This document shows positions 1 through 64,000 of a stretch of DNA of 64,000 nt, piece after piece. This stretch comes from a virus. Positions within the stretch are counted from its first letter, which is position 1. Each line of letters opens with the position of its first letter. The stretch covers positions 1-64,000 of IMG/VR virus record IMGVR_UViG_3300035156_000138; one strand, 5' to 3'. The notes below the pieces were generated by a model. That model saw only the letters and a list, made by a program, of their open reading frames with translations. It had not been told where the DNA came from and did not search any database. Made by a program: the position numbers and the translations under genes.

Positions 1-1679
1 GATGTCTGTATCGTGTGGAGGTCTTAGAACGACCTGCATCCGGTAATCTTTTTATTGATGAGAATGGTGCATTCAGTCTGACTGGTGCGCCAGATGGCAC
101 CTACACAGGTAATCTCATCAACTACAAGAACAATGTATCGGAACAGGGTAGTTACAGCATGACCATCGGTGCAGCTGCCGCAACCGTAACTGGTGTGGTT
201 GTGAGTCCAGCTACGCCTACGGTACCTGGTACTGGCACCCAGCAATTTACTGCTGTGGTCAACGGTACTAACAACCCATCTCAGTCCGTAACTTGGACCA
301 AATCGGGTGCTGGTACCTTGTCGTCGACTGGTTTGTACACTGCACCATCTGCCATCTCTACTGTGCAGACAGTGACGATTACGGCCACCAGTAGCCTTGA
401 TAACACGAAGGTTGGATTTACCACGCTGTCTATTCCTGCTTTGGTGGTGAGCACAGTCACGGGAGTGACAGTCACCCCAACTACTGCTACGGTTCCTGGT
501 TTGGGTACTCAGCAATTTACCGCGGTAGTTGCTGGTACCAATGGCCCATCACAAGCAGTAGTATGGAGCAACACAGGCACGGGAACTATTTCTTCTTCTG
601 GCTTGTACACTGCGCCTGCAAGCACCAACGTCGAACAAACAGTGACAGTTACTGCTACCAGTGTAGCCAACGGCACTAAATTTGCTGTGGCTATTCTGTC
701 GATCCCAGCAATCGTACCTGTTGTCGTCACTAGCGTGGATATTTCACCATTGATGCCAGCCATACAGGGGCTGGGTACGCAGCAATTTACTGCGACTGTG
801 AATGGTACCAATTCACCTTCGCAAAGCGTTGTGTGGTCTCTGGTGGGTCCAGGTTCACTGTCTACATCTGGTTTGTACACGGCTCCTGTAGGAACCTTGT
901 CGCTACAAACCGCATCTGTAACGGCAACCAGTGTGTTGAACAACACAAAGTTGGCCACCACAGTTGTCAGTGTGTTGCCATTGATTACCGTGACTGGTGT
1001 AACAATTACGCCTGCTGTGTCTCAAACATTGTCCGGTAAAACTAGGCAGCTGACTGCAGTGGTTGAAGGTGAAAATAACCCACCACAGACCGTTACTTGG
1101 GCTATTTCCACTACTGGTGAATACGCTGACGGTGAAGTAATCACTAATGCGAGTATCAGTTCTACTGGTTTGTTCACTGCACCAGAACATACTGATGAAG
1201 AGCTCATCTATTATGTGTTTGCTGTTAGTACGGTAGATGCAACGCCGTCTAAACGTGGCCAAGGAACAATTATTGTCCCAAAGTCGGCCAATATTGTAGT
1301 AGCTCCAAGTCGTATTCTTCGTACAGTGGCAGGCAATTTGCTGCAACGTGATCCTTCTTTGCTGACTAAAGATGCATTTTATCTTCGTGGCCGTAAGTGG
1401 ATGATCAACAAAGACCCAGATGATGTGCTTCACTACGCTATTGACATGCAGTTGGATATGCAAGCCGCGTCAACAACTATCAAGAATGTGGAAGCAATTC
1501 CTGTGGGTGTTACTGTGGGTGATAACAACTATGTACGCATCCAAGGTTCTCTTTTGATCATCAAAGTTCTTGGTGGTGTGTATAGTGATGAAGTGTACAA
1601 CTCAGTTACTTTGAGAATCACATGCAGTAATAATGAAGTTCTTGACCGAACTATTTATTTCGTACTGAAAGAGTCCTAA
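1..1679 (+). CDS. Tail fibre/appendage-like structural protein with four tandem Big_2 (bacterial Ig-like) domains; 5' end probably cut by the window edge
   Basis: ORF track 15..1679 starts at GTG, but the frame stays open back to nt 3. It has four ~86-aa repeats with the pattern VTGV.V.P...V.G.GTQQFTA.V.GTN.PSQ.V.W...G..S.TGLYTAP. It sits directly upstream of the lysis cassette. Confidence 0.75.
   Translation, partial: CLYRVEVLERPASGNLFIDENGAFSLTGAPDGTYTGNLINYKNNVSEQGSYSMTIGAAAATVTGVVVSPATPTVPGTGTQQFTAVVNGTNNPSQSVTWTKSGAGTLSSTGLYTAPSAISTVQTVTITATSSLDNTKVGFTTLSIPALVVSTVTGVTVTPTTATVPGLGTQQFTAVVAGTNGPSQAVVWSNTGTGTISSSGLYTAPASTNVEQTVTVTATSVANGTKFAVAILSIPAIVPVVVTSVDISPLMPAIQGLGTQQFTATVNGTNSPSQSVVWSLVGPGSLSTSGLYTAPVGTLSLQTASVTATSVLNNTKLATTVVSVLPLITVTGVTITPAVSQTLSGKTRQLTAVVEGENNPPQTVTWAISTTGEYADGEVITNASISSTGLFTAPEHTDEELIYYVFAVSTVDATPSKRGQGTIIVPKSANIVVAPSRILRTVAGNLLQRDPSLLTKDAFYLRGRKWMINKDPDDVLHYAIDMQLDMQAASTTIKNVEAIPVGVTVGDNNYVRIQGSLLIIKVLGGVYSDEVYNSVTLRITCSNNEVLDRTIYFVLKES
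183..1275 (+). repeat. Four tandem ~260-280 bp coding repeats (Big_2 domain array)
   Basis: Recurrent DNA blocks ...cagcaatttac.gc...ggtac.aa...ggtttgtacac.gc.cc... are seen four times. The repeats are diverged, not identical. Confidence 0.8.
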
Positions 1680-1698
1680 CCCACCGACTCTAACTATG

Positions 1699-1732
1699 AC
1701 TCAACCCATACTCACCTGGGTTGAGTGTCTTT
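1699..1732 (+). terminator. Probable intrinsic terminator after the tail protein gene
   Basis: 9-bp stem ACTCAACCC / GGGTTGAGT (1699-1707 / 1718-1726) followed by GTCTTT. The U-tract is short. Confidence 0.5.
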
Positions 1733-1852
1733 AGCAACAGATAGAGTTCCCAAGAGCGTCATTGAACGCCCTATCTTTGCTTAATTTCAAACTATCTTCA
1801 CAGAAAGCAAAAATTCTGTGACGTAATTCATACTTAGAGGAAATAATTCTTC

Positions 1853-2161
1853 ATGAACAGGTTAAAATACGAACACACAACAATCAACGATAAAGTGAAA
1901 CCCATGGGCCAAGAATTCAACGAAACGACAGTCAACGTGGTAGCTAGTCAAGGGGCCAAGATTGGCTTTGTTTGGGCAGCTATCGGTATCAGCTCCTGGA
2001 CCGATGCTGCTGCTTTCCTGGCTTTTGTGCTTTCATTCCTGGCACTGAGCGAGTATCTGTGGAAGAAGATCCTTCGACCGATGCTGGCCAACCTTGGTGT
2101 CTGCAAACCAGCCCGCAAGCGAGTCAAGATGGTCGCTGTTGAAGAAGAGGAAGAATCTTAA
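1853..2161 (+). CDS. Holin (putative, two TM segments, acidic C-terminus)
   Basis: 102 aa with hydrophobic stretches GAKIGFVWAAIGISSW and AAAFLAFVLSFLALSEYLW, and the tail KRVKMVAVEEEEES. GAGGA lies upstream. The stop overlaps the endolysin start (TAATG). Confidence 0.7.
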   Translation: MNRLKYEHTTINDKVKPMGQEFNETTVNVVASQGAKIGFVWAAIGISSWTDAAAFLAFVLSFLALSEYLWKKILRPMLANLGVCKPARKRVKMVAVEEEEES

Positions 2162-2679
2162 TGAGCAAACCACGCATGGCAGTCGCCGGCTTGATGCTTA
2201 GTGCCATGGCCTTCATTGGCCTGGTAGCAAGCGAAGGCTTTGAGGAGACTGCCAGTATCCCTACCAAAAATGATCGTCCTACGGTGGGTTTTGGCTCTAC
2301 CTACTGGGAAGATGGTTCTGCAGTGAAGAATGGCCAGAAGGTCACTCCAGTGCGTGCACTGCGGGTGGCTCAAGCTCATATCACCAAGGAAGAAATTATC
2401 TTCCGTAACTCAATGCCTGGTGTGCAGCTCAGCCAGGTCGAATACGACATCTACATGGACTGGGTGTACCAGTACGGTACTGGTGCATGGTCAGGTTCCT
2501 CCATGCGTTCTAAGCTCATGAAGACTGACTATGCAGGTGCTTGTGGGGCACTGTTGGGATATAAGTTCTCTGGTGGCTACGATTGCAGCACGCTGATCAA
2601 TGGGAAACCTAATCAGCGTTGCTGGGGTGTCTGGACCCGTCAGAAAGAACGCTACGCTACCTGTATGGGGGCGCAATGA
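2161..2679 (+). CDS. Endolysin, lysozyme-like (GH24-type) with N-terminal signal-anchor-release (SAR)-like segment
   Basis: N-terminus MAVAGLMLSAMAFIGLVASEG is weakly hydrophobic and Gly/Ala-rich. It is followed by E..(8)..D..T.GFG, a lysozyme-like catalytic region. The gene lies between the holin and the spanins. Confidence 0.7.
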   Translation: MSKPRMAVAGLMLSAMAFIGLVASEGFEETASIPTKNDRPTVGFGSTYWEDGSAVKNGQKVTPVRALRVAQAHITKEEIIFRNSMPGVQLSQVEYDIYMDWVYQYGTGAWSGSSMRSKLMKTDYAGACGALLGYKFSGGYDCSTLINGKPNQRCWGVWTRQKERYATCMGAQ

Positions 2680-3044
2680 ATCCTTGGGCAGCGTTAGCTG
2701 CTCTTGTTTTATGGGTGGCTTCGATAGGCGGCTCGTACTGGTACGGTACTAGTGTAGGTAAAGCCAGTGAGATAGCCAGAGTGGCTGAAATCAAGCAGGC
2801 TATCGAAGATACTCGTGAAGCTGCAAAACAGGGAGCAGCAAGTGAAATTGCAAAAATCAAAGTACGAAATACGACCGTACAAGGCAAGGTGGAAACCATC
2901 ATTCGAGACAATCCTGTGTATCGGGATTGCAGGCATTCTGATGATGCTATGCGGTTGCTCAACGAATCCCTTACAGGAAAACAAAGTGGGGCCGGACGCG
3001 ACAGTAGTGATAGCGTGCCCCGAGCTGTCTCCCCTCTCCGATAA
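2676..3044 (+). CDS. i-spanin (Rz-like)
   Basis: The ATG overlaps the endolysin stop (ATGA). N-terminal TM MNPWAALAALVLWVASIGGSYWY is followed by a charged coiled-coil-like region. The ORF-track start at 2619 was rejected in favour of 2676. Confidence 0.7.
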   Translation: MNPWAALAALVLWVASIGGSYWYGTSVGKASEIARVAEIKQAIEDTREAAKQGAASEIAKIKVRNTTVQGKVETIIRDNPVYRDCRHSDDAMRLLNESLTGKQSGAGRDSSDSVPRAVSPLR

Positions 3045-3147
3045 TTCGTTTGGGGCTACAACAGCTAAGCTTACCGAAGTTGGCAACATATATCGGGAAT
3101 GTCGTACTGCTGCTTTAGCAGGAAAATTAAATAAGGAAACTAGGTAA
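2815..3147 (+). CDS. o-spanin (Rz1-like lipoprotein), overlapped architecture
   Basis: +1-frame ORF starting inside the i-spanin gene and extending past it. Lipobox-like LMMLCGC|S. The only canonical in-frame start with a usable signal is the ATG at 2815, giving an unusually long pre-lipobox segment. Confidence 0.55.
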   Translation: MKLQNREQQVKLQKSKYEIRPYKARWKPSFETILCIGIAGILMMLCGCSTNPLQENKVGPDATVVIACPELSPLSDNSFGATTAKLTEVGNIYRECRTAALAGKLNKETR

Positions 3148-3872
3148 TGGCTAAGAAATCAATTGAATTACCGGATGGTAGCTGGTCAGACGTAGTTGTT
3201 CTGGTGGATACCACTGGTGCACCACTATCCGGCCTGGGTGGCGGAGGTGGTGGGGGCGGATCTACTGATATCACTACACTGACTAAAGCCGCACAACTTC
3301 CAGCTACGATCGGACAGAAGAATGCAGCGAGCTCACTCTCTGTTGTACTGAGTTCGGATGGTCCGTTTGCTTCTAACTTTGGTGTACAAGCAGATACAGC
3401 AGCAGCAACTGATACCGGTAATGCCAGCTATATCTCGCTGTTCAAACGCATGTTGCAGCGTCTGACTACCCTACTCCCACAGACTTCGGTTGGTGGTTTA
3501 GGTGCTCTGGCTGTTTCTGTACTGTCTCAGCAAGCTGGTGAACGTAACATCGGTAGCAGCGGTAACAGCTACATGGTTCAACGTCATGAATCCAATGGAA
3601 CTATTGCTACTGGTGTGACCTCTGCAATTGCCATTAGTGCAGGTCAACCGGCTCACCTTTTTAGTGCTATGCCAGTAAATGCAGCACTTACTGGTACTTG
3701 CACGATCACTGGTTTAACTGATCAAGCAGGTACGGCTGTATCGATGGTTTTGCCTATTGGTACTGCTGCATTTAGCCCAATTGGCTTTGGTGCTGTACGA
3801 TGTGAAACCAGTATTACAGTAACGTTATCAGTTGCTACTGACAAGGTTCTGATCAACTGGAGGCCAATCTAA
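3147..3872 (+). CDS. Hypothetical structural-module protein with Gly8 tract
   Basis: 241 aa with AAGGA SD. Start overlaps the previous stop. Contains GLGGGGGGGGS. No recognisable catalytic motif. Confidence 0.6.
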   Translation: MAKKSIELPDGSWSDVVVLVDTTGAPLSGLGGGGGGGGSTDITTLTKAAQLPATIGQKNAASSLSVVLSSDGPFASNFGVQADTAAATDTGNASYISLFKRMLQRLTTLLPQTSVGGLGALAVSVLSQQAGERNIGSSGNSYMVQRHESNGTIATGVTSAIAISAGQPAHLFSAMPVNAALTGTCTITGLTDQAGTAVSMVLPIGTAAFSPIGFGAVRCETSITVTLSVATDKVLINWRPI

Positions 3873-5206
3873 TGGTTGATCGTGCTACTCCTACTCAGCG
3901 TTTCAAAGTACGAGAAGAAAAAGCGATGGTTCGCTTTGACACTGCCAACGGTGGAAGCTGGAATTATCTTGTCGGCGTACCTGGCGGTTCGGCCGTAGCC
4001 ACGCTTGTACCTCTCTCTGAAATGTCACACGATGGCCGTCAAGTCGTCCGTATTGATCTGACTGATGACTGCACTAGTGCGTATGTTGGTGTCACTACCG
4101 GCAAGACATTTGCGCTACCTGGTGACTGGAGCGGTGAGTTCTGTGCTGCTATCAATATCGCCAGTGGACAAGGCAGTCTAACCAATGTCAATATGTATTT
4201 GAATGACGTTGCATTCACCAATCGGTATGAGAAACTGATGCCTATGACGGTGTGGAAGCATCATGGCTGGCGTACTGTTCGTTGGCGTATGTTTAACTCT
4301 GCAACCAACGGTGGCGCTCAAACTGGTGGTGATGGTCGTGGTACTACCGGCGCACCTACACCTTCTACAATGAACTGTGCTCGTTTGCGGTTTCTTAAAA
4401 CTGCAGGTGTCGGTACGGCTTGCTCTATCTATGTGGCTTTCATGGGTGTACCTGCTCGTGCTCGTCCACAGATCATGTTGACCTTTGATGGTGCCACGAT
4501 CGGGCAATACACGAACTTATTCCCAGTACTCCAAGCCAAGAAGGTAACAGCAAGCTTTGCTGGTCAATCTGACTTGAATGCCGGTACAGCTGGTACTCAC
4601 ATGACTGCTGCGAATATCTTGGAGATGCAGTCAAGTGGGCTGGCTGAATTCTACGTGTACTCAAAAACTGCTGGTGCGGCCAAGGGTCAAGTAGGTAGCG
4701 TAGCTGTTTCGGATGTCGGTTTGGCTACGTACCTGGCCAACTATGATCTCGCAACAGAGTATTTCAAATCTATTGGGGTACGAAATCCTACGTTGTTCCA
4801 TCCTTACCCGCTCGGTGACTACACCGATGCATTGATGGATGGTTTGATAGCTCGTGGGACCAAACTTGCACGTCGAGCAGATTCTGCTGGTTATCGAACC
4901 AATGAATCTGCAAATGTGTTCAATGGCAAGCAGATGTTGTCAATGGACTCTACTGCATCTATCATCAATACGGATACAGTAGCTTCACGACTGGCTTACA
5001 TTGATGAAGCCATCATGAATGGGGAGAATGCAATTACGTTATGCCACCAAGTCAATCCTACTGGGGATTATGTTTCACCTGGTTGGGCAAAGGATCGGTG
5101 GGAACAATTTATTGATGCTTTGCTTCTGCGTCAAAAACAGGGGTTGTGTGACATTGTTGGTGCCGAGGTGTTCATCAACCGTTTAACCAATCCACGTTTT
5201 TCATAA
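3872..5206 (+). CDS. Hypothetical protein; C-terminal half weakly resembles a NodB/polysaccharide-deacetylase-type domain
   Basis: 444 aa. The segment IMLTFDGATIGQYTNLFPVLQAKKVTASF resembles the NodB motif-1 region (TFDDG), but the second Asp is missing. Confidence 0.55.
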   Translation: MVDRATPTQRFKVREEKAMVRFDTANGGSWNYLVGVPGGSAVATLVPLSEMSHDGRQVVRIDLTDDCTSAYVGVTTGKTFALPGDWSGEFCAAINIASGQGSLTNVNMYLNDVAFTNRYEKLMPMTVWKHHGWRTVRWRMFNSATNGGAQTGGDGRGTTGAPTPSTMNCARLRFLKTAGVGTACSIYVAFMGVPARARPQIMLTFDGATIGQYTNLFPVLQAKKVTASFAGQSDLNAGTAGTHMTAANILEMQSSGLAEFYVYSKTAGAAKGQVGSVAVSDVGLATYLANYDLATEYFKSIGVRNPTLFHPYPLGDYTDALMDGLIARGTKLARRADSAGYRTNESANVFNGKQMLSMDSTASIINTDTVASRLAYIDEAIMNGENAITLCHQVNPTGDYVSPGWAKDRWEQFIDALLLRQKQGLCDIVGAEVFINRLTNPRFS

Positions 5207-5414
5207 ATAAGGCGCTTACTTTATGATTTCTACCATGGCTCAGTTGTTAATTTTACTAAGTAAGCGCTCCACAGATAAAACGAGCATCACGCTACCCCCA
5301 TCTAACTACCGACCATTCTGTTCGGAGTGTAATGATGAAGGGCGTGATGCCCGATTACCCTGCGAAGGGCACTGATTTCGTAACATCGAAAGGAAGGTGA
5401 TCCCATCTACAGCG
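5207..5414 (+). other. Highly structured non-coding 3' region of the tail/lysis operon (candidate ncRNA/3'UTR)
   Basis: Nested inverted repeats: GCGCTTACTT (5212-5221)/AAGTAAGCGC (5258-5267); GCATCACGC (5284-5292)/GCGTGATGC (5342-5350); CCCT-GCGA-AGGG (5358-5369); TTTCG/CGAAA (5376-5391). No SD-preceded ORF. Confidence 0.3.
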
Positions 5415-5447
5415 AAGCCCCCGATACACTGGGGGCTTTTCTGTTTT
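5415..5447 (+). terminator. Rho-independent terminator of the + strand tail/lysis operon
   Basis: AAGCCCCC (5415-5422), loop GATACACT, GGGGGCTT (5431-5438), then TTCTGTTTT. Confidence 0.8.
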
Positions 5448-7710
5448 AGGGCTTATCGTTTTGCTTCAAGATCTTGGCTACCTGATCTTCAGATACGCCC
5501 AATACTTCCCAGCTCTTCTTGGCGTGCTTCTTGATAGCTAAAATACTGCCGCGAATATTAGGTGAATCCAAGCCAATGGCCAGGAGCTTAGCGATACGCT
5601 GCTTAGGTGACCCACCTTCATCTGACTGAATTGGAGCATCAATATCCATGGCATTGATTTTTTCTGCTCTGGTTTCAATCTTTGGTGCTTTCACCTTCGG
5701 CATTGCTGGTGTCTTCCTTGGTACTGGAAGACCTTTATCAAGCTTGGCCGACACATTAGCATGTGCAGGCTTCTGCTTAATTTCCTTGGCTTCATCGAAC
5801 AGCTTTGGTGTGGTGTTCGGCTTCGGTGCCAGAGCAGCCTTAACGTTCACTTTTACCTTTGCCGTAGGATCGGGAATCCCCAGCACATCCCAACTTTTTT
5901 TCGATGCTTTTTTGAACGACAGCAGACGCTCAAAAGCGACTGCTTTGCCTCCACCGACAGTTGCTTTTTGCCAGGCTTTGTACAACTCCTGGGCTTGTTG
6001 ACCACGAGTCAACCGCACCTCTTCAGTGACCTTGGCCACAGTATTCACCACATCCAATGGATCGGTTGGGGCATCAGACTGTGGACCATCTGGATTAGAC
6101 AATGCTACCGCCTTATCCAGAGCTGGTTTGATATCATTCAATCGTAATTGATCAGCATATCTTTCCAATTCGTCTTCATCAAAAATCTCAGTTGCTTCAG
6201 CAGCTGCGGAAATAACTGATGCTGAAATATCGGCCATGGTGACTTTGCGTTCAGGGATCGCCGTGGTCTTCACACCGTTACCCATGCTGCCCGTGATACG
6301 GACTTCATGGGTACGACGAACGTGATTGCCGGCCATCATCTGAGCAAGCAACTTCTGGCCGTCTTCGGTGTTGGTGATTGGTAGGTTCTCACGCAGACGC
6401 TTGTACTGAGCTTCGGAGAGCTCAGCGATGATGTGATAGCCGCACACACGCATCTTGTTAGCATCGTAGGTCGGAATAGTGATGACGTCTTCCGAATCTA
6501 ACTTGGCCAACACACATACATCACCACTGAAGCCACGGAGGTAACCACGACGCGCAACGTGGAGCCCATTACTGCACTCATTGTTGCGGTTGTGGTCGAC
6601 CAGCGAAGGATCCATGCACACGTAAGCCCCTACGAACTGTTCCACCTTGCGGGTATGACAATCGACGTACTTATCACCTGATTTACGCAGTATCTTATAG
6701 ATCAAGATACTACCGTCATCAGCGATCGGTAAGTCAGCCCGCTCAAGAAACTTGAGCAGATCGTCAACCGAATGTGACCGCTTTTCGATGGTGGCCGCCA
6801 AGCGCTTCAGGAATGCTTCAACGCCAGCAGTACTACCCAGCTTTGCTGCACGACTGAATTGCGTCTTGATACGTTCCATACCTGGAATGATCTTGCCGTC
6901 TACCACTGCAATGATGGTGTCAGGCTGGCTGTTGTCACCATGATCCTTGTTGGTGACACTGTTTTCTTCCACCACGTTACCTTGCTTGGCCACTGTATCT
7001 TCATGGAAGTCAGGTGAGCTCACAGGAACAGCGTGCTTGAGGATTTCATCAATCACGCTCATGGTTTGAATGACAGCCGGCTCGGAAGGCTCATGCTGGA
7101 TAACTTCATCCACAGGACCATCCCATACTGCATCCATATCTGCAACACTTACAGGCGATGCAGTAGGTACAGGATCAGCTACGACCACCAGGTCTTGCTG
7201 CAGACCGGTGGTTGATGGTGAGATCACCGATAATACTTCACGGGGAACCATCAATGTATCACTGACCATATCAGCATCCTTTTGCATCATGTCGAGCTGC
7301 TCAGATGACATGATGGCAGGAGCTGGGGTCGCCGGCTGGACATCGGGAAGTGCCGTCGGCGTAGCCGACACAGGTACGGGACCGATGGACAACGGCGGCA
7401 CCGGCGACGTGTCAACAACTGGTGGAAGCTCATTGACAAACAACTGCTTCAGCTTTGATTTGGCGATGCGAAAGAATCGTACAGCACCGCTGCCCTCCTT
7501 TTCAAAGTCTGCATAGGAAGGGTCTTCATGCTGAGTGATGTTGACGTCAGCCCATCCCTGGCGAACCAGTTGAGGTGCCGCTTCTTCAACGATCTTGCGC
7601 AGGCGTGGGTCACCTTGAGGGATGATGATGGCTTCACCATCTTCTTTGTACAACGTCAGGTTGCGCGTATCCACCACCGCGGCGAGGACGCGGATTATTT
7701 TTTGTTTCAT
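5446..7710 (-). CDS. rIIB-like protein (assignment by position downstream of rIIA-like gene)
   Basis: 754 aa with AGGAAA SD, immediately downstream of the GHKL-ATPase rIIA-like gene, as in N4-like phages. I cannot verify any motif. Confidence 0.5.
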   Translation of the reverse strand: MKQKIIRVLAAVVDTRNLTLYKEDGEAIIIPQGDPRLRKIVEEAAPQLVRQGWADVNITQHEDPSYADFEKEGSGAVRFFRIAKSKLKQLFVNELPPVVDTSPVPPLSIGPVPVSATPTALPDVQPATPAPAIMSSEQLDMMQKDADMVSDTLMVPREVLSVISPSTTGLQQDLVVVADPVPTASPVSVADMDAVWDGPVDEVIQHEPSEPAVIQTMSVIDEILKHAVPVSSPDFHEDTVAKQGNVVEENSVTNKDHGDNSQPDTIIAVVDGKIIPGMERIKTQFSRAAKLGSTAGVEAFLKRLAATIEKRSHSVDDLLKFLERADLPIADDGSILIYKILRKSGDKYVDCHTRKVEQFVGAYVCMDPSLVDHNRNNECSNGLHVARRGYLRGFSGDVCVLAKLDSEDVITIPTYDANKMRVCGYHIIAELSEAQYKRLRENLPITNTEDGQKLLAQMMAGNHVRRTHEVRITGSMGNGVKTTAIPERKVTMADISASVISAAAEATEIFDEDELERYADQLRLNDIKPALDKAVALSNPDGPQSDAPTDPLDVVNTVAKVTEEVRLTRGQQAQELYKAWQKATVGGGKAVAFERLLSFKKASKKSWDVLGIPDPTAKVKVNVKAALAPKPNTTPKLFDEAKEIKQKPAHANVSAKLDKGLPVPRKTPAMPKVKAPKIETRAEKINAMDIDAPIQSDEGGSPKQRIAKLLAIGLDSPNIRGSILAIKKHAKKSWEVLGVSEDQVAKILKQNDKP

Positions 7711-7718
7711 GGGATTTC

Positions 7719-10184
7719 CTAGTTAAGTGCGATGGCCAGAATCTGGATCATCTTGATGGTTTGAGGGCTGGTAGGGCTAGCTATACGCAGCATACGGGTG
7801 AGGGCTTTGTTGTCAAACACTGCAAGCAGTGGATTACGGTCTCTAAACTTGTCAATGAGTGCACCGTTGAGGGGATTAATCGGTACATTGGCCAACAGTT
7901 TTTCAACTGCTTTCATTTCGGCCGACAGATTGAAACGACGGTTATTCTGCAGCTCACGATACAGCACGATGATTTTCTTCTCTTCGTCCGTGAGATTGTT
8001 CACCAGCCCGAACTGGTTACGCAACAGTTCACTGTTGTAGACGACCTTAATTATTTCTGTTGCTTCATCATTGTAAACAGTGTGCTGATCACGAACACGT
8101 TGACAATCGAAGGCCCAGTATTCAAGAATTCGAGGGCTATTGAGCATGACCTCAACGACCTTCTTTTCTACGTAGTCTTCAAGTGCCATAGCACCAGCCT
8201 TGAGAGCTTTTGCATGCATCGCACTGTTGTTAATGATGACGCCCTTGTCGCCCCACAGATCAATAATGTATGACGACGCTTCTGAGTCGAAACGACCGAA
8301 TGATTTTGTAGGGTCTTCCTTACCCAGTCCTACGCACACTGAGAATTCCGGATTAACCATACGTAGAACTGTGTCTTCTTTTACTTGCTTCGTGTTGATC
8401 GAACCATCGCTCAATCTAATTGCCCTGAGTAACGGCAATCCTTTCTTTGCTGGCTTGCGTTGCGTACTTGCACGAAGAGTTAAAGCTTCCCACTCCTGAC
8501 GGAAAGTGAGATCAACTACGGCCATACCTAAGCCAATGAAGAAATCAAGTTCTGCTTCACGTTCCTTCTTTTTCATGCTGGCTTTAAAGAAAAGATAGCC
8601 GTGATCGGTGCCCAACGTTTTCAATACATCATGCTTCTTAGCCCGCTCATGAATACCTTTTGCTGAGGTACTAATGACCACAATTTTTCGCATATATGGC
8701 AGCACACTGAACAGGTTTTTTGGGCGAGCATTAGTGGCTAAAACTATTGGTTCTTTATCCGTATGGTAGTAGTTGACTGGTGTTTTCGTGTCCTCTTTAT
8801 CCAGAACATACAGTCGAGTGTGATCGATACCTGCCTTACCCATCTTGTTGATGATTGGAGCAATAACATGACGCTGCAACCACTGAGTACGTTCCTTTTG
8901 TGGGTAACCCCAATCATTACAACCTGCTGTTGTCGTCACATTAGATAACTCACGCAAATACGTCTGTACCATGCCACGGTCCAGCTGTTTAGATGCCGCC
9001 ATACTTTGCAGACGCAAAGTGATGTCTTTCTTCCGAAACTCCAAGGTACCAGGGTAATTCAGCTGCATGTAATTGCTGGCCATCGTAACAAGGTCACTGA
9101 TCTTGTTAGGTGCTTTACTGCTGATGATGTATGGCAATTTCATTTCACGAGACAGCAGCTCTTTACGCATTGTCTGTGCTACAGCTATCTTCACTGAGTT
9201 CTCTGCATACGCCTGGCAAGCCGGTACGAATTTCCCTTCAATCTGTTCCATGAAACCAGCAAACAAACCATTGAGAGTCTTAATGGTGTGCTCTTGCATC
9301 GACAACGATTCACGACTGGGTGTGACCGAGATCGAATGAGGAGGTGCTTGGAAAATAATGCAATAGTTCTGACTACGGCTGGCTTTTAATTTATTAAGAT
9401 GATGTACCACATTATTGTATTCATCTGAAATAGGGCCGCTGTTAGCTACTGGGTAGATCACATTGCCGTATCTGACCATGACACGCTGAGCAGTGTCCAT
9501 GATTTCCATACACTCATCAGTGGTGATTAAGTAATTCGACACTTCAGCGTCAAAGCCCAATTTGTCAATGGCATAACCATTCAACGTCATGTTTATATCG
9601 CCATTGCGGGCAATACGTTTCACAAGACGCGTAAAGCGTTTGAAGTCGGTTGAGTTATGGATTTCAATCGATACTTGCAGACCTGTTTCGTTAGTAGGAA
9701 ACGAGACGATCGGCACAATACCAGGCTTGCCTTGGGCCGCGGCTGATGACTTGCTCAGGTTGTAGATAGTGCGTACACCATCATGATGGGACACCACTTC
9801 AAAATGATCCGTATAAGCAAATGGAGCTTTGCAACCGAGGCCAAAGCCACCAGTCTGCTGGCCATCGTTCTTCTTCGTGGAGTTACCATAGGTACCGTAG
9901 ATCGGTCCCATGTCATCACGATGAATACCTGAACCAAAGTCACGAACGATGAATTTGTTTTCGCTCAGTGTAATCTCAACTGGCTTATCGGTGATGCCGG
10001 CTTCGATGTGGGCATCCCATGCATTGCACAACACCTCGCGCACTACTGCCAGGATCTGATCGCTGTACAGAGTGCTCGACAAGATGTTGAAGAACTCAGT
10101 ACTGCTGCTAATGTCGAAGTCGATGGTTGCCGCGCCTCCGATAACAGCGTGGGTGATGTGGTCTTGTTGGTGTGCTACTTGCAT
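7719..10184 (-). CDS. rIIA-like protein with N-terminal GHKL (HATPase_c) ATPase fold
   Basis: 821 aa. N-box REVLCNAWDA, G1 box VRDFGSGI and G2 box GGFGLGCKAPFA match the GHKL signature known for T4 rIIA-family proteins. Confidence 0.75.
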   Translation of the reverse strand: MQVAHQQDHITHAVIGGAATIDFDISSSTEFFNILSSTLYSDQILAVVREVLCNAWDAHIEAGITDKPVEITLSENKFIVRDFGSGIHRDDMGPIYGTYGNSTKKNDGQQTGGFGLGCKAPFAYTDHFEVVSHHDGVRTIYNLSKSSAAAQGKPGIVPIVSFPTNETGLQVSIEIHNSTDFKRFTRLVKRIARNGDINMTLNGYAIDKLGFDAEVSNYLITTDECMEIMDTAQRVMVRYGNVIYPVANSGPISDEYNNVVHHLNKLKASRSQNYCIIFQAPPHSISVTPSRESLSMQEHTIKTLNGLFAGFMEQIEGKFVPACQAYAENSVKIAVAQTMRKELLSREMKLPYIISSKAPNKISDLVTMASNYMQLNYPGTLEFRKKDITLRLQSMAASKQLDRGMVQTYLRELSNVTTTAGCNDWGYPQKERTQWLQRHVIAPIINKMGKAGIDHTRLYVLDKEDTKTPVNYYHTDKEPIVLATNARPKNLFSVLPYMRKIVVISTSAKGIHERAKKHDVLKTLGTDHGYLFFKASMKKKEREAELDFFIGLGMAVVDLTFRQEWEALTLRASTQRKPAKKGLPLLRAIRLSDGSINTKQVKEDTVLRMVNPEFSVCVGLGKEDPTKSFGRFDSEASSYIIDLWGDKGVIINNSAMHAKALKAGAMALEDYVEKKVVEVMLNSPRILEYWAFDCQRVRDQHTVYNDEATEIIKVVYNSELLRNQFGLVNNLTDEEKKIIVLYRELQNNRRFNLSAEMKAVEKLLANVPINPLNGALIDKFRDRNPLLAVFDNKALTRMLRIASPTSPQTIKMIQILAIALN

Positions 10185-10196
10185 GGGATGTTCCTT

Positions 10197-10427
10197 TTAT
10201 TCGAGTGAGTCAGTGTTTAGATGAGGGTGAACGTAGTCGGCCGCAGCTTTATGTTGGCCGCCGACAATCACCTTGCGTTGGTACTGCATGTCGGATGGCA
10301 TGTGGATGCCTTCGGTCAAGCCAGTGAGGATTCGTGCAGGTGGGTGCAGTGGTTTAGTAGTGGTAATGGTTTTACCTGCCAGGGCGTGAGCGGCTGCCTG
10401 CATATCTTTTTGCCATTTATCGGTCAT
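10197..10427 (-). CDS. Hypothetical protein
   Basis: 76 aa with ACGGAG SD, tightly packed in the - strand operon. Confidence 0.55.
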   Translation of the reverse strand: MTDKWQKDMQAAAHALAGKTITTTKPLHPPARILTGLTEGIHMPSDMQYQRKVIVGGQHKAAADYVHPHLNTDSLE

Positions 10428-10692
10428 AATCGTCAGCTCCGTAAAAGTGCTTCTGTTCCAGCACCGTGGTTAAGTATTCTTCAAGCATTCGGACATACCC
10501 TCCTGTATCAAGCTGACGCTCAAGCCAAGGAGCAATAATGTAGCGGTGATCAAGAATGGTGTAATCGAACTCTTCGTCGTAGCCTTCTTCGGCATCTTCA
10601 AAGGCACCTCCGATTTTGTCTGGCTGGCCAGGCGAATAACGGTCAACCCTGCAGTAGCAGGGTATCCCGTTGATGGTGGTGGCAAATATCAT
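10417..10692 (-). CDS. Hypothetical acidic protein
   Basis: 91 aa. Start overlaps the upstream stop. Confidence 0.55.
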   Translation of the reverse strand: MIFATTINGIPCYCRVDRYSPGQPDKIGGAFEDAEEGYDEEFDYTILDHRYIIAPWLERQLDTGGYVRMLEEYLTTVLEQKHFYGADDYDR

Positions 10693-11753
10693 GGTAACAA
10701 TCCAGCTTTTTTCAGATCAAGTGTTACTTGGACTCGGATGTTATTTGGATGCGTGCCAGGATTGTTATAAATCCAAAGCATTGTCTGTTTCCATGATTCC
10801 AGTGTTGCGCTCGCATCGGGCTGGGGCTGGGGCTGGGGCTGGGGCTGGGGCTGGGGCGCTGCTGCAACTGGCGGGGTGCGAGCAGCATTGATGACGCGCG
10901 TGAGCCAAGGCAAGTCGGCATCTATCGAATCACCATTGATCAGCGCTCGATGGCCGTTGTACGTCAAGAGTTCCGGGGCGCATAGGAAGTCTGCAACCTC
11001 CTGCTCGGTCAGCGGCGGCAGCGCGCTCGCATCCTGTTTGACCTCGGGCGCGGCTGGCTTAGGCTGCGCATCCCGGCGCTCTATCGCAGCCAATGCGTTC
11101 TCTGCCTTGCGGTAATACGCATCGCCATTTGTGGTGGCATCGAAGCGCGCGACATCCCGAATGCTTTTCAGGGCCGCATGCGCATCGTTCACCACTGGCG
11201 CAGCTTGCACAGCCGGGGCGCGGCCCGGAATCTCTACACATTCGGATTCAATCGGTAGCTTGTTATCGGTGATGTACTTCTTGGCCGCTTCGTATGCCGG
11301 GAAAACGCGCCGAGGGTCTTGCATGACAAACATTGGCGCACCATCAATCACTGAGCGGCGCGCAACGATCCAGCGCTGGTCGGGCGCAGCTTGCACAGGT
11401 GCGCAGACTGGCGCGGCGGCAACGATATCAAATCCTTTGGAGCGGATCGAATCGACAAACGCTTTTACCGATATTGAAAATCCAGCGCCTGCAATTTTCA
11501 CTGTGCTGTCGAGCGAATCCCCGATGGCCTGAAACAGTGCATCGTAAGGATAGCCGCCAGTTTCGCCAGCAGGTTGAATAGCTGCAAAGGCTTGTTTTGT
11601 GCTTGAAGTAAGTACCAGCATGAGTTGTTCTAAAACAGCCATCTTTACTTTGGCTTTGTTTTCTGAAAATGGGACAGCCAGTGGCTTGTTAATAATCTCC
11701 ATGATGATTTCAGCAGTCTTCATGGCTACTTCTTTATAGTCTTTATTGTTCAT
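10689..11753 (-). CDS. Hypothetical protein, compositionally mosaic, with (PQ)6 linker
   Basis: 354 aa. The C-terminal two thirds are encoded by visibly GC-rich DNA and contain AAPQPQPQPQPQPQPD. Confidence 0.65.
   Translation of the reverse strand: MNNKDYKEVAMKTAEIIMEIINKPLAVPFSENKAKVKMAVLEQLMLVLTSSTKQAFAAIQPAGETGGYPYDALFQAIGDSLDSTVKIAGAGFSISVKAFVDSIRSKGFDIVAAAPVCAPVQAAPDQRWIVARRSVIDGAPMFVMQDPRRVFPAYEAAKKYITDNKLPIESECVEIPGRAPAVQAAPVVNDAHAALKSIRDVARFDATTNGDAYYRKAENALAAIERRDAQPKPAAPEVKQDASALPPLTEQEVADFLCAPELLTYNGHRALINGDSIDADLPWLTRVINAARTPPVAAAPQPQPQPQPQPQPDASATLESWKQTMLWIYNNPGTHPNNIRVQVTLDLKKAGLLP
10817..10858. repeat. Hexanucleotide microsatellite (GGGGCT)n, about 6-7 units, in-frame (PQ repeat on - strand)
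   Basis: cgggct ggggct ggggct ggggct ggggct ggggct ggggcg, read directly at 10817-10858. Confidence 0.95.
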
Positions 11754-11881
11754 GTCACCCTCGTTGTTGAAACACGTTGAAAATAATCCGTCTGCTGGCC
11801 TTTGGTGCCACGGGAAGCAGAGTAGAAAATGCTAGCCAGGATGGCTGCAATACAAATCAGGGTGTAGGTAAATTTTTTCAT
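11750..11881 (-). CDS. Small membrane protein (43 aa), not in the ORF track
   Basis: AAGGAAG SD 6 nt upstream of the ATG at 11881. Sequence MKKFTYTLICIAAILASIFYSASRGTKGQQTDYFQRVSTTRVT. The stop overlaps the next ATG (ATGA). Confidence 0.6.
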   Translation of the reverse strand: MKKFTYTLICIAAILASIFYSASRGTKGQQTDYFQRVSTTRVT

Positions 11882-11894
11882 ACTCTGCTTCCTT

Positions 11895-14591
11895 TCATGG
11901 TTTAGGTTTTGGATTGAGATAGTCGTGCTTACCCTTCATACACACAACCACGATTTCATCGGCTGTTGCGTTGTTAGGTAAGGTGATTGGATTAGCCCAA
12001 CTTGGCCAGAAGATTTCTAGTGCAGCCCCAAGCTTCACAGTAGGGTGCTGAATTTCTGGAAGCTTCTGCCATTGCATACTGAGGATGAGCTCACGATTAA
12101 CCCATTCAGCAATGTCCGGATCTTCCCGGAACAGCACATAGTTGGCATCGTGAATCATTGCACATGGCTTGATGTCTAACCGGTATGGTGATGCCCATAC
12201 CTTCTGCATGAAGTCGATCATGGATCGGCTGGTCAACATGCAGTAAGACTGACCCAGTGCATTACCGGCTGTACGACCTTCAGCTGCGGCCTGGTATGGA
12301 GTACGAGCTGCACCCCAGATTGTCTGACCCAGCAATGGTGTCCGGACACGCAAGCCAAAGGCCACAGTAACGTGACCAGTGATCGTTGCATCTTTCAACT
12401 TGCTTTGCACATACTGGTCAGAGACTACATACATCTGGTGGTAGTTGAGCTCGATGCGCTGAGCTTTCTCTTGTGGCCAACCCAGATTCTTCATCAACGT
12501 GTGATGGGTGCCCTGGTAGGTCAATGCGAAGGTTGGGATCTTCGATTCTTGACGTAGATCCTCGTGCGTCTTTTTGATGCTGTTCACTGACACAGGATCG
12601 TTCACGTCGATGTGCATTAGCTGGTCGCGGTAATAGTACGCCGCTCGCAGGCAATGACCATCGAAGCCATCGGTATAAACTTTCAGTTTGTTTGGATCCT
12701 TGGTAGTCAACGCTGAGATCATGTCTTCAAGTGAATTGAAGTCAGCACCAGCAAAGATCCAGCCAGCTGGACCCATGAAAGCTTCCTTGATCAGCTTAGC
12801 GAAGATGGACTTGGCTGGAATGTTCTGCAGGTTAGGGTCAGATGAACTGAGCCGGCCAGAGACCGTACCACCAACGTTGAAGTTCCCATGAAGCCAGACA
12901 ATACCACTGCCATCACGATCAATGGCTCGTTTGAATGCTGGTACGAACGTAGACAGGATAGTACTGACCTGACTGATACCAATCAGTGCTTCGATCAGCG
13001 CTTTGTTAGCTACGCCGATCGGATGATCGAGCAGCTTGGTCAGCGTATCTTCACCGGTGGATGGTAGACCGGTTTCCGTCGTATCTACTACCGGCAGCCC
13101 AAGCATTTTGTACAGCAGTATTTGCAGCTGCGGCCCAGAACCAGGGTTAAACACATGCTGAGGGAATGTAGCTCGATCCTTATGCTGAATTTTGTCAGGA
13201 TTCTTGGCTTTATCACGACGCTCTTCGTAGTCCTTCTGCCACAGCTGCTCTGTCTTCCAGTCTTCAAACTTGGCCACGATCGGTTGTTTACGTACAACCG
13301 CCTGGTAGGCAGCATCGATAGCAGTAAGCTTGACCTCAATCTCATCGATCTTGGTCCGACTCATTGGCATACCAGTCAGCTCGATTTGAGTGATTACTTT
13401 CTGGCTTGGCATCATAAAGTTGTGATACAGCTCCAGCTGCTGATCAGCCACCATGCGACCCCAGTACTTAGCATGAACGAAGTTGGTAGACAGGCAATCC
13501 ACACCGTTATACCGAAGCAACTCAGGAAGAGGTATCAGCTTGATATCCTTAATGTCTTCCTTGCCCCAGTTACCGGCGAACTCTTGGGCATTGGCTTTAA
13601 GGCCCAGGATATTGCCAGCCGTGCTGTTTGTAGCCAGGTAGGTGATGATCTTGGTGTCGTCAATGCCATGACCATCAAGCCGGTACATGATCTCCAGTCC
13701 TTCAAGCAGACCAGCCGTATCGTCTGGAGTCTTCATCCAAAGTGTGTAAATAATCACTTTGACGTCGTAACCAGCACTGTGCCAGATCAGACGACCCTTA
13801 TAGGACGTGAAAAACGCCTTCAGGGCCGCTCTAACCTCTGGGTTGGGTACAAACCTGCCGTGCTCTTTTCTACGCTCCTCCTGGCCTTGTACGCCAGCCA
13901 TAGCCATGGTATTCGGTCTGTAATCGCAAGCGAAAGCAACAAACCGGCCAGTATCAGGGGCAAAAGCGATCGTACCGATGCCAGCCTCGTTAAAACGCAG
14001 CGAGAAGGCTTCAATGTCGGCAGCCAACACAGGGTAGTCATGCAGAGCTTCTAAGGCCGCCTGGATCGAACTGAGGGCTTCTGGATAGATTTCCTGCTGG
14101 ATGATCCCGGTACCGGGTGCTTGATAGCCACCAGTGGCATGAGAAGCCAATGCAAACAAGCTGGCATCGAGCTTGTTAAGCAATGAGGGATCGTAGATCA
14201 GCTGGTTGTAGTTCAGGCCCAGCACAATTTGCATGTGCTCATAGCCTTTGATACTGCAGGGGAGGACGTAGCCAGCGTGAATGTCAGCCTTGGTTTGGCC
14301 AACTAGCACCTTGAAGAAGTTGCTGTCTGAGCAATAGAGATACTCAGTAGAAAGGGAGTTCAGCTCCGGAAGCAGCAACTCAAGGTATTCCTTGATATGC
14401 TTCACAGGAGCCTTCCCAAGCGAATTGTACTCCAGTGTAAAGGCGACAACGTTATTCGATGTTAAACCGTGCGCGGCTAATTTTGATACGTAGTTTTTTT
14501 GCAACTCAGCTTTCTTGAATGCCGAACCCTTCATAAGCAGGGCGACGCGATACTTGCCGCTGGGTGACGGCTCGAATATTTGATGTCGCAT
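11895..14591 (-). CDS. DNA polymerase, family A, with 3'-5' exonuclease domain
   Basis: 898 aa. ExoI LAADIEAFSL, motif A GADFNSLEDMISA, motif B RQESKIPTFALTYQG, motif C AMIHDANYV. Confidence 0.95.
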   Translation of the reverse strand: MRHQIFEPSPSGKYRVALLMKGSAFKKAELQKNYVSKLAAHGLTSNNVVAFTLEYNSLGKAPVKHIKEYLELLLPELNSLSTEYLYCSDSNFFKVLVGQTKADIHAGYVLPCSIKGYEHMQIVLGLNYNQLIYDPSLLNKLDASLFALASHATGGYQAPGTGIIQQEIYPEALSSIQAALEALHDYPVLAADIEAFSLRFNEAGIGTIAFAPDTGRFVAFACDYRPNTMAMAGVQGQEERRKEHGRFVPNPEVRAALKAFFTSYKGRLIWHSAGYDVKVIIYTLWMKTPDDTAGLLEGLEIMYRLDGHGIDDTKIITYLATNSTAGNILGLKANAQEFAGNWGKEDIKDIKLIPLPELLRYNGVDCLSTNFVHAKYWGRMVADQQLELYHNFMMPSQKVITQIELTGMPMSRTKIDEIEVKLTAIDAAYQAVVRKQPIVAKFEDWKTEQLWQKDYEERRDKAKNPDKIQHKDRATFPQHVFNPGSGPQLQILLYKMLGLPVVDTTETGLPSTGEDTLTKLLDHPIGVANKALIEALIGISQVSTILSTFVPAFKRAIDRDGSGIVWLHGNFNVGGTVSGRLSSSDPNLQNIPAKSIFAKLIKEAFMGPAGWIFAGADFNSLEDMISALTTKDPNKLKVYTDGFDGHCLRAAYYYRDQLMHIDVNDPVSVNSIKKTHEDLRQESKIPTFALTYQGTHHTLMKNLGWPQEKAQRIELNYHQMYVVSDQYVQSKLKDATITGHVTVAFGLRVRTPLLGQTIWGAARTPYQAAAEGRTAGNALGQSYCMLTSRSMIDFMQKVWASPYRLDIKPCAMIHDANYVLFREDPDIAEWVNRELILSMQWQKLPEIQHPTVKLGAALEIFWPSWANPITLPNNATADEIVVVCMKGKHDYLNPKPKP

Positions 14592-14596
14592 GGAAA

Positions 14597-14797
14597 TTAT
14601 TCTCCGTCGTTGTCAAGATGTCCCTGGCAAGCCAGAGCGTGGAAAAAACAGCGGCCAAATTCCTCAGCCGCACGAGCATAGGGCAGATTAGACTGCACCT
14701 GTTTGCCATAGGTGACCGTAAACAATTTCTTACGGCCACCTGCCTGCTCGACCTTGAGGCCAATTTCAGGCAAGTGCAAGACATTTTTGTTGGCCAT
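14597..14797 (-). CDS. Hypothetical protein
   Basis: 66 aa with AAGGAAA SD. Confidence 0.55.
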   Translation of the reverse strand: MANKNVLHLPEIGLKVEQAGGRKKLFTVTYGKQVQSNLPYARAAEEFGRCFFHALACQGHLDNDGE

Positions 14798-14809
14798 TAT
14801 GTTTCCTTT

Positions 14810-15340
14810 CTACGTGGTTACCAGGTCAAGGATCATTCGTTTTTTGAGCAACATGATCCAGTTAGCATGAGCAGCCTTGAATTCAGCAATTTTTTCATCA
14901 CTGAGTTCACGAGGGAAGATTTCACCTTCACCCCAGGGCACTAGGTTTATAGCTCGATGAACACAGTCAGGGAGCAACAAGCGATAGTCCTCTACACTAT
15001 TACTGGCATTGAGGACTTTGTTGAAGAAGCCGTTCACAAATGGCATCTCGTTGTACTCAATGTTTTGTTTGTCGTCTAACCACTTATCCATGACCGGTTG
15101 AAGATCGGCCATGAGACGTTGATTCTTGTAACGTAGTGGATTGGACTCAAAACAGTAGTACTCACCCTTGTAGCTGAATGAGTTGTGAGAGTACCGGCAC
15201 AGCACCATGTTCTTAGTGCTGATTTCCTGTAGCTTGGTCTGTTCACGACGCTTAGTGTTGGCGTACATGACATGCTCAAGATTGACCTTGATGATCTGCT
15301 TAGTTACAGGACTAAGACGGGGTGATGTGCTGGTGTTCAT
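14810..15340 (-). CDS. Hypothetical protein
   Basis: 176 aa, operon packing. Confidence 0.6.
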   Translation of the reverse strand: MNTSTSPRLSPVTKQIIKVNLEHVMYANTKRREQTKLQEISTKNMVLCRYSHNSFSYKGEYYCFESNPLRYKNQRLMADLQPVMDKWLDDKQNIEYNEMPFVNGFFNKVLNASNSVEDYRLLLPDCVHRAINLVPWGEGEIFPRELSDEKIAEFKAAHANWIMLLKKRMILDLVTT

Positions 15341-15567
15341 TAGTAAATCGCCCCCAGATATTCACCTACAATGATCACGTTGTCCATCTGAACTTTGTTG
15401 ATGATCTCAGTGATACTGTTGCAGATCTCATCGTCATTCTGTTCACTGATGTACTGCAGGATTGAATCGTTGTCATTGCCGAGTTCATCAGCAATGGATG
15501 GTTTAACTAACACCGCCATGATGCAGTCCATGTCAGTGACCATTAATAAGTACTTTGGCTTTTTCAT
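15340..15567 (-). CDS. Hypothetical acidic protein
   Basis: 75 aa. Start overlaps the helicase stop. Confidence 0.5.
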   Translation of the reverse strand: MKKPKYLLMVTDMDCIMAVLVKPSIADELGNDNDSILQYISEQNDDEICNSITEIINKVQMDNVIIVGEYLGAIY

Positions 15568-16892
15568 CCGAAATCCCCGGTAAGGTAAACGTGATATCGA
15601 GCGCGTGAGACGCCGACATACAGTAGCCGAGCGATCAAGTCACCCATGTTGCAGCGGCTTACATCATCAAGGTCGATAAACACCTTGTCGTATGTACTGC
15701 CTTGGCTTTTGTTAAGGGTTTGTGCGAACGCTGCACGTAAGTCAATCCAGCGATCTTCAATCTCACGCAGCAAGCCGATGTCATCGTGAATTTTGGCATG
15801 CTTGACACGTTCGTTCTTGGCCGCCAATGAGCGAGGGAAGAAACAACGATTCATGTAATCGAGGGTCACCCAATTTCCTACAACGTCCTTGTAGACAACT
15901 TCATCTTCGATAGTGGTGATGTACACCATCTGATCAGTTTTGATGCCGTTCTTCCCGCATTGGACGAACTTGTTGCAGACCGCATAATCACCTTCGTTGA
16001 AATGCGGTGTGCCGGAGATTTGCTTGTTGATCGCATGGTTGTAGTTCAGGACTGTTTCGTTACGCCAGGCCAGCACTTTGCTATCCCGGTGACGCCAATC
16101 AGGTCGAGTAAATTCAGCAATGATGAGGTCTTCAAAATTGCTTCGATTGGTATGCACGATGTGATGGCCGTCCGGCGTGAAGTTGGTCCAGATACCAGTA
16201 CTGACTGTCTCACGGAATTGCGTAGCCAGCTGGATGATCGGATTGCCTTCAGCCTGACGCATGACCTTTTCCAGCTTTGCTGTTTTGAAGCCAGCATTGA
16301 ATACCGGAGTGCTGCTGTACTTCACTGGCGGGAGCTGTGCAGGATCACCGATGAACATGATCTTGCAGTTGGTCGTCTTCGCAAAAATGATTGACAGCAG
16401 GTTACTGTCGATCATGCTGGCTTCATCAATGATCAGGATGTAGCCATGCTCAGGTGTATTGTCCCGAGGGATCAATTCGCTTTGACCAGTGCGAGGATCC
16501 TTAGACACACGCAAGCCAAGAAAGCTATGAATGGTCCGTACTTCCTGGCCGGTGATTTGTGCCAGTGCTTCGGCCGCCTTGTTAGTGGTGGCAGTAAGCT
16601 GTACCTGGTACTCGAACATGGATGGGTTCACGACTTTGGCCATCTTCAAATACTTTGGCATGTTGTCCATTAAGGACTTGACCAATGTGGATTTGCCAGT
16701 GCCGGCGTATCCCTGCAAGACAAGTACCTGCTCTTGTGGGCTGAGCAGGAAATTGATGAACATGTCCTTAGCCTTTTCCTGGTCCTCGCTCAGTGTGAAG
16801 GTTGCAGGTTTTGGTCCGTCTTGAGGTGTTGGTGTATCGTTGATGGAATCTTCATCGTCATTATCGAAGTCATCATGGGTATATGTGCTCAT
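15564..16892 (-). CDS. SF1 DNA helicase (RecD/Dda-like)
   Basis: 442 aa. Walker A GYAGTGKST, Walker B ILIIDEASMI, C-terminal SQGSTYDKVFIDL and YVGVSRAR. Confidence 0.9.
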   Translation of the reverse strand: MSTYTHDDFDNDDEDSINDTPTPQDGPKPATFTLSEDQEKAKDMFINFLLSPQEQVLVLQGYAGTGKSTLVKSLMDNMPKYLKMAKVVNPSMFEYQVQLTATTNKAAEALAQITGQEVRTIHSFLGLRVSKDPRTGQSELIPRDNTPEHGYILIIDEASMIDSNLLSIIFAKTTNCKIMFIGDPAQLPPVKYSSTPVFNAGFKTAKLEKVMRQAEGNPIIQLATQFRETVSTGIWTNFTPDGHHIVHTNRSNFEDLIIAEFTRPDWRHRDSKVLAWRNETVLNYNHAINKQISGTPHFNEGDYAVCNKFVQCGKNGIKTDQMVYITTIEDEVVYKDVVGNWVTLDYMNRCFFPRSLAAKNERVKHAKIHDDIGLLREIEDRWIDLRAAFAQTLNKSQGSTYDKVFIDLDDVSRCNMGDLIARLLYVGVSRARYHVYLTGDFG

Positions 16893-16898
16893 GTGTTC

Positions 16899-17096
16899 TT
16901 ATTCCTTGGTTTGAGTGGTTTCTTTACCATGCAGGTAAATTAACCAGAGATCTATTTCATCTACATTAGGGGTTACTTTTTCACCCCATTCATTTAATGT
17001 TGCACGTTCAATAGCCGCATTGCAGTACACGCAATCTAATGAACCCCATAAAAGTTTAGTAAGGCTGCCTGTGTCATTGCAATGAGCGCATTTCAT
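16899..17096 (-). CDS. Small zinc-ribbon-like protein
   Basis: 65 aa with CxxC (CAHCND) and CxxC (CVYCN). AAGGAA SD. Confidence 0.55.
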   Translation of the reverse strand: MKCAHCNDTGSLTKLLWGSLDCVYCNAAIERATLNEWGEKVTPNVDEIDLWLIYLHGKETTQTKE

Positions 17097-17098
17097 GT

Positions 17099-18307
17099 CT
17101 ATTCCTTGTCGAACGTGTTGTAATGAACGACCTTACCGAATGGTGCTGTCCAACCTGGATTGTCATGGATCATCCACAGCACGTTGACACCTTTGACTTC
17201 GGCACGATCATGTCTGAAGCCACCATCACTGAAGACCATGGCTACCTTGGGTTTGGTCTTTTCGATGTGGTCCAGTACGTCAGTAATGTTGGTACCACCG
17301 CGGCCATGGAATTCCACATTGGCCAGGTCCATAACGTTCTTGACTGTCGTGATCGACTGGATGCAGGTATCGAACTGGCCAAGCTCAATTTTCTTGGGCA
17401 TCATCATCTTCAAGATGCCATGCAGCTCAGAGATGAAGCGAAGAAAGTCAGCATCGGTTTCTGATCCGGAGATATCAACCCAGGCTTGGAAGTCGACCAT
17501 GGCGCCTTCACTCCACAACGATGGTAGGTAATACTGTGGGAAGAAACGACGGTTGGGCTTTTTAAAGCTGTAGTCGTACTTGCCGAGTTCCTTTAGCCAT
17601 TTGCGAAGGATCTGCTGCCATGGTAATTTTGGATTGAGCAGCTTATCGAGATAGAGTTCAATCTCACCAGGGATGCTGCCAGGTGAGTCACCTTGCATGC
17701 GTGACTCAACTTGTGCACGGATGAGGATGTCATCCAACGCACGCTTGACATCAGCTTTAGACATCTGGTTACCATCAGCACCAGCTTCATCACCAGGATC
17801 ACGAATGTCTTCCATATCGCCAAGAGCTGGTGGTGGTAAACCTTGATCTTGTTCATCCATGAGAGTCTTGTAGACCTGTTCAGTAGCCAGGCCAATGAAG
17901 CGATCATCAGCTAAGCCGATCGGTGGCATGGTGAACCCTTGAGCTTTCAGCATCAAGTTGATGACATGATCGGCAGCCGCATTCCACATGCGATGGTCAC
18001 GCGTACCTTTGCGGAAAGGATCAATGTGCATATAGGCTGGATGGCAGCACTCATGTACAAGCACAAATACACGCTCCTCCGGAGTAAGCCAAAGAAAGAA
18101 ATGAGGAGAGAATCCCAAACGCAGACCAGTGGTCCATGCAGTCTGGCAGCTCTCATCCCACATGAATTTCATGCTGAACAGGATCGTTGTGAAGAACGTG
18201 CTGTTCGCGTTGACCATCAGCGCTACTTTCGCCTTGTCGAGTAGCTTGTTAAGTGCTGGATAATCGATCGGCGTTGAGCGGTTGATTGATTCATAAGGGG
18301 ATCGCAT
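17099..18307 (-). CDS. vWA-domain protein with N-terminal HExxH metallopeptidase-like domain (partner of the MoxR-like ATPase)
   Basis: 402 aa. VLVHECCHPAYMH (HExxH) in the N-terminal half. MIDAS-like VDISGSETD in the C-terminal half. Confidence 0.8.
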   Translation of the reverse strand: MRSPYESINRSTPIDYPALNKLLDKAKVALMVNANSTFFTTILFSMKFMWDESCQTAWTTGLRLGFSPHFFLWLTPEERVFVLVHECCHPAYMHIDPFRKGTRDHRMWNAAADHVINLMLKAQGFTMPPIGLADDRFIGLATEQVYKTLMDEQDQGLPPPALGDMEDIRDPGDEAGADGNQMSKADVKRALDDILIRAQVESRMQGDSPGSIPGEIELYLDKLLNPKLPWQQILRKWLKELGKYDYSFKKPNRRFFPQYYLPSLWSEGAMVDFQAWVDISGSETDADFLRFISELHGILKMMMPKKIELGQFDTCIQSITTVKNVMDLANVEFHGRGGTNITDVLDHIEKTKPKVAMVFSDGGFRHDRAEVKGVNVLWMIHDNPGWTAPFGKVVHYNTFDKE

Positions 18308-18363
18308 AATTTCCTCTGGGTTAGTGGATGTAAATTCAGGGTCACCGAGCGCGGTGACGCGCC

Positions 18364-18666
18364 TTAATACCCTGGAAGATGTTGACCTGGAAGCATGGCT
18401 TCAACGAGGGGAACGCGCAGGTCCATATCATCGTCAAAATCACGGTCATTCTCAGCAAGATATTCAGCCAAACGCTCAGCACGAGCTGCGTGATAGTCAG
18501 CTGTGAGCTTGTGTGTCTTCATTCGGAGATCGGCATATTCTGCCATGGAAATACACTGCAAGTGAGCCAGTTCTGCATCTTTCAATTCAGCCTTGGCCAT
18601 CTGAATTGGTGTGGCTTGAAAGCGCTGCAGAAATCGCTGAAACCAGGAAAGGGATTGTCCGTACAT
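18364..18666 (-). CDS. Hypothetical protein
   Basis: 100 aa with TGGAG SD. Confidence 0.55.
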   Translation of the reverse strand: MYGQSLSWFQRFLQRFQATPIQMAKAELKDAELAHLQCISMAEYADLRMKTHKLTADYHAARAERLAEYLAENDRDFDDDMDLRVPLVEAMLPGQHLPGY

Positions 18667-18683
18667 TGTGATACTCCATAAAT

Positions 18684-18705
18684 GGAAAAGGCCGCATCAG
18701 CGGCC
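18684..18705 (-). terminator. Rho-independent terminator (- strand) closing the HNH cassette
   Basis: On the - strand: GGCCGC TGAT GCGGCC followed by TTTTCCATTT. Stems at 18690-18695 / 18700-18705. Confidence 0.7.
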
Positions 18706-18726
18706 AGTTTGGGGGTTAGTGGGCGC

Positions 18727-19011
18727 TTACTTATTCTTTGGATGCAAACTGTCCTGGAACATGTTGTGCAAATCCAAAGCCTTCTTTGTGGGATTAAGTT
18801 GGGTGGCTTCACGCATTGCGACTTGGTGCTCGTGCCAGCTCATGCCCAGGATCTGTTCGATCTTGTTGAGTGCACGATTCATGGCTACACCGCCGTGCTT
18901 ACGTGCGTCGAGGTCCAGATAGTAGCTGGTGATAACGGCTTTGATGCCTACCAGGATGCGTGCGTTTTCATCAGGTGATTTGCGACGCTCGGGGATGTTG
19001 TCAGTGCTCAT
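18727..19011 (-). CDS. Hypothetical protein
   Basis: 94 aa. Start overlaps the HNH gene stop. Confidence 0.55.
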   Translation of the reverse strand: MSTDNIPERRKSPDENARILVGIKAVITSYYLDLDARKHGGVAMNRALNKIEQILGMSWHEHQVAMREATQLNPTKKALDLHNMFQDSLHPKNK

Positions 19012-19385
19012 GCTGTAATTTCCTCAAGAGTGAATGGATGGAGGTCACGACCAAATAATTTAGCCTTACCTCGCAGTGTATTTTCGCTATGCGTTACTGG
19101 CTCAAGATGAGCCGGATTGATGCAGCAACGTGTGCGGCAAAGGTGATCAAGAAGATGGTCTTCCGGAATAGGGCCAATACAGGCTTCATAACACAGCCGA
19201 TGGGCCATCTTCTCGCTGCCCTCGTAATGCATACGGCCGTAGCCGTTGCGATTGGTACGAGCAACCCACACCCAGCACTCTCCCAACGGTGCAATTACGA
19301 GAACAGGGGTGATACGATCGAGCAGCTTTTCGATGACCCCTTCTACGTGCTTAACGCCGAGAGAGAGTGGATGAGTGTGGTTCAT
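19008..19385 (-). CDS. HNH homing endonuclease
   Basis: 125 aa. CWVW..RTNRNGYGRM...AHRL...H.CRTRCCINP.HLE..TH.EN is the HNH (NGYG/HNH_3-type) signature. Confidence 0.85.
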   Translation of the reverse strand: MNHTHPLSLGVKHVEGVIEKLLDRITPVLVIAPLGECWVWVARTNRNGYGRMHYEGSEKMAHRLCYEACIGPIPEDHLLDHLCRTRCCINPAHLEPVTHSENTLRGKAKLFGRDLHPFTLEEITA

Positions 19386-19392
19386 GGTGATC

Positions 19393-19758
19393 CTATTTGT
19401 TGATGATGATTGTGACGTGGATGATCTTGGAGATCATGTAGCCAATGCCGGCAATCTTATGATGATAGTCGGTGCCCATCATATAGCGCATATGAGCCAT
19501 GGTGACCCGAGCTAATGATGTGCCGTCGTTGACGAAGCCAGGAAGGAAATCAATCTGCGCATGCTCCGGCTTATCACCGACGTACATGGCTTCAACGATC
19601 CTGGTGTACACGTTACCCTTCAAGAAAGCCTTGGGAATTTCGTCCAACGGAGGAAGTAAACGATCTGTTCCACGGATGAATTCTTCATTGGTAATCGAAG
19701 CGATATCCTCCTGTGTGATCGACCAGGGCTTCTTTTCTTTTGGTTTTTTCTTGGACAT
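19393..19758 (-). CDS. Hypothetical protein
   Basis: 121 aa. Start overlaps the AAA gene stop (TAATG). Confidence 0.55.
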   Translation of the reverse strand: MSKKKPKEKKPWSITQEDIASITNEEFIRGTDRLLPPLDEIPKAFLKGNVYTRIVEAMYVGDKPEHAQIDFLPGFVNDGTSLARVTMAHMRYMMGTDYHHKIAGIGYMISKIIHVTIIINK

Positions 19759-20870
19759 TAGAAAAGCTCCTCAGCGTGCATGGCTAGCCACTTCTGCATG
19801 TCTGCGTCGTTGACCATGGAGTTGTTACGGGCCAGTGTCATCCGTACACATACAACCTGGAATTCCAGAGGCATACGCTTAATGAACTGGAGCAGGCCAC
19901 CGATGTTAATGGCCGTAGCATGGTGAGCAATGCTCCCACACATGGCAAATAAGATAGAAGGCTCACCAGGTACACGAATAGCACCCGGAGCCATGAGTAT
20001 GTCGTGGATCGATGGTAGCTTGTCGAAGATGTCGCAGAACGTCAGGAATGGCCGTGCCACACCTTCGGTAATACAGCCGGCCAGTAACGACAGGGTATCT
20101 TCATCTTTCACGTCATACTTGCTGATGATGCGATTGGCGAATTCCCAGGTACGTGGCGAGCTATAGGTACGATCGCTGTGGTCTGGCTTGAACGAGTACA
20201 GTGCCGATGGTTGTGATTCCAGATAGCTCTGGATGCGATAGTCGATGCCTGCAGGACCAGCCCACTTGATCCATTCAGGTAGATCAACCATGAGTTCAAG
20301 GTGCATGATCCGGGACTGCAGTGCAGTACTCATCTGTTCAACGATGGCACCATCAGTTTCCAGGTTACCTGCACAGACCACAGCCACTTTTTCATGGAGA
20401 TGGTATTTACCGACCATGCGATCAAGAACGATCTTATACGCTGCAGCTTGTACTGCAACACTGGCTGAGTTGAACTCATCCAGGAACAGCAGCCAACCAG
20501 CATAGCGTTCAGGGCGCCCATCAGTGCCCAGAATCTCTTTGCCTTCTTTATCCAGCTTAACCGGATAGGAATCACCAGCAATGGGGAATGTCTCCATTGG
20601 TGTGTAGCCAGCACGGTTGATCGCAGCAATGATCTGTGGAAAGCCCAGCAAGTCAGTTGGATCGCACTGTGACAAGCGCAAGTCGATCAGCATCAGGTTG
20701 TAGTCCTTTGCGATCTGGTGCACGATGCCTGATTTACCAATGGCTGGTGAGCCATGGATCATAGGTACCAATTTACATGAAATAGCTTTGGTTACCATGC
20801 GTACAGCTTGACTGATTTTTACGCGCAAGCGTGGGTTTGCTCCAACATCGGGAGCGTAGTTCTTAGCCAT
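19758..20870 (-). CDS. AAA+ ATPase, MoxR-like
   Basis: 370 aa. Walker A GSPAIGKSG, Walker B WLLFLDEFNSA. A vWA partner gene is nearby. Confidence 0.85.
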   Translation of the reverse strand: MAKNYAPDVGANPRLRVKISQAVRMVTKAISCKLVPMIHGSPAIGKSGIVHQIAKDYNLMLIDLRLSQCDPTDLLGFPQIIAAINRAGYTPMETFPIAGDSYPVKLDKEGKEILGTDGRPERYAGWLLFLDEFNSASVAVQAAAYKIVLDRMVGKYHLHEKVAVVCAGNLETDGAIVEQMSTALQSRIMHLELMVDLPEWIKWAGPAGIDYRIQSYLESQPSALYSFKPDHSDRTYSSPRTWEFANRIISKYDVKDEDTLSLLAGCITEGVARPFLTFCDIFDKLPSIHDILMAPGAIRVPGEPSILFAMCGSIAHHATAINIGGLLQFIKRMPLEFQVVCVRMTLARNNSMVNDADMQKWLAMHAEELF

Positions 20871-20894
20871 GGGGAATTCTTTCTTGGATTGGTT

Positions 20895-21098
20895 TTAATT
20901 GCCACCAGCAGTGATGCTGATGTACTCTTCGCCAGGTTCAAGGTCGAATGGACCTTCATCACTGACTTCGTTGGATACGTGAGCCGATGAAAGCAAGCCA
21001 CAATCACCACTGGCGCTATGACGATAGAACACTTGCTTCTCGTGGTGGCCTTGAGCAACGAGCATGTTCAATTGTTTGATAAAGTCTTTCAGTTTCAT
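20895..21098 (-). CDS. Hypothetical protein
   Basis: 67 aa. SD context AAACCAAGGAAGAAATCATG. Confidence 0.55.
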   Translation of the reverse strand: MKLKDFIKQLNMLVAQGHHEKQVFYRHSASGDCGLLSSAHVSNEVSDEGPFDLEPGEEYISITAGGN

Positions 21099-21113
21099 GA
21101 TTTCTTCCTTGGT

Positions 21114-21329
21114 TTAGCAGTTAAGTAGATAGTGTTTATTACCAGGGTAGTCGGGGCAATCACAGCCGTTTGCCAACCCACACCGGAACGCCTTATCTTC
21201 AGACAATGCCCATTTTAAATTTGCACCAGCAGGATTTTCTTTGTTCATACGTTGAACTGCTTTATCCACTGGTAAAGACGTGCAGATGCTGGCACAAACC
21301 AATCCAATGGAGTAGGCTTCAAATTTCAT
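21114..21329 (-). CDS. Hypothetical Cys-rich protein
   Basis: 71 aa with 7 Cys, including CGLANGCDC. Confidence 0.5.
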   Translation of the reverse strand: MKFEAYSIGLVCASICTSLPVDKAVQRMNKENPAGANLKWALSEDKAFRCGLANGCDCPDYPGNKHYLLNC

Positions 21330-21495
21330 AGCTTTTCTTTCTGGATGTAGGTAAGACCAGGTTCAGCATTGCTTGTTGCTTCTTCTGTGTTTTAATAAGC
21401 CGCTTGAGTCGACTATTACGGGTTAATTTGACATCACGACGCATTAAATGCTGAATCGCGCTATTTACTTCATTGGGTAGTGTTGGAATACCCAT
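21319..21495 (-). CDS. Possible small basic protein (58 aa), not in the ORF track
   Basis: MGIPTLPNEVNSAIQHLMRRDVKLTRNSRLKRLIKTQKKQQAMLNLVLPTSRKKSYEI. It fills an otherwise empty 170-nt gap, but no SD was seen. Confidence 0.35.
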   Translation of the reverse strand: MGIPTLPNEVNSAIQHLMRRDVKLTRNSRLKRLIKTQKKQQAMLNLVLPTSRKKSYEI

Positions 21496-21500
21496 GATGC

Positions 21501-21647
21501 TTATTGAGCTTCATCCATCAGCTCAAGAAGAGCTTCATTGACACATTGATCGTATGTAGTCATTACGTCATTCTTACCCCAACCAGTTTTTGTGGCCAGC
21601 TTTGCCAAGAACTTGGCGCGGATCAGTGCAATCAGTTTTGTGTTCAT
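21501..21647 (-). CDS. Small protein (48 aa), not in the ORF track
   Basis: AAACCAAGGAAAAAATCATG context. Sequence MNTKLIALIRAKFLAKLATKTGWGKNDVMTTYDQCVNEALLELMDEAQ. Confidence 0.55.
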   Translation of the reverse strand: MNTKLIALIRAKFLAKLATKTGWGKNDVMTTYDQCVNEALLELMDEAQ

Positions 21648-21662
21648 GATTTTTTCCTTGGT

Positions 21663-21998
21663 TTAGCTTTTGCAGGAGTCGACCTGATAAAGCAGACTAT
21701 TGTGGTAGGTCATCAACAAAGCGTTGACGGCATTTGGTGTAGTGATAGGTAACTGGCTGACAGCCAGGTCCACTACAGACTGAAGGCTTTGCATGGTAGG
21801 AAAGAGTCCCATAACCGTGCTACGAAGTATCGGCTGTGCTTCTGGAGTTGTTGGTGCTACACATTCACCACTGATCAGAGCACGGATCATGTTCAGCTCT
21901 GAAAGCTTCACAGGTGTGTAATCACCCGAATTCATACTGGTGATCAAACTATCAAGCATGATCAATGCTACTGAGATTTGTTTTACGTTGATGTTCAT
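21663..21998 (-). CDS. Hypothetical protein
   Basis: 111 aa. Confidence 0.55.
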   Translation of the reverse strand: MNINVKQISVALIMLDSLITSMNSGDYTPVKLSELNMIRALISGECVAPTTPEAQPILRSTVMGLFPTMQSLQSVVDLAVSQLPITTPNAVNALLMTYHNSLLYQVDSCKS

Positions 21999-22029
21999 GT
22001 TAGTTGGTTCTTTACTAGGATTGAATAGG

Positions 22030-22257
22030 TTAGTGGATTACTTCAAGTGATCTGATCATCATCAGTGAGGTGTATTTGTACCTGTTCAAGATACGCATGA
22101 CCTTAGTAACACCTGCTTCTTCAAGCACTCGGCCGATCGTGCGAGGACTCACACACAGGAATCTAGCGAGCTCTTTGATAGACTTAGGACGATAGATCGA
22201 TGTATAAATGGTAACAACTGCCCGTTTTTGGGCGTCGTTTAGCTTACGGACGGGCAT
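22030..22257 (-). CDS. Small helix-turn-helix DNA-binding protein
   Basis: 75 aa. SIKELARFLCVSPRTIGRVLEE is an HTH pattern. AAGGAA SD. Confidence 0.65.
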   Translation of the reverse strand: MPVRKLNDAQKRAVVTIYTSIYRPKSIKELARFLCVSPRTIGRVLEEAGVTKVMRILNRYKYTSLMMIRSLEVIH

Positions 22258-22337
22258 GATGGTTCCTTGTTAGTTTACCGGTTGTATATAGTAGGAAAAT
22301 CGAATTTCCGACCACTTAGATTATCGGTTTAGAAGTT

Positions 22338-22640
22338 TTACTTGTTTCGGTTCACACTTCTCATACGACCCTTAAAAGACTGTCTTGGGGCTGCATAGTT
22401 CTTTTTTGATAATGGTTTGGGATGCCATGGATCACCTGGAGGTGCATCCACAAAACAAATTGGATCAGGTACACACAAAGCTAACGAAGCGGCAATCTGT
22501 TCAATGTGACTTTGTTTACCATAGCGACCCAAGAAGAAAAGATCTTTTTCCGCTCTTCGCCGAATAACTTGACCGTCCAACATCAAGATCAGCTCTTCCA
22601 CCTGGGGTTCCAGGGACTTCCATAATTCTTCAGGTGTCAT
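22338..22640 (-). CDS. Hypothetical protein
   Basis: 100 aa. First gene after the terminator at 22670-22704. Confidence 0.55.
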   Translation of the reverse strand: MTPEELWKSLEPQVEELILMLDGQVIRRRAEKDLFFLGRYGKQSHIEQIAASLALCVPDPICFVDAPPGDPWHPKPLSKKNYAAPRQSFKGRMRSVNRNK

Positions 22641-22669
22641 GACTGTCTTACTCCAATGGGGTTTTGCAT

Positions 22670-22704
22670 AAAAAAAGAGGTGAACCCCGTATGGGATCCA
22701 CCTC
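22670..22704 (-). terminator. Strong rho-independent terminator (- strand); candidate early/middle boundary
   Basis: On the - strand: GAGGTG..CCC ATACG GGG..CACCTC followed by TTTTTTT (A-run 22670-22676 on +). Confidence 0.8.
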
Positions 22705-22756
22705 AGCTAGCTCACAGACCGCACGGAGTGCGGCTCTTCCTACTGCAACCACTGCT

Positions 22757-23095
22757 TCACTGTGGCTCAGGCTGGTCATTGCGATCGAACTTCTTGATCA
22801 CTTCATTGATGTCACTGATCCAACGTGGTGGCCAGAAGCACTCATTTATCTCTGAGCTATTCATGACCATGTGAGTACCAGCATCAGTGAGCACTCTGTA
22901 GTACGGACGGCCGTAGTCCAGCGTACCAGCCTTGAGCCCGATGATATGGGCATTGCCCATACGGCGGCCATCCCTTGTGCAGAGCTGAGCACCTACATCC
23001 AGGATGCCAGGCTGTGCTGCTCGTACAGCCCAATGAGGGAGGATTTGCTCCCATTCTTTGACAAGTTTCACCATGTCATTTACTTCGTTTACCAT
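22757..23095 (-). CDS. Hypothetical protein
   Basis: 112 aa with AAGGGG SD. Confidence 0.6.
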   Translation of the reverse strand: MVNEVNDMVKLVKEWEQILPHWAVRAAQPGILDVGAQLCTRDGRRMGNAHIIGLKAGTLDYGRPYYRVLTDAGTHMVMNSSEINECFWPPRWISDINEVIKKFDRNDQPEPQ

Positions 23096-23117
23096 GTATT
23101 ACCCCTTACTTTTATAA

Positions 23118-24386
23118 TTAAGACAACGCGTAATTGCTGCCGCGGATCTTGGAACCCAGATCATTTGACAACTTCTTGAAGGTGCACGGCGTACCGTGGA
23201 TTTGAGACAGCAGGTCCGACAACAGATTACTTTCAGCCAGTTCGGCAAAGATGTTGATGTAGTGCTGACGCAGATGGTTCATGTGGTTTGCACCACATTT
23301 GAATTCATCGTGAACAGTTACAACTGGGAACGGCGAATGTACCAGCATGGTGAGGATAATGTCACGCAACTTTTCCAAATGAATCGTAGACAGTTGATTA
23401 ACATTTGCTGCTGTGATAAATGGCAGAATGACCACATCAGCCATACCACTACGGGTGAATTGCTCGACGTAGTAAGCCAATTTGGTACCCGTATCGAGTG
23501 GTTGCGTTGGCTTAACACCATTGCGAGCACCATCATGTAATGCACTGGCGATGCAGTCTAATGCACGCTCGACCATGCCATGATCGTAGTTGCACCGACG
23601 ATGCACACCACGCAGGATGTAGGCATCCACGCTGTGTACTACGTTAGCTACCAGTGACAGGCCATTCTTGCTGCCTTCGTTGACGTAGAACTCATAGGTA
23701 AACGTACTGTGATCGAGTTCATCTACCTCAATGCGTGCTTCCTCTTTCTTCATGACCTTGACTACAGCATCGAAGCCATCTGGGAGTTTCCAGCTATGCT
23801 TCAGTGCGAATGGCTGCCATGATGCGAGCAGATCCTGCAATAGCTCCCATGCACCCGGTGCTACACGTTGTGCTGCTACGTAGAAGGCATTGAGCTCGGG
23901 TGTATCTTCACCAAATATCTCCTTTGGCTTGGCTTTAGAGCCATAGAACGAGGTCATCAGAGCATCTTTAGCATCCTTACGGGATACAACCAGACCACCA
24001 CTGAGAGTGACAGAACCAGTTAGTTCTTCGTTCATGAAGACAGTACACAGAGTGTATGCATCAGCACGTACATTAGGATTGATGAAGCCAGTGTTCATGG
24101 CACCATCAACACATCCAGTGAGTGCTGACATTACTTGAATACCTGAACAGCAGGCATCCATACCAACCAGATGGCCAGTAGGCTCATGACGCAGTGCTTT
24201 ACGCACAGCCATGACAGCTTTGATATACAACGGCTTACAGTCAGCGTTATCAGCCAACAGTTCCAACTGATTCATGTTGGATTCAACCCATGAGATACGT
24301 TCTTCAAACAGCAGCTTATCAAGGCCAAAGTTATTGGCTACATCGATAAGAAGATACTGCCAACCGGTGAATTTGGTCATTGCCAT
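23118..24386 (-). CDS. Phage RNA polymerase II, large subunit (T7-like catalytic half; N4 gp16-like)
   Basis: 422 aa. Motif A GMDACCSGIQVMSA, motif B SRKDAKDALMTSFYGS, motif C VVTVHDEFKCG. Confidence 0.9.
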   Translation of the reverse strand: MAMTKFTGWQYLLIDVANNFGLDKLLFEERISWVESNMNQLELLADNADCKPLYIKAVMAVRKALRHEPTGHLVGMDACCSGIQVMSALTGCVDGAMNTGFINPNVRADAYTLCTVFMNEELTGSVTLSGGLVVSRKDAKDALMTSFYGSKAKPKEIFGEDTPELNAFYVAAQRVAPGAWELLQDLLASWQPFALKHSWKLPDGFDAVVKVMKKEEARIEVDELDHSTFTYEFYVNEGSKNGLSLVANVVHSVDAYILRGVHRRCNYDHGMVERALDCIASALHDGARNGVKPTQPLDTGTKLAYYVEQFTRSGMADVVILPFITAANVNQLSTIHLEKLRDIILTMLVHSPFPVVTVHDEFKCGANHMNHLRQHYINIFAELAESNLLSDLLSQIHGTPCTFKKLSNDLGSKIRGSNYALS

Positions 24387-24401
24387 GATAGTTTCCTTTA
24401 G

Positions 24402-24635
24402 TTATAGGTTAAGTACGAGTTGAAGCATGCGGAGTCGCTTTGGTACATCCACCAGTAGTACTGGAGTCATATCGCAGCGATACCAATCTACTTTGGGATT
24501 ATTACCTCTTGCTAGGACATAACCACCGTTATATACATCAGATTGAACTTGAGTATGTGGATATAAATCTTTATGTAGCTCTTTCCAAGTAGAGTACCGG
24601 CTATATTCCTGATTGCCATAGAATAGAATTAGCAT
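24402..24635 (-). CDS. Hypothetical protein between the two RNAP II subunit genes
   Basis: 77 aa with GAGGG SD. Overlaps the upstream gene by 7 nt. Confidence 0.5.
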   Translation of the reverse strand: MLILFYGNQEYSRYSTWKELHKDLYPHTQVQSDVYNGGYVLARGNNPKVDWYRCDMTPVLLVDVPKRLRMLQLVLNL

Positions 24636-25609
24636 GGCACACCCTCGATATACTCAGGATTAGCAAGCTCAATACTAGCTTTCTTGAATGCTGATCCCTG
24701 TGGATTTATGTGATAGCCTTGGCTGTATGCCCGGCCACGTTTGTCGACCTTATGGGTCATGTGGAACACATTACCTTGTGAAGCCATGAGATCATAGAAG
24801 CGATATGAATGTATCTTGAATTGCTTCCAGTTATTCAACTGAGTAACAATCTCAATCTTAGCCTGCCCTTCAGTCATACGAACACCACGTTTAGCTGCGG
24901 CTTTGATGACATTTTCCATTGTAATAGGCTCATTTGGTTCTTCCTCAACTGAGCATAGAAACTCAGTATCCAATGATAGTTCAACTGCATTCATTGTATT
25001 GAGTACATCCAAGCAGAGATCACCATCGTGATGATTACCTGAACCTAGAATGAGTGAATCATTATGAGTCAGATAACCTGAACAGAAGTTAGATGTTAAC
25101 TCTAGTGGTGGCACTACCATTGGTGGGAGAAACTGGGACTCATCAATGAATGTCACCAGCTTCTCAGACAGTGGAATACGACTCACAATATGCAGTGATG
25201 CCATCTTTGCTGGCTTGAGAATGTCGAATGCATCAGTATTACACAGCACAGCCATGAGCTCAGCAGTGGTGATGATAGCCTCAGTCTTATCCGAGAACCG
25301 AAGACGTGCAGCCATCTGTGCTGTAACACTGGTAAACAACTCAGGACGCTGGCTATATGCCACACCAACAAAGATATCAGTGACCAGTGCTTCGATGTCC
25401 ATGTTATATAGCTGCATAACACGAACATTCTTGGATTTGTAATACCGATCATTACGTGCTGCGAAGATGTATTGATCCACTAATAAGATGCCCTCTGCAA
25501 TCTTCTCCTGCATAACAGGATCAGATTGAATGGCTTCACGGATGTAGCCATCAATATGTTTGCGATTAAATCGCTTCTCGTTATGCTCTTGAATGATGAA
25601 ATGCGACAT
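24629..25609 (-). CDS. Phage RNA polymerase II, small subunit (T7-like N-terminal half; N4 gp15-like)
   Basis: 326 aa. HKVDKRGRAYSQGYHINPQGSAFKK matches the T/DxxGR motif region of T7-like RNAPs. AAGGAG SD. Confidence 0.85.
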   Translation of the reverse strand: MSHFIIQEHNEKRFNRKHIDGYIREAIQSDPVMQEKIAEGILLVDQYIFAARNDRYYKSKNVRVMQLYNMDIEALVTDIFVGVAYSQRPELFTSVTAQMAARLRFSDKTEAIITTAELMAVLCNTDAFDILKPAKMASLHIVSRIPLSEKLVTFIDESQFLPPMVVPPLELTSNFCSGYLTHNDSLILGSGNHHDGDLCLDVLNTMNAVELSLDTEFLCSVEEEPNEPITMENVIKAAAKRGVRMTEGQAKIEIVTQLNNWKQFKIHSYRFYDLMASQGNVFHMTHKVDKRGRAYSQGYHINPQGSAFKKASIELANPEYIEGVPC

Positions 25610-25634
25610 GACTATCTCCTTGGTTATTATTTAT

Positions 25635-26000
25635 TTAGCCCCAGCATTGATGATTGGGTAGATACTCAGCCCATGCTTCATCAAAATAACAGTTACTAGG
25701 TGCATCAGTAAACATTGGTGCAATCTGTTCATCGGTATAGCCCGCTAAGCCGCAACCAATACGAGTAACCATGAATTGAAGGTGAGGATGCGTGGTTGCA
25801 TACAGAATGAATTGATGGATATAACTTTCAATGTGGGTCAGTTCTAATGAACGGATGTTGAAATCCTTGGTAGGAATAGCATAGCTATTACCGTGATGAC
25901 CACGACCTTCACGCCATACTGCGCCTTCCTTATCCAATGCGTGTTTAGCTGCACCGGCACCATGAATACCTGCTAAGTTACTACCGAATACGAATATCAT
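25635..26000 (-). CDS. Conserved-looking early protein of unknown function (Rossmann-like motifs)
   Basis: The start was moved to 26000 (GAAGGAG SD) from the ORF-track start at 26360. Sequence MIFVFGSNLAGIHGAGAAKHA...NSYAIPTKD...RIGCGLAGY. Confidence 0.65.
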   Translation of the reverse strand: MIFVFGSNLAGIHGAGAAKHALDKEGAVWREGRGHHGNSYAIPTKDFNIRSLELTHIESYIHQFILYATTHPHLQFMVTRIGCGLAGYTDEQIAPMFTDAPSNCYFDEAWAEYLPNHQCWG

Positions 26001-26030
26001 GACTAACTCCTTCAATGAATAATAGGGAAC

Positions 26031-26051
26031 ATCACAGCATGTCCGGAGGAC
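26031..26051 (-). promoter_or_regulatory. Candidate vRNAP hairpin promoter (copy C)
   Basis: + strand (template) ATCACAGCA TGTCC GGA GGACA: 5-bp stem, GGA loop. It lies 41 nt upstream of the ATG at 26000 and shares its flank with copies A and B. Confidence 0.6.
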
Positions 26052-26077
26052 AGCATGTAACTCCACTGTCTGTGTGT

Positions 26078-26127
26078 AAAAAAGAGCAGCCACCACCACC
26101 CAATTAAGGGAGGTAGTAGCTGCTCTT
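26078..26127 (-). terminator. Rho-independent early terminator (- strand)
   Basis: On the - strand: AGAGCAGC...GCTGCTCT followed by TTTTTT (A-run 26078-26083 on +). It lies directly after the stop at 26143 and just upstream of hairpin C. Confidence 0.75.
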
Positions 26128-26142
26128 GTACCGCACTTGGTA

Positions 26143-26424
26143 TTACGCTTCAGGCAGATCGAAGGCGGTATCTTCAGCCGGTGTCGAAGCGTTGTATTCA
26201 ACTTGCAACATGCCGAGGAACAGCGCAGCACGACCAGCAGGATCAGCAGCGAACCATTCAGCAAGAGCACGCTCATTAGCGTACATCTCGCGGCAAGGGA
26301 TTGCACCAACCTTACGGCGGCCACCACCAACGTTAGGCAGGAAGAAATTGATGAAGCCAACAGCCTTCTTGTTAGCAGGAATGCCGGAGGTTGCGGTATT
26401 GGTATTGTCTTTAGCGAATGCCAT
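26143..26424 (-). CDS. Early hypothetical protein
   Basis: The start was moved to 26424 (AAGGA SD). The ORF-track extension to 26478 would run into hairpin B. 93 aa, MAFAKDNTNTATSG... Confidence 0.6.
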   Translation of the reverse strand: MAFAKDNTNTATSGIPANKKAVGFINFFLPNVGGGRRKVGAIPCREMYANERALAEWFAADPAGRAALFLGMLQVEYNASTPAEDTAFDLPEA

Positions 26425-26467
26425 GATAGATAGTCCTTGATATGAGTTGATATGAATTGGAGCGAAT

Positions 26468-26489
26468 CTCCACCACATGGCCGGAGGCC
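26468..26489 (-). promoter_or_regulatory. Candidate vRNAP hairpin promoter (copy B)
   Basis: + strand CTCCACCACA TGGCC GGA GGCCA: 5-bp stem, GGA loop. It lies 55 nt upstream of the ATG at 26424. Confidence 0.6.
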
Positions 26490-26511
26490 ACGTAGCGTAG
26501 ATGGGACTTAA

Positions 26512-26820
26512 TTAATGAAGCACAGTGCCCGGTGGAGCACCATGAATATCAGTGACATTCATTCCATACATATGGAAAACCTCAGAGAGAATACGGCACA
26601 AGCTATCGATAGTAATACCATCGAGAGTATCAGGGTTATACATAACCACAGCTTCATCAATAAGCAATGAAATACCATCAACCTCGTAAAACTCAACGAA
26701 GATGAGGGCATCAGCATATGGATGATGCGGAGTTAGTAACCGAAGTGCTTCGAGCATCATGCTGTGCATCTTTACATTCAGCACAGGTGAGTTAGAGAAG
26801 TCAGGCTTGTTCATGATCAA
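26512..26820 (-). CDS. Early hypothetical protein
   Basis: 102 aa. Confidence 0.55.
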   Translation of the reverse strand: MIMNKPDFSNSPVLNVKMHSMMLEALRLLTPHHPYADALIFVEFYEVDGISLLIDEAVVMYNPDTLDGITIDSLCRILSEVFHMYGMNVTDIHGAPPGTVLH

Positions 26821-27080
26821 CGTACCAATGCTTGCATGACAGATGTGAATGCTTTAGCTGCTTGATTAGCATGTGCTTGTGCCACCAATGCTTGATCTTC
26901 ATCAGGACCAACAGCCACATTAGCGTAGTCATCACCCATGAATGACATCTCATGCAGGTCTTCTGGATCACAATAGGTACCATCCGGCCATACACAGATA
27001 TATTCAAAGTGTTGCGATACAGCGGTAGCAGATACAACAGGATTCAATACATCAGTAGTGATGGTATGCAGATACGACAT
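26817..27080 (-). CDS. Early hypothetical protein
   Basis: The start was moved to 27080 (TAGGAG SD 7 nt upstream), removing the overlap with 27091..27306. Confidence 0.55.
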   Translation of the reverse strand: MSYLHTITTDVLNPVVSATAVSQHFEYICVWPDGTYCDPEDLHEMSFMGDDYANVAVGPDEDQALVAQAHANQAAKAFTSVMQALVR

Positions 27081-27090
27081 GGTGATACTC

Positions 27091-27306
27091 CTATAGTTTG
27101 AGCCAAGTTTGATAGTCGGCTTCAGTGTAGTGGGTTGAATACTTATGATCATGTGAGCACTTCAGCCCCATTAACTGGGACTTATGTGCATCACACGCTT
27201 GTTTGTTAAGGCCAGTTAGATGCCATACGGCCTGTACCTTGTGACCAGCAGCCTTACACCATGGACAATTGGTGATGTGACCTGGCTTGATAGGTCGAAT
27301 CTTCAT
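27091..27306 (-). CDS. Early Cys/His-rich small protein
   Basis: 71 aa. CPWCK...C..H...C.H.H pattern. Confidence 0.55.
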   Translation of the reverse strand: MKIRPIKPGHITNCPWCKAAGHKVQAVWHLTGLNKQACDAHKSQLMGLKCSHDHKYSTHYTEADYQTWLKL

Positions 27307-27527
27307 ACCTTAACAGTCTTACCTATGGCCATTGCCGCTTCACGAGCAGCAGCCATAGCATTGATACGAGCAAGCTGCCACTGAGGTACTGGCAAGCTTA
27401 CTTTAGGTGGATAAGCGCGTGCTACTGGTTGATGGACAGCCAAGGCTTGGGCCTTAGCCAATTCAGCTTCAAGGCGTTGCACTTCAGCGAAGAGCTGAGC
27501 CTTGGTATTACGCATACTCATGGACAT
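27303..27527 (-). CDS. Early hypothetical protein
   Basis: The start was moved to 27527 (AGGAG SD). MSMSMRNTKAQLFAEVQRLEAELAKAQ is coiled-coil-like. Confidence 0.55.
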   Translation of the reverse strand: MSMSMRNTKAQLFAEVQRLEAELAKAQALAVHQPVARAYPPKVSLPVPQWQLARINAMAAAREAAMAIGKTVKV

Positions 27528-27540
27528 GATGATTCTCCTA

Positions 27541-27633
27541 TTACAGTTTGATGGGTGCATTGCAGCGAGTGCAACGACGATATTTAGAGCCCCAATGTAC
27601 GAACGAACAACGAGGACAGATGTATGAACGCAT
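27541..27633 (-). CDS. 30-aa zinc-ribbon micro-protein, first ORF of the early leader (not in the ORF track)
   Basis: AGGAG SD 8 nt upstream of the ATG at 27633. Sequence MRSYICPRCSFVHWGSKYRRCTRCNAPIKL (CxxC...CxxC). Confidence 0.6.
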   Translation of the reverse strand: MRSYICPRCSFVHWGSKYRRCTRCNAPIKL

Positions 27634-27984
27634 GATAGATCTCCTAATATAGATGATTAGACAACTATGACCTATTACATTGCATGGGTGAAGATGTATG
27701 TGAACAGGAATGAGGCAAAGAACACAAGCATGAGCTTAGATGTGGTGTGAGTAGACATAGTATATCGGTGACCTATCGGAATGGTGAAAGGGATGGAAAT
27801 GGGGATGAATGAATGGGTGAATGAGATAGCACAGGTACAACGCAGTGCCATTAGGCACCTGACCCTCACTATCCATCAGACCTGCGACGTAAGTGAGTAC
27901 TCACATACATTGATGATGAACGAGCATGGATGAACAGTGTTCAGTATGAATTCATGAAAAGCCAATGAGGATTACATCATCGGT

Positions 27985-28005
27985 ATCACCACATGACCGG
28001 AGGTC
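27985..28005 (-). promoter_or_regulatory. Candidate vRNAP hairpin promoter (copy A, outermost)
   Basis: + strand ATCACCACAT GACC GGA GGTC: 4 bp plus G.U, GGA loop. It is followed leftward by a ~350-nt ORF-poor leader. Confidence 0.55.
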
Positions 28006-28118
28006 GGGACTCTCTCCCGCCGAGCGCATGTCGACGTAGGAAGTTGAGGGACATGCTGCGCTAGTACTGTCTATACGCTGTAGTGTGTGGTGTTGATTGT
28101 GTAGTGTGTAAAGAACTA

Positions 28119-28140
28119 AGCTCACCCCGAAGGATGAGCT
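28119..28140 (-). terminator. Hairpin terminator after the 74-aa gene
   Basis: AGCTCA..CC CGAA GG..TGAGCT, 7 nt after the stop at 28147. On the - strand it is followed by TAGTTCTTT, a weak U-tract. Confidence 0.45.
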
Positions 28141-28146
28141 ATGTCA

Positions 28147-28371
28147 TTACTCTGCTACTGGTACAGGCACAGGTGCTGGCAATGAAGTCAATGCTGCTTC
28201 AGCTTCTTGAGCCTTGAGTAACTGCTTGCGCTTGTGACGTGACTCGTCGACAAACACACCCGATGACTCATCAGCCCAGGTAGCCAGGTTGTTGAGCGAT
28301 GATGCAGTCTTCTCTGCTGCACTGAACAGTTTGGTAAGGAAGAGGAAGAATGCGGTGAATGCGTGACCCAT
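28147..28371 (-). CDS. Hypothetical small protein with hydrophobic N-terminus
   Basis: The start was moved to 28371 (AGGAG SD). MGHAFTAFFLFLTKLFSAAEK... Confidence 0.55.
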   Translation of the reverse strand: MGHAFTAFFLFLTKLFSAAEKTASSLNNLATWADESSGVFVDESRHKRKQLLKAQEAEAALTSLPAPVPVPVAE

Positions 28372-28481
28372 GGTAGTACTCCTAAAGGATGAAGATGAAT
28401 GATTGCTGATCCACGTTAGATCAACCACAGCATGCGCGGAGCGCCGTTACCGAAGACGAATAGGATCCCTATTTGCGTTTT

Positions 28482-28514
28482 GGTTTTAGCCGGGGGGGTG
28501 GTTTTAGGTTTTAG
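28482..28514. repeat. Three copies of GGTTTTAG flanking a G7 homopolymer
   Basis: GGTTTTAG at 28482-28489, 28500-28507 and 28507-28514. GGGGGGG at 28492-28498. All lie in the divergent intergenic region. Confidence 0.8.
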
Positions 28515-28696
28515 GCTCCTGTACCTCAGTACTGCATCCATCTCCCTATCACCAAAATTATAAAAAGTTGCCATATAAAATTTGCAACTACCATCACGAA
28601 ACCTGCGACATTGTTTCCCTTCCATATGTTTCCTGTGTACAATCCTGTTCATTGTGGCCGATAGTCGGCCGATATACCAATGACAGGGTTCTACCA

Positions 28697-29398
28697 ATGA
28701 CAGCACTCACAGTCCAACAGTTCCAGGATGCTTTGCCAGCCAAGGTGAAGCGTTGTGTCAACCAGACACTGATTGATCAGATCAACCTGACACTTGCTGA
28801 TCCTGGTTTGTATGAGCAGTATCGAGAGAACTTGGTTAGCTATACCAGCGTGATGAACGATGGTAAGTTCAAGATCGAGAGTTACATTGAGGCGGTCAAG
28901 TATGTAAGCCACAAGCTGTTGGGCTGTACGAACATTGATGCCTACACGAAGACGTTTCCAGATAAGTATGCTGCGTTCGTTGCGGCTGGGGTTACGGCCA
29001 AGGATATTGCCAGTTATGTGACGGCTTATAATAAGGGCAAACTTGTCAATTTGATCATGGCTCAGACTCTGGTGCCGAGCTATGTGCTGAACCAGGATTT
29101 GTTTCAACGGGCGTTGAATGTGCAGGCCGACCTGATGATGAATGCCAAGAGCGAAAAGGTAAGGTCAGATGCCGCGGCTCATTTGATGGGGGCATTGAAG
29201 ATGCCTGAAACCATCAAGGTTGAAATGGACATCGGAGTAAAGGAAGATAGTGCAATTGCTCAGCTGCGGGCGACTACGCTGGAGTTGTCACGCCAACAAC
29301 GGTTGATGATCGAGGCTGGGGCGATGAACGCCGAGCAAACAGCACATAGCCGGTTGAACGTTATTGACATGGGCGATGCCCAGGTGGTACGACCATGA
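28697..29398 (+). CDS. Packaging-module protein upstream of TerL (possible small terminase subunit)
   Basis: First ATG of the ORF 28568..29398 (the track start is TTG). 233 aa. The functional guess rests on position only. Confidence 0.55.
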   Translation: MTALTVQQFQDALPAKVKRCVNQTLIDQINLTLADPGLYEQYRENLVSYTSVMNDGKFKIESYIEAVKYVSHKLLGCTNIDAYTKTFPDKYAAFVAAGVTAKDIASYVTAYNKGKLVNLIMAQTLVPSYVLNQDLFQRALNVQADLMMNAKSEKVRSDAAAHLMGALKMPETIKVEMDIGVKEDSAIAQLRATTLELSRQQRLMIEAGAMNAEQTAHSRLNVIDMGDAQVVRP

Positions 29399-29580
29399 AG
29401 AAATTACAAGGATTAATAGTGGGGCTGCTAATTGCGTTAGTTCCAGCGATCATAATCGGGGTAGCTCTAACGTTTATTGCTGGTCCTTGGCTTGGATGGT
29501 TCTGGGCATTTATCTGTTTTGTTATTGGATTAGATATCGTGTTCAACGGAACAAAGGATAAAGATGATTGGACTTACTAA
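29395..29580 (+). CDS. Small membrane protein (2 TM)
   Basis: 61 aa. LIVGLLIALVPAIIIGVALTFIAGPWLGWFWAFICFVIGL. Confidence 0.55.
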   Translation: MKKLQGLIVGLLIALVPAIIIGVALTFIAGPWLGWFWAFICFVIGLDIVFNGTKDKDDWTY

Positions 29581-31231
29581 CGCCGCGGCAGCGGTTGCAC
29601 TGGCAGTTGCTGTGGGTACTGGGCCGGTGGCCCAGGCACTGGAGTCCGCCGCACCTTGGAAAGTGGAAGAATATCTTAACGCCACGTCCTACAGTGTCGA
29701 TCCCAAGTATGTGCCAAGTGAGTTCGCCTTGGAGTTCATCACCTTCATTAAGCTGGTGAATGGTGTAGAGGGTGAGGAGCACAAGACTCCTCTCGTTCAC
29801 TACCATATGCTGGACACCTTGACCAAGGGTGGCAGCCGGATCATCAACCTATGCCATCGCGGTATTGCCAAGACCACTCTGATGGGTGAGTACTTGTTCC
29901 TGTACATCGCTACCTATGGTGAGATTCCTGGCTTCGGTCGTATCGACCTGGCATTGTACGTCTCCGACTCAATTGAGAACGGTGTTAAGAACATGCGGAA
30001 GAACTTGGAATTCCGCTGGGAGAATTCCGACTTCTTGAAGCAGTACATCCCTGAAGCTCACTTCACCGATATCCGTTGGGCATTCCGTAATGCTGATGGC
30101 AAGATGTTTATCATCAAGGGCTATGGTGCTAAGACTGGTGTCCGTGGTGCGAAGGAGATGGGTAAGCGGCCAGGCTTGGCGGTGCTTGATGACTTGATCA
30201 GCGATGAAGATGCACGATCAGCGACTGTCATCAGTGCAGTCGAAGACACTGTGTACAAAGCGGTGAACTACGCGCTTCATCCGACCAAAAACATGATCAT
30301 CTGGTCCGGTACACCGTTCAATGCTAAAGATCCTTTGTACAAGGCAGTTGAGTCGGGGGCTTGGGCAGTCAACGTATTCCCTGTATGCGAGCGCTTTCCC
30401 TGCAGTAAGGAAGAGTTCCGTGGCAGCTGGCCTGATCGCTTCACTTACGAGTATGTAAAGAAGCAGTACGAAGACGCTGTAAAGCTGGGCAAAGTCGAGA
30501 CATTCAACCAGGAGCTGATGCTCCGGATTATGTCCGAAGAGGACCGCCTCGTTAAAGATGAAGACATCCGTTGGTATCGGTTGGAGACCATCCTACAGAA
30601 CCGATCCAAATTCAACTACTTTGTCACGACCGACTTTGCCACGTCGGAGAAGCAAGCCAGTGACTTCAGTGTTATCTCGGTCTGGGCATACAACAGTAAT
30701 GGTGACTGGTTCTGGGTGGACGGGACGTGCAAACGTCAGGACATGGGTAAGAACATGGATGATCTATTCCGGCTGGGCCAGAAGTGGCGACCGCAGGGTG
30801 TAGGTATTGAGGTGTCGGGGCAGCAGGCCGGCTTCATTCCATGGATCCAAGATCAGATGCTGTCGAAGAATATCTATTTCACCCTGGTTTCGGAACTGAA
30901 CAACGGGCAGCCAGGTATCCGACCAAATACGAACAAGATGGCTCGCTTCAACGTGGCTGTTCCCTTGTTCAAGGCAGGTAAGATCTACTTCCCGATTGAG
31001 CTCAAGCGTACACCTGCCATGCTGGAAGCCATAAATGAGTTAGAACTGGTGGCCGTGTCCGGATTCCGGTCCAAGCATGATGACTTCATCGACACCATCT
31101 CGATGCTGCCACTGATGCATGCCTTCAAGCCATCTGAAGAAGCACCCCTTTCTGAGAATGAAAAGAGTGGGATGTGGGAAATCGATACCATGGATGAAGC
31201 CCCAGACCGAATGTCCTCTTACGTTGTTTAA
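29564..31231 (+). CDS. Terminase large subunit
   Basis: 555 aa. P-loop-like LCHRGIAKTT, Walker B LAVLDDLISDE, C-terminal nuclease-type TTDFATSEKQASDFSVISVWA. It lies upstream of the portal. Confidence 0.85.
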   Translation: MIGLTNAAAAVALAVAVGTGPVAQALESAAPWKVEEYLNATSYSVDPKYVPSEFALEFITFIKLVNGVEGEEHKTPLVHYHMLDTLTKGGSRIINLCHRGIAKTTLMGEYLFLYIATYGEIPGFGRIDLALYVSDSIENGVKNMRKNLEFRWENSDFLKQYIPEAHFTDIRWAFRNADGKMFIIKGYGAKTGVRGAKEMGKRPGLAVLDDLISDEDARSATVISAVEDTVYKAVNYALHPTKNMIIWSGTPFNAKDPLYKAVESGAWAVNVFPVCERFPCSKEEFRGSWPDRFTYEYVKKQYEDAVKLGKVETFNQELMLRIMSEEDRLVKDEDIRWYRLETILQNRSKFNYFVTTDFATSEKQASDFSVISVWAYNSNGDWFWVDGTCKRQDMGKNMDDLFRLGQKWRPQGVGIEVSGQQAGFIPWIQDQMLSKNIYFTLVSELNNGQPGIRPNTNKMARFNVAVPLFKAGKIYFPIELKRTPAMLEAINELELVAVSGFRSKHDDFIDTISMLPLMHAFKPSEEAPLSENEKSGMWEIDTMDEAPDRMSSYVV

Positions 31232-31245
31232 TTTATAAGGTAAAT

Positions 31246-31995
31246 ATGCAAAAACTTTCTCAGATTTTCGAGCAGCTGACCCAAGGTGAGCTCTCCCAGG
31301 TATCTATGGGTGGTGCAGCTGCCGGTGAGATCGGTGATGAACAGTATCGCAGTGTCGGTAACCATGTGATGTTGGGCTTGACCTCTCTGTATAAGAGGTT
31401 TGATCTCAAGCGAGGGCAACTGATCATCGAACTTCAAAGCGATCGGATCGTGTACCCCTTGCATAGCAAGTTTGCCGTAGAAGGTAAGAACAGTTTGGAG
31501 CTTGTTCGATACATCAAAGACACACCAGATGATCCGTTTCTCGACGATATCATCAAGATTTTGACTATTTCAGGTGATTCAGGTTATGCATTCAACTTGA
31601 ATGACTACACAGATCACTTCAGCATCGTTACACCTACGATGAACAGCATTCGTGTACCGATTGATGTCGTTAATCCTGGTACTGAGCTGGCCAAAGAGTA
31701 CCGGACAGCTAGTCTGGTGGTAGATTACCAGGCTAACCATCCAAAATTCATGCCGAAGATTGCCGATATCAATCCGATGGCAATCAACATCGAGCTACCT
31801 GACACCCATGTCCAGGCATTGCTCTATTTTGTGGCTTCACGGGTACATAATCCCATCGGTATGGGGGCGGAATTCAATGCTGGCAACAACTGGGCTCAGC
31901 GTTATGAGCTTGAGTGCCAACAGTTGGAAGGTGAAGGGGGGGAAATTGACAGCCTGGATGGCAATACCCGTGCTCAACGTGGGGGTTGGCGATAA
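31246..31995 (+). CDS. Hypothetical virion/packaging-module protein
   Basis: 249 aa. Confidence 0.6.
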   Translation: MQKLSQIFEQLTQGELSQVSMGGAAAGEIGDEQYRSVGNHVMLGLTSLYKRFDLKRGQLIIELQSDRIVYPLHSKFAVEGKNSLELVRYIKDTPDDPFLDDIIKILTISGDSGYAFNLNDYTDHFSIVTPTMNSIRVPIDVVNPGTELAKEYRTASLVVDYQANHPKFMPKIADINPMAINIELPDTHVQALLYFVASRVHNPIGMGAEFNAGNNWAQRYELECQQLEGEGGEIDSLDGNTRAQRGGWR

Positions 31996-32014
31996 TCTGT
32001 ACTAACCAAAGAAA

Positions 32015-32036
32015 AACGGCCCCGATTGGGGCCGTT
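32015..32036. terminator. Bidirectional rho-independent terminator
   Basis: AACGGCCCC GATT GGGGCCGTT with an A-run upstream (giving TTTTTCTTT on the - strand) and TCTCTATTT downstream. It separates 31246..31995 (+) from the dUTPase (-). Confidence 0.8.
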
Positions 32037-32053
32037 CTCTATTTGATGTGGCA

Positions 32054-32476
32054 TTAAGTGCCAGTTGATCCGCCACCACCGCTACCACGGTGGGTGGGGG
32101 TGAGAGCATGGACCAGCTCAGGAGGGGAGTCGAGTACAGGAACCAGCAGGTACTGCAAGATTCTATCACCGGCTGTCCACTTATGGCCATGAAAGTGCTT
32201 TGTTTTCAAGACAACAAACCATTCCCCACGGAAATCTGCATCAATTACACCACAGGTGTTGCTGAGTTCAAGGCCTTGCTTGGATCCCACACCCGACCGG
32301 GGAAGGATAAGGGCCACATAGCCTGCAGGTACCTCGGAAGCAAAGCCAAGCATATGCTTGGTACCTTCATAGTTATTGGCTTGACCGGATTCAGGCATGT
32401 AGATGTCATATGCTCCGGCGAACTTAGTACCTTTGGTGGGTAATTTAAAGTTTGAGTGGTGTGCTATCAGCTTCAT
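32054..32476 (-). CDS. dut: dUTPase (trimeric dUTP diphosphatase)
   Basis: 140 aa. AGAYDIY, ILPRSGVGSK and GVIDADFRGEW motifs. Confidence 0.9.
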   Translation of the reverse strand: MKLIAHHSNFKLPTKGTKFAGAYDIYMPESGQANNYEGTKHMLGFASEVPAGYVALILPRSGVGSKQGLELSNTCGVIDADFRGEWFVVLKTKHFHGHKWTAGDRILQYLLVPVLDSPPELVHALTPTHRGSGGGGSTGT

Positions 32477-32488
32477 GTTAGGTATTCC

Positions 32489-32516
32489 TTTACAGAATTA
32501 GTTTCTATGGGATAAT
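32489..32516 (+). promoter_or_regulatory. Candidate sigma70-type promoter for the portal/head operon
   Basis: TTTACA (32489-32494), 16-nt spacer, GATAAT (32511-32516), about 25 nt upstream of the portal ATG. Confidence 0.35.
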
Positions 32517-32541
32517 CGCTCATCATTTCCATGGGCCAATT

Positions 32542-34749
32542 ATGATCGATCAAGTACAACTCAGTAAAAATCCACTCAACGAACCAGATGATGTGGACAA
32601 TGACGATGATGGCGACATCAAGGACGCATCTGCACCTAAGACGGGGCTCACCAACTGGGAGAACCCGCCTACTATTCGTGACCTCAAGCAAGACTTGCAG
32701 GATGCACGAAACAGCCATTCCAGTCAAGAAACAAAGATTGGTATCTGGCTTGACAATCTCAATGTAACTGGTAAGGCAAAGGTCATTGCACCCAAAGGCA
32801 ACTCAACCATTGTGCCTAAGTTGATCCGTAAGCAAGCTGAATGGCGCTACGCTGCCTTGTCTGAACCTTACTTGTCCACTGATGATGTGTTCAAGGTACG
32901 GCCAGTGTCCTGGGAAGACCGTAAAGCGGCACAGCAAAATGAACTACTGCTGAATAACCAGTTCAATACCAAGATCAATAAGGTCAACTTCATTGATACC
33001 CTGGTTCGTACTGCAGTAGACGAAGGTACAGCCATCGTCAAGGTAGGTTGGGAGTTCGTAGAAGAGGAATACCAGGAAGTCACTCCGATCTTCCAGTACG
33101 TGCTCGATCCTACCTATGGTGAAGTACTCATGCACATTGATCAGATGCAGAAAGAGTCCCCTTCGCAGTTCGACACTGATGTGCCGATGGAAATGAAGGA
33201 AGCTCTACGCATCTCACAAGAAAGCAACCAACCATATCGACCACAGATCACCGGTCAAGAACTGGTGACCAAAAAACGCACAGTACAGAATCGACCAACC
33301 GTTGAAGTGTGTGATTATCGCAACGTCATTGTTGATCCAACGTGTCAGGGCGATGTAGAAAAAGCTGGTTTCATCATCCACAGCTTCGAGTCCTCGCTGT
33401 CCATTCTTCGTAAGGATGGTAAATACAGCAATCTGGATCAAATCCAGGTAGCGAACAATGGTCCGTTGAATGAACCGGATCACCGCGGCGATTTGACATC
33501 AATGAGCTTTAACTTTACGGATGAGCCACGTAAGAAGATTGTGGTCCATGAATACTGGGGCTTCTGGGATATTCACAATGATGGTACTACCGTCCCGATC
33601 GTGGCTGCCTGGGTAGGTGACATTCTGATTCGTCTGACTGAGAACCCATTCCCAGACAAGCAACTGCCATTCGTCATCATTCAGTATCTGCCGGTACGTC
33701 GTCAGACTCATGGTGAGCCAGATGGTGTGCTGATCGAAGACAACCAGAGGATTGCCGGTGCTGTAACGCGAGGCATGATCGACATTATGGCCAAGTCGGC
33801 CAATGGTCAGACTGGTATGCGTAAAGACATGCTTGATGCCACGAATAAAAAGAAATGGCTCGACGGTAAGGACTATGAATACAACGGCAACGTTGATCCA
33901 CGGGTGGGTGTGCACATGCATACCTACGCTGAAATCCCTCAGTCGGCCGGCACAATGCTCCAGCTCCAGAATATGGAAGCTGAATCACTCACCGGTGTGA
34001 AATCCTTCAGTCAAGGTGTATCCGGGAACTCACTTGGCCAGGTAGCTGCTGGCGTACGCGGTGCACTTGATGCGGCATCTAAGCGTGAGCTTGGAATCCT
34101 GCGTCGTTTCTCTGCTGGCTTGATGGCAATCGGTCGTAAGATCATCTCCATGAATGCCGAGTTCCTTGAACCACAGGAAGTTGTACGTGTAACGAATGAA
34201 GAATTCGTTGCTGTACGTAAAGACGACTTGCCTGGTAACTTCGATCTGAAGCTTGGTGTATCCACTGCCGAGGAAGATGAGAAGAAGGCCCAGGAACTGG
34301 CCATGATGCTCCAAACCATGGGACCAAACATGGATCCTGACATGACGAAGATGATCCTGTCGGATATTGCTCGTCTGCGCAAGATGCCTGAGCTGGCCAA
34401 AAAGATTGAGATGTTCCAACCACAGCCGGACCCTGCACAACAGCAGATGGTACAGCTACAGATCGCTCTCTTGCAGGCGCAGATCGCTACTGAACAGGCT
34501 AAGGCTGCATCACTGGGCTCGACTGCCATTCTGCACCAGCAGAAGGCCGGTACTGAGGTGGCCAAGCAGGAACATCTGAAGTCCGACACGGATCTGAAGA
34601 ACCTTGACTATGTTGAGCAAGAGACAGGTGTGCATCAAGAACGTGAACTGCAAAAAGCCACAGTTCAACACCAGTCGGCCGCTGAATTAGCCATCATGCA
34701 GCACCATTTGGACGTAAAAGCTGCGAAACAGGTTCCGAAGAGCAAATAA
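32542..34749 (+). CDS. Portal protein
   Basis: 735 aa. The size and its position between terminase and scaffold/capsid genes match N4-like portals. Confidence 0.8.
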   Translation: MIDQVQLSKNPLNEPDDVDNDDDGDIKDASAPKTGLTNWENPPTIRDLKQDLQDARNSHSSQETKIGIWLDNLNVTGKAKVIAPKGNSTIVPKLIRKQAEWRYAALSEPYLSTDDVFKVRPVSWEDRKAAQQNELLLNNQFNTKINKVNFIDTLVRTAVDEGTAIVKVGWEFVEEEYQEVTPIFQYVLDPTYGEVLMHIDQMQKESPSQFDTDVPMEMKEALRISQESNQPYRPQITGQELVTKKRTVQNRPTVEVCDYRNVIVDPTCQGDVEKAGFIIHSFESSLSILRKDGKYSNLDQIQVANNGPLNEPDHRGDLTSMSFNFTDEPRKKIVVHEYWGFWDIHNDGTTVPIVAAWVGDILIRLTENPFPDKQLPFVIIQYLPVRRQTHGEPDGVLIEDNQRIAGAVTRGMIDIMAKSANGQTGMRKDMLDATNKKKWLDGKDYEYNGNVDPRVGVHMHTYAEIPQSAGTMLQLQNMEAESLTGVKSFSQGVSGNSLGQVAAGVRGALDAASKRELGILRRFSAGLMAIGRKIISMNAEFLEPQEVVRVTNEEFVAVRKDDLPGNFDLKLGVSTAEEDEKKAQELAMMLQTMGPNMDPDMTKMILSDIARLRKMPELAKKIEMFQPQPDPAQQQMVQLQIALLQAQIATEQAKAASLGSTAILHQQKAGTEVAKQEHLKSDTDLKNLDYVEQETGVHQERELQKATVQHQSAAELAIMQHHLDVKAAKQVPKSK

Positions 34750-34765
34750 TTGCTGCACTTCAATA

Positions 34766-34803
34766 AGAAAGTGGTTATAGTGACGTCGTTGTAACCACTT
34801 TCT
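34766..34803 (+). other. Perfect 12-bp stem hairpin after the portal gene
   Basis: AGAAAGTGGTTA (34766-34777) / TAACCACTTTCT (34792-34803) with a 14-nt loop and no clear U-tract beyond the stem. Confidence 0.6.
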
Positions 34804-34834
34804 ATTAACTCTTAACAGCACTGGTAGAACACAC

Positions 34835-35179
34835 ATGAGCAATCAAGACGAGATCAATAGCATCGAGCGCGATGTAAAAGACGCTAAAGAGCAGAAAGCT
34901 CTGGGCACCGCACTCGAACGACTGATCACCAACCGTGACTTTCAGAAGGTCATCAAAGCAGGGTATTTTGAAGCCGAAGCTGTGCGCCTGGTGCACGCTA
35001 AAGGTGACCCAGCTTGTCAGACTCCTGAAAAGCAGGCGTCGATCATCCGTCAAATAGATTCGATCTCAAACCTGAATCAATATTTCCAGACCGTACTGCA
35101 TATGGCAGGTCTGGCAGAAAAATCAGTTCAAGAAAGTGAAGCTATCCTTGAAGAACTACGTGCTGAGGGTGGTGAATAA
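34835..35179 (+). CDS. Hypothetical head-module protein
   Basis: 114 aa. Confidence 0.6.
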   Translation: MSNQDEINSIERDVKDAKEQKALGTALERLITNRDFQKVIKAGYFEAEAVRLVHAKGDPACQTPEKQASIIRQIDSISNLNQYFQTVLHMAGLAEKSVQESEAILEELRAEGGE

Positions 35180-36483
35180 TGGCCCTCGACAAAGATCAGA
35201 TTGATGACGACCTGGACACCAGCAACGACGACAACCAGGAAGTGAACAGCTTCCTTGACATGTCCGATGAGGACATGGCCAAGCTGAACACCCCTTCACT
35301 GGCTTCGGCACCAGCAGCGAATACCACAGCTGATGTTGATGGCGAAGTGAAAGAAACTGACGAAGAGAAAGCTGCCACGGCAGCAGCTGCCGCAGCTCTC
35401 GAATCGGATGATGTCGACGACAAGGGTGCTGGCGATGAAAACGGTGGGAAAAGCGAAGCCGACAAGACGGCTGATGTGGCAGGCAGTATTGCAGATGCGA
35501 AGAGTACGGCAAACGCGGATCCTGCAGGCAAAGACAGCAAAACTGCCGATGCAAAAACCGATGCCAAGAACGAAGAAGTAAAAGATGAAGGCGATGGTAA
35601 AGCGAAGTCCGGCGTCGAAGACGCCAAGGACGAAAGCGGAGCCATCGACTATAAGGCAGCATATGAACGGTTGACTGCACCATTCAAAGCCAATGGCCGT
35701 GACATTACGGTAAAGAGCGTTGATGATGCCATTCAGCTGATGCAAATGGGTGCTAACTACAACAAGAAGATGGCTGGCCTGAAGCCAAGCCTGAAACTGG
35801 TGAAGATGCTTGAAGGTGCTGGCTTGATGGATGAAGCCCAGCTTAACTTCCTGATCGACGTGCACAAGCGCGATCCAGGCGCTATTAACAAATTAATCGT
35901 TGACAGTAAGATGGATCCTTTGGATCTGTCCGCTGCCAAGGCCAGTGAGTACAAGCCTGGTAACCACTCAGTTGATGACCAATCAATGGAACTGGACGAA
36001 GTACTGGCCGACTTGAAGGAAAGCCCGCACTACGCACGGACATTGGATGTGGTTGCCAATAAGTGGGACAAGCCGTCCAAGAGTGAAGTAGCTGGGAATC
36101 CGCAGGTGATTCGACTGATCAACGACCACATTAGTGCCGGGATCTTCGATATCGTAACTACGGAAATCGAAAGCGAGCGTACCTTTGGCCGACTGAAGGG
36201 TCTGTCCGACCTCCAAGCCTATCAGAAAGTGGGTGACGCGATCAACGCGCGTGGCGGGTTTAACCATCTCAACTCGGGTAGCTCCCAGTCGAAGAAGGAA
36301 ACTACCGCTCCGGCGCAAGTAGTCGTAGCACCAAAACCTAAGCAGGTGGAAGACGACAAGCTGAAAGACAAGCGGCGCCAAGCAAGTGGCACCAAGGCTG
36401 CTGCTCCAACGGGAAACAAGGTTCCGGCCGACTTCAACCCATTGGCCATGTCTGATGAAGACATGAAGCAATTTAAGTTCTAA
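35179..36483 (+). CDS. Putative scaffolding/head-assembly protein (acidic, low complexity)
   Basis: 434 aa with a D/E/K/A-rich N-terminal half, immediately upstream of the major capsid gene. Confidence 0.6.
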   Translation: MALDKDQIDDDLDTSNDDNQEVNSFLDMSDEDMAKLNTPSLASAPAANTTADVDGEVKETDEEKAATAAAAAALESDDVDDKGAGDENGGKSEADKTADVAGSIADAKSTANADPAGKDSKTADAKTDAKNEEVKDEGDGKAKSGVEDAKDESGAIDYKAAYERLTAPFKANGRDITVKSVDDAIQLMQMGANYNKKMAGLKPSLKLVKMLEGAGLMDEAQLNFLIDVHKRDPGAINKLIVDSKMDPLDLSAAKASEYKPGNHSVDDQSMELDEVLADLKESPHYARTLDVVANKWDKPSKSEVAGNPQVIRLINDHISAGIFDIVTTEIESERTFGRLKGLSDLQAYQKVGDAINARGGFNHLNSGSSQSKKETTAPAQVVVAPKPKQVEDDKLKDKRRQASGTKAAAPTGNKVPADFNPLAMSDEDMKQFKF

Positions 36484-36519
36484 TCCAAACCATACTTTAA
36501 AAATTCTGAAAGGCATCAA

Positions 36520-37941
36520 ATGACTGCACGTCAATATAATGGTGGTAACACCCCCGGTGATCTGTCGACCATGAGCCCTCAGCTCCTGGATCAATATTTC
36601 CAGAAGCAAGCACTGATCGAAGCACGCAAACTGCAATTCTTCACGCAGCTGGCCGATGTCACCTCCATGCCAAAAAACATGGGCAAGAAAATCATCCGTT
36701 ATCACTACCTGCCATTGCTCGATGATGCCAACATCAACGATCAAGGTATCGATGCGGCTGGTGTCACCATCCTGGGTACGAATTACCGTGTCTCGGTACC
36801 GTCGCTGAATCTGGTCGTCGCCAATGCATCGAAAGCTGCCGCGGTTACTGCCCTCAACGACAACATTTCGGGCTTGGTTGCAACCGCTGGTGCTGATGGC
36901 TCGGCTGGTACTGGTTTCGCTACGCTGACCCTGGTTGGTCCAAATCCGTTCCGTGTATCGAACGTGACCAAGGCTAACACCATCGTTGCACTGAATGTCG
37001 GCGCTACTGCGGTGCAGTCTTCGGGTAACCTGTACGGTTCCTCGAAAGATATCGGTACCATTTCCGGCAAACTGCCAGTGCTGTCCGAATCGGGCGGTCG
37101 TGTCAACCGTGTCGGCTTCAAGCGCAAAACCATCGAAGGTACCTTCGAGAAGTTCGGTTTCTTCGACGAATACACCCAGGAATCGGTAGACTTCGACAGC
37201 GATGCGGATCTGCTGCAACACATCAACCGCGAAATGATTAACGGTGCAAACGAAATCACCGAAGATGCGTTGCAGATCGACCTGATCAACAACGCTGGTA
37301 CCGTCAAGTTCGCCGGTAACGCAGTGTCGAACGTCACTGTTGGTAGCGATGACATCGTGAACTACACCGATCTAATGCGTCTGTCGATCGACCTGGACAA
37401 CAACCGTACGCCGAAGCATACGACTATCATCACCGGCACTCGCCTGGTTGATACCCGTGTTCTGCCTGCAGCACGCGTCATGTACGCCGGTTCGGAAATG
37501 ATCCCGACCTTCCGTGCAATGAAAGACCTGCACAATGAGCCGGCTTATATCTCGGTCGAGAAGTACGCAGCTGGTGGTAACACCGTGCTGGGCGAAGAAG
37601 GCGCAGTTGACAAGTTCCGCATCGTCATTGTTCCAGAAATGATGAAGTGGGCAGGCGCTGGTGCAGACGCTTCGGCTGATGCAACCTGCTACGAAACGGC
37701 CGGTCGTTACGACGTGTTCCCGCTGCTGGTTGTTGGTGATGAATCGTTCACCACGATTGGTTTCCAAACCGATGGTAAGACTGTGAAGTTCACCATCACC
37801 CACAAGAAGCCAGGTACGGAAACTGCTGACCGCAACGACCCGTACGGTGAAACCGGCTTCATGTCGATCAAGTGGTACTACGGCTTCATGGCTCTCCGCC
37901 CTGAACGTATCGCCCTGATCAAGACCGCGGCCAAGCTGTAA
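36520..37941 (+). CDS. Major capsid protein
   Basis: 473 aa. Position after the scaffold-like gene, GAAAGG SD and a strong terminator downstream. The family assignment is from synteny with N4-like phages. Confidence 0.75.
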
Positions 37942-37946
37942 TACCG

Positions 37947-37981
37947 ATGGGGGAGGGGAATAGTTTCTCTCTCCCATTTTT
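37947..37981 (+). terminator. Rho-independent terminator after the capsid gene
   Basis: 14-bp stem (37947-37960 / 37964-37977, three G.U pairs), TAG loop, then TTTT. Confidence 0.7.
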
Positions 37982-38030
37982 AAGCTAGTAGTACATTGAA
38001 TACCCCCTGAATACTATTCATAGGAACATC

Positions 38031-38765
38031 ATGCAAAACGAAGATCAAACTGAAGCATCCGGCATCCCAGGCATTGACGACGAACTGCCGGCACTGCCAG
38101 TACCTGATGAGCTGACCACCCTCAAGGGTAAAGCCGACCTGATGGGCCTGTCCTATCATCCTTCCATTGGCTTGGAGAAGCTGCGCGCTAAAGTCGCTGA
38201 AGCTCTCGCCGGTGAAGGTGCACCTAACCGTGATGAAGTTGCAGAACCTGCAACACCCGTGGCTGCTGTACCGACCCAGGCATACCAGGCTGCATCGTTG
38301 GCACCTGTCCAATTTGAAAAAGTATCCATGAAGACCCTTTCCCCACGTCAGTACGCTGATCAAGAATCGCTGCCCGTACCTGGTGAAACGGCCGGTGAAC
38401 GTCGTCTGCGAATGAAGCGTCATGCTAATGAGCTGATTCGTATTCGTGTCACCTGCATGGACCCAGCCAAGAAAGAATGGGAAGGCGAAATCATCGGCGC
38501 AGGTAACAACCTGGTTGGCACCCTGACCAAGTTTGTACCGTTCGGCATTGACGAAGGCTGGCATGTTCCCCGGATCATGTACAACGTCCTCCGTGATCGC
38601 ATGGCTCAGATCTTCATCACTGTCACTGATCCAGTGTCGAAACAAAAGGTTCGTAAAGGTAAGCTGATCAAAGCCTTTGCCATCGACGTGCTTGATCAGT
38701 TGACTGAAGACGAACTGAAAGAACTGGCGGCTCGTCAAGCAGCTACGCGCTCCATCGACGCGTAA
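38031..38765 (+). CDS. Virion structural protein (hypothetical)
   Basis: 244 aa with AGGAA SD. Confidence 0.6.
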   Translation: MQNEDQTEASGIPGIDDELPALPVPDELTTLKGKADLMGLSYHPSIGLEKLRAKVAEALAGEGAPNRDEVAEPATPVAAVPTQAYQAASLAPVQFEKVSMKTLSPRQYADQESLPVPGETAGERRLRMKRHANELIRIRVTCMDPAKKEWEGEIIGAGNNLVGTLTKFVPFGIDEGWHVPRIMYNVLRDRMAQIFITVTDPVSKQKVRKGKLIKAFAIDVLDQLTEDELKELAARQAATRSIDA

Positions 38766-38797
38766 TCAGTAATCAACGTAGTCCACTCGGGTAGAAC

Positions 38798-39715
38798 ATG
38801 ACTGAAATTGCACTCACTGAACTGACCACCGGCCACATTGATGGGGAAGGTGTCTTCGACAAGTTGATGGCGGCTACTAAAGCCCATCTCGAATCGGAGT
38901 TCAATAAAAATCGGATCAAGGGTCCAGAATATTCTACGGTCTACCTGGGTGCGTTGGACCAAGTAATGATGACTGCAATGAGCTTTGTCGTCCAAAAGCG
39001 TCAGATTGCCTTGCAAGCAGACCTACTGGCACAACAGATTATCCTGGCCGGCATTGAAGTACAAAAAGCTGCGATTGCTCTGGAAGTACTGGCACTTGAG
39101 AAGATTAAGGTGGCCGCGGAGATCGACCAGATCAATGCTCAGGTACTGATCTCGACACAGCAACGACTTAACTTGATCGCTGAAGCGGCCAAGACGACAG
39201 CTGAAATTCTGAATGTACCGAAACAAGGTGTACTGCTTGATAAGCAAGCTGCAATGGTCGACCAGCAGCTGGTAAATCTGGTTTCGGAAAACGCAGGAAT
39301 CCTGGCGAAGAATGCCAATACCCTCAGCGAGGGGCTGAACATCCCGAAAACTGGTGAAGTATTGGATGCTCAAGTCTGCAAACTGCAGGCTGAATTTGAC
39401 CTGACGGTCAATACCAACACCAAAACTACCGGTGAAATCGCTCTCCTGGCGCAGAAGACCGCATCAGAAAAAGCCCAAACGATGTCGATGGGTGTTGATG
39501 ATGACTCGATCATTGGCCGCCAAAAGCTCTTGTACAAGGCTCAGACAGATGGTTTCCAACGTGATGCTGAGCAGAAGGCAGCTAAGCTACTCGTTGATAC
39601 CTGGTCTGCTCGTCGTATGTCTGATGAAGGTACAGTAGCTGATGGTGTGAACAAGCTCAACGATGCGACCGTCGGCCGCGTGGTGCAGAAAGTACTCGAC
39701 GGCGTAAACGCTTAA
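38798..39715 (+). CDS. Virion structural protein (hypothetical, coiled-coil rich)
   Basis: 305 aa. Confidence 0.6.
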   Translation: MTEIALTELTTGHIDGEGVFDKLMAATKAHLESEFNKNRIKGPEYSTVYLGALDQVMMTAMSFVVQKRQIALQADLLAQQIILAGIEVQKAAIALEVLALEKIKVAAEIDQINAQVLISTQQRLNLIAEAAKTTAEILNVPKQGVLLDKQAAMVDQQLVNLVSENAGILAKNANTLSEGLNIPKTGEVLDAQVCKLQAEFDLTVNTNTKTTGEIALLAQKTASEKAQTMSMGVDDDSIIGRQKLLYKAQTDGFQRDAEQKAAKLLVDTWSARRMSDEGTVADGVNKLNDATVGRVVQKVLDGVNA

Positions 39716-39735
39716 AGCCGAAAGTGCAGCACAAC

Positions 39736-39768
39736 GGGGAGCTCATATATGTGGCTCCCCATTTTTTT
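39736..39768 (+). terminator. Rho-independent terminator
   Basis: GGGGAGC (39736-39742) / GCTCCCC (39754-39760), then ATTTTTTT. Confidence 0.8.
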
Positions 39769-39779
39769 ATCACGAGGTC

Positions 39780-42089
39780 ATGATGGGCTTGTTCAGTAGC
39801 AAATACCAAACTAATGTAGCCACATCTACGGCTAGGGTCATTGAAGACTCGACCCTACCTAATGCAGTTAAGCATGGTGCTGTACGCGGATTGTTCCAGG
39901 ATGATGGTGATCAGTTTACAGAGAACATTTTAGAAGCCCTCGTGGACTCGATCGGTGTAAAAGCTGATCGACTATTCCGATACGGTAAGAATAATTACAT
40001 CTACGGATTACCATCCTCTACTACCCTTGTTGCAAACATGGGTAAGGACCAAGTTCAAGCAAAGATAGTATCCCTGCTTGGCCAGAACATTACACTTGAT
40101 TATTACCACTACGGTGCGTTCAACAATCTCCATATCGGTTGGATGAAGCTGATTGAGAATCATGGATACAACGCCAAGACGAATGTACTGGGTGTACTTA
40201 CGGCAGCCAAAGGCAAGCCAGTAACCTTAACTAACATTGTTGTGTGTGTGATCGAAGCCTCGCTACAAGAGATGAGCAATGGTTCACTGGATATCTGGGG
40301 ACCATCGCCTAATGCAGGTGGCCACACTACGACTGACAATGCTATCTCTATGGCTTTGCTTCGCAAGCTCAACGGGGAGGTCAAACCAAAAACATTCGAG
40401 CTCGATCCTTCAGCACCGAATGACTACCTGCGTGTGGAGTACACCTGGAGTGAGGACTACACTGTAGTGACCGAGGGTGTTAGTGTCACCCGTCAACGAA
40501 TGGCCACAGGATCCTTTCAGATTCAAATCCTTGGCTTCGATCCGAAGGCTGAGTTTCATCACACGAAATACACCCGTGCTGATGGTGAGATTGGTTATTG
40601 GATGTACCAGGCCGGCACCGGTGTCTACCCTGAAATTGACAACCTACATGATACATTGCACCTGTCTACGGGAAGTTTTTTCCCTTGGACATACTTCCGT
40701 GTTGATGGAGTTAAAGGTACCGCTGATACTACTTCACAGTGGTATAAGCAGAGTCGTCGCATGACGAAGTATCTGAATATCGATTACGAGCAAGTATGTG
40801 ACGCTATTCATGAAAACCCAGACATTGACAAAGTTGAACAAGCTATGTTGATGATGTCGGTACCTGCAGTCACGACCAACCAAGTTGAGATGAGGTACCT
40901 ATTCGATTTCTTTGGTGATCTGATTGTAGCCACCAATGGTGGTGATCTGAAGGACGCAGAGCCGTTTAAACCAAAAGGATTTCTTTCGGCTGTGCTCGGT
41001 AAAGCTTTGGGTTCCAGCATCAATGATGCTGCCTTGGTCATCCAAGATTCCAAGTTCAAACTGAGTTTGGGCTTTCGTCACATCAACAAAAACATCATCC
41101 AGGGTGTGATTGGTAAAGTTGGCCACTACACCTCTGGTTGGGAAACGGAAACTATTGTTGAACATGGGACGTCTACACCGGCACCGGGTACAGGTTTAAC
41201 GACACCGACAACGTGGAGCACTGAAGTCAAGAGTCATTGGTATAGGAAGCAAACAACCGAAACCCAATATGAAGAAATCAGATTACACAATCTGAAAGTA
41301 AAGTACTGGATCTATGGTGAGTACGCGGCCACCGCAGATGAGAATGATGACATTCTCTTGATCCCTATCGATCGTTCAGTAACACAGAACTACTCAATTC
41401 CAGTTAAAGAAGAGCTATACGCTAGGTCATTGCATTACATATTCAACTCAAAGGTGGTGACCGAGATTAAATGGTACCAACAGGATTTTTTCCGATATCT
41501 GCTGATTGTTGCTGCCATCATTATTACCATCTGGAGTTGGGGGCAAACCTGGCAAACAATCGGTGCTGCATTGGCATTAGGTACAGTAACGATTGAAGGT
41601 GTGATCTACATGCTTGCGATCAAGCTGATTGAACAAATCCTTATTGCGGCAGCTATAAAACTCTTTGTACGTGTTGTTGGTGTTAAGTTTGCCTTACTTG
41701 TAGCTATCATTGCAGCCATTGCTGGGGTATATCAGGCCATTGATGCAGGTGGATTGGCTGGTGCACCATGGGCCACTGAACTTCTACAGCTGTCGACTGG
41801 GCTAACAAAAGGTATTAGTACTGAACTCCAACGAGACTTCGGCAAACTACAAGCTGAAGCAGATGCTTTTGGAGTTTTCGCTAAACAGGAACAAACAAAG
41901 CTTGATGAAGCAAATAAACTACTGGAGAACAGTAATTGGATGACTCCTTTGGTGATTTTCGGTGAATCACCGCATGATTTCTATCATCGAACAGTGCATT
42001 CCGGTAACATTGGGGTATTGAGCCTAGATGCAATTTCGGAATTCGTAAATGTGTCACTCACGCTCCCTAAATTGAACGATACCTTGTAA
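39780..42089 (+). CDS. Large virion protein with C-terminal transmembrane cluster (candidate ejection/internal protein)
   Basis: 769 aa. Hydrophobic block FFRYLLIVAAIIITIWSW...VIYMLAIKLIEQILIAAAIKLFVRVVGVKFALLVAIIAAIAGV. Confidence 0.6.
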   Translation: MMGLFSSKYQTNVATSTARVIEDSTLPNAVKHGAVRGLFQDDGDQFTENILEALVDSIGVKADRLFRYGKNNYIYGLPSSTTLVANMGKDQVQAKIVSLLGQNITLDYYHYGAFNNLHIGWMKLIENHGYNAKTNVLGVLTAAKGKPVTLTNIVVCVIEASLQEMSNGSLDIWGPSPNAGGHTTTDNAISMALLRKLNGEVKPKTFELDPSAPNDYLRVEYTWSEDYTVVTEGVSVTRQRMATGSFQIQILGFDPKAEFHHTKYTRADGEIGYWMYQAGTGVYPEIDNLHDTLHLSTGSFFPWTYFRVDGVKGTADTTSQWYKQSRRMTKYLNIDYEQVCDAIHENPDIDKVEQAMLMMSVPAVTTNQVEMRYLFDFFGDLIVATNGGDLKDAEPFKPKGFLSAVLGKALGSSINDAALVIQDSKFKLSLGFRHINKNIIQGVIGKVGHYTSGWETETIVEHGTSTPAPGTGLTTPTTWSTEVKSHWYRKQTTETQYEEIRLHNLKVKYWIYGEYAATADENDDILLIPIDRSVTQNYSIPVKEELYARSLHYIFNSKVVTEIKWYQQDFFRYLLIVAAIIITIWSWGQTWQTIGAALALGTVTIEGVIYMLAIKLIEQILIAAAIKLFVRVVGVKFALLVAIIAAIAGVYQAIDAGGLAGAPWATELLQLSTGLTKGISTELQRDFGKLQAEADAFGVFAKQEQTKLDEANKLLENSNWMTPLVIFGESPHDFYHRTVHSGNIGVLSLDAISEFVNVSLTLPKLNDTL

Positions 42090-42100
42090 GGAAATACACT

Positions 42101-42634
42101 ATGGCAGATTATTTGAGCAGCATGAACTGGGGACCACAACCCAATCCTCTCGTGGCTTCCGCACCTACAATCAACCAGATTACACCTTGGTCCAGTAACA
42201 TTCAATCGAGCCCATTCGGTGGTACGGACTATATGAAAAGTCTTGAATCCCCTGGTTTGGGTGGGGTGGATTTTGCATCTTCCGGTAATGGAATGATTGG
42301 GGGTGGTGATAGTGGTGGATGGTTGTCCAGTCTTAAAGGCTGGGGTAAGGATTCTGGCTTCCTTGGTTCCACTGAAAATGGTGTCACTACTCAAGGTTGG
42401 GGTGGTGCAGCACTTGGCTTAGCACAGGGTCTGGGCAACGCCTGGATGGGTATGAAGCAATATGGTCTGGCTAAAGACCAGCTGGCTCAAAGCAAGAAGC
42501 AGTTTGAGCTCAACTACGGTGCCCAGCAGAAGACTACTAATGCAGCACTTGAAGATCGCCAAAAAGCTCGGGTGGCCAGCAATCCAGGTGCCTATCAATC
42601 GGTAGGTGATTACATGAAGAAGAACGGGATCTAA
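42101..42634 (+). CDS. Small Gly-rich virion protein
   Basis: 177 aa with AAGGAAA SD. Confidence 0.6.
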   Translation: MADYLSSMNWGPQPNPLVASAPTINQITPWSSNIQSSPFGGTDYMKSLESPGLGGVDFASSGNGMIGGGDSGGWLSSLKGWGKDSGFLGSTENGVTTQGWGGAALGLAQGLGNAWMGMKQYGLAKDQLAQSKKQFELNYGAQQKTTNAALEDRQKARVASNPGAYQSVGDYMKKNGI

Positions 42635-42635
42635 T

Positions 42636-44162
42636 ATGGGCCAACCAATTACGTGGCAGAACGTAACCCAAGGTGATGCCAGCACTGCATGGCGTGCCAT
42701 GGACTCTGCTCAGAAGAGTATCAACGGTGCGTTTGATGGTGTACAAAGTGTCATCAAGGGCTCGGAAGATATTCAAGCAAAGAACGATGTCGCTATCAAG
42801 ACCAACAACACTCAGGATTTCCTGAACAAGTTAGGTCAGCTGGGTAAGACACCTGAAGCATTGCAAGCAGCTATTGCCAGTGGTGCTGTAGACCAACTCA
42901 AGGCTGGCTATGGTAATGCCATCAACCATGACCAGGTTCGTGGTGCTGCAGAGGGACTACTCGACCAGCGTTACAAGCAGGTCAAGATGGGTGTCGACTT
43001 CAACAATGCCATGTTGGATGAGAAGACTGCACCAATCATGGACCGGTTCAAGTCAGCTGTACAAGCCAAGAATCCTGCATTGATCGAGCAGTATCGGAAG
43101 GAATACACCGATGCTGGTGGTAAGCACTCATCTGATCTTGAAGGCTTCCTGCGCTCCAGTACCCATGAAGATCAAGTATGGGACGAGCAGAAGAAAGGCT
43201 GGGTCCGTGATCAGGGTATGCACGAAGCCAACCTGAAACATATGGTCAATCAAGATCGTGTAGCTCAAGGTCAGCTTGGTGTAGCCCAGGGTCAATTGGG
43301 TGTTGCTCAAGGTAATCTAGCTTTGAATCAGCGTGCACAAAAACTTGACCAGCAGAACAAGTTGGAGCAACTGTATGCTGCCAACATTCAAAGCATGGGT
43401 GAAGTGTCGAAGATGTCAGCATCGTCGGCTGAAGGTACCAAAATGATTGTCGATGAAATCGGCAAGATGACGGACCCAGCCGCTAAACGTCAAGCATTCC
43501 AGGCGTTTAATGAGATGAAGCTGAAAAACCCTAACATGTTGTCGGCCGATGCAATGACGTCATTGATGGGCATCTACCAGCGTTGGTGGCGTGGTGACGG
43601 TACGATTCGTGATGAAGTCACGGATACGGCTGGTTCACTAGCCGGCTCTCCTGGTTCGGCATTGCAATCGAGGACTATCGAAGGCAAGGCCATGGCATTG
43701 CAAAACCAAGGTGACCGTCTACGCTCGCAGATGAAGGTAAATGAATCCGAGCTTTACGGTAATTTACGTGGTGAAAAGTCTGCGACTAAGCCAGCAGCAG
43801 AAACACAAACTACCCCTGTTGCAGCTCCGGCCCAGCCTGTAGTCGACAATGTTTCGCGTCTTCGTGCTGAAGCAGTAGCTGAACAACGTCGTAAAGATTC
43901 CGTCATCAATGAATACAAGTTGAAAGCAGACGCAGCTGCTAGTGGTGGTGCTCCTGGTAATCGTTGGGAACTGGCTCAAACGGCTCGTGTGAAGGATGTT
44001 GCCGATAACTTCGATAGCACTCTGAACATGCTTCGTCCAGGGGCGAGCCGGGCTGATATCCAGAAAGCTCTTGACTGGATCGACAACAAAGAAGAAGCAG
44101 GGGTTCTTACCCGTGCTCAACAAAAGCAAGTGCGAGAAGCTCGCCGCGAAGCGGGTCTGTAA
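42636..44162 (+). CDS. Virion protein (hypothetical) with tandem AQGQLGV heptads
   Basis: 508 aa. VAQGQLGVAQGQLGVAQGNLA is encoded by 21-bp repeats at 43260-43322. Confidence 0.6.
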   Translation: MGQPITWQNVTQGDASTAWRAMDSAQKSINGAFDGVQSVIKGSEDIQAKNDVAIKTNNTQDFLNKLGQLGKTPEALQAAIASGAVDQLKAGYGNAINHDQVRGAAEGLLDQRYKQVKMGVDFNNAMLDEKTAPIMDRFKSAVQAKNPALIEQYRKEYTDAGGKHSSDLEGFLRSSTHEDQVWDEQKKGWVRDQGMHEANLKHMVNQDRVAQGQLGVAQGQLGVAQGNLALNQRAQKLDQQNKLEQLYAANIQSMGEVSKMSASSAEGTKMIVDEIGKMTDPAAKRQAFQAFNEMKLKNPNMLSADAMTSLMGIYQRWWRGDGTIRDEVTDTAGSLAGSPGSALQSRTIEGKAMALQNQGDRLRSQMKVNESELYGNLRGEKSATKPAAETQTTPVAAPAQPVVDNVSRLRAEAVAEQRRKDSVINEYKLKADAAASGGAPGNRWELAQTARVKDVADNFDSTLNMLRPGASRADIQKALDWIDNKEEAGVLTRAQQKQVREARREAGL

Positions 44163-44169
44163 AAGTAAT

Positions 44170-44210
44170 CTGGGTCAAGGCAACTTGACCCAGTGCAACT
44201 TGTATATAAT
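44170..44210 (+). promoter_or_regulatory. Perfect 10-bp GNRA hairpin followed by a consensus TATAAT, upstream of the vRNAP gene
   Basis: CTGGGTCAAG GCAA CTTGACCCAG (44170-44193). TATAAT at 44205-44210. TTGACC in the stem is only 14 nt from the -10 element. Confidence 0.35.
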
Positions 44211-44241
44211 GGGTACTCACCCGCAATAAACCAGGAATAAC

Positions 44242-47200
44242 ATGACCGATTCAGTCTATACCAGCCTTTCGACGCCTAAAGTGAGCGATGAGATCCTTGA
44301 CCGTAAAATGGCAGAGATCTCGGCAGCCCGTCAGACTAAGATGGCCCAGCTGGATTCGGAGTATCAGACTGCGCTGAAAACACAGGCATTAAGGGATGCT
44401 AACCCTACAGTTAATCAAACTGACGTTCTTGGTACGGTCAGTGATATCGGTGTCAAGCTGGGACAAGGTGCAGTCAACCTGGGTGCTTCAGTGGTCGGCT
44501 TGGGTTCGTTGGCTTCTGGTGGGGCCGTCGGTAATGCTATGCGGGAAATTGGTTATGACCCAGCAGCCACTAATGAAGTACTGGGAGAATACCTGAGCAA
44601 AGCACAGAAGGCAGCTGATGCCAAAGTGCGTGATGCCGAAGGCTTCAGTGATACGGTAATCACCTCACTGGCAAACCCTCGTTCGATTTTGGGTAGTGTG
44701 ACTGAATCCCTTCCTGCCATGTTGGCAGGTATGGGTGTAGCTGGTGCAGCTGCACGGGGCATCGCCGTAAAAGCAGCCATGTCAACTATCGAAGGACGTC
44801 TGGCAGCCGAAGCAGCAACCGCCGCTGGCAAAGTTGGTATGGCTGAGACTGCTGCACTAGGTACAGAAGCAGGATCCACCGCGGCCAAGGCAGCTATTGA
44901 GGCTGCCGGTTTCCGCTTGTCGGCTATTGGTGCCGGTGTCGAGGGTGCTCAAACAGCTGGTACTGTAGCTGATCAAGCTCAGGCCGCTGGTCGTGAGTAC
45001 TCCGACTATGCTTTACCTGCTCTGGCTGCTGGTGCTGTCACAGCGGGCATCGGTGTAGTGTCGAACAAAGTATTTGGTGACGCAGCAACCGATCTGGCCA
45101 CTGGTGCACGCACGTTGACCGGATCAAAGCTGGCTAAGATCGGTAAGGAAGCGTTCTCCGAAGGTGTTACTGAAGAGCTTCCACAATCAGCACAGGAACA
45201 ATACTTCACGAACATCGCCATGGGCGAAGAAGATCACATGAAGGGCGTGGCTAACGCTGCAGGTGCCGGCCTGGTGGCTGGTGCTGCAATGGGTGTAGGT
45301 ATGGCTGGCTTGCACAAGAGTCCTAATGCTGAAACCAAGCAAACTCAAGAACGTGTCACTACTGCTGAGACAAAGCAGAAGGTTGCTGATGCCGTGGCCA
45401 ACAATGACATCACAGCATTCACCAACCCAAAGAGCCCAGATTACGATCTGTCTCGTGGGATGGGTGTGCTTGTGGCTCATGCCATGAAGCCGGATACCGC
45501 TCCTGAAGTCAAAGCAGAGAACCTGAAAAAAGCAGGTGAGCTGTTATCCCAGCTGGAAGAGCAGCATGCCAAGGCAACAGAAGATGCTGATACCTTCTCG
45601 CCAGCCAGTATCGCTGAAGCCAAAACCAAGATTGCTCACTACGAAGCTGAGATTGCTAAGTACCCTACGGATGCAGCTAAAGTTGCCGAGCTGAAGGATT
45701 TCCGTGATGGTTGGAAAGACGTATTGGCTGATGCCACCGATACCCAGGCAGCAGGAAAGTCCCGTGCTACCTTGGCTTCCCTGGATCGCCAGCTCTCTAC
45801 CGGTCGTAACTTTATGGGTGGATTGGTCAATGCTAATGAGGCTGCTGCCACTCCAGATGAAGTAAGTACCCTGGTTACCGCGGCAGCAGCTGACAACACA
45901 GCAGCTACTCGGCTGATCAACCTGTCGATGACTCAACCTGATGCTCTGTCACATACAGAAGCATTGAAGCTGGCTGATGACACCACCAACTCACTTACTG
46001 ATGAACAGCGTGCTCATCTACGTGTGTTCAGTGATGCTCGACAGGCTGAGAATGCTCTGTCTACTCAATCGAAGGTATCTCAAGAGGTACTGTACGGTTC
46101 AAACAAGAACGTGGGTATTGCTCAGTATCGTTCACGTATTGCCGCGGCAATCGCTTCTGACAATGAACCAACTGCCAAGCGCAACCTTGGTATGTTGGGT
46201 AATTTCGCCACTGACCATGAAGACAAAGCAACCGCAGCACGTCAAGCAATCAGGGATTTTGGCCTGGGTAGTCAGATCATTAAAACAAACAGTGGATGGA
46301 AAGCATATCCATCTGATACGTATTCGGAGAAGATATTGCGTTCCGGTGGCGGCTTGAGCATGAAATCTGCTCGCCTGGTCAATGAGATCGCCAATGAGGC
46401 AAAAGCGTTGCGTGCCACCCATACCGAAATGAATTCCGCCACTACCTTAAAATTTGGCGTACAATCCAAATCCTCCAAGCAAGACAGTGTACCTTCCGGA
46501 AATATCGATACCCCAACAAATGAGGAGGACACCGCACGTCCAGCTGTACCAGCTGAACCCCCCACCGCTAGCACTCCACCTAAGCCTAAATCTAAACTTG
46601 AAGCTGGTCGTGAACGCAATGCAAAACAAGAAGCTGCGGTCGCGGAAGCAGCAGCGGCTACCGCCGCCAGAAAAGAAGCTGATACCAAAGCAGCTGAAAA
46701 TCCAGCTGAAAAAGACACCCTCTATGACGCAGCAGTTGAGCATGTCATTGGCTCTAAAAATGCCAGTATCACCAATGTGCAGAAGCACCTCAAGGTAGGT
46801 TACAACCGGGCTGCCCGTATCTTAGAAGAGATGGAGCAGGAAGGAATTGTGTCTAGTTCAGACACAAAAGGTAACCGCACCATCAATGATCAGCCAGCGA
46901 AGACGGCAGTGGCCGAGCAACCAGCAGCGGTGAGCGAAGCGAACCCTGCGCCCGTTGCAGAGGCTACGCCGGCTGAAGCGGTGGCAGAAGTAAAAGAGAA
47001 AACTACCACTCTCACTGTGTTCGATACCGAACATGATTCGTCGGTACCGTACCAGGAACAGAACCTGGTCGGGACTCACTTTGCCCAGACAGCAGGTAAT
47101 GAAGACACTGGTACCCAGCGCCCACTTGCCAAGATGGTCAACTTTCTCTCAGCATGGAAGAACAAGGCTGAAGGATTCAAGCTATCAGATTTCTTGGCTT

Positions 47201-50200
47201 CAAAAGAAGCACCAACTGATGAGCAAAAACTGGTACTGAAAACCTTCCTTGCTACAGCTACGGCATGGGCAGGTAACATCACGGCCAACCTCAAGAAAGG
47301 TAACCCAGGTTATGGCTATGAGGATCTGATCCAGTTCCTGATGAATGAACAGGGCCAGCTCGACGAGAATACGATAACGGCTATCGCCTATGCTGCATTC
47401 AGCTGGACCGCTGAAGCAGCTACACGTCCTGAGCTCAACACCAAAGAAGATATCAATGCAATCCTTGGTCGGGATGAAACCGCCCCAGTATCGACAATCG
47501 AATACAACAAGCTAGAGCACATCGGTACTCGCCAGAACATCGTGGCCAATGCTTTGGGCCAACGCATCGTCGCAAGCTTGGGTCTTAAATCCTTGGCTTC
47601 CGCACCGCGGGATTTACAATCCAAACTGGAATCGTCAGTTGGTGCACATGCCATGAAACTGTTGCTTGATCAGGGGATCCTGGTCCGCAATACGGTGACC
47701 GGTACTGAGATGGCTGAACTCACGAAGAGCAAAGCAACCGACACCAATGCTAAGTTCTACTTCCTTAAATTGGCTCGCACCGATGGTAATCTCAACGAAA
47801 AGGCTGAGGCGATCTTCCAGGCTAATAAAGGATCCCAAGGGATCCTCGACAAGCTGTTTGGTGTGGAACCTTCCCTGAAGGCTCCTGGCACACAGCCTAT
47901 TACTGCTACGCAGAAAACGACACGCAATACCAACATGGCCATTCCATCGGAACTGGCCGAGCAGGTAAAGCATGATGATGCTGAAGCGAGCTATGTACGC
48001 TCTGACATGTTCAATCTGGCTGGCCAGGTGTCCCCTGACACAATGCTACAGATCGCAGGTCAGGAAGATCCTTCCAAGATCGTGCACAAGAGTCGTCGTA
48101 AGTCGCTGCAAGCCAAGAATGATGGACTGGCACGCGAGCTCGATCGGTTCATGGGGTACGTTGGCCAGGCTGGTACTGATACGCCTATGTACTTTGAACA
48201 CTCTGTCTGGATGCAGCAGCGTGTCGGTATTGCCACGAACATGATCAATCCACAGACCAGCAAGATTCACCGTCACATGCTGTATCGCTCGGCCTGGGAA
48301 ACAAAAATTGCCTTTGGTGATACCGAAGCCATGACGAATTTCAAGCTGCGCGTAGCAGAGGGATTAGGGGTCAAGACGGATAAGCTGAGCAAAGAAAAAG
48401 CGTTAGCTAAGTTCACTACGACTATCGCTAAGCCAGAAATCAAAGCAGCCGTGGTCGTCCTGGTGAAGTCATTGACCGGTACCGATAGTGGTGTCTTGTC
48501 CGAGAATGATCAGACTGTATTGGTCGCTGGTGTTAAAGCTGGTGGTGAAGACATGCACTCGCTCGACGCACTGATGGCCATGGCCCAGATGGCGTTGGCC
48601 AAGAAGGAAGGCAAGTCAGATTTCACTACTCAAATGATGGCTGAGGTTGACGGTGTAACAAATGGCCCGATGCTGTCGCATCTGTTGCTTGGTGCAGCGA
48701 ACTCGGTCAAGGAAATGTACGCCTTACTGAACCGTGGTGGTTTCTTTCAGCAAGGTAGTGAGCACATCGAATACAACAACTGGCGCGATGCACCAGAGAA
48801 TTTCGACCTGTACGAAAACACTGCTTTGCACATGACGCAAGCGATCAATGCTGCCAATCTGGATCCTGCTCTCATGGCTTCGATCTACGCCTTTACCGGC
48901 GAACTAGCTGATAGCAAAGGCGTTGTGCAGAAGGCAGGCCGGAACATCATCAAGACTCCGTTGACGGCTATGGTATTTGGTTCGTCGGTGAACAATGCAG
49001 TTGATTCGATGGCTGACAACTTCATTGACTCAATCTACTCGGTCATTGAAGAAGGTGAGATGTCGAACAGCGATATCTTGCAGCACCTGGTTGGTCTGGG
49101 TGTTCGTCTGCCTGGTAACGTGGAGCTCATGGAACATGAGTTCACAGCACAGCAAACGCGTCAACTCAAGACAGTGTTCAAGGAATCCTTGGGTAAGGCC
49201 GTTGAAGAAACGATGAAGCAAGACTTTGAAGTGTTCATCGCGCAGCGTACTGAGTTCAACAAAACTGCACAGCTGACGTTTGAAGTGTACAACGCGGTGT
49301 ACCAGGGACTGCGTGAAGAGCTGACGACTCAGCTTATTGCTGACGGTGAGATCGCAGTCAACAAGACTACTGGTGTACCGTTGCATGATCTCACCAATGC
49401 ACAGGAAGCAGACCTACGTAAGCAGACGGCTGCCTTGATGCCGGTAATGAACACGCCTATGTCTCAGGAATCAAACAACCTGAAGGCAGGCATCATGGTG
49501 GCCAAAGCCGAGCGTAAGCTCTCGGACAAAGACACCTATCAGAATGTGGTGAAGTTCGGCCAGCCTTTCGCTGATGGCAGCAAGTCCACCCAGGTTCACG
49601 GCTATGAAGTATCCCCTGCTGGACCAGGTGTGGCTATGGTCCCAGTCAGCATGCACTCGGCCGACTCGGCTATTTCGGTACGAGCAAACAAGGAGGGCAA
49701 AGCCTTGAACATTCACGATGCACAAGGTCATGGCGTGGGTGGCATCATCGAAACTGCACGTAGCATGAACGAAGCGACGTGGGACACGATGCTCAACTAC
49801 TCGCCGGCGTCTGAGGTACGTGATGCATTGCTGCGCACAGTACGTGGACTCAACGCCATGATGGCAGCGGGTAAAGTATCTGATGCAATCCTGACCAAGC
49901 TGGCTGTATCGCTCGTTGACTTCGCTGAGAAACATGAAGCACCAGCTGAAGGAGTTCTGTACCTGCAGGCTGAGTTAGCCCAGTCCCTGGCTTACCGTGC
50001 TGACAGTATGAAGTTGGACACCATGGCAACGATGGTCTCAGTGAATCAATATGCGATGGAAGGTGGTGCCTTCGCTGTCGAGTCTTCTCACCGTTCCTCG
50101 GCGGCCTCGCTGCGCTCGGCGCTTGAGGTCGGTGTTTCAGACGTCGACCGCTTGGCCCTCACCACTGTCAGCGATAAGCTGGAAGCAGCGATCAAAGCAG

Positions 50201-53200
50201 AGTTGGCCAAGCGTGATCCGAAAGCGCCAAAGGTCAAAGCCGATCCGGAAATGGATACGAAAACCAAAGGTTCGCCAGTGGCAGAGCTTGGGAAATCTGC
50301 GATCGCTTCAGACAAAGATTTGGTAGCAGCATTCACGGCTAAACCAGTAATGACACTAACTGAAGTAGCGTCAATGCTGAGTACAAAATTGACTGATCAG
50401 TTCCAGAAGAATCTACTCAATCAGCTGGCCAAGCGTGCTGATGTTGACCTGACAATCCGTTACGTGACCAAGGACACGTTACCAGCTGAGCTGATCAATG
50501 GTGCTGAAGCTAACTCCCGTGGCTGGTATGTCCTGGGTGGTAACGTGATCTACGTCATGGCACCTGAATTCAAGTCTTCTGGCTTGACGACTGAACTGCT
50601 GATGCACGAACTTACCCATGCTGCGCTGGCCCAGATCATTGAGCAATCCCAAGCCGATGGCAAGGGTGCTGCTTACGAAATGGTGCAAGAGCTTGAAGTA
50701 TTGCGTGAGAAAGTAGAAGCCCGTTTGGCTGCCACTGGTGAAACAGGGAAGTTTGGTAACGCCACCAGTAATGTCCATGAACTGGTGAGCTGGGGCATGA
50801 CCAATACCGATTTCCAGGCTGTGCTGGTTGGCATTGAGATGGCACCAAAGAACGCCGGCAGCTACTTGTTGAACGGTATGAAAACCTTCGTGAAGATTCT
50901 TTCCTCACTGGTTTTCGGCCGCCCGAATGATGCGATGGCAACTGGTATGGATGTGCTGATCACCAACGTGGCAGGCTTGCTGAACAAGACAAGCAAAACC
51001 ACTGCAGCACCTACTCAACTTCGGTCGTTAAGCCAGACCCAACCAGTACGTAACCTAAGTACTCAGGACATCTATGCTGCCCTGGCTCAGTCGAACAATG
51101 GTGCACAGATCAGTGCTGAACATGATACTCATTTGCAAGGGTTGCTCTCTACGCTGGTTAAGTCAGTGTATGGTCCTTTCGGTTCCTTCAAAGCTGCATT
51201 GATGGAACAAACAGCACAGGATCCGCTTGATGTTTACGCCCAGGCATTGAGCACCGGTGAGGCTCCATTTGCATCTGAATCTTTGGCTGCTGGTTTTGGT
51301 TTCACCAACCAGGAAGCTTTCGTACTCGAACAAGTTGAAGCCACCATGCGCACTGCACTGTCGAACAATGACGGTGTGATGACGGTAGCTTACAAGGAAA
51401 TGACCCGTCTCTATAACGAGGTCCGTGCCAAGCTAACGGTTGAGTCATTCCATAAAGGCGATTGGGCCACAGCTACTCAGATTGAAAAAGACCAGGCACA
51501 AGCACTGTACGATTTTGTCTTCGCTATCAAACAAGATGCCACGGGCAAGAGCGATTACATGAGCCGCTTCGCTGCCCTGGGATTGGTACATTCTGGCTTC
51601 CGTGAGCTGTTGAATTTCAACACCGCTACCGGTGCTACGAGTAACCCAAGCATGGGTTTCAACGAACGACTGAATAAGATTTTCAATACGGTTATGAGCT
51701 GGGTAGCCGGCCGCCTGACCAATACTTTCCGTGGCCAGCAAGCAGACCAAAAGCTCAATGCTCTGGTCAAGCAGATGGTTGAAATCGAAGCCAAGCGCAA
51801 TGAACGTATGATCTCTCGTGCATCGCAAGCGTTGAACAGCATTGCTGATACCGCCGAGGACATGAGCGACAAGGTACGTGATGCGGTTGAAGCATTTGGT
51901 AAGAAGCCGTTCTTCCAGAACAACGCAAATGCTTTCGTTAAACTGGCAGGTAACACTCTGTCTACCGTAGCAGGCGATCGTGTTGATGGGATCATGGAAG
52001 CCTACCTACGCTTGCGCGATAAGACGATGACTGGGCAACTGGGTGTAGCTGCTTCATTGCTCAATGAAGTACGTGGTGCAACCGACTTGAACAAGGTTTA
52101 CCACTTCCTGTTGCGTAGTACTAAGCACCTGGAAGGTATTCGCAAGGACACTATCAGCAGCATTTCAAAAGCAGTAACAGGATCCTTTGCCAATGATGGT
52201 GAAGACCTGACGGATGAACATAAGAAAGCAATGACCGCGGTGGTATTGCGTGGTGACATGCAGTCTCTGCTGGGTACCTATACGGTGGCCCAACTGCAAA
52301 ACCTGGTCAACAGCTCAACTGATCTGCAGACTGAAATTGATCAGCATGAAGCACAGCTAGTTGCTGGTGGCAAGATGAACAGGTTCTATATCAACTCAGC
52401 TAAAGGGCTGGGTTACTTCATGGCTACTAGTAAGGTCGCCACGGCTCACCAGTTGATGAATGCTGGGAACATCGCACGCTTGTATGGTACGGGTATGGCG
52501 GCCAGTGTTACTACGGCACAGGTTCAGGCAGCCACGCCAATCATTGATCGTCTGGCTTCGTTGTATGCAATGAAGTATGCCAGCCGTGTTGATATGAAAT
52601 TGGTATCTGAAGTCTTTGATGCGGAAGCTGCACGCACCGATGGTGGTCATGGCATTGAAATGATCATGAAGACTCACACGGCATTGCAGGTCGAAAGCAA
52701 AGACAAACTGTTTTCAGACAGCGAAGCTTTGCAGATGAAAGGTTATGTACCTGAAGTCTATGATCCATACATGACGGTGGTGATGGCTACTGATGACGAA
52801 GGTCTGCAGTTGATCAAAAAAGGCTATACGGCTATGCCCGGCTATTTGCCACGCGATGCAGCGGATCCTGTCAGTGAACAAAAGCGGATCTACTCTTTGC
52901 GTGATGGTGGTCTCAAGCAATGGAACTCGGGCATCATCAGCACGACTGATTCTAAAGCCAAGGGCAGCCAGGTAATCAATGGGGCACATCCAGTATCGGT
53001 AGCTGGCCAACAGAACATCGCAAACATGGCTGCTATTCGTGCCGGCAAGCGTGCGGCCATTCAAAGCATGTTCACTGGTACCGGCTTCGATCCAACGGTG
53101 AGCAAAGAAGCCCACATGGCACCAGTGCTTAATCCAAATGGTGATGTAACGAACTACCGCTACATGATGAGCAATGTCGTTAAAGACAAGCTGCTTAACC

Positions 53201-64000: not shown

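Follow-up and report, generated by a model that had tools for sequence, protein, structure and literature searches.

Four putative hairpin promoters for a virion RNA polymerase in the early region of an uncultured N4-like phage

The window analysed here was a stretch of 64,000 nucleotides of an uncultured virus (positions 1 to 64,000 of the IMG/VR record IMGVR_UViG_3300035156_000138). Its early region consists of leftward ORFs on the - strand between positions 28371 and 22757 and adjoins the point from which the late genes diverge, an arrangement to be expected when N4-type genome ends are joined. The first early ORF (74 aa, 28371..28147, - strand) is followed by a terminator-like hairpin (28119..28140, -). 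Further along the region there are a 27-aa ORF with a weak Shine-Dalgarno sequence, starting at 27758, and five small ORFs (27633..26512, -), with a clear Shine-Dalgarno sequence in front of the 30-aa ORF 27633..27541. The subsequent ORF (93 aa, 26143..26424, -) was assigned by a profile match only to phrog_6271, the family containing gp14 Drc of Pseudomonas phage LUZ7, which is a single-stranded-DNA-binding cofactor of RNAPII. No BLASTP similarity of this Drc-like ORF to LUZ7 Drc and no match among solved structures were detected. An intrinsic terminator (26078..26125, -), composed of a GAGCAGC/GCTGCTC stem and a T-run, is located directly after the Drc-like ORF. It precedes the genes encoding a phrog_2072 protein (26000..25635, -), the RNAPII small subunit similar to N4 RNAP1 (24629..25609, -; phrog_2166, 3.5e-96) and the RNAPII large subunit similar to N4 RNAP2 (23118..24386, -; phrog_2051, 5.7e-153). 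The last ORF of the run (22757..23095, -) is followed by a strong intrinsic terminator with a 12-bp stem and a run of seven T (22670..22704, -), which ends the early region.

The gaps between these genes contain short inverted repeats. An earlier note on this DNA had described three GGA hairpins on the + strand; all three were found in the sequence as quoted, with end positions given one base short for two of them (sites A and B). The class comprises four hairpins in total, as the outermost site D had been missed, and a further hairpin, E, represents a different class. Putative promoter D (28425..28444, +) possesses the hairpin GCGC-GGA-GCGC (28434-28444, loop centre 28439) and a flank on the template strand starting with CCA (28425-28427), followed by a spacer. 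Putative promoter C (27986..28006, +) comprises the hairpin GACC-GGA-GGTC (27995-28005, loop centre 28000), preceded by TCA (27986-27988) and a spacer. In putative promoter B (26470..26490, +), CCA (26470-26472) and a spacer precede the hairpin TGGCC-GGA-GGCCA (26478-26490, loop centre 26484), and in putative promoter A (26032..26052, +), located directly beside the terminator that follows the Drc-like ORF, TCA (26032-26034) and a spacer precede TGTCC-GGA-GGACA (26040-26052, loop centre 26046). The stems of A and B are 5 bp long, D has 4 bp and C has four Watson-Crick pairs with an additional T.G pair at 27994/28006.

The C-GGA-G triloop core and the one-sided flank 5'-YCA-NNN-CAT were common to all four sites. 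The flank pattern CACMRCATGNCCGGAGGNC was matched exactly at sites A, B and C, and allowing two mismatches in it revealed the fourth site, D, with the sequence CACAGCAT-GCGC-GGA-GCGC at 28426-28444. In each site, both candidate start distances from the loop centre, 11 nt and 13 nt, fall on a template C. Position -8 was occupied by C at A, B and C and by G at D. The lack of G at -8 in three of the four sites and the presence of only four Watson-Crick pairs in two of the stems count against the promoter reading.

All of A-D are located on the + strand, opposite the - strand ORFs 28371..22757, and the proposal that the + strand serves as the template for the downstream genes was borne out for every site. 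The hairpins had also been said to lie upstream of genes with good Shine-Dalgarno sequences, which is correct for the sites centred at 26046 and 26484, located 33-47 nt from the ORFs, and holds less well for site C. The nearest ORF downstream of C with a clear Shine-Dalgarno sequence is the 30-aa one, about 350 nt away, and the 27-aa ORF with the weak one starts at a distance of about 230 nt.

The flank pattern was found four times in the window, with 0.03 occurrences expected, and none of 100 shuffled sequences gave four. A structure-only scan of the window, in which a hairpin was defined as C-GGA-G with at least four Watson-Crick pairs, returned five hits on the + strand, every one of them in the interval 22.7-28.4 kb, and a single hit on the - strand. 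Of the six GGA hairpins in the 128 kb that the two strands make up, five belong to the early region of 5.9 kb and lie on its template strand. In Markov simulations of 22601-28500, such hairpins averaged 0.046 and never exceeded two, compared with the five observed in 5.9 kb.

The folding z-scores did not discriminate the window sites. Their DNA folding z-scores ranged from -2.2 to +0.4 and those of the N4 promoters from -1.5 to -2.6, and the two ranges overlapped. In the nearest-neighbour folding, which does not model GNA-triloop stability, the hairpin was disfavoured at C and D folded no better than shuffled sequences. Because the proven N4 promoters score much alike, the folding test was considered uninformative rather than negative. 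The weak folding at C and D, together with the distance of about 230-350 nt from C without a convincing gene, speaks against the promoter reading.

A megablast search with the region 25500-28600 against 50,697 phage records gave no match, and no isolate in the phage collection matched the early region at the DNA level. Relatives were therefore gathered via the terminase protein, which shares no more than about 70% identity with that of any isolate in the collection. In 80 IMG/VR relatives, oriented like the window, 186 such hairpins were present on the + strand and 45 on the - strand. Among 29 relatives with at least 6 kb of flanking sequence, 19 carried three to six hairpins within 6 kb upstream of the terminase gene, whereas the other strand of the same interval carried none to two. 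In the consensus across the relatives, CCA occupies the positions 14-12 nt and CAT those 8-6 nt from the loop centre, with the conserved C at 13-14 nt, inside the CCA. When sites were picked by flank and loop only, four Watson-Crick pairs were present in 53 of 250 on the + strand and in 1 of 201 on the - strand.

The stems showed covariation, as pair types were mixed at each position across the relatives, with the loop and the flank kept constant. One relative (L002) retained all four hairpins, with an identical D hairpin. In another (L003), the stems differed yet still paired at syntenic positions, the D orthologue having a GGGC/GCCC stem. The comparison of related genomes proposed in the earlier note thus showed a motif that recurs in a strand-specific manner in the relatives. 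Position -8 was variable in the relatives as well as in LUZ7. The data point to the C-G-R-A-G triloop core, the downstream CCA and the location on the template strand as family-wide constants of hairpin promoters used by virion RNA polymerases (vRNAPs), and to position -8, stem length and spacer length as variables. Such a division is useful for the annotation of N4-like genomes and the design of single-stranded-DNA transcription templates.

The presence of a vRNAP gene in the window, also claimed earlier, was confirmed: the + strand ORF 44242..54534 encodes a 3430-aa protein, the central domain of which, at about aa 895-2010, matches the N4 mini-vRNAP structures at 5e-20. This protein is the proposed reader of A-D. 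In an alignment of seven sequences with 20% identity, the catalytic residues D559, R666, K670 and D951 were invariant. In the same alignment, the column of W129, one of the residues contacting the promoter in N4, contained Y or F, and K114, R119, D901 and R904 were not conserved. The specificity-loop region carries an insertion, being longer than in N4 and not alignable with D901/R904. The pairwise alignment began only after residue 148 of mini-vRNAP, and the regions of -11 recognition and of the specificity loop were too divergent in the multiple alignment. Since the contact residues are not conserved and the specificity loop contains an insertion, recognition of the hairpins could not be argued from the enzyme.

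The strand, the triloop, the gene context, the vRNAP gene and the conservation all support the suggestion, made earlier from the letters alone, that the hairpins are early promoters of a virion RNA polymerase. Sites A-D are very probably early promoters of an uncultured N4-like phage (Schitoviridae), read by the injected 3430-aa vRNAP. The motif, its strand and position, the counts, the conservation with covariation and the vRNAP gene are direct observations on these genomes; extrusion, dependence on single-stranded-DNA-binding protein (SSB), exact start sites and timing are suggested by analogy with N4 and LUZ7. After entry of the DNA, negative supercoiling would extrude each short inverted repeat as a cruciform, in which the template-strand arm would form a compact G-G-A triloop closed by a C:G pair. 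As in N4, the 5'G and 3'A of the loop would form a sheared pair, and the template hairpin would resist the host SSB, while SSB melts the other arm. The vRNAP would then bind the template hairpin via the loop and the closing pair and start on the single-stranded template at the conserved C, at a fixed distance downstream. The hairpin mechanism as such is already well known; it is met here in an uncultured relative, and its understanding is unchanged.

The LUZ7 distance of 13 nt between loop centre and start is more likely to apply here than the 11 nt of N4. It is predicted because the flank register matches that of LUZ7, whose mapped starts lie 13-14 nt from the hairpin centre. The transcripts would begin with G and run toward lower coordinates, with starts predicted at 28426 (D), 27987 (C), 26471 (B) and 26033 (A); with the N4 ruler of 11 nt the corresponding positions would be 28428, 27989, 26473 and 26035. 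The conserved flank had been placed on the transcribed side of the hairpins, which did not hold, as it would mostly constitute a spacer between the hairpin and the start.

Four transcription units may be envisaged. Unit D would comprise the 74-aa ORF 28371..28147, and unit C would begin with a leader of about 230-350 nt followed by the five small ORFs 27633..26512. Unit B would contain the single Drc-family-like ORF 26424..26143, and unit A would encode the phrog_2072 protein and both RNAPII subunits. Units B and A would be bounded by intrinsic terminators, with the early region ending at the terminator 22704-22670. Site D and the first early ORF are predicted to fall within the terminal repeat, which in N4 contains P1 and in LUZ7 the site at 86. 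For an uncultured schitovirus this amounts to a transcription map with four putative early promoters and their predicted starts, three terminators and an early/middle boundary.

The alternative that survives best, albeit as an unlikely one, is that some or all of A-D are promoters for RNAPII acting with the Drc-like cofactor and not for vRNAP. The LUZ7 middle promoters, of which four have been mapped, are also GC-rich hairpins on the template strand, with a stem of at least 6 bp and a loop of 3-4 nt, located about 15 nt upstream of a G start (PMC9163698), and the window encodes both RNAPII and a Drc-family ORF. However, A and B lie upstream of the very RNAPII and Drc-like genes that are needed before RNAPII exists. 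Moreover, A-D have stems of 4-5 bp accompanied by the flank register of LUZ7 early promoters, and the 6-bp class has its own member in hairpin E.

It is rather less probable that the hairpins function at the RNA level, by stabilising 5'-UTRs, serving as processing sites or terminating transcripts that come from further upstream. They are placed in intergenic gaps, where terminators occur, and the inverted repeats would fold in a - strand transcript too, if transcribed. However, no T-run follows any of hairpins A-E on either strand, the terminator scan having placed terminators at other coordinates, and separate canonical terminators stand beside hairpins that would have no U-run in RNA. The conserved loop is a purine G-R-A on the template strand, which RNA would read as UCC, and a UCC loop is not known to have special stability in RNA. 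The strand bias in the relatives (186 versus 45) and the conservation of the flank on one side only also argue against a function in RNA. In addition, the non-coding DNA that separates D from the divergent late genes upstream measures no more than about 120 bp, and few sigma-70-like sites are present. Such sites were scarce overall, with five found versus 14.4 expected. An Rfam scan of 20000-30000 at E<=1 gave no match to any family.

Still less credit can be given to the elements being double-stranded palindromic operators for a dimeric phage or host regulator. Such operators could appear as short inverted repeats in front of genes, but the stem sequences of A-D vary between sites and relatives with the pairing kept, and therefore structure is favoured over a half-site sequence. 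The conserved parts are instead an asymmetric loop and a one-sided flank, always on the same strand. A chance resemblance in GC-balanced intergenic sequence, to which the short stems of 4-5 bp and the weak folding z-scores would be suited, is hardly conceivable in view of four to five hairpins found versus 0.03-0.05 expected and the syntenic conservation of the sites in many relatives. The terminator, operator and chance readings of A-D were rejected on the absence of U-runs, the covariation and the counts relative to expectation.

Hairpin E (22712..22733, +) has the sequence CCGCAC-GGA-GTGCGG (22719-22733, loop centre 22726) with a GC-rich 6-bp stem, five of the six pairs being G:C. It is located between the stop of the ORF 22757..23095 and the early terminator, which follows 10-15 nt downstream. 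It would be unusual for a promoter to be followed by a strong terminator at a distance of 10-15 nt. In L002, hairpin E showed a compensatory change in the stem and a loop of 4 nt. A hairpin of this class separates the RNAPII operon from the early terminator not only in the window but also in LUZ7 and at least six relatives; N4 is without it. The LUZ7 hairpin, known here from the sequence and centred at 8245, occupies the same place, after the RNAPII large-subunit operon and before an intrinsic terminator. With its GC-rich 6-bp stem and 3-nt loop (4 nt in L002), E resembles the LUZ7 middle promoters. Searching the whole window for hairpins with a stem of 6 bp or more and a loop of 3-4 nt revealed no clear series of additional class-E sites in the middle region.

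Hairpin E is a candidate for a LUZ7-type middle promoter, used by RNAPII and Drc, or for a part of the early termination module. A tentative joint reading, for which the chances are modest, is that E is an early-to-middle switch module and that the vRNAPs of this clade combine a 13-nt ruler with a stem specificity different from that of N4. Under such a scheme, RNAPII and a Drc-type cofactor would use E as a hairpin promoter, with the terminator that halts vRNAP located downstream of it, so that one element of about 60 nt could end early and launch middle transcription. The 13-nt ruler and the different stem specificity may be linked to the enlarged specificity loop.

Coliphage N4 shares with the window a giant vRNAP with the same catalytic motifs and hairpins that precede small early ORFs and RNAPII genes in the first few kb by the genome end. 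N4 has three promoters and four sites are present here. The N4 stems are 5-7 bp long, in comparison with 4-5 bp in A-D, and the N4 start C lies 11 nt from the loop. A conserved template C is present downstream in both, and C occurs at 11 nt in all four sites of the window. The -8G in the N4 stem is contacted by R904 and recognised, whereas C is present at this position in three of the four sites. The N4 spacer is an A-tract, replaced here by CAT-NNN and then the conserved CCA, which lies 14-12 nt from the loop versus 12-10 nt in N4, i.e., 2 nt further. A-D share with the N4 promoters a template-strand 3-nt G-R-A loop closed by C:G, and their C-GGA-G core is identical to that of P2 (GAAGC-GGA-GCTTC) and P3 (GCTGC-GGA-GCAGC), as read from EF056009. 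In N4, the loop must be 5'-G-(A/G)-A-3' with a central purine at -11, closed by -9C:-13G; extrusion requires its 5'G and 3'A as well as the closing G:C pair, and vRNAP recognises -11A/G, -10G, -8G and +1C (PMC4496689). A sheared G.A pair explains the stability of the N4 template-strand hairpin (PMC4496689). The same C-G-N-A-G core with a sheared G.A pair is found in GNA-triloop DNA mini-hairpins of the d(GCGAAGC) type, which are a structural motif and not a functional family.

The proteins of LUZ7 are very divergent from those of the window, with 48% identity for the RNAPII large subunit and a link at the profile level only for Drc. Nine early starts, two of them in tandem, are present in LUZ7 versus four single sites here, and the LUZ7 loops are mostly GTA or GAA, whereas all of A-D have GGA. 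The LUZ7 early promoters, mapped by ONT-cappable-seq, have stems of 4 bp or more and 3-nt loops (PMC9163698), and the same architecture, with the loop closed by C:G, is seen in A-D. A promoter precedes the Drc-family gene in LUZ7 and, putatively, in the window. The CCA-NNN-CA register, which immediately adjoins the 5' side of the stem on the template strand, is likewise shared, being present in LUZ7 at sites 86, 797, 3669 and 3701, which include the tandem pair upstream of Drc. The early starts of LUZ7 are G, mapped 13-14 nt downstream of the hairpin centre (PMC9163698), and this distance matches the invariant template C at 13 nt in A-D, where the starts are predicted.

The earlier note had claimed three hairpins with a GGA loop on the + strand as early promoters of the virion RNA polymerase (vRNAP), and all three were found: TGTCC-GGA-GGACA (26040-26052, site A, loop centre 26046), TGGCC-GGA-GGCCA (26478-26490, site B, 26484) and GACC-GGA-GGTC (27995-28005, site C, 28000), each with CAC(C/A)(A/G)CAT on its 5' side. 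The pattern proposed in that note matched exactly at A, B and C and, with two mismatches allowed, picked up site D (CACAGCAT-GCGC-GGA-GCGC, 28426-28444, +, loop centre 28439), against a chance expectation of 0.03 matches. The three claimed sites are real, but their count is four, as D, which belongs to the same class, had been missed. The stems of A, B, C and D comprise 5, 5, 4 (plus a T.G pair) and 4 bp, respectively. A structural scan for C-G(G/A)A-G closed by four or more Watson-Crick pairs placed all + strand hairpins with a GGA loop at 22726, 26046, 26484, 28000 and 28439, and a single one, at 18079, on the - strand; simulated sequences of the 5.9-kb region contained a mean of 0.046 such hairpins.

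The occurrence of the motif in related genomes, suggested previously as a check, was analysed in 80 IMG/VR loci around terminase homologues (72-94% identity), set in the orientation of the window. Across these loci, the + strand held 186 C-G(G/A)A-G hairpins and the - strand 45. Upstream flank of 6 kb or more was available for 29 loci; in 19 of them, the 6 kb upstream of the terminase gene contained 3-6 such hairpins, against 0-2 on the opposite strand, so the motif recurred in a strand-specific manner. The template consensus aligned on the loop centre consisted of CCA at 14-12 nt, three variable bases, CAT at 8-6 nt and the stem. In contig L002 (terminase 94% identical, 72-88% DNA identity) all four hairpins were unchanged, and in locus L003 they occupied the same syntenic positions with altered yet paired stems (GCCC/GGGC, GGAC/GTCC, AGCC/GGCT and GGGC/GCCC). 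When sites were re-collected by flank and loop alone, to avoid selection on pairing, four consecutive Watson-Crick pairs were present in 53 of 250 sites on the + strand and 1 of 201 on the - strand, and every stem position showed C:G, G:C, A:T and T:A. From this comparison, the A-D element is therefore a conserved strand-specific structure in which the loop and a one-sided flank are kept. This speaks against an operator recognized as duplex DNA, which would be expected to conserve the sequence of its half-sites, whereas here the paired stems vary and the loop and flank do not. An RNA element is argued against by the conserved purine loop on the template strand, which would read UCC in RNA, and by the lack of a U-run at any of A-D, separate terminators adjoining them; no Rfam match was found to the hairpin region (20000-30000).

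Nearest-neighbour DNA folding gave weak z-scores of -2.2 to +0.4 for the window sites and missed the hairpin of site C, but this test cannot discriminate, because proven N4 promoters scored -1.5 to -2.6 under identical conditions; the model omits the special stability of G-N-A triloops.

The genomic setting is that of an N4-like phage. The central domain of a 3430-aa ORF (44242..54534) showed a match to crystal structures of N4 mini-vRNAP (E 5e-20), and the ORF retains the catalytic D559, R666, K670 and D951. Genes on the - strand span 5446..28371 and late genes on the + strand run from 28568 as far as the vRNAP gene, which makes the 120-bp gap 28445-28567 a divergent junction, as would be expected if the two termini of a linear N4-type genome had been joined. 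The assembly probably joined the physical ends of the genome, or a terminal repeat, at this point. Sequence features of the gap, which lies between D and the late genes, are a G7 run (CCGGGGGGGTGG), an AT-rich stretch and repeats of TTTTAGG. Below 28439, the - strand encodes, in order, small ORFs, a 93-aa ORF of the Drc family (Drc being the ssDNA-binding cofactor of the second phage polymerase, RNAPII, in phage LUZ7), a phrog_2072 protein and both RNAPII subunits (24629..25609 and 23118..24386). As all early ORFs and RNAPII genes lie on the - strand, the + strand is their template, as the earlier note stated. Intrinsic terminators on the - strand were located at 28140-28119, 26125-26078 and 22704-22670, the last being the strongest of the region. 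Between 21500 and 29000, sigma-70-like matches were depleted (5 versus 14.4 +/- 4.6 in shuffles). Terminator-like sites were enriched in the same interval (13 versus 4.6).

The 93-aa ORF (26143-26424, -) is the only gene of the unit that is bounded by promoter B and a strong terminator. It matched the phrog_6271 profile (E 1.5e-6), the family that includes LUZ7 Drc (E 5e-37), and showed no pairwise BLASTP similarity to LUZ7 Drc. No homologue of N4 gp2 (phrog_4099) was detected among ten early ORFs scanned. The claim that the promoters precede genes with good Shine-Dalgarno sequences fails at site C, which has no such gene nearby. About 230-350 nt after promoter C (27640-27987, -) lack a convincing gene; the candidates are a hydrophobic 27-aa ORF starting at 27758 (-), whose Shine-Dalgarno sequence is weak, and a CxxC...CxxC ORF of 30 aa (27633..27541, -) with AGGAG. 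The stretch may serve as a long leader or encode an early non-coding RNA. The phage is absent from the isolate collection. Megablast of its early region against that collection gave no match, and no isolate terminase exceeds ~70% identity to the one in the window.

Hairpin E, CCGCAC-GGA-GTGCGG (22719-22733, +), represents a separate class with a 6-bp stem and a flank unlike that of A-D. It sits between the stop codon of the ORF 22757..23095 and the terminator 22704-22670, and in L002 its loop has 4 nt and its stem has changed in a compensatory manner (CCGCCC/GGGCGG). The module, namely the RNAPII large-subunit operon followed by a GC-rich 6-bp hairpin with a template GGA loop and, within ~25 nt, an intrinsic terminator, after which the next gene comes, was identified at 22670-22733 in the window, ~929 in L002, 3377 in L005, 2188 in L007, 2938 in L008, 2868 in L012, 546 in L080 and 8238-8300 in LUZ7, where the hairpin is centred at 8245 with the terminator directly after. 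N4 differs in having the terminator alone at this position. Other relatives have a hairpin of this type ~35-55 nt ahead of a start codon, and no terminator intervenes. Hairpin E agrees with LUZ7 middle promoters as published, which have a loop of 3-4 nt and a stem of 6 bp or longer (PMC9163698), and a middle-promoter role would also fit the Drc-family ORF in the window; a promoter just upstream of a terminator would, however, be odd. The module is possibly an RNAPII/Drc middle promoter or part of an early termination signal, and is the most interesting loose end of the analysis.

Two further GC-rich template-strand hairpins, GTGCCC-GGAG-GGGCAC (59774-59789, +) and AGCGTCG-GGA-CGACGCT (63038-63054, +), are located in gaps between - strand genes and may be additional sites of the hairpin E class. 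In L006, L007 and L080, the RNAPII large-subunit homologue appeared as two tblastn segments 0.8-1.3 kb apart, which suggests an inserted element, for instance an intron, an intein or a homing-endonuclease gene. The late gene 35179..36483 (phrog_2120, annotated tape measure) contains a perfect 6-bp hairpin, GGCGTC-GAA-GACGCC (35611-35625, +), which recurs at 13816 in L002 and 15975 in L003, the latter with a double change (GGCACC/GGTGCC); situated in a charged coding stretch, it may be coincidental.

The window vRNAP was aligned with five relatives and N4 mini-vRNAP, whose identity to it is just 20%. N4 W129, which stacks on -11G, corresponds to Y or F in the window clade, and K114, R119, D901 and R904 were not conserved at this identity. 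Relative to N4 mini-vRNAP, the specificity-loop region of the clade (46879-50271, +, ~aa 880-2010 of the window vRNAP being the part compared) contains an insertion of ~20-30 residues (ERKLSDKDTYQNVVKFGQPFADGSKSTQVHGY), which would be compatible with a changed -8 preference, although the local alignment is unreliable.

The template strands of N4 P1, P2 and P3, read from the N4 genome, are CATAAGTTGC-GAA-GCAAC, CATCCAAAAGAAGC-GGA-GCTTC and TTACCAAAAGCTGC-GGA-GCAGC, respectively. In N4, gyrase-driven supercoiling extrudes the hairpin, extrusion and stability require the loop 5'G and 3'A and a closing G:C pair, E. coli SSB melts the non-template arm leaving the template hairpin intact, and vRNAP recognizes -11A/G, -10G, -8G and +1C (PMC4496689). 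Sites A-D have exactly -13G, -12A, -11G, -10G and -9C, and a template C stands at the distance of +1 in N4. However, -8G is not kept (G at D, but C at A, B and C), the spacer is no A-tract, and CCA lies 2 nt farther from the loop than in N4, where its second C is +1. The primary 5' ends of the N4-like phage LUZ7 have been mapped, and the majority of its early promoters combine a 3-nt loop with a stem of 4 bp or more and a G start 13-14 nt downstream of the hairpin centre (PMC9163698). The LUZ7 template carries CCA-NNN-CA directly 5' of the stem at sites centred at 797 and 3701, and close variants of it at 86 and 3669 (3669 and 3701 forming a tandem pair upstream of Drc), in the same flank register as in the window clade. 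From this register and the N4 start at the second C of CCA, transcription from D, C, B and A is predicted to start, probably, at that C, 13 nt from the loop centre (28426, 27987, 26471 and 26033); by the N4 ruler, the starts would be 28428, 27989, 26473 and 26035, where a template C is also present. N4 P1 and the LUZ7 site at 86 are located within the terminal repeats of their own phages. The predicted role of A-D as vRNAP hairpin promoters is backed by all the sequence-level and comparative tests available, and it is of a known kind, since predicted hairpin promoters are already routine in N4-like phages such as LUZ7 and LIT1 (PMC3715699); the GenBank record of CB1 likewise annotates three.

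Follow-up and report, generated by a model that had tools for sequence, protein, structure and literature searches.

A predicted FtsK_gamma winged helix in the NTD-RNAP linker of an N4-type virion RNA polymerase

Introduction

The virion RNA polymerase (vRNAP) of phage N4, gp50, is the described counterpart of the protein considered here. Its N-terminal domain (NTD) is described as membrane-binding and is joined to the RNA polymerase (RNAP) by a linker of 100 residues (residues 907-1006), described as purely low complexity, through which the refolded polymerase 'stays anchored to the bacterial membrane' (PMC13434306). Neither of the two 2026 cryo-EM studies of gp50 resolves the NTD and the linker (PMC13434306, PMC13492108). 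Early transcription in N4 needs gyrase, and the linear genome must be 'topologically constrained during injection' (PMC4496689). Iyer, Burroughs, Anand, de Souza and Aravind (2017) count N4-like vRNAPs as polyvalent proteins; in the main text of their survey, the N4-type RNAP module is partnered by metallopeptidase, ADP-ribosyltransferase, lysozyme and PBECR RNase domains, and the FtsK wHTH is listed among the rare domains with which polyvalent proteins delivered by virions or by conjugation bind dsDNA, the example cited being a Cupriavidus protein and not a vRNAP (PMC5512222). FtsK reads KOPS using three gammas of one hexamer, and R1289 is its most critical residue for the activation of XerD (PMC5052618); the E. 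coli residues R1300, E1303 and E1306 are those that define a KOPS-blind mutant (PMC2680272).

Here we describe a vRNAP gene in which a domain of the FtsK_gamma family lies within the NTD-RNAP linker, and we discuss what it may contribute to infection by comparing it with cellular FtsK, with N4 gp50 and with other vRNAPs. Throughout the text, nucleotide positions are those of the window, i.e., the whole 64,000-nucleotide stretch of DNA that was analyzed, and all features given with coordinates in the form start..end lie on its + strand. Residues are numbered from the start of the 3430-residue open reading frame (ORF), and E. coli FtsK residues are named as such.

The Polymerase Gene and Its Neighborhood

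The gene is one ORF of 3430 amino acids (44242..54534) homologous to N4 gp50. It matches the vRNAPs of LUZ7/LIT1-like Pseudomonas phages at about 36% identity over 97% of residues 1001-3430 (tblastn) and the N4 vRNAP chains 9pnr/11gp in the PDB (phmmer, E ~1e-61), and at least 581 library proteins match it at E <= 1e-30. Catalytic motif A reads AEVDGVTNG, with D1470 aligned to N4 D559, and K1571 of motif B aligns with N4 K670, the motif B Tyr being replaced by Phe; motif C falls in a gap of the N4 alignment, and an 'LNIHDA' was spotted by eye rather than formally aligned. The Ala/Gly-rich NTD (residues 1-745, 44242..46476) ends at the onset of low-complexity composition and contains two moderately hydrophobic segments, residues 256-274 and 339-357, in a hydropathy scan. 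Following the RNAP domain is a metallopeptidase-like module with a HELTH zincin motif (residues 2122-2126, 50605..50619), the sole HExxH in the protein, whose N4 counterpart is the HELVH at 2228; Iyer et al. assign the region with the HExxH to a zincin-like peptidase (PMC5512222). Upstream, three genes of 769, 177 and 508 amino acids (39780..44162) occupy the places of the genes for the N4 plug and ejection proteins (gp53, gp52 and gp51), an assignment by position and size only. The order portal, capsid, 769/177/508-aa genes, vRNAP corresponds to gp59...gp53, gp52, gp51, gp50 in N4. Homology and gene order thus agree with the identification of the ORF as an N4-type vRNAP in an earlier note made on this DNA. 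The ORF is a true N4-type vRNAP; known here from metagenomic sequence alone, its product would be packaged in the virion and ejected by likeness to N4.

Identity and Fold of the Linker Domain

The earlier note had drawn attention to the segment at 46714-46887 as resembling the gamma domain of FtsK beyond what chance would give. The translation of this segment on the + strand, residues 825-882 of the ORF, is exactly as quoted there, and the strand opposite carries stop codons. The E. coli FtsK gamma sequence given there for the comparison agrees with the PDB sequence. The resemblance is borne out by the Pfam profile FtsK_gamma (PF09397), which matches residues 823-881 (46708..46884) over profile positions 2-60 of 63 and scores 73.1 bits (E 1.5e-20); the curated gathering threshold is 30.6 bits. 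When the segment was compared with PDB sequences, the only chains matched were FtsK gammas (P. aeruginosa 2j5o and 2ve8, E. coli 2j5p; phmmer, E ~2e-14). An AF2 model of the segment contains three helices (residues 821-838, 843-850 and 854-867) and a beta wing, with block-mean pLDDT of 86-93 in the core; this is the winged helix that had been anticipated. In a Foldseek search of the PDB, ranks 1-13 are all FtsK gamma, at target-normalized TM of 0.70-0.90, and the model superimposes on the KOPS-bound structure 2ve9_A with an rmsd of 0.5 Å over 55 columns. Profile and model together make it nearly certain that this is a genuine winged helix of the FtsK_gamma family. Neither of the two outcomes named in the earlier note as speaking against it, a lack of significant profile matches and a predicted fold of another kind, was obtained. 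The RecA-type alpha/beta motor FtsK_SpoIIIE (PF01580) has no Pfam match anywhere in the 3430-residue ORF; the protein is not an FtsK translocase, as read from its sequence, and what has been inserted amounts to 70 residues that come without a motor.

DNA Contacts, XerD Contacts and KOPS

The residues with which FtsK gamma contacts DNA have been retained. The recognition helix (residues 853-865, 46798..46836, by alignment to the E. coli gamma) carries R859, E862 and E865, which align with E. coli R1300, E1303 and E1306, and the wing carries the motif G-N-R (residues 877-879, 46870..46878), present in 97-100% of the cellular matches; the three KOPS-reading residues and the wing Arg, R879, are all conserved. 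The columns G-Y-N-R-A-A-R, E and M-E, invariant among 119 cellular FtsK matches, are retained, as are 23 of the 23 columns that are invariant among 26 cellular FtsK gammas. The residues for contact with duplex DNA and KOPS are still in place in a domain whose DNA binding is putative. The XerD-activating surface has diverged. The phage domain has K848 (46783..46785) where E. coli has R1289, which forms the key salt bridge with XerD and is an Arg in 119 of 119 cellular matches. R1292 has likewise become a Lys (K851), and the TEKRKA stretch reads IGSKNA, K and N standing in place of two Arg that are invariant or almost invariant across the 119 cellular matches. The XerD-activating surface of FtsK, as represented by R1289 and the TEKRKA stretch, is thus not preserved in the phage domain; the Lys at 1289 keeps the charge, so that these substitutions do not prove a loss of XerD binding.

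The canonical KOPS, GGGNAGGG, occurs twice in the 64-kb window against 4.6 occurrences expected, and two or more were found in 91 of 100 shuffles; one further copy in the next 9.5 kb brings the total to 3 in 73.5 kb. No G-rich skewed motif emerged from an unbiased 8-mer scan. One candidate, GGGCTGGG, had a skew of 8:0 and was set aside as part of a (GGGCTG)n coding tandem repeat at 10818-10855. We therefore reject KOPS as the target on the phage genome, and the earlier suggestion of GGGNAGGG-type targets does not hold for the phage DNA. Because the motif is not enriched there, a KOPS-specific tether to phage DNA is unsupported; on this analysis a general tether to duplex DNA is plausible.

The same observations bear on a different role, in which the injected domain would act on the host by binding chromosomal KOPS or XerD, either disturbing chromosome dimer resolution or segregation or docking the polymerase on the nucleoid. 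With the KOPS residues conserved and phage KOPS not enriched, specific sites would lie mainly on the host; an isolated gamma is reported to be able to activate XerD (PMC3130261; PMC5052618), and host-modifying modules are frequent in polyvalent virion proteins according to the 2017 survey (PMC5512222). These points are set against the changes at R1289 and R1292 and the loss of both Arg of the TEKRKA stretch, which do not fit an action on XerD, and against stoichiometry: the N4 virion holds about four polymerase molecules (PMC4496689), a number insufficient for titrating KOPS or XerD. It has moreover been argued that N4 benefits from a polymerase that stays away from host DNA (PMC4496689). We consider an attack on the host through this domain improbable.

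Insertion Site, Distribution and Origin

The domain lies between two arms of low-complexity sequence. The left arm (residues 746-822, 46477..46707) is delimited by composition, its distal part aligning with the linker of the relative L003, and the right arm (residues 882-925, 46885..47016) was delimited by a composition scan; conserved vRNAP sequence picks up again at about residue 926. In 40-residue windows, A/P/E/K/T/S/Q make up a fraction of 0.7-0.8 of residues 741-822 and 861-925 and 0.42-0.50 within the domain, so that the low-complexity flanks reported earlier are present on both sides. Global alignment with L003 yields a single clean gap of 70 residues (residues 816-885, 46687..46896), bordered by ...RKEADT and AKTAVAEQPAAVSEANPAPVAEA, which upholds the description of the domain as an insertion. 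Homology at the DNA level to the closest relative, L002, ends at window 46587 and restarts at 46895 (blastn; L002 positions 9700 and 9981), leaving 46588..46894 as a stretch without DNA homology to L002, which has a different block of 280 nt at the same place. The earlier placement in the N-terminal part of the polymerase is true and can be refined: the insertion lies in the tether between NTD and RNAP, whose N4 counterpart is residues 907-1006.

This linker is variable throughout the family. Its length ranges from 28 to 1233 residues, and unrelated islands occupy it in 50 of 132 vRNAP representatives, falling into at least 21 similarity groups; the modules seen include an SF1 helicase, extra zincins and many without an assigned family, and neither the alternative block of L002 nor most other linker islands contain a recognized Pfam family. 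In these vRNAPs, the NTD-RNAP linker emerges as a general hot spot for insertions in the family.

The FtsK_gamma domain itself was found in this lineage only. It is absent from the five closest relatives in an IMG/VR scan (40-79% identity) and from 149 other vRNAP cluster representatives (the nearest 150 among roughly 580 or more); the truncated relative P0001 begins within the linker and is thus uninformative on the presence of the domain. N4 gp50 gives no FtsK_gamma match (hmmsearch --max, E <= 10), and the descriptions of gp50 in the two 2026 structural papers include no such module (PMC13434306, PMC13492108), in keeping with the earlier remark that it is not known from the N4 domain layout. 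None of the at least 120 phage-database matches listed is in a vRNAP gene. A gamma in another possible schitovirus, Vibrio phage vB_VpaP_1601, was dropped; there was no vRNAP-size gene within the 37 kb examined and no family assignment. The earlier question of which vRNAPs carry the insert can therefore be answered for those sampled: this lineage alone, in which the domain was probably gained, as far as sequence comparison can tell.

The identical 3430-residue protein is recorded on four contigs, and those listed belong to two or more independent assemblies (Logan SRR10954965; ENA ERZ27253080/ERZ27253086); a chimera produced during assembly is ruled out on this ground. A metagenome scan for carriers of the cassette returned only a bacterial ftsK (L010), and neither this nor the IMG/VR scan found sequence variants of the cassette. 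A protein search with the 70 residues, in an index that requires three shared 5-mers, gave no further carrier. The cassette has a GC content of 48.5%, and the domain a GC3 of 52.5%, against 51.2% and 53.5% for the gene. The best cellular protein matches are Burkholderiales FtsK at 54-60% identity, and a genome scan returned beta- and gammaproteobacteria at up to 58% identity. Recent capture from a high-GC betaproteobacterial host was rejected, the GC content of the cassette being that of the phage and its best relatives only 54-60% identical. The same two measures suggest that the domain is not brand new in the phage.

As an alternative, the domain could be a neutral passenger. Illegitimate recombination would have placed the 3' end of an ftsK-like gene in a tolerant disordered linker, and the encoded domain would fold and contribute nothing to infection. 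Confinement to one lineage and the many unrelated islands in a linker of such variable length would fit a passenger, as would the different block, without a recognizable family, in the closest relative. Speaking against it, the domain is whole, has precise boundaries and keeps all 23 invariant columns, its lineage has been sampled repeatedly, and its phage-like composition, with donor-like sequences at most 60% identical, argues against an arrival so recent that there was no time to decay; this last argument is void if a nearly identical, unsampled donor exists. On balance we think a passenger unlikely, though less so than the other alternatives considered here. Because the domain occurs in a single lineage and the linker tolerates many insertions, it may be dispensable.

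A Possible Duplex-DNA Tether

A complete FtsK-gamma winged helix, without the FtsK motor, has been inserted in frame into the disordered tether that connects the NTD, a putative membrane anchor, to the catalytic domain of the vRNAP. We propose that on ejection of the polymerase the NTD would remain at the inner membrane beneath the ejection channel, and the winged helix would lie in the cytoplasm on about 77 linker residues, about 44 residues away from the polymerase. There it may bind duplex DNA, most likely the incoming phage genome, with little or no sequence specificity, and thereby hold the template beside the few injected polymerase molecules; a possible extra role would be to fix the linear DNA so that gyrase supercoils it and hairpin promoters are extruded. 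We put at about even the chances that a captured duplex-DNA-binding module holds DNA beside the membrane-tethered polymerase in this way. The proposal is supported by the insertion site, which corresponds to the membrane-anchoring NTD-RNAP linker of N4; by the gyrase requirement of N4, which amounts to a need for a DNA anchor; by the retained DNA-binding surface (GYNRAAR, the three KOPS residues and the wing Arg); and by the recurrence of DNA-handling modules, e.g., the SF1 helicase, at the same site in other vRNAPs. Against it, N4 and the rest of the schitoviruses sampled do without the domain, and KOPS specificity, if kept, would place the best sites on the host chromosome and draw the polymerase off its template.

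The winged helix might instead act in the capsid, binding the packaged genome and coupling the polymerase to the first-exiting end of the DNA, or helping to retain or order the polymerase during assembly. Since vRNAP lies inside the capsid amid DNA as a 'beads-on-a-string' chain (PMC13434306), a DNA-binding bead would have DNA within easy reach there just as it would in the cell, and no sequence feature separates this role from that of a cytoplasmic tether; unpublished data cited in PMC4496689 make encapsidation in N4 dependent on the C-terminal domain and not on the N-terminal part, and we hold a capsid role to be very unlikely.

A stronger version of the cytoplasmic tether, which we offer as speculation with a small chance of being right, has the winged helix serving as the ejectosome's missing DNA clamp. 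The domain would grip the first duplex to emerge and fix it to the membrane-anchored NTD, closing a topological domain in which host gyrase could supercoil the linear genome and hairpin promoters could fire, and it would be a portable, recognizable form of a function that N4 and its relatives also perform.

Significance

An FtsK_gamma domain within a vRNAP appears to be new, the FtsK wHTH in polyvalent proteins being already known from the 2017 survey (PMC5512222). The domain bears on how an N4-like polymerase of 3,500 residues meets its template after ejection and on how a linear incoming genome becomes supercoilable, and a well-understood duplex-DNA-binding module in the NTD-RNAP tether offers a concrete handle on DNA capture at the channel exit. 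The linker hot spot matters for the annotation and engineering of vRNAPs. Should the domain be dispensable, it would be one more case of domain shuffling in polyvalent phage proteins.

Comparison with Known Systems

The phage domain shares its fold with FtsK/SpoIIIE gamma (PF09397; 2j5p, 2j5o, 2ve8, 2ve9) at about 50% identity, and the GYNRAAR recognition helix, the three KOPS residues and the G-N-R wing are common to both. Whereas FtsK gamma is the C-terminus of a membrane-anchored hexameric motor, the phage domain is internal, between disordered linkers, and present in one copy per polypeptide, and the XerD-contact arginines of FtsK gamma are replaced in it. Other phage FtsK_gamma domains, in FtsK-like translocases, RdgC-gamma fusions and small stand-alone gammas, belong to the same Pfam family, with 34-56% identity among the matches listed; the genes concerned, among those matches, serve replication or recombination or encode translocases of siphoviruses and temperate phages, and none encodes a virion-packaged ejection protein. 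With N4 gp50 and other Schitoviridae vRNAPs the protein shares the NTD, the low-complexity linker, the T7-like RNAP, the large C-terminal domain with HExxH, the gene neighborhood and the catalytic residues of motifs A and B, but gp50 and the 149 sampled vRNAP representatives are without FtsK_gamma. The protein also resembles polyvalent proteins as these are set out by Iyer et al. (PMC5512222), which are giant, delivered with DNA and equipped with variable modules and a zincin peptidase: it is a giant multidomain phage protein with an HExxH module, to which FtsK_gamma is added as an accessory domain.

The FtsK-gamma domain and its fold

An earlier note on this DNA had proposed that a winged-helix module resembling the gamma domain of FtsK lies in the N-terminal part of the virion RNA polymerase (vRNAP). 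The 58 residues that it quoted are the exact translation of window positions 46714-46887 (+), the opposite strand of which contains stop codons, and they form residues 825-882 of an uninterrupted ORF of 3430 aa (44242..54534). Scanned against Pfam, the full-length protein shows FtsK_gamma (PF09397) at residues 823-881 with an E of 1.5e-20 and 73.1 bits, the curated cut-off being 30.6 bits and the match spanning profile positions 2-60 of 63. A search of PDB sequences with aa 805-902 returned FtsK gamma chains only, at E about 2e-14 (P. aeruginosa 2j5o, 2ve8 and 2ve9, E. coli 2j5p and the XerD-gamma fusion 5dcf), and the E. coli gamma sequence given in the note agrees with this output. Given the HMM score and the gamma-only PDB matches, the match is real and far beyond chance. 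The same Pfam scan found no FtsK motor domain in the 3430-aa protein, which is not an FtsK.

An AlphaFold2 model of aa 805-900, calculated from an alignment of 26 cellular FtsK sequences, has three helices and then a beta wing, with ten-residue block means of pLDDT of 86-93 over the core and below 50 in the flanks. The expected winged-helix fold is borne out by Foldseek against the PDB, in which ranks 1-13 are all FtsK gamma structures (target-normalised TM 0.70-0.90; rmsd 0.5 Å over 55 columns for KOPS-bound 2ve9_A) and generic winged-helix proteins come below them, only at E > 0.01. Neither of the two outcomes that by the note would have refuted it, no significant HMM match or a predicted fold other than a winged helix, was thus obtained. 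The model predicts an FtsK-gamma that is whole, folds as it should and has its DNA-reading helix intact, and we regard its identity and its insertion in a vRNAP as practically certain.

The N4-type polymerase and its surroundings

Outside the domain the ORF encodes a genuine virion RNA polymerase of the N4 type. The observation in the note and its structural interpretation, of an FtsK_gamma family member inside an N4 vRNAP family member, were correct. A tblastn search with aa 1001-3430 matched 465 phage records, the best being annotated vRNAPs of LUZ7/LIT1-like Pseudomonas phages (97% query coverage, about 36% identity), and no nucleotide-level relative was found among 50,697 phage records. 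Solved full-length chains of N4 gp50 are matched at E about 1e-61, the aspartate of motif A and the lysine of motif B line up with their N4 counterparts, and HELTH at aa 2122, the sole HExxH in the protein, corresponds to N4 HELVH at 2228. An assembly chimera is ruled out by the identical 3430-aa protein, recorded in at least two independent assemblies (Logan SRR10954965, 77 kb; ENA ERZ27253080, 45 kb; ENA ERZ27253086, 77.7 kb), whose precomputed Pfam list already includes FtsK_gamma. Upstream, the order of portal, capsid and genes of 769, 177 and 508 aa mirrors N4 gp59...gp53-gp52-gp51-gp50.

Motif B reads KTPLTAMVFGS (aa 1571-1581), and its F1579 (window 48976-48978) aligns with N4 Y678, which we take to be the counterpart of T7 RNAP Y639, the tyrosine by which ribonucleotides are told from deoxyribonucleotides. 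Phenylalanine occupies this position in 79 of the 84 vRNAP sequences with a locatable motif (cluster representatives and N4) and tyrosine in N4 and four representatives. With phenylalanine in place of this tyrosine, T7 RNAP and N4 mini-vRNAP discriminate less strictly between the sugars, and the natural phenylalanine in most of the clade may merit attention. The N-terminal 360 residues (window 44242-45320) are very rich in Ala, Gly and Val, contain recurring GxxxG/A-like stretches and include two moderately hydrophobic segments (aa 256-274 and 339-357); in N4 gp50 membrane-spanning helices are predicted in this region, at residues 224-278 (PMC13434306).

Just downstream of the vRNAP gene lies a single tRNA-Tyr (anticodon GTA; 55382-55471, -). 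A 184-aa gene at 57125-57679 (-) has a precomputed Sequestin (PF21825) match. A 179-aa NUMOD4/HNH_3 homing-endonuclease-like gene (about 63629 to beyond 64000, -) adjoins a ribonucleotide reductase gene just past the window end.

Insertion site and history

A composition scan recovered the low-complexity flanks described in the note, as a low-complexity tract at aa 746-925 broken by a single island of ordinary composition, the gamma domain. Residue 978 of the vRNAP aligns with N4 1093, and the tract lies at the position of the linker that connects the N-terminal domain (NTD) to the polymerase of N4, a 100-residue low-complexity sequence (residues 907-1006) that keeps the polymerase, once refolded, attached to the membrane-bound NTD (Bellis et al. 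2026, PMC13434306). Narwal et al. 2026 (PMC13492108) likewise did not resolve the N4 NTD and propose that it holds the enzyme at the membrane beneath the injection channel. The gamma domain sits on this disordered tether 77 residues after the NTD and 44 residues before the polymerase.

The vRNAPs of five relatives from IMG/VR (L002, 79% identical to the window's; L003, 56%; L004-L006, about 40%) all lack the domain. That it is inserted, as the note had supposed, is clear from L003, against which it forms one clean insertion of 70 residues (aa 816-885, nt 46687-46896) with shared linker sequence on both sides; the insert therefore consists of the domain with 7 and 4 residues on its two sides and contains no other part of FtsK. 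DNA homology with L002, about 80%, ends at 46587 and restarts at 46895, and L002 (IMGVR_UViG_3300034175_000063) carries at the same linker position an unrelated 280-nt block (9701-9980) encoding about 94 aa, including ...VVHVGKEFATSLEAEKYLYDNFLGESLKATRKADKSGYVIESRKK..., with no Pfam match. Rooted on L003, the simplest account is a gain in the window's lineage and a separate replacement in that of L002. The GC content of the cassette (48.5%; gene 51.2%) and the GC3 of the domain (52.5%; gene 53.5%) match those of the gene and the closest cellular gammas, most of them from Burkholderiales or other beta- and gammaproteobacteria, are only 54-60% identical; hence either the capture was not recent or the donor is unsampled.

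An exhaustive HMMER search with aa 800-1999 against 1.84 billion cluster representatives yielded 581 proteins at E <= 1e-30, and among the best 150 of these the gamma-domain HMM matches only the window's own protein. N4 gp50 likewise proved to be without the module, giving no match even with filters off. The domain matches 277 records in the phage database; the 120 listed (best plus spread) are FtsK-like translocases, RdgC-gamma fusions, small stand-alone proteins and unannotated or hypothetical genes on records far shorter than an N4-like genome, and none is a vRNAP gene. Escherichia, Klebsiella, Erwinia and Achromobacter phages, prominent among the vRNAP matches, are absent from the ten commonest organism names among the gamma matches. 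Scans of IMG/VR and JGI metagenomes found no further carriers of the cassette, and a full-text literature search found no description of a vRNAP-FtsK gamma fusion. Judged from these searches, the domain appears to have been gained in the window's lineage alone, and the architecture is so far seen in a single uncultured phage lineage.

The linker as an insertion hot spot

When delimited by conserved sequence on both sides, the linker ranges from 28 to 1233 aa (median 139) in 132 vRNAP representatives, 50 of which carry islands of at least 40 aa with ordinary composition; these form at least 21 similarity groups. The NTD-RNAP linker is an insertion hot spot. Examples among representatives P0122-P0270 are P0198 (aa 893-1687), P0246 (aa 893-1672) and P0227 (aa 394-1571). 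One island is an SF1/RecD-like helicase (AAA_30 at E 3e-22, with UvrD_C_2), several share Walker A motifs, many show an extra HExxH (zincin) module and most have no Pfam match. In a linker this permissive the gamma domain may be dispensable, and that it is a neutral passenger is unlikely but deserves serious weight.

DNA contacts, XerD contacts and possible functions

Joint mutation of R1300, E1303 and E1306 makes E. coli FtsK blind to KOPS (PMC2680272), and the corresponding RIIEQME reads RILEEME in the window's vRNAP (R859, E862, E865). Every one of the 23 columns that do not vary among 26 cellular homologues is retained, GYNRAAR and the wing arginine among them. E. coli R1289, which forms a critical salt bridge with XerD E184 (PMC5052618), is Arg in 119 of 119 cellular matches and Lys here; R1292 is replaced by Lys too, and the TEKRKA stretch implicated in XerD contact (PMC2965235) is IGSKNA, with both conserved arginines lost. 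The XerD side is less well kept than the DNA-reading side, a pattern that favours retained DNA binding over retained XerD activation but is suggestive only, because the two surfaces overlap (PMC5052618).

Canonical KOPS is not enriched in the phage DNA (2 in 64 kb against 4.6 expected; 3 in 73.5 kb with the adjoining 9.5 kb), nor did any other skewed G-rich octamer emerge. The 8:0 strand skew of GGGCTGGG is spurious, being produced by a tandem hexamer (GGGCTG, about 7 times; 10818-10855) that lies inside ORF 10689..11753 (-) and presumably encodes a dipeptide repeat.

In N4 the NTD binds the membrane and the polymerase stays tethered beneath the ejection channel (PMC13434306, PMC13492108). Gyrase has to supercoil the 500 bp of DNA that enter first, and in a linear genome this calls for a topological constraint (PMC4496689). 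The winged helix would bind the entering duplex, probably with low specificity, and keep it at the polymerase, and may contribute to this constraint; we give such a DNA-tether function close to an even chance. A host-directed role through KOPS or XerD is improbable given the substituted XerD contacts and the low polymerase copy number, only about four molecules being injected by N4 (PMC4496689), and action on the packaged DNA within the capsid is more improbable still.

Comparison with known systems

The gamma insert amounts to an experiment of nature at exactly the point where the enzyme is least understood. N4-type vRNAPs have been treated as variable multidomain proteins delivered with DNA, and the FtsK wHTH is mentioned as a rare dsDNA-binding module of polyvalent proteins, the partners given for the RNAP module being peptidase, ART, lysozyme and PBECR only (Iyer et al. 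2017, PMC5512222). The linker islands fit this 'polyvalent protein' picture, and the gamma-vRNAP adds a new domain architecture to a known theme, the variable accessory modules that virion-delivered polyvalent proteins carry.
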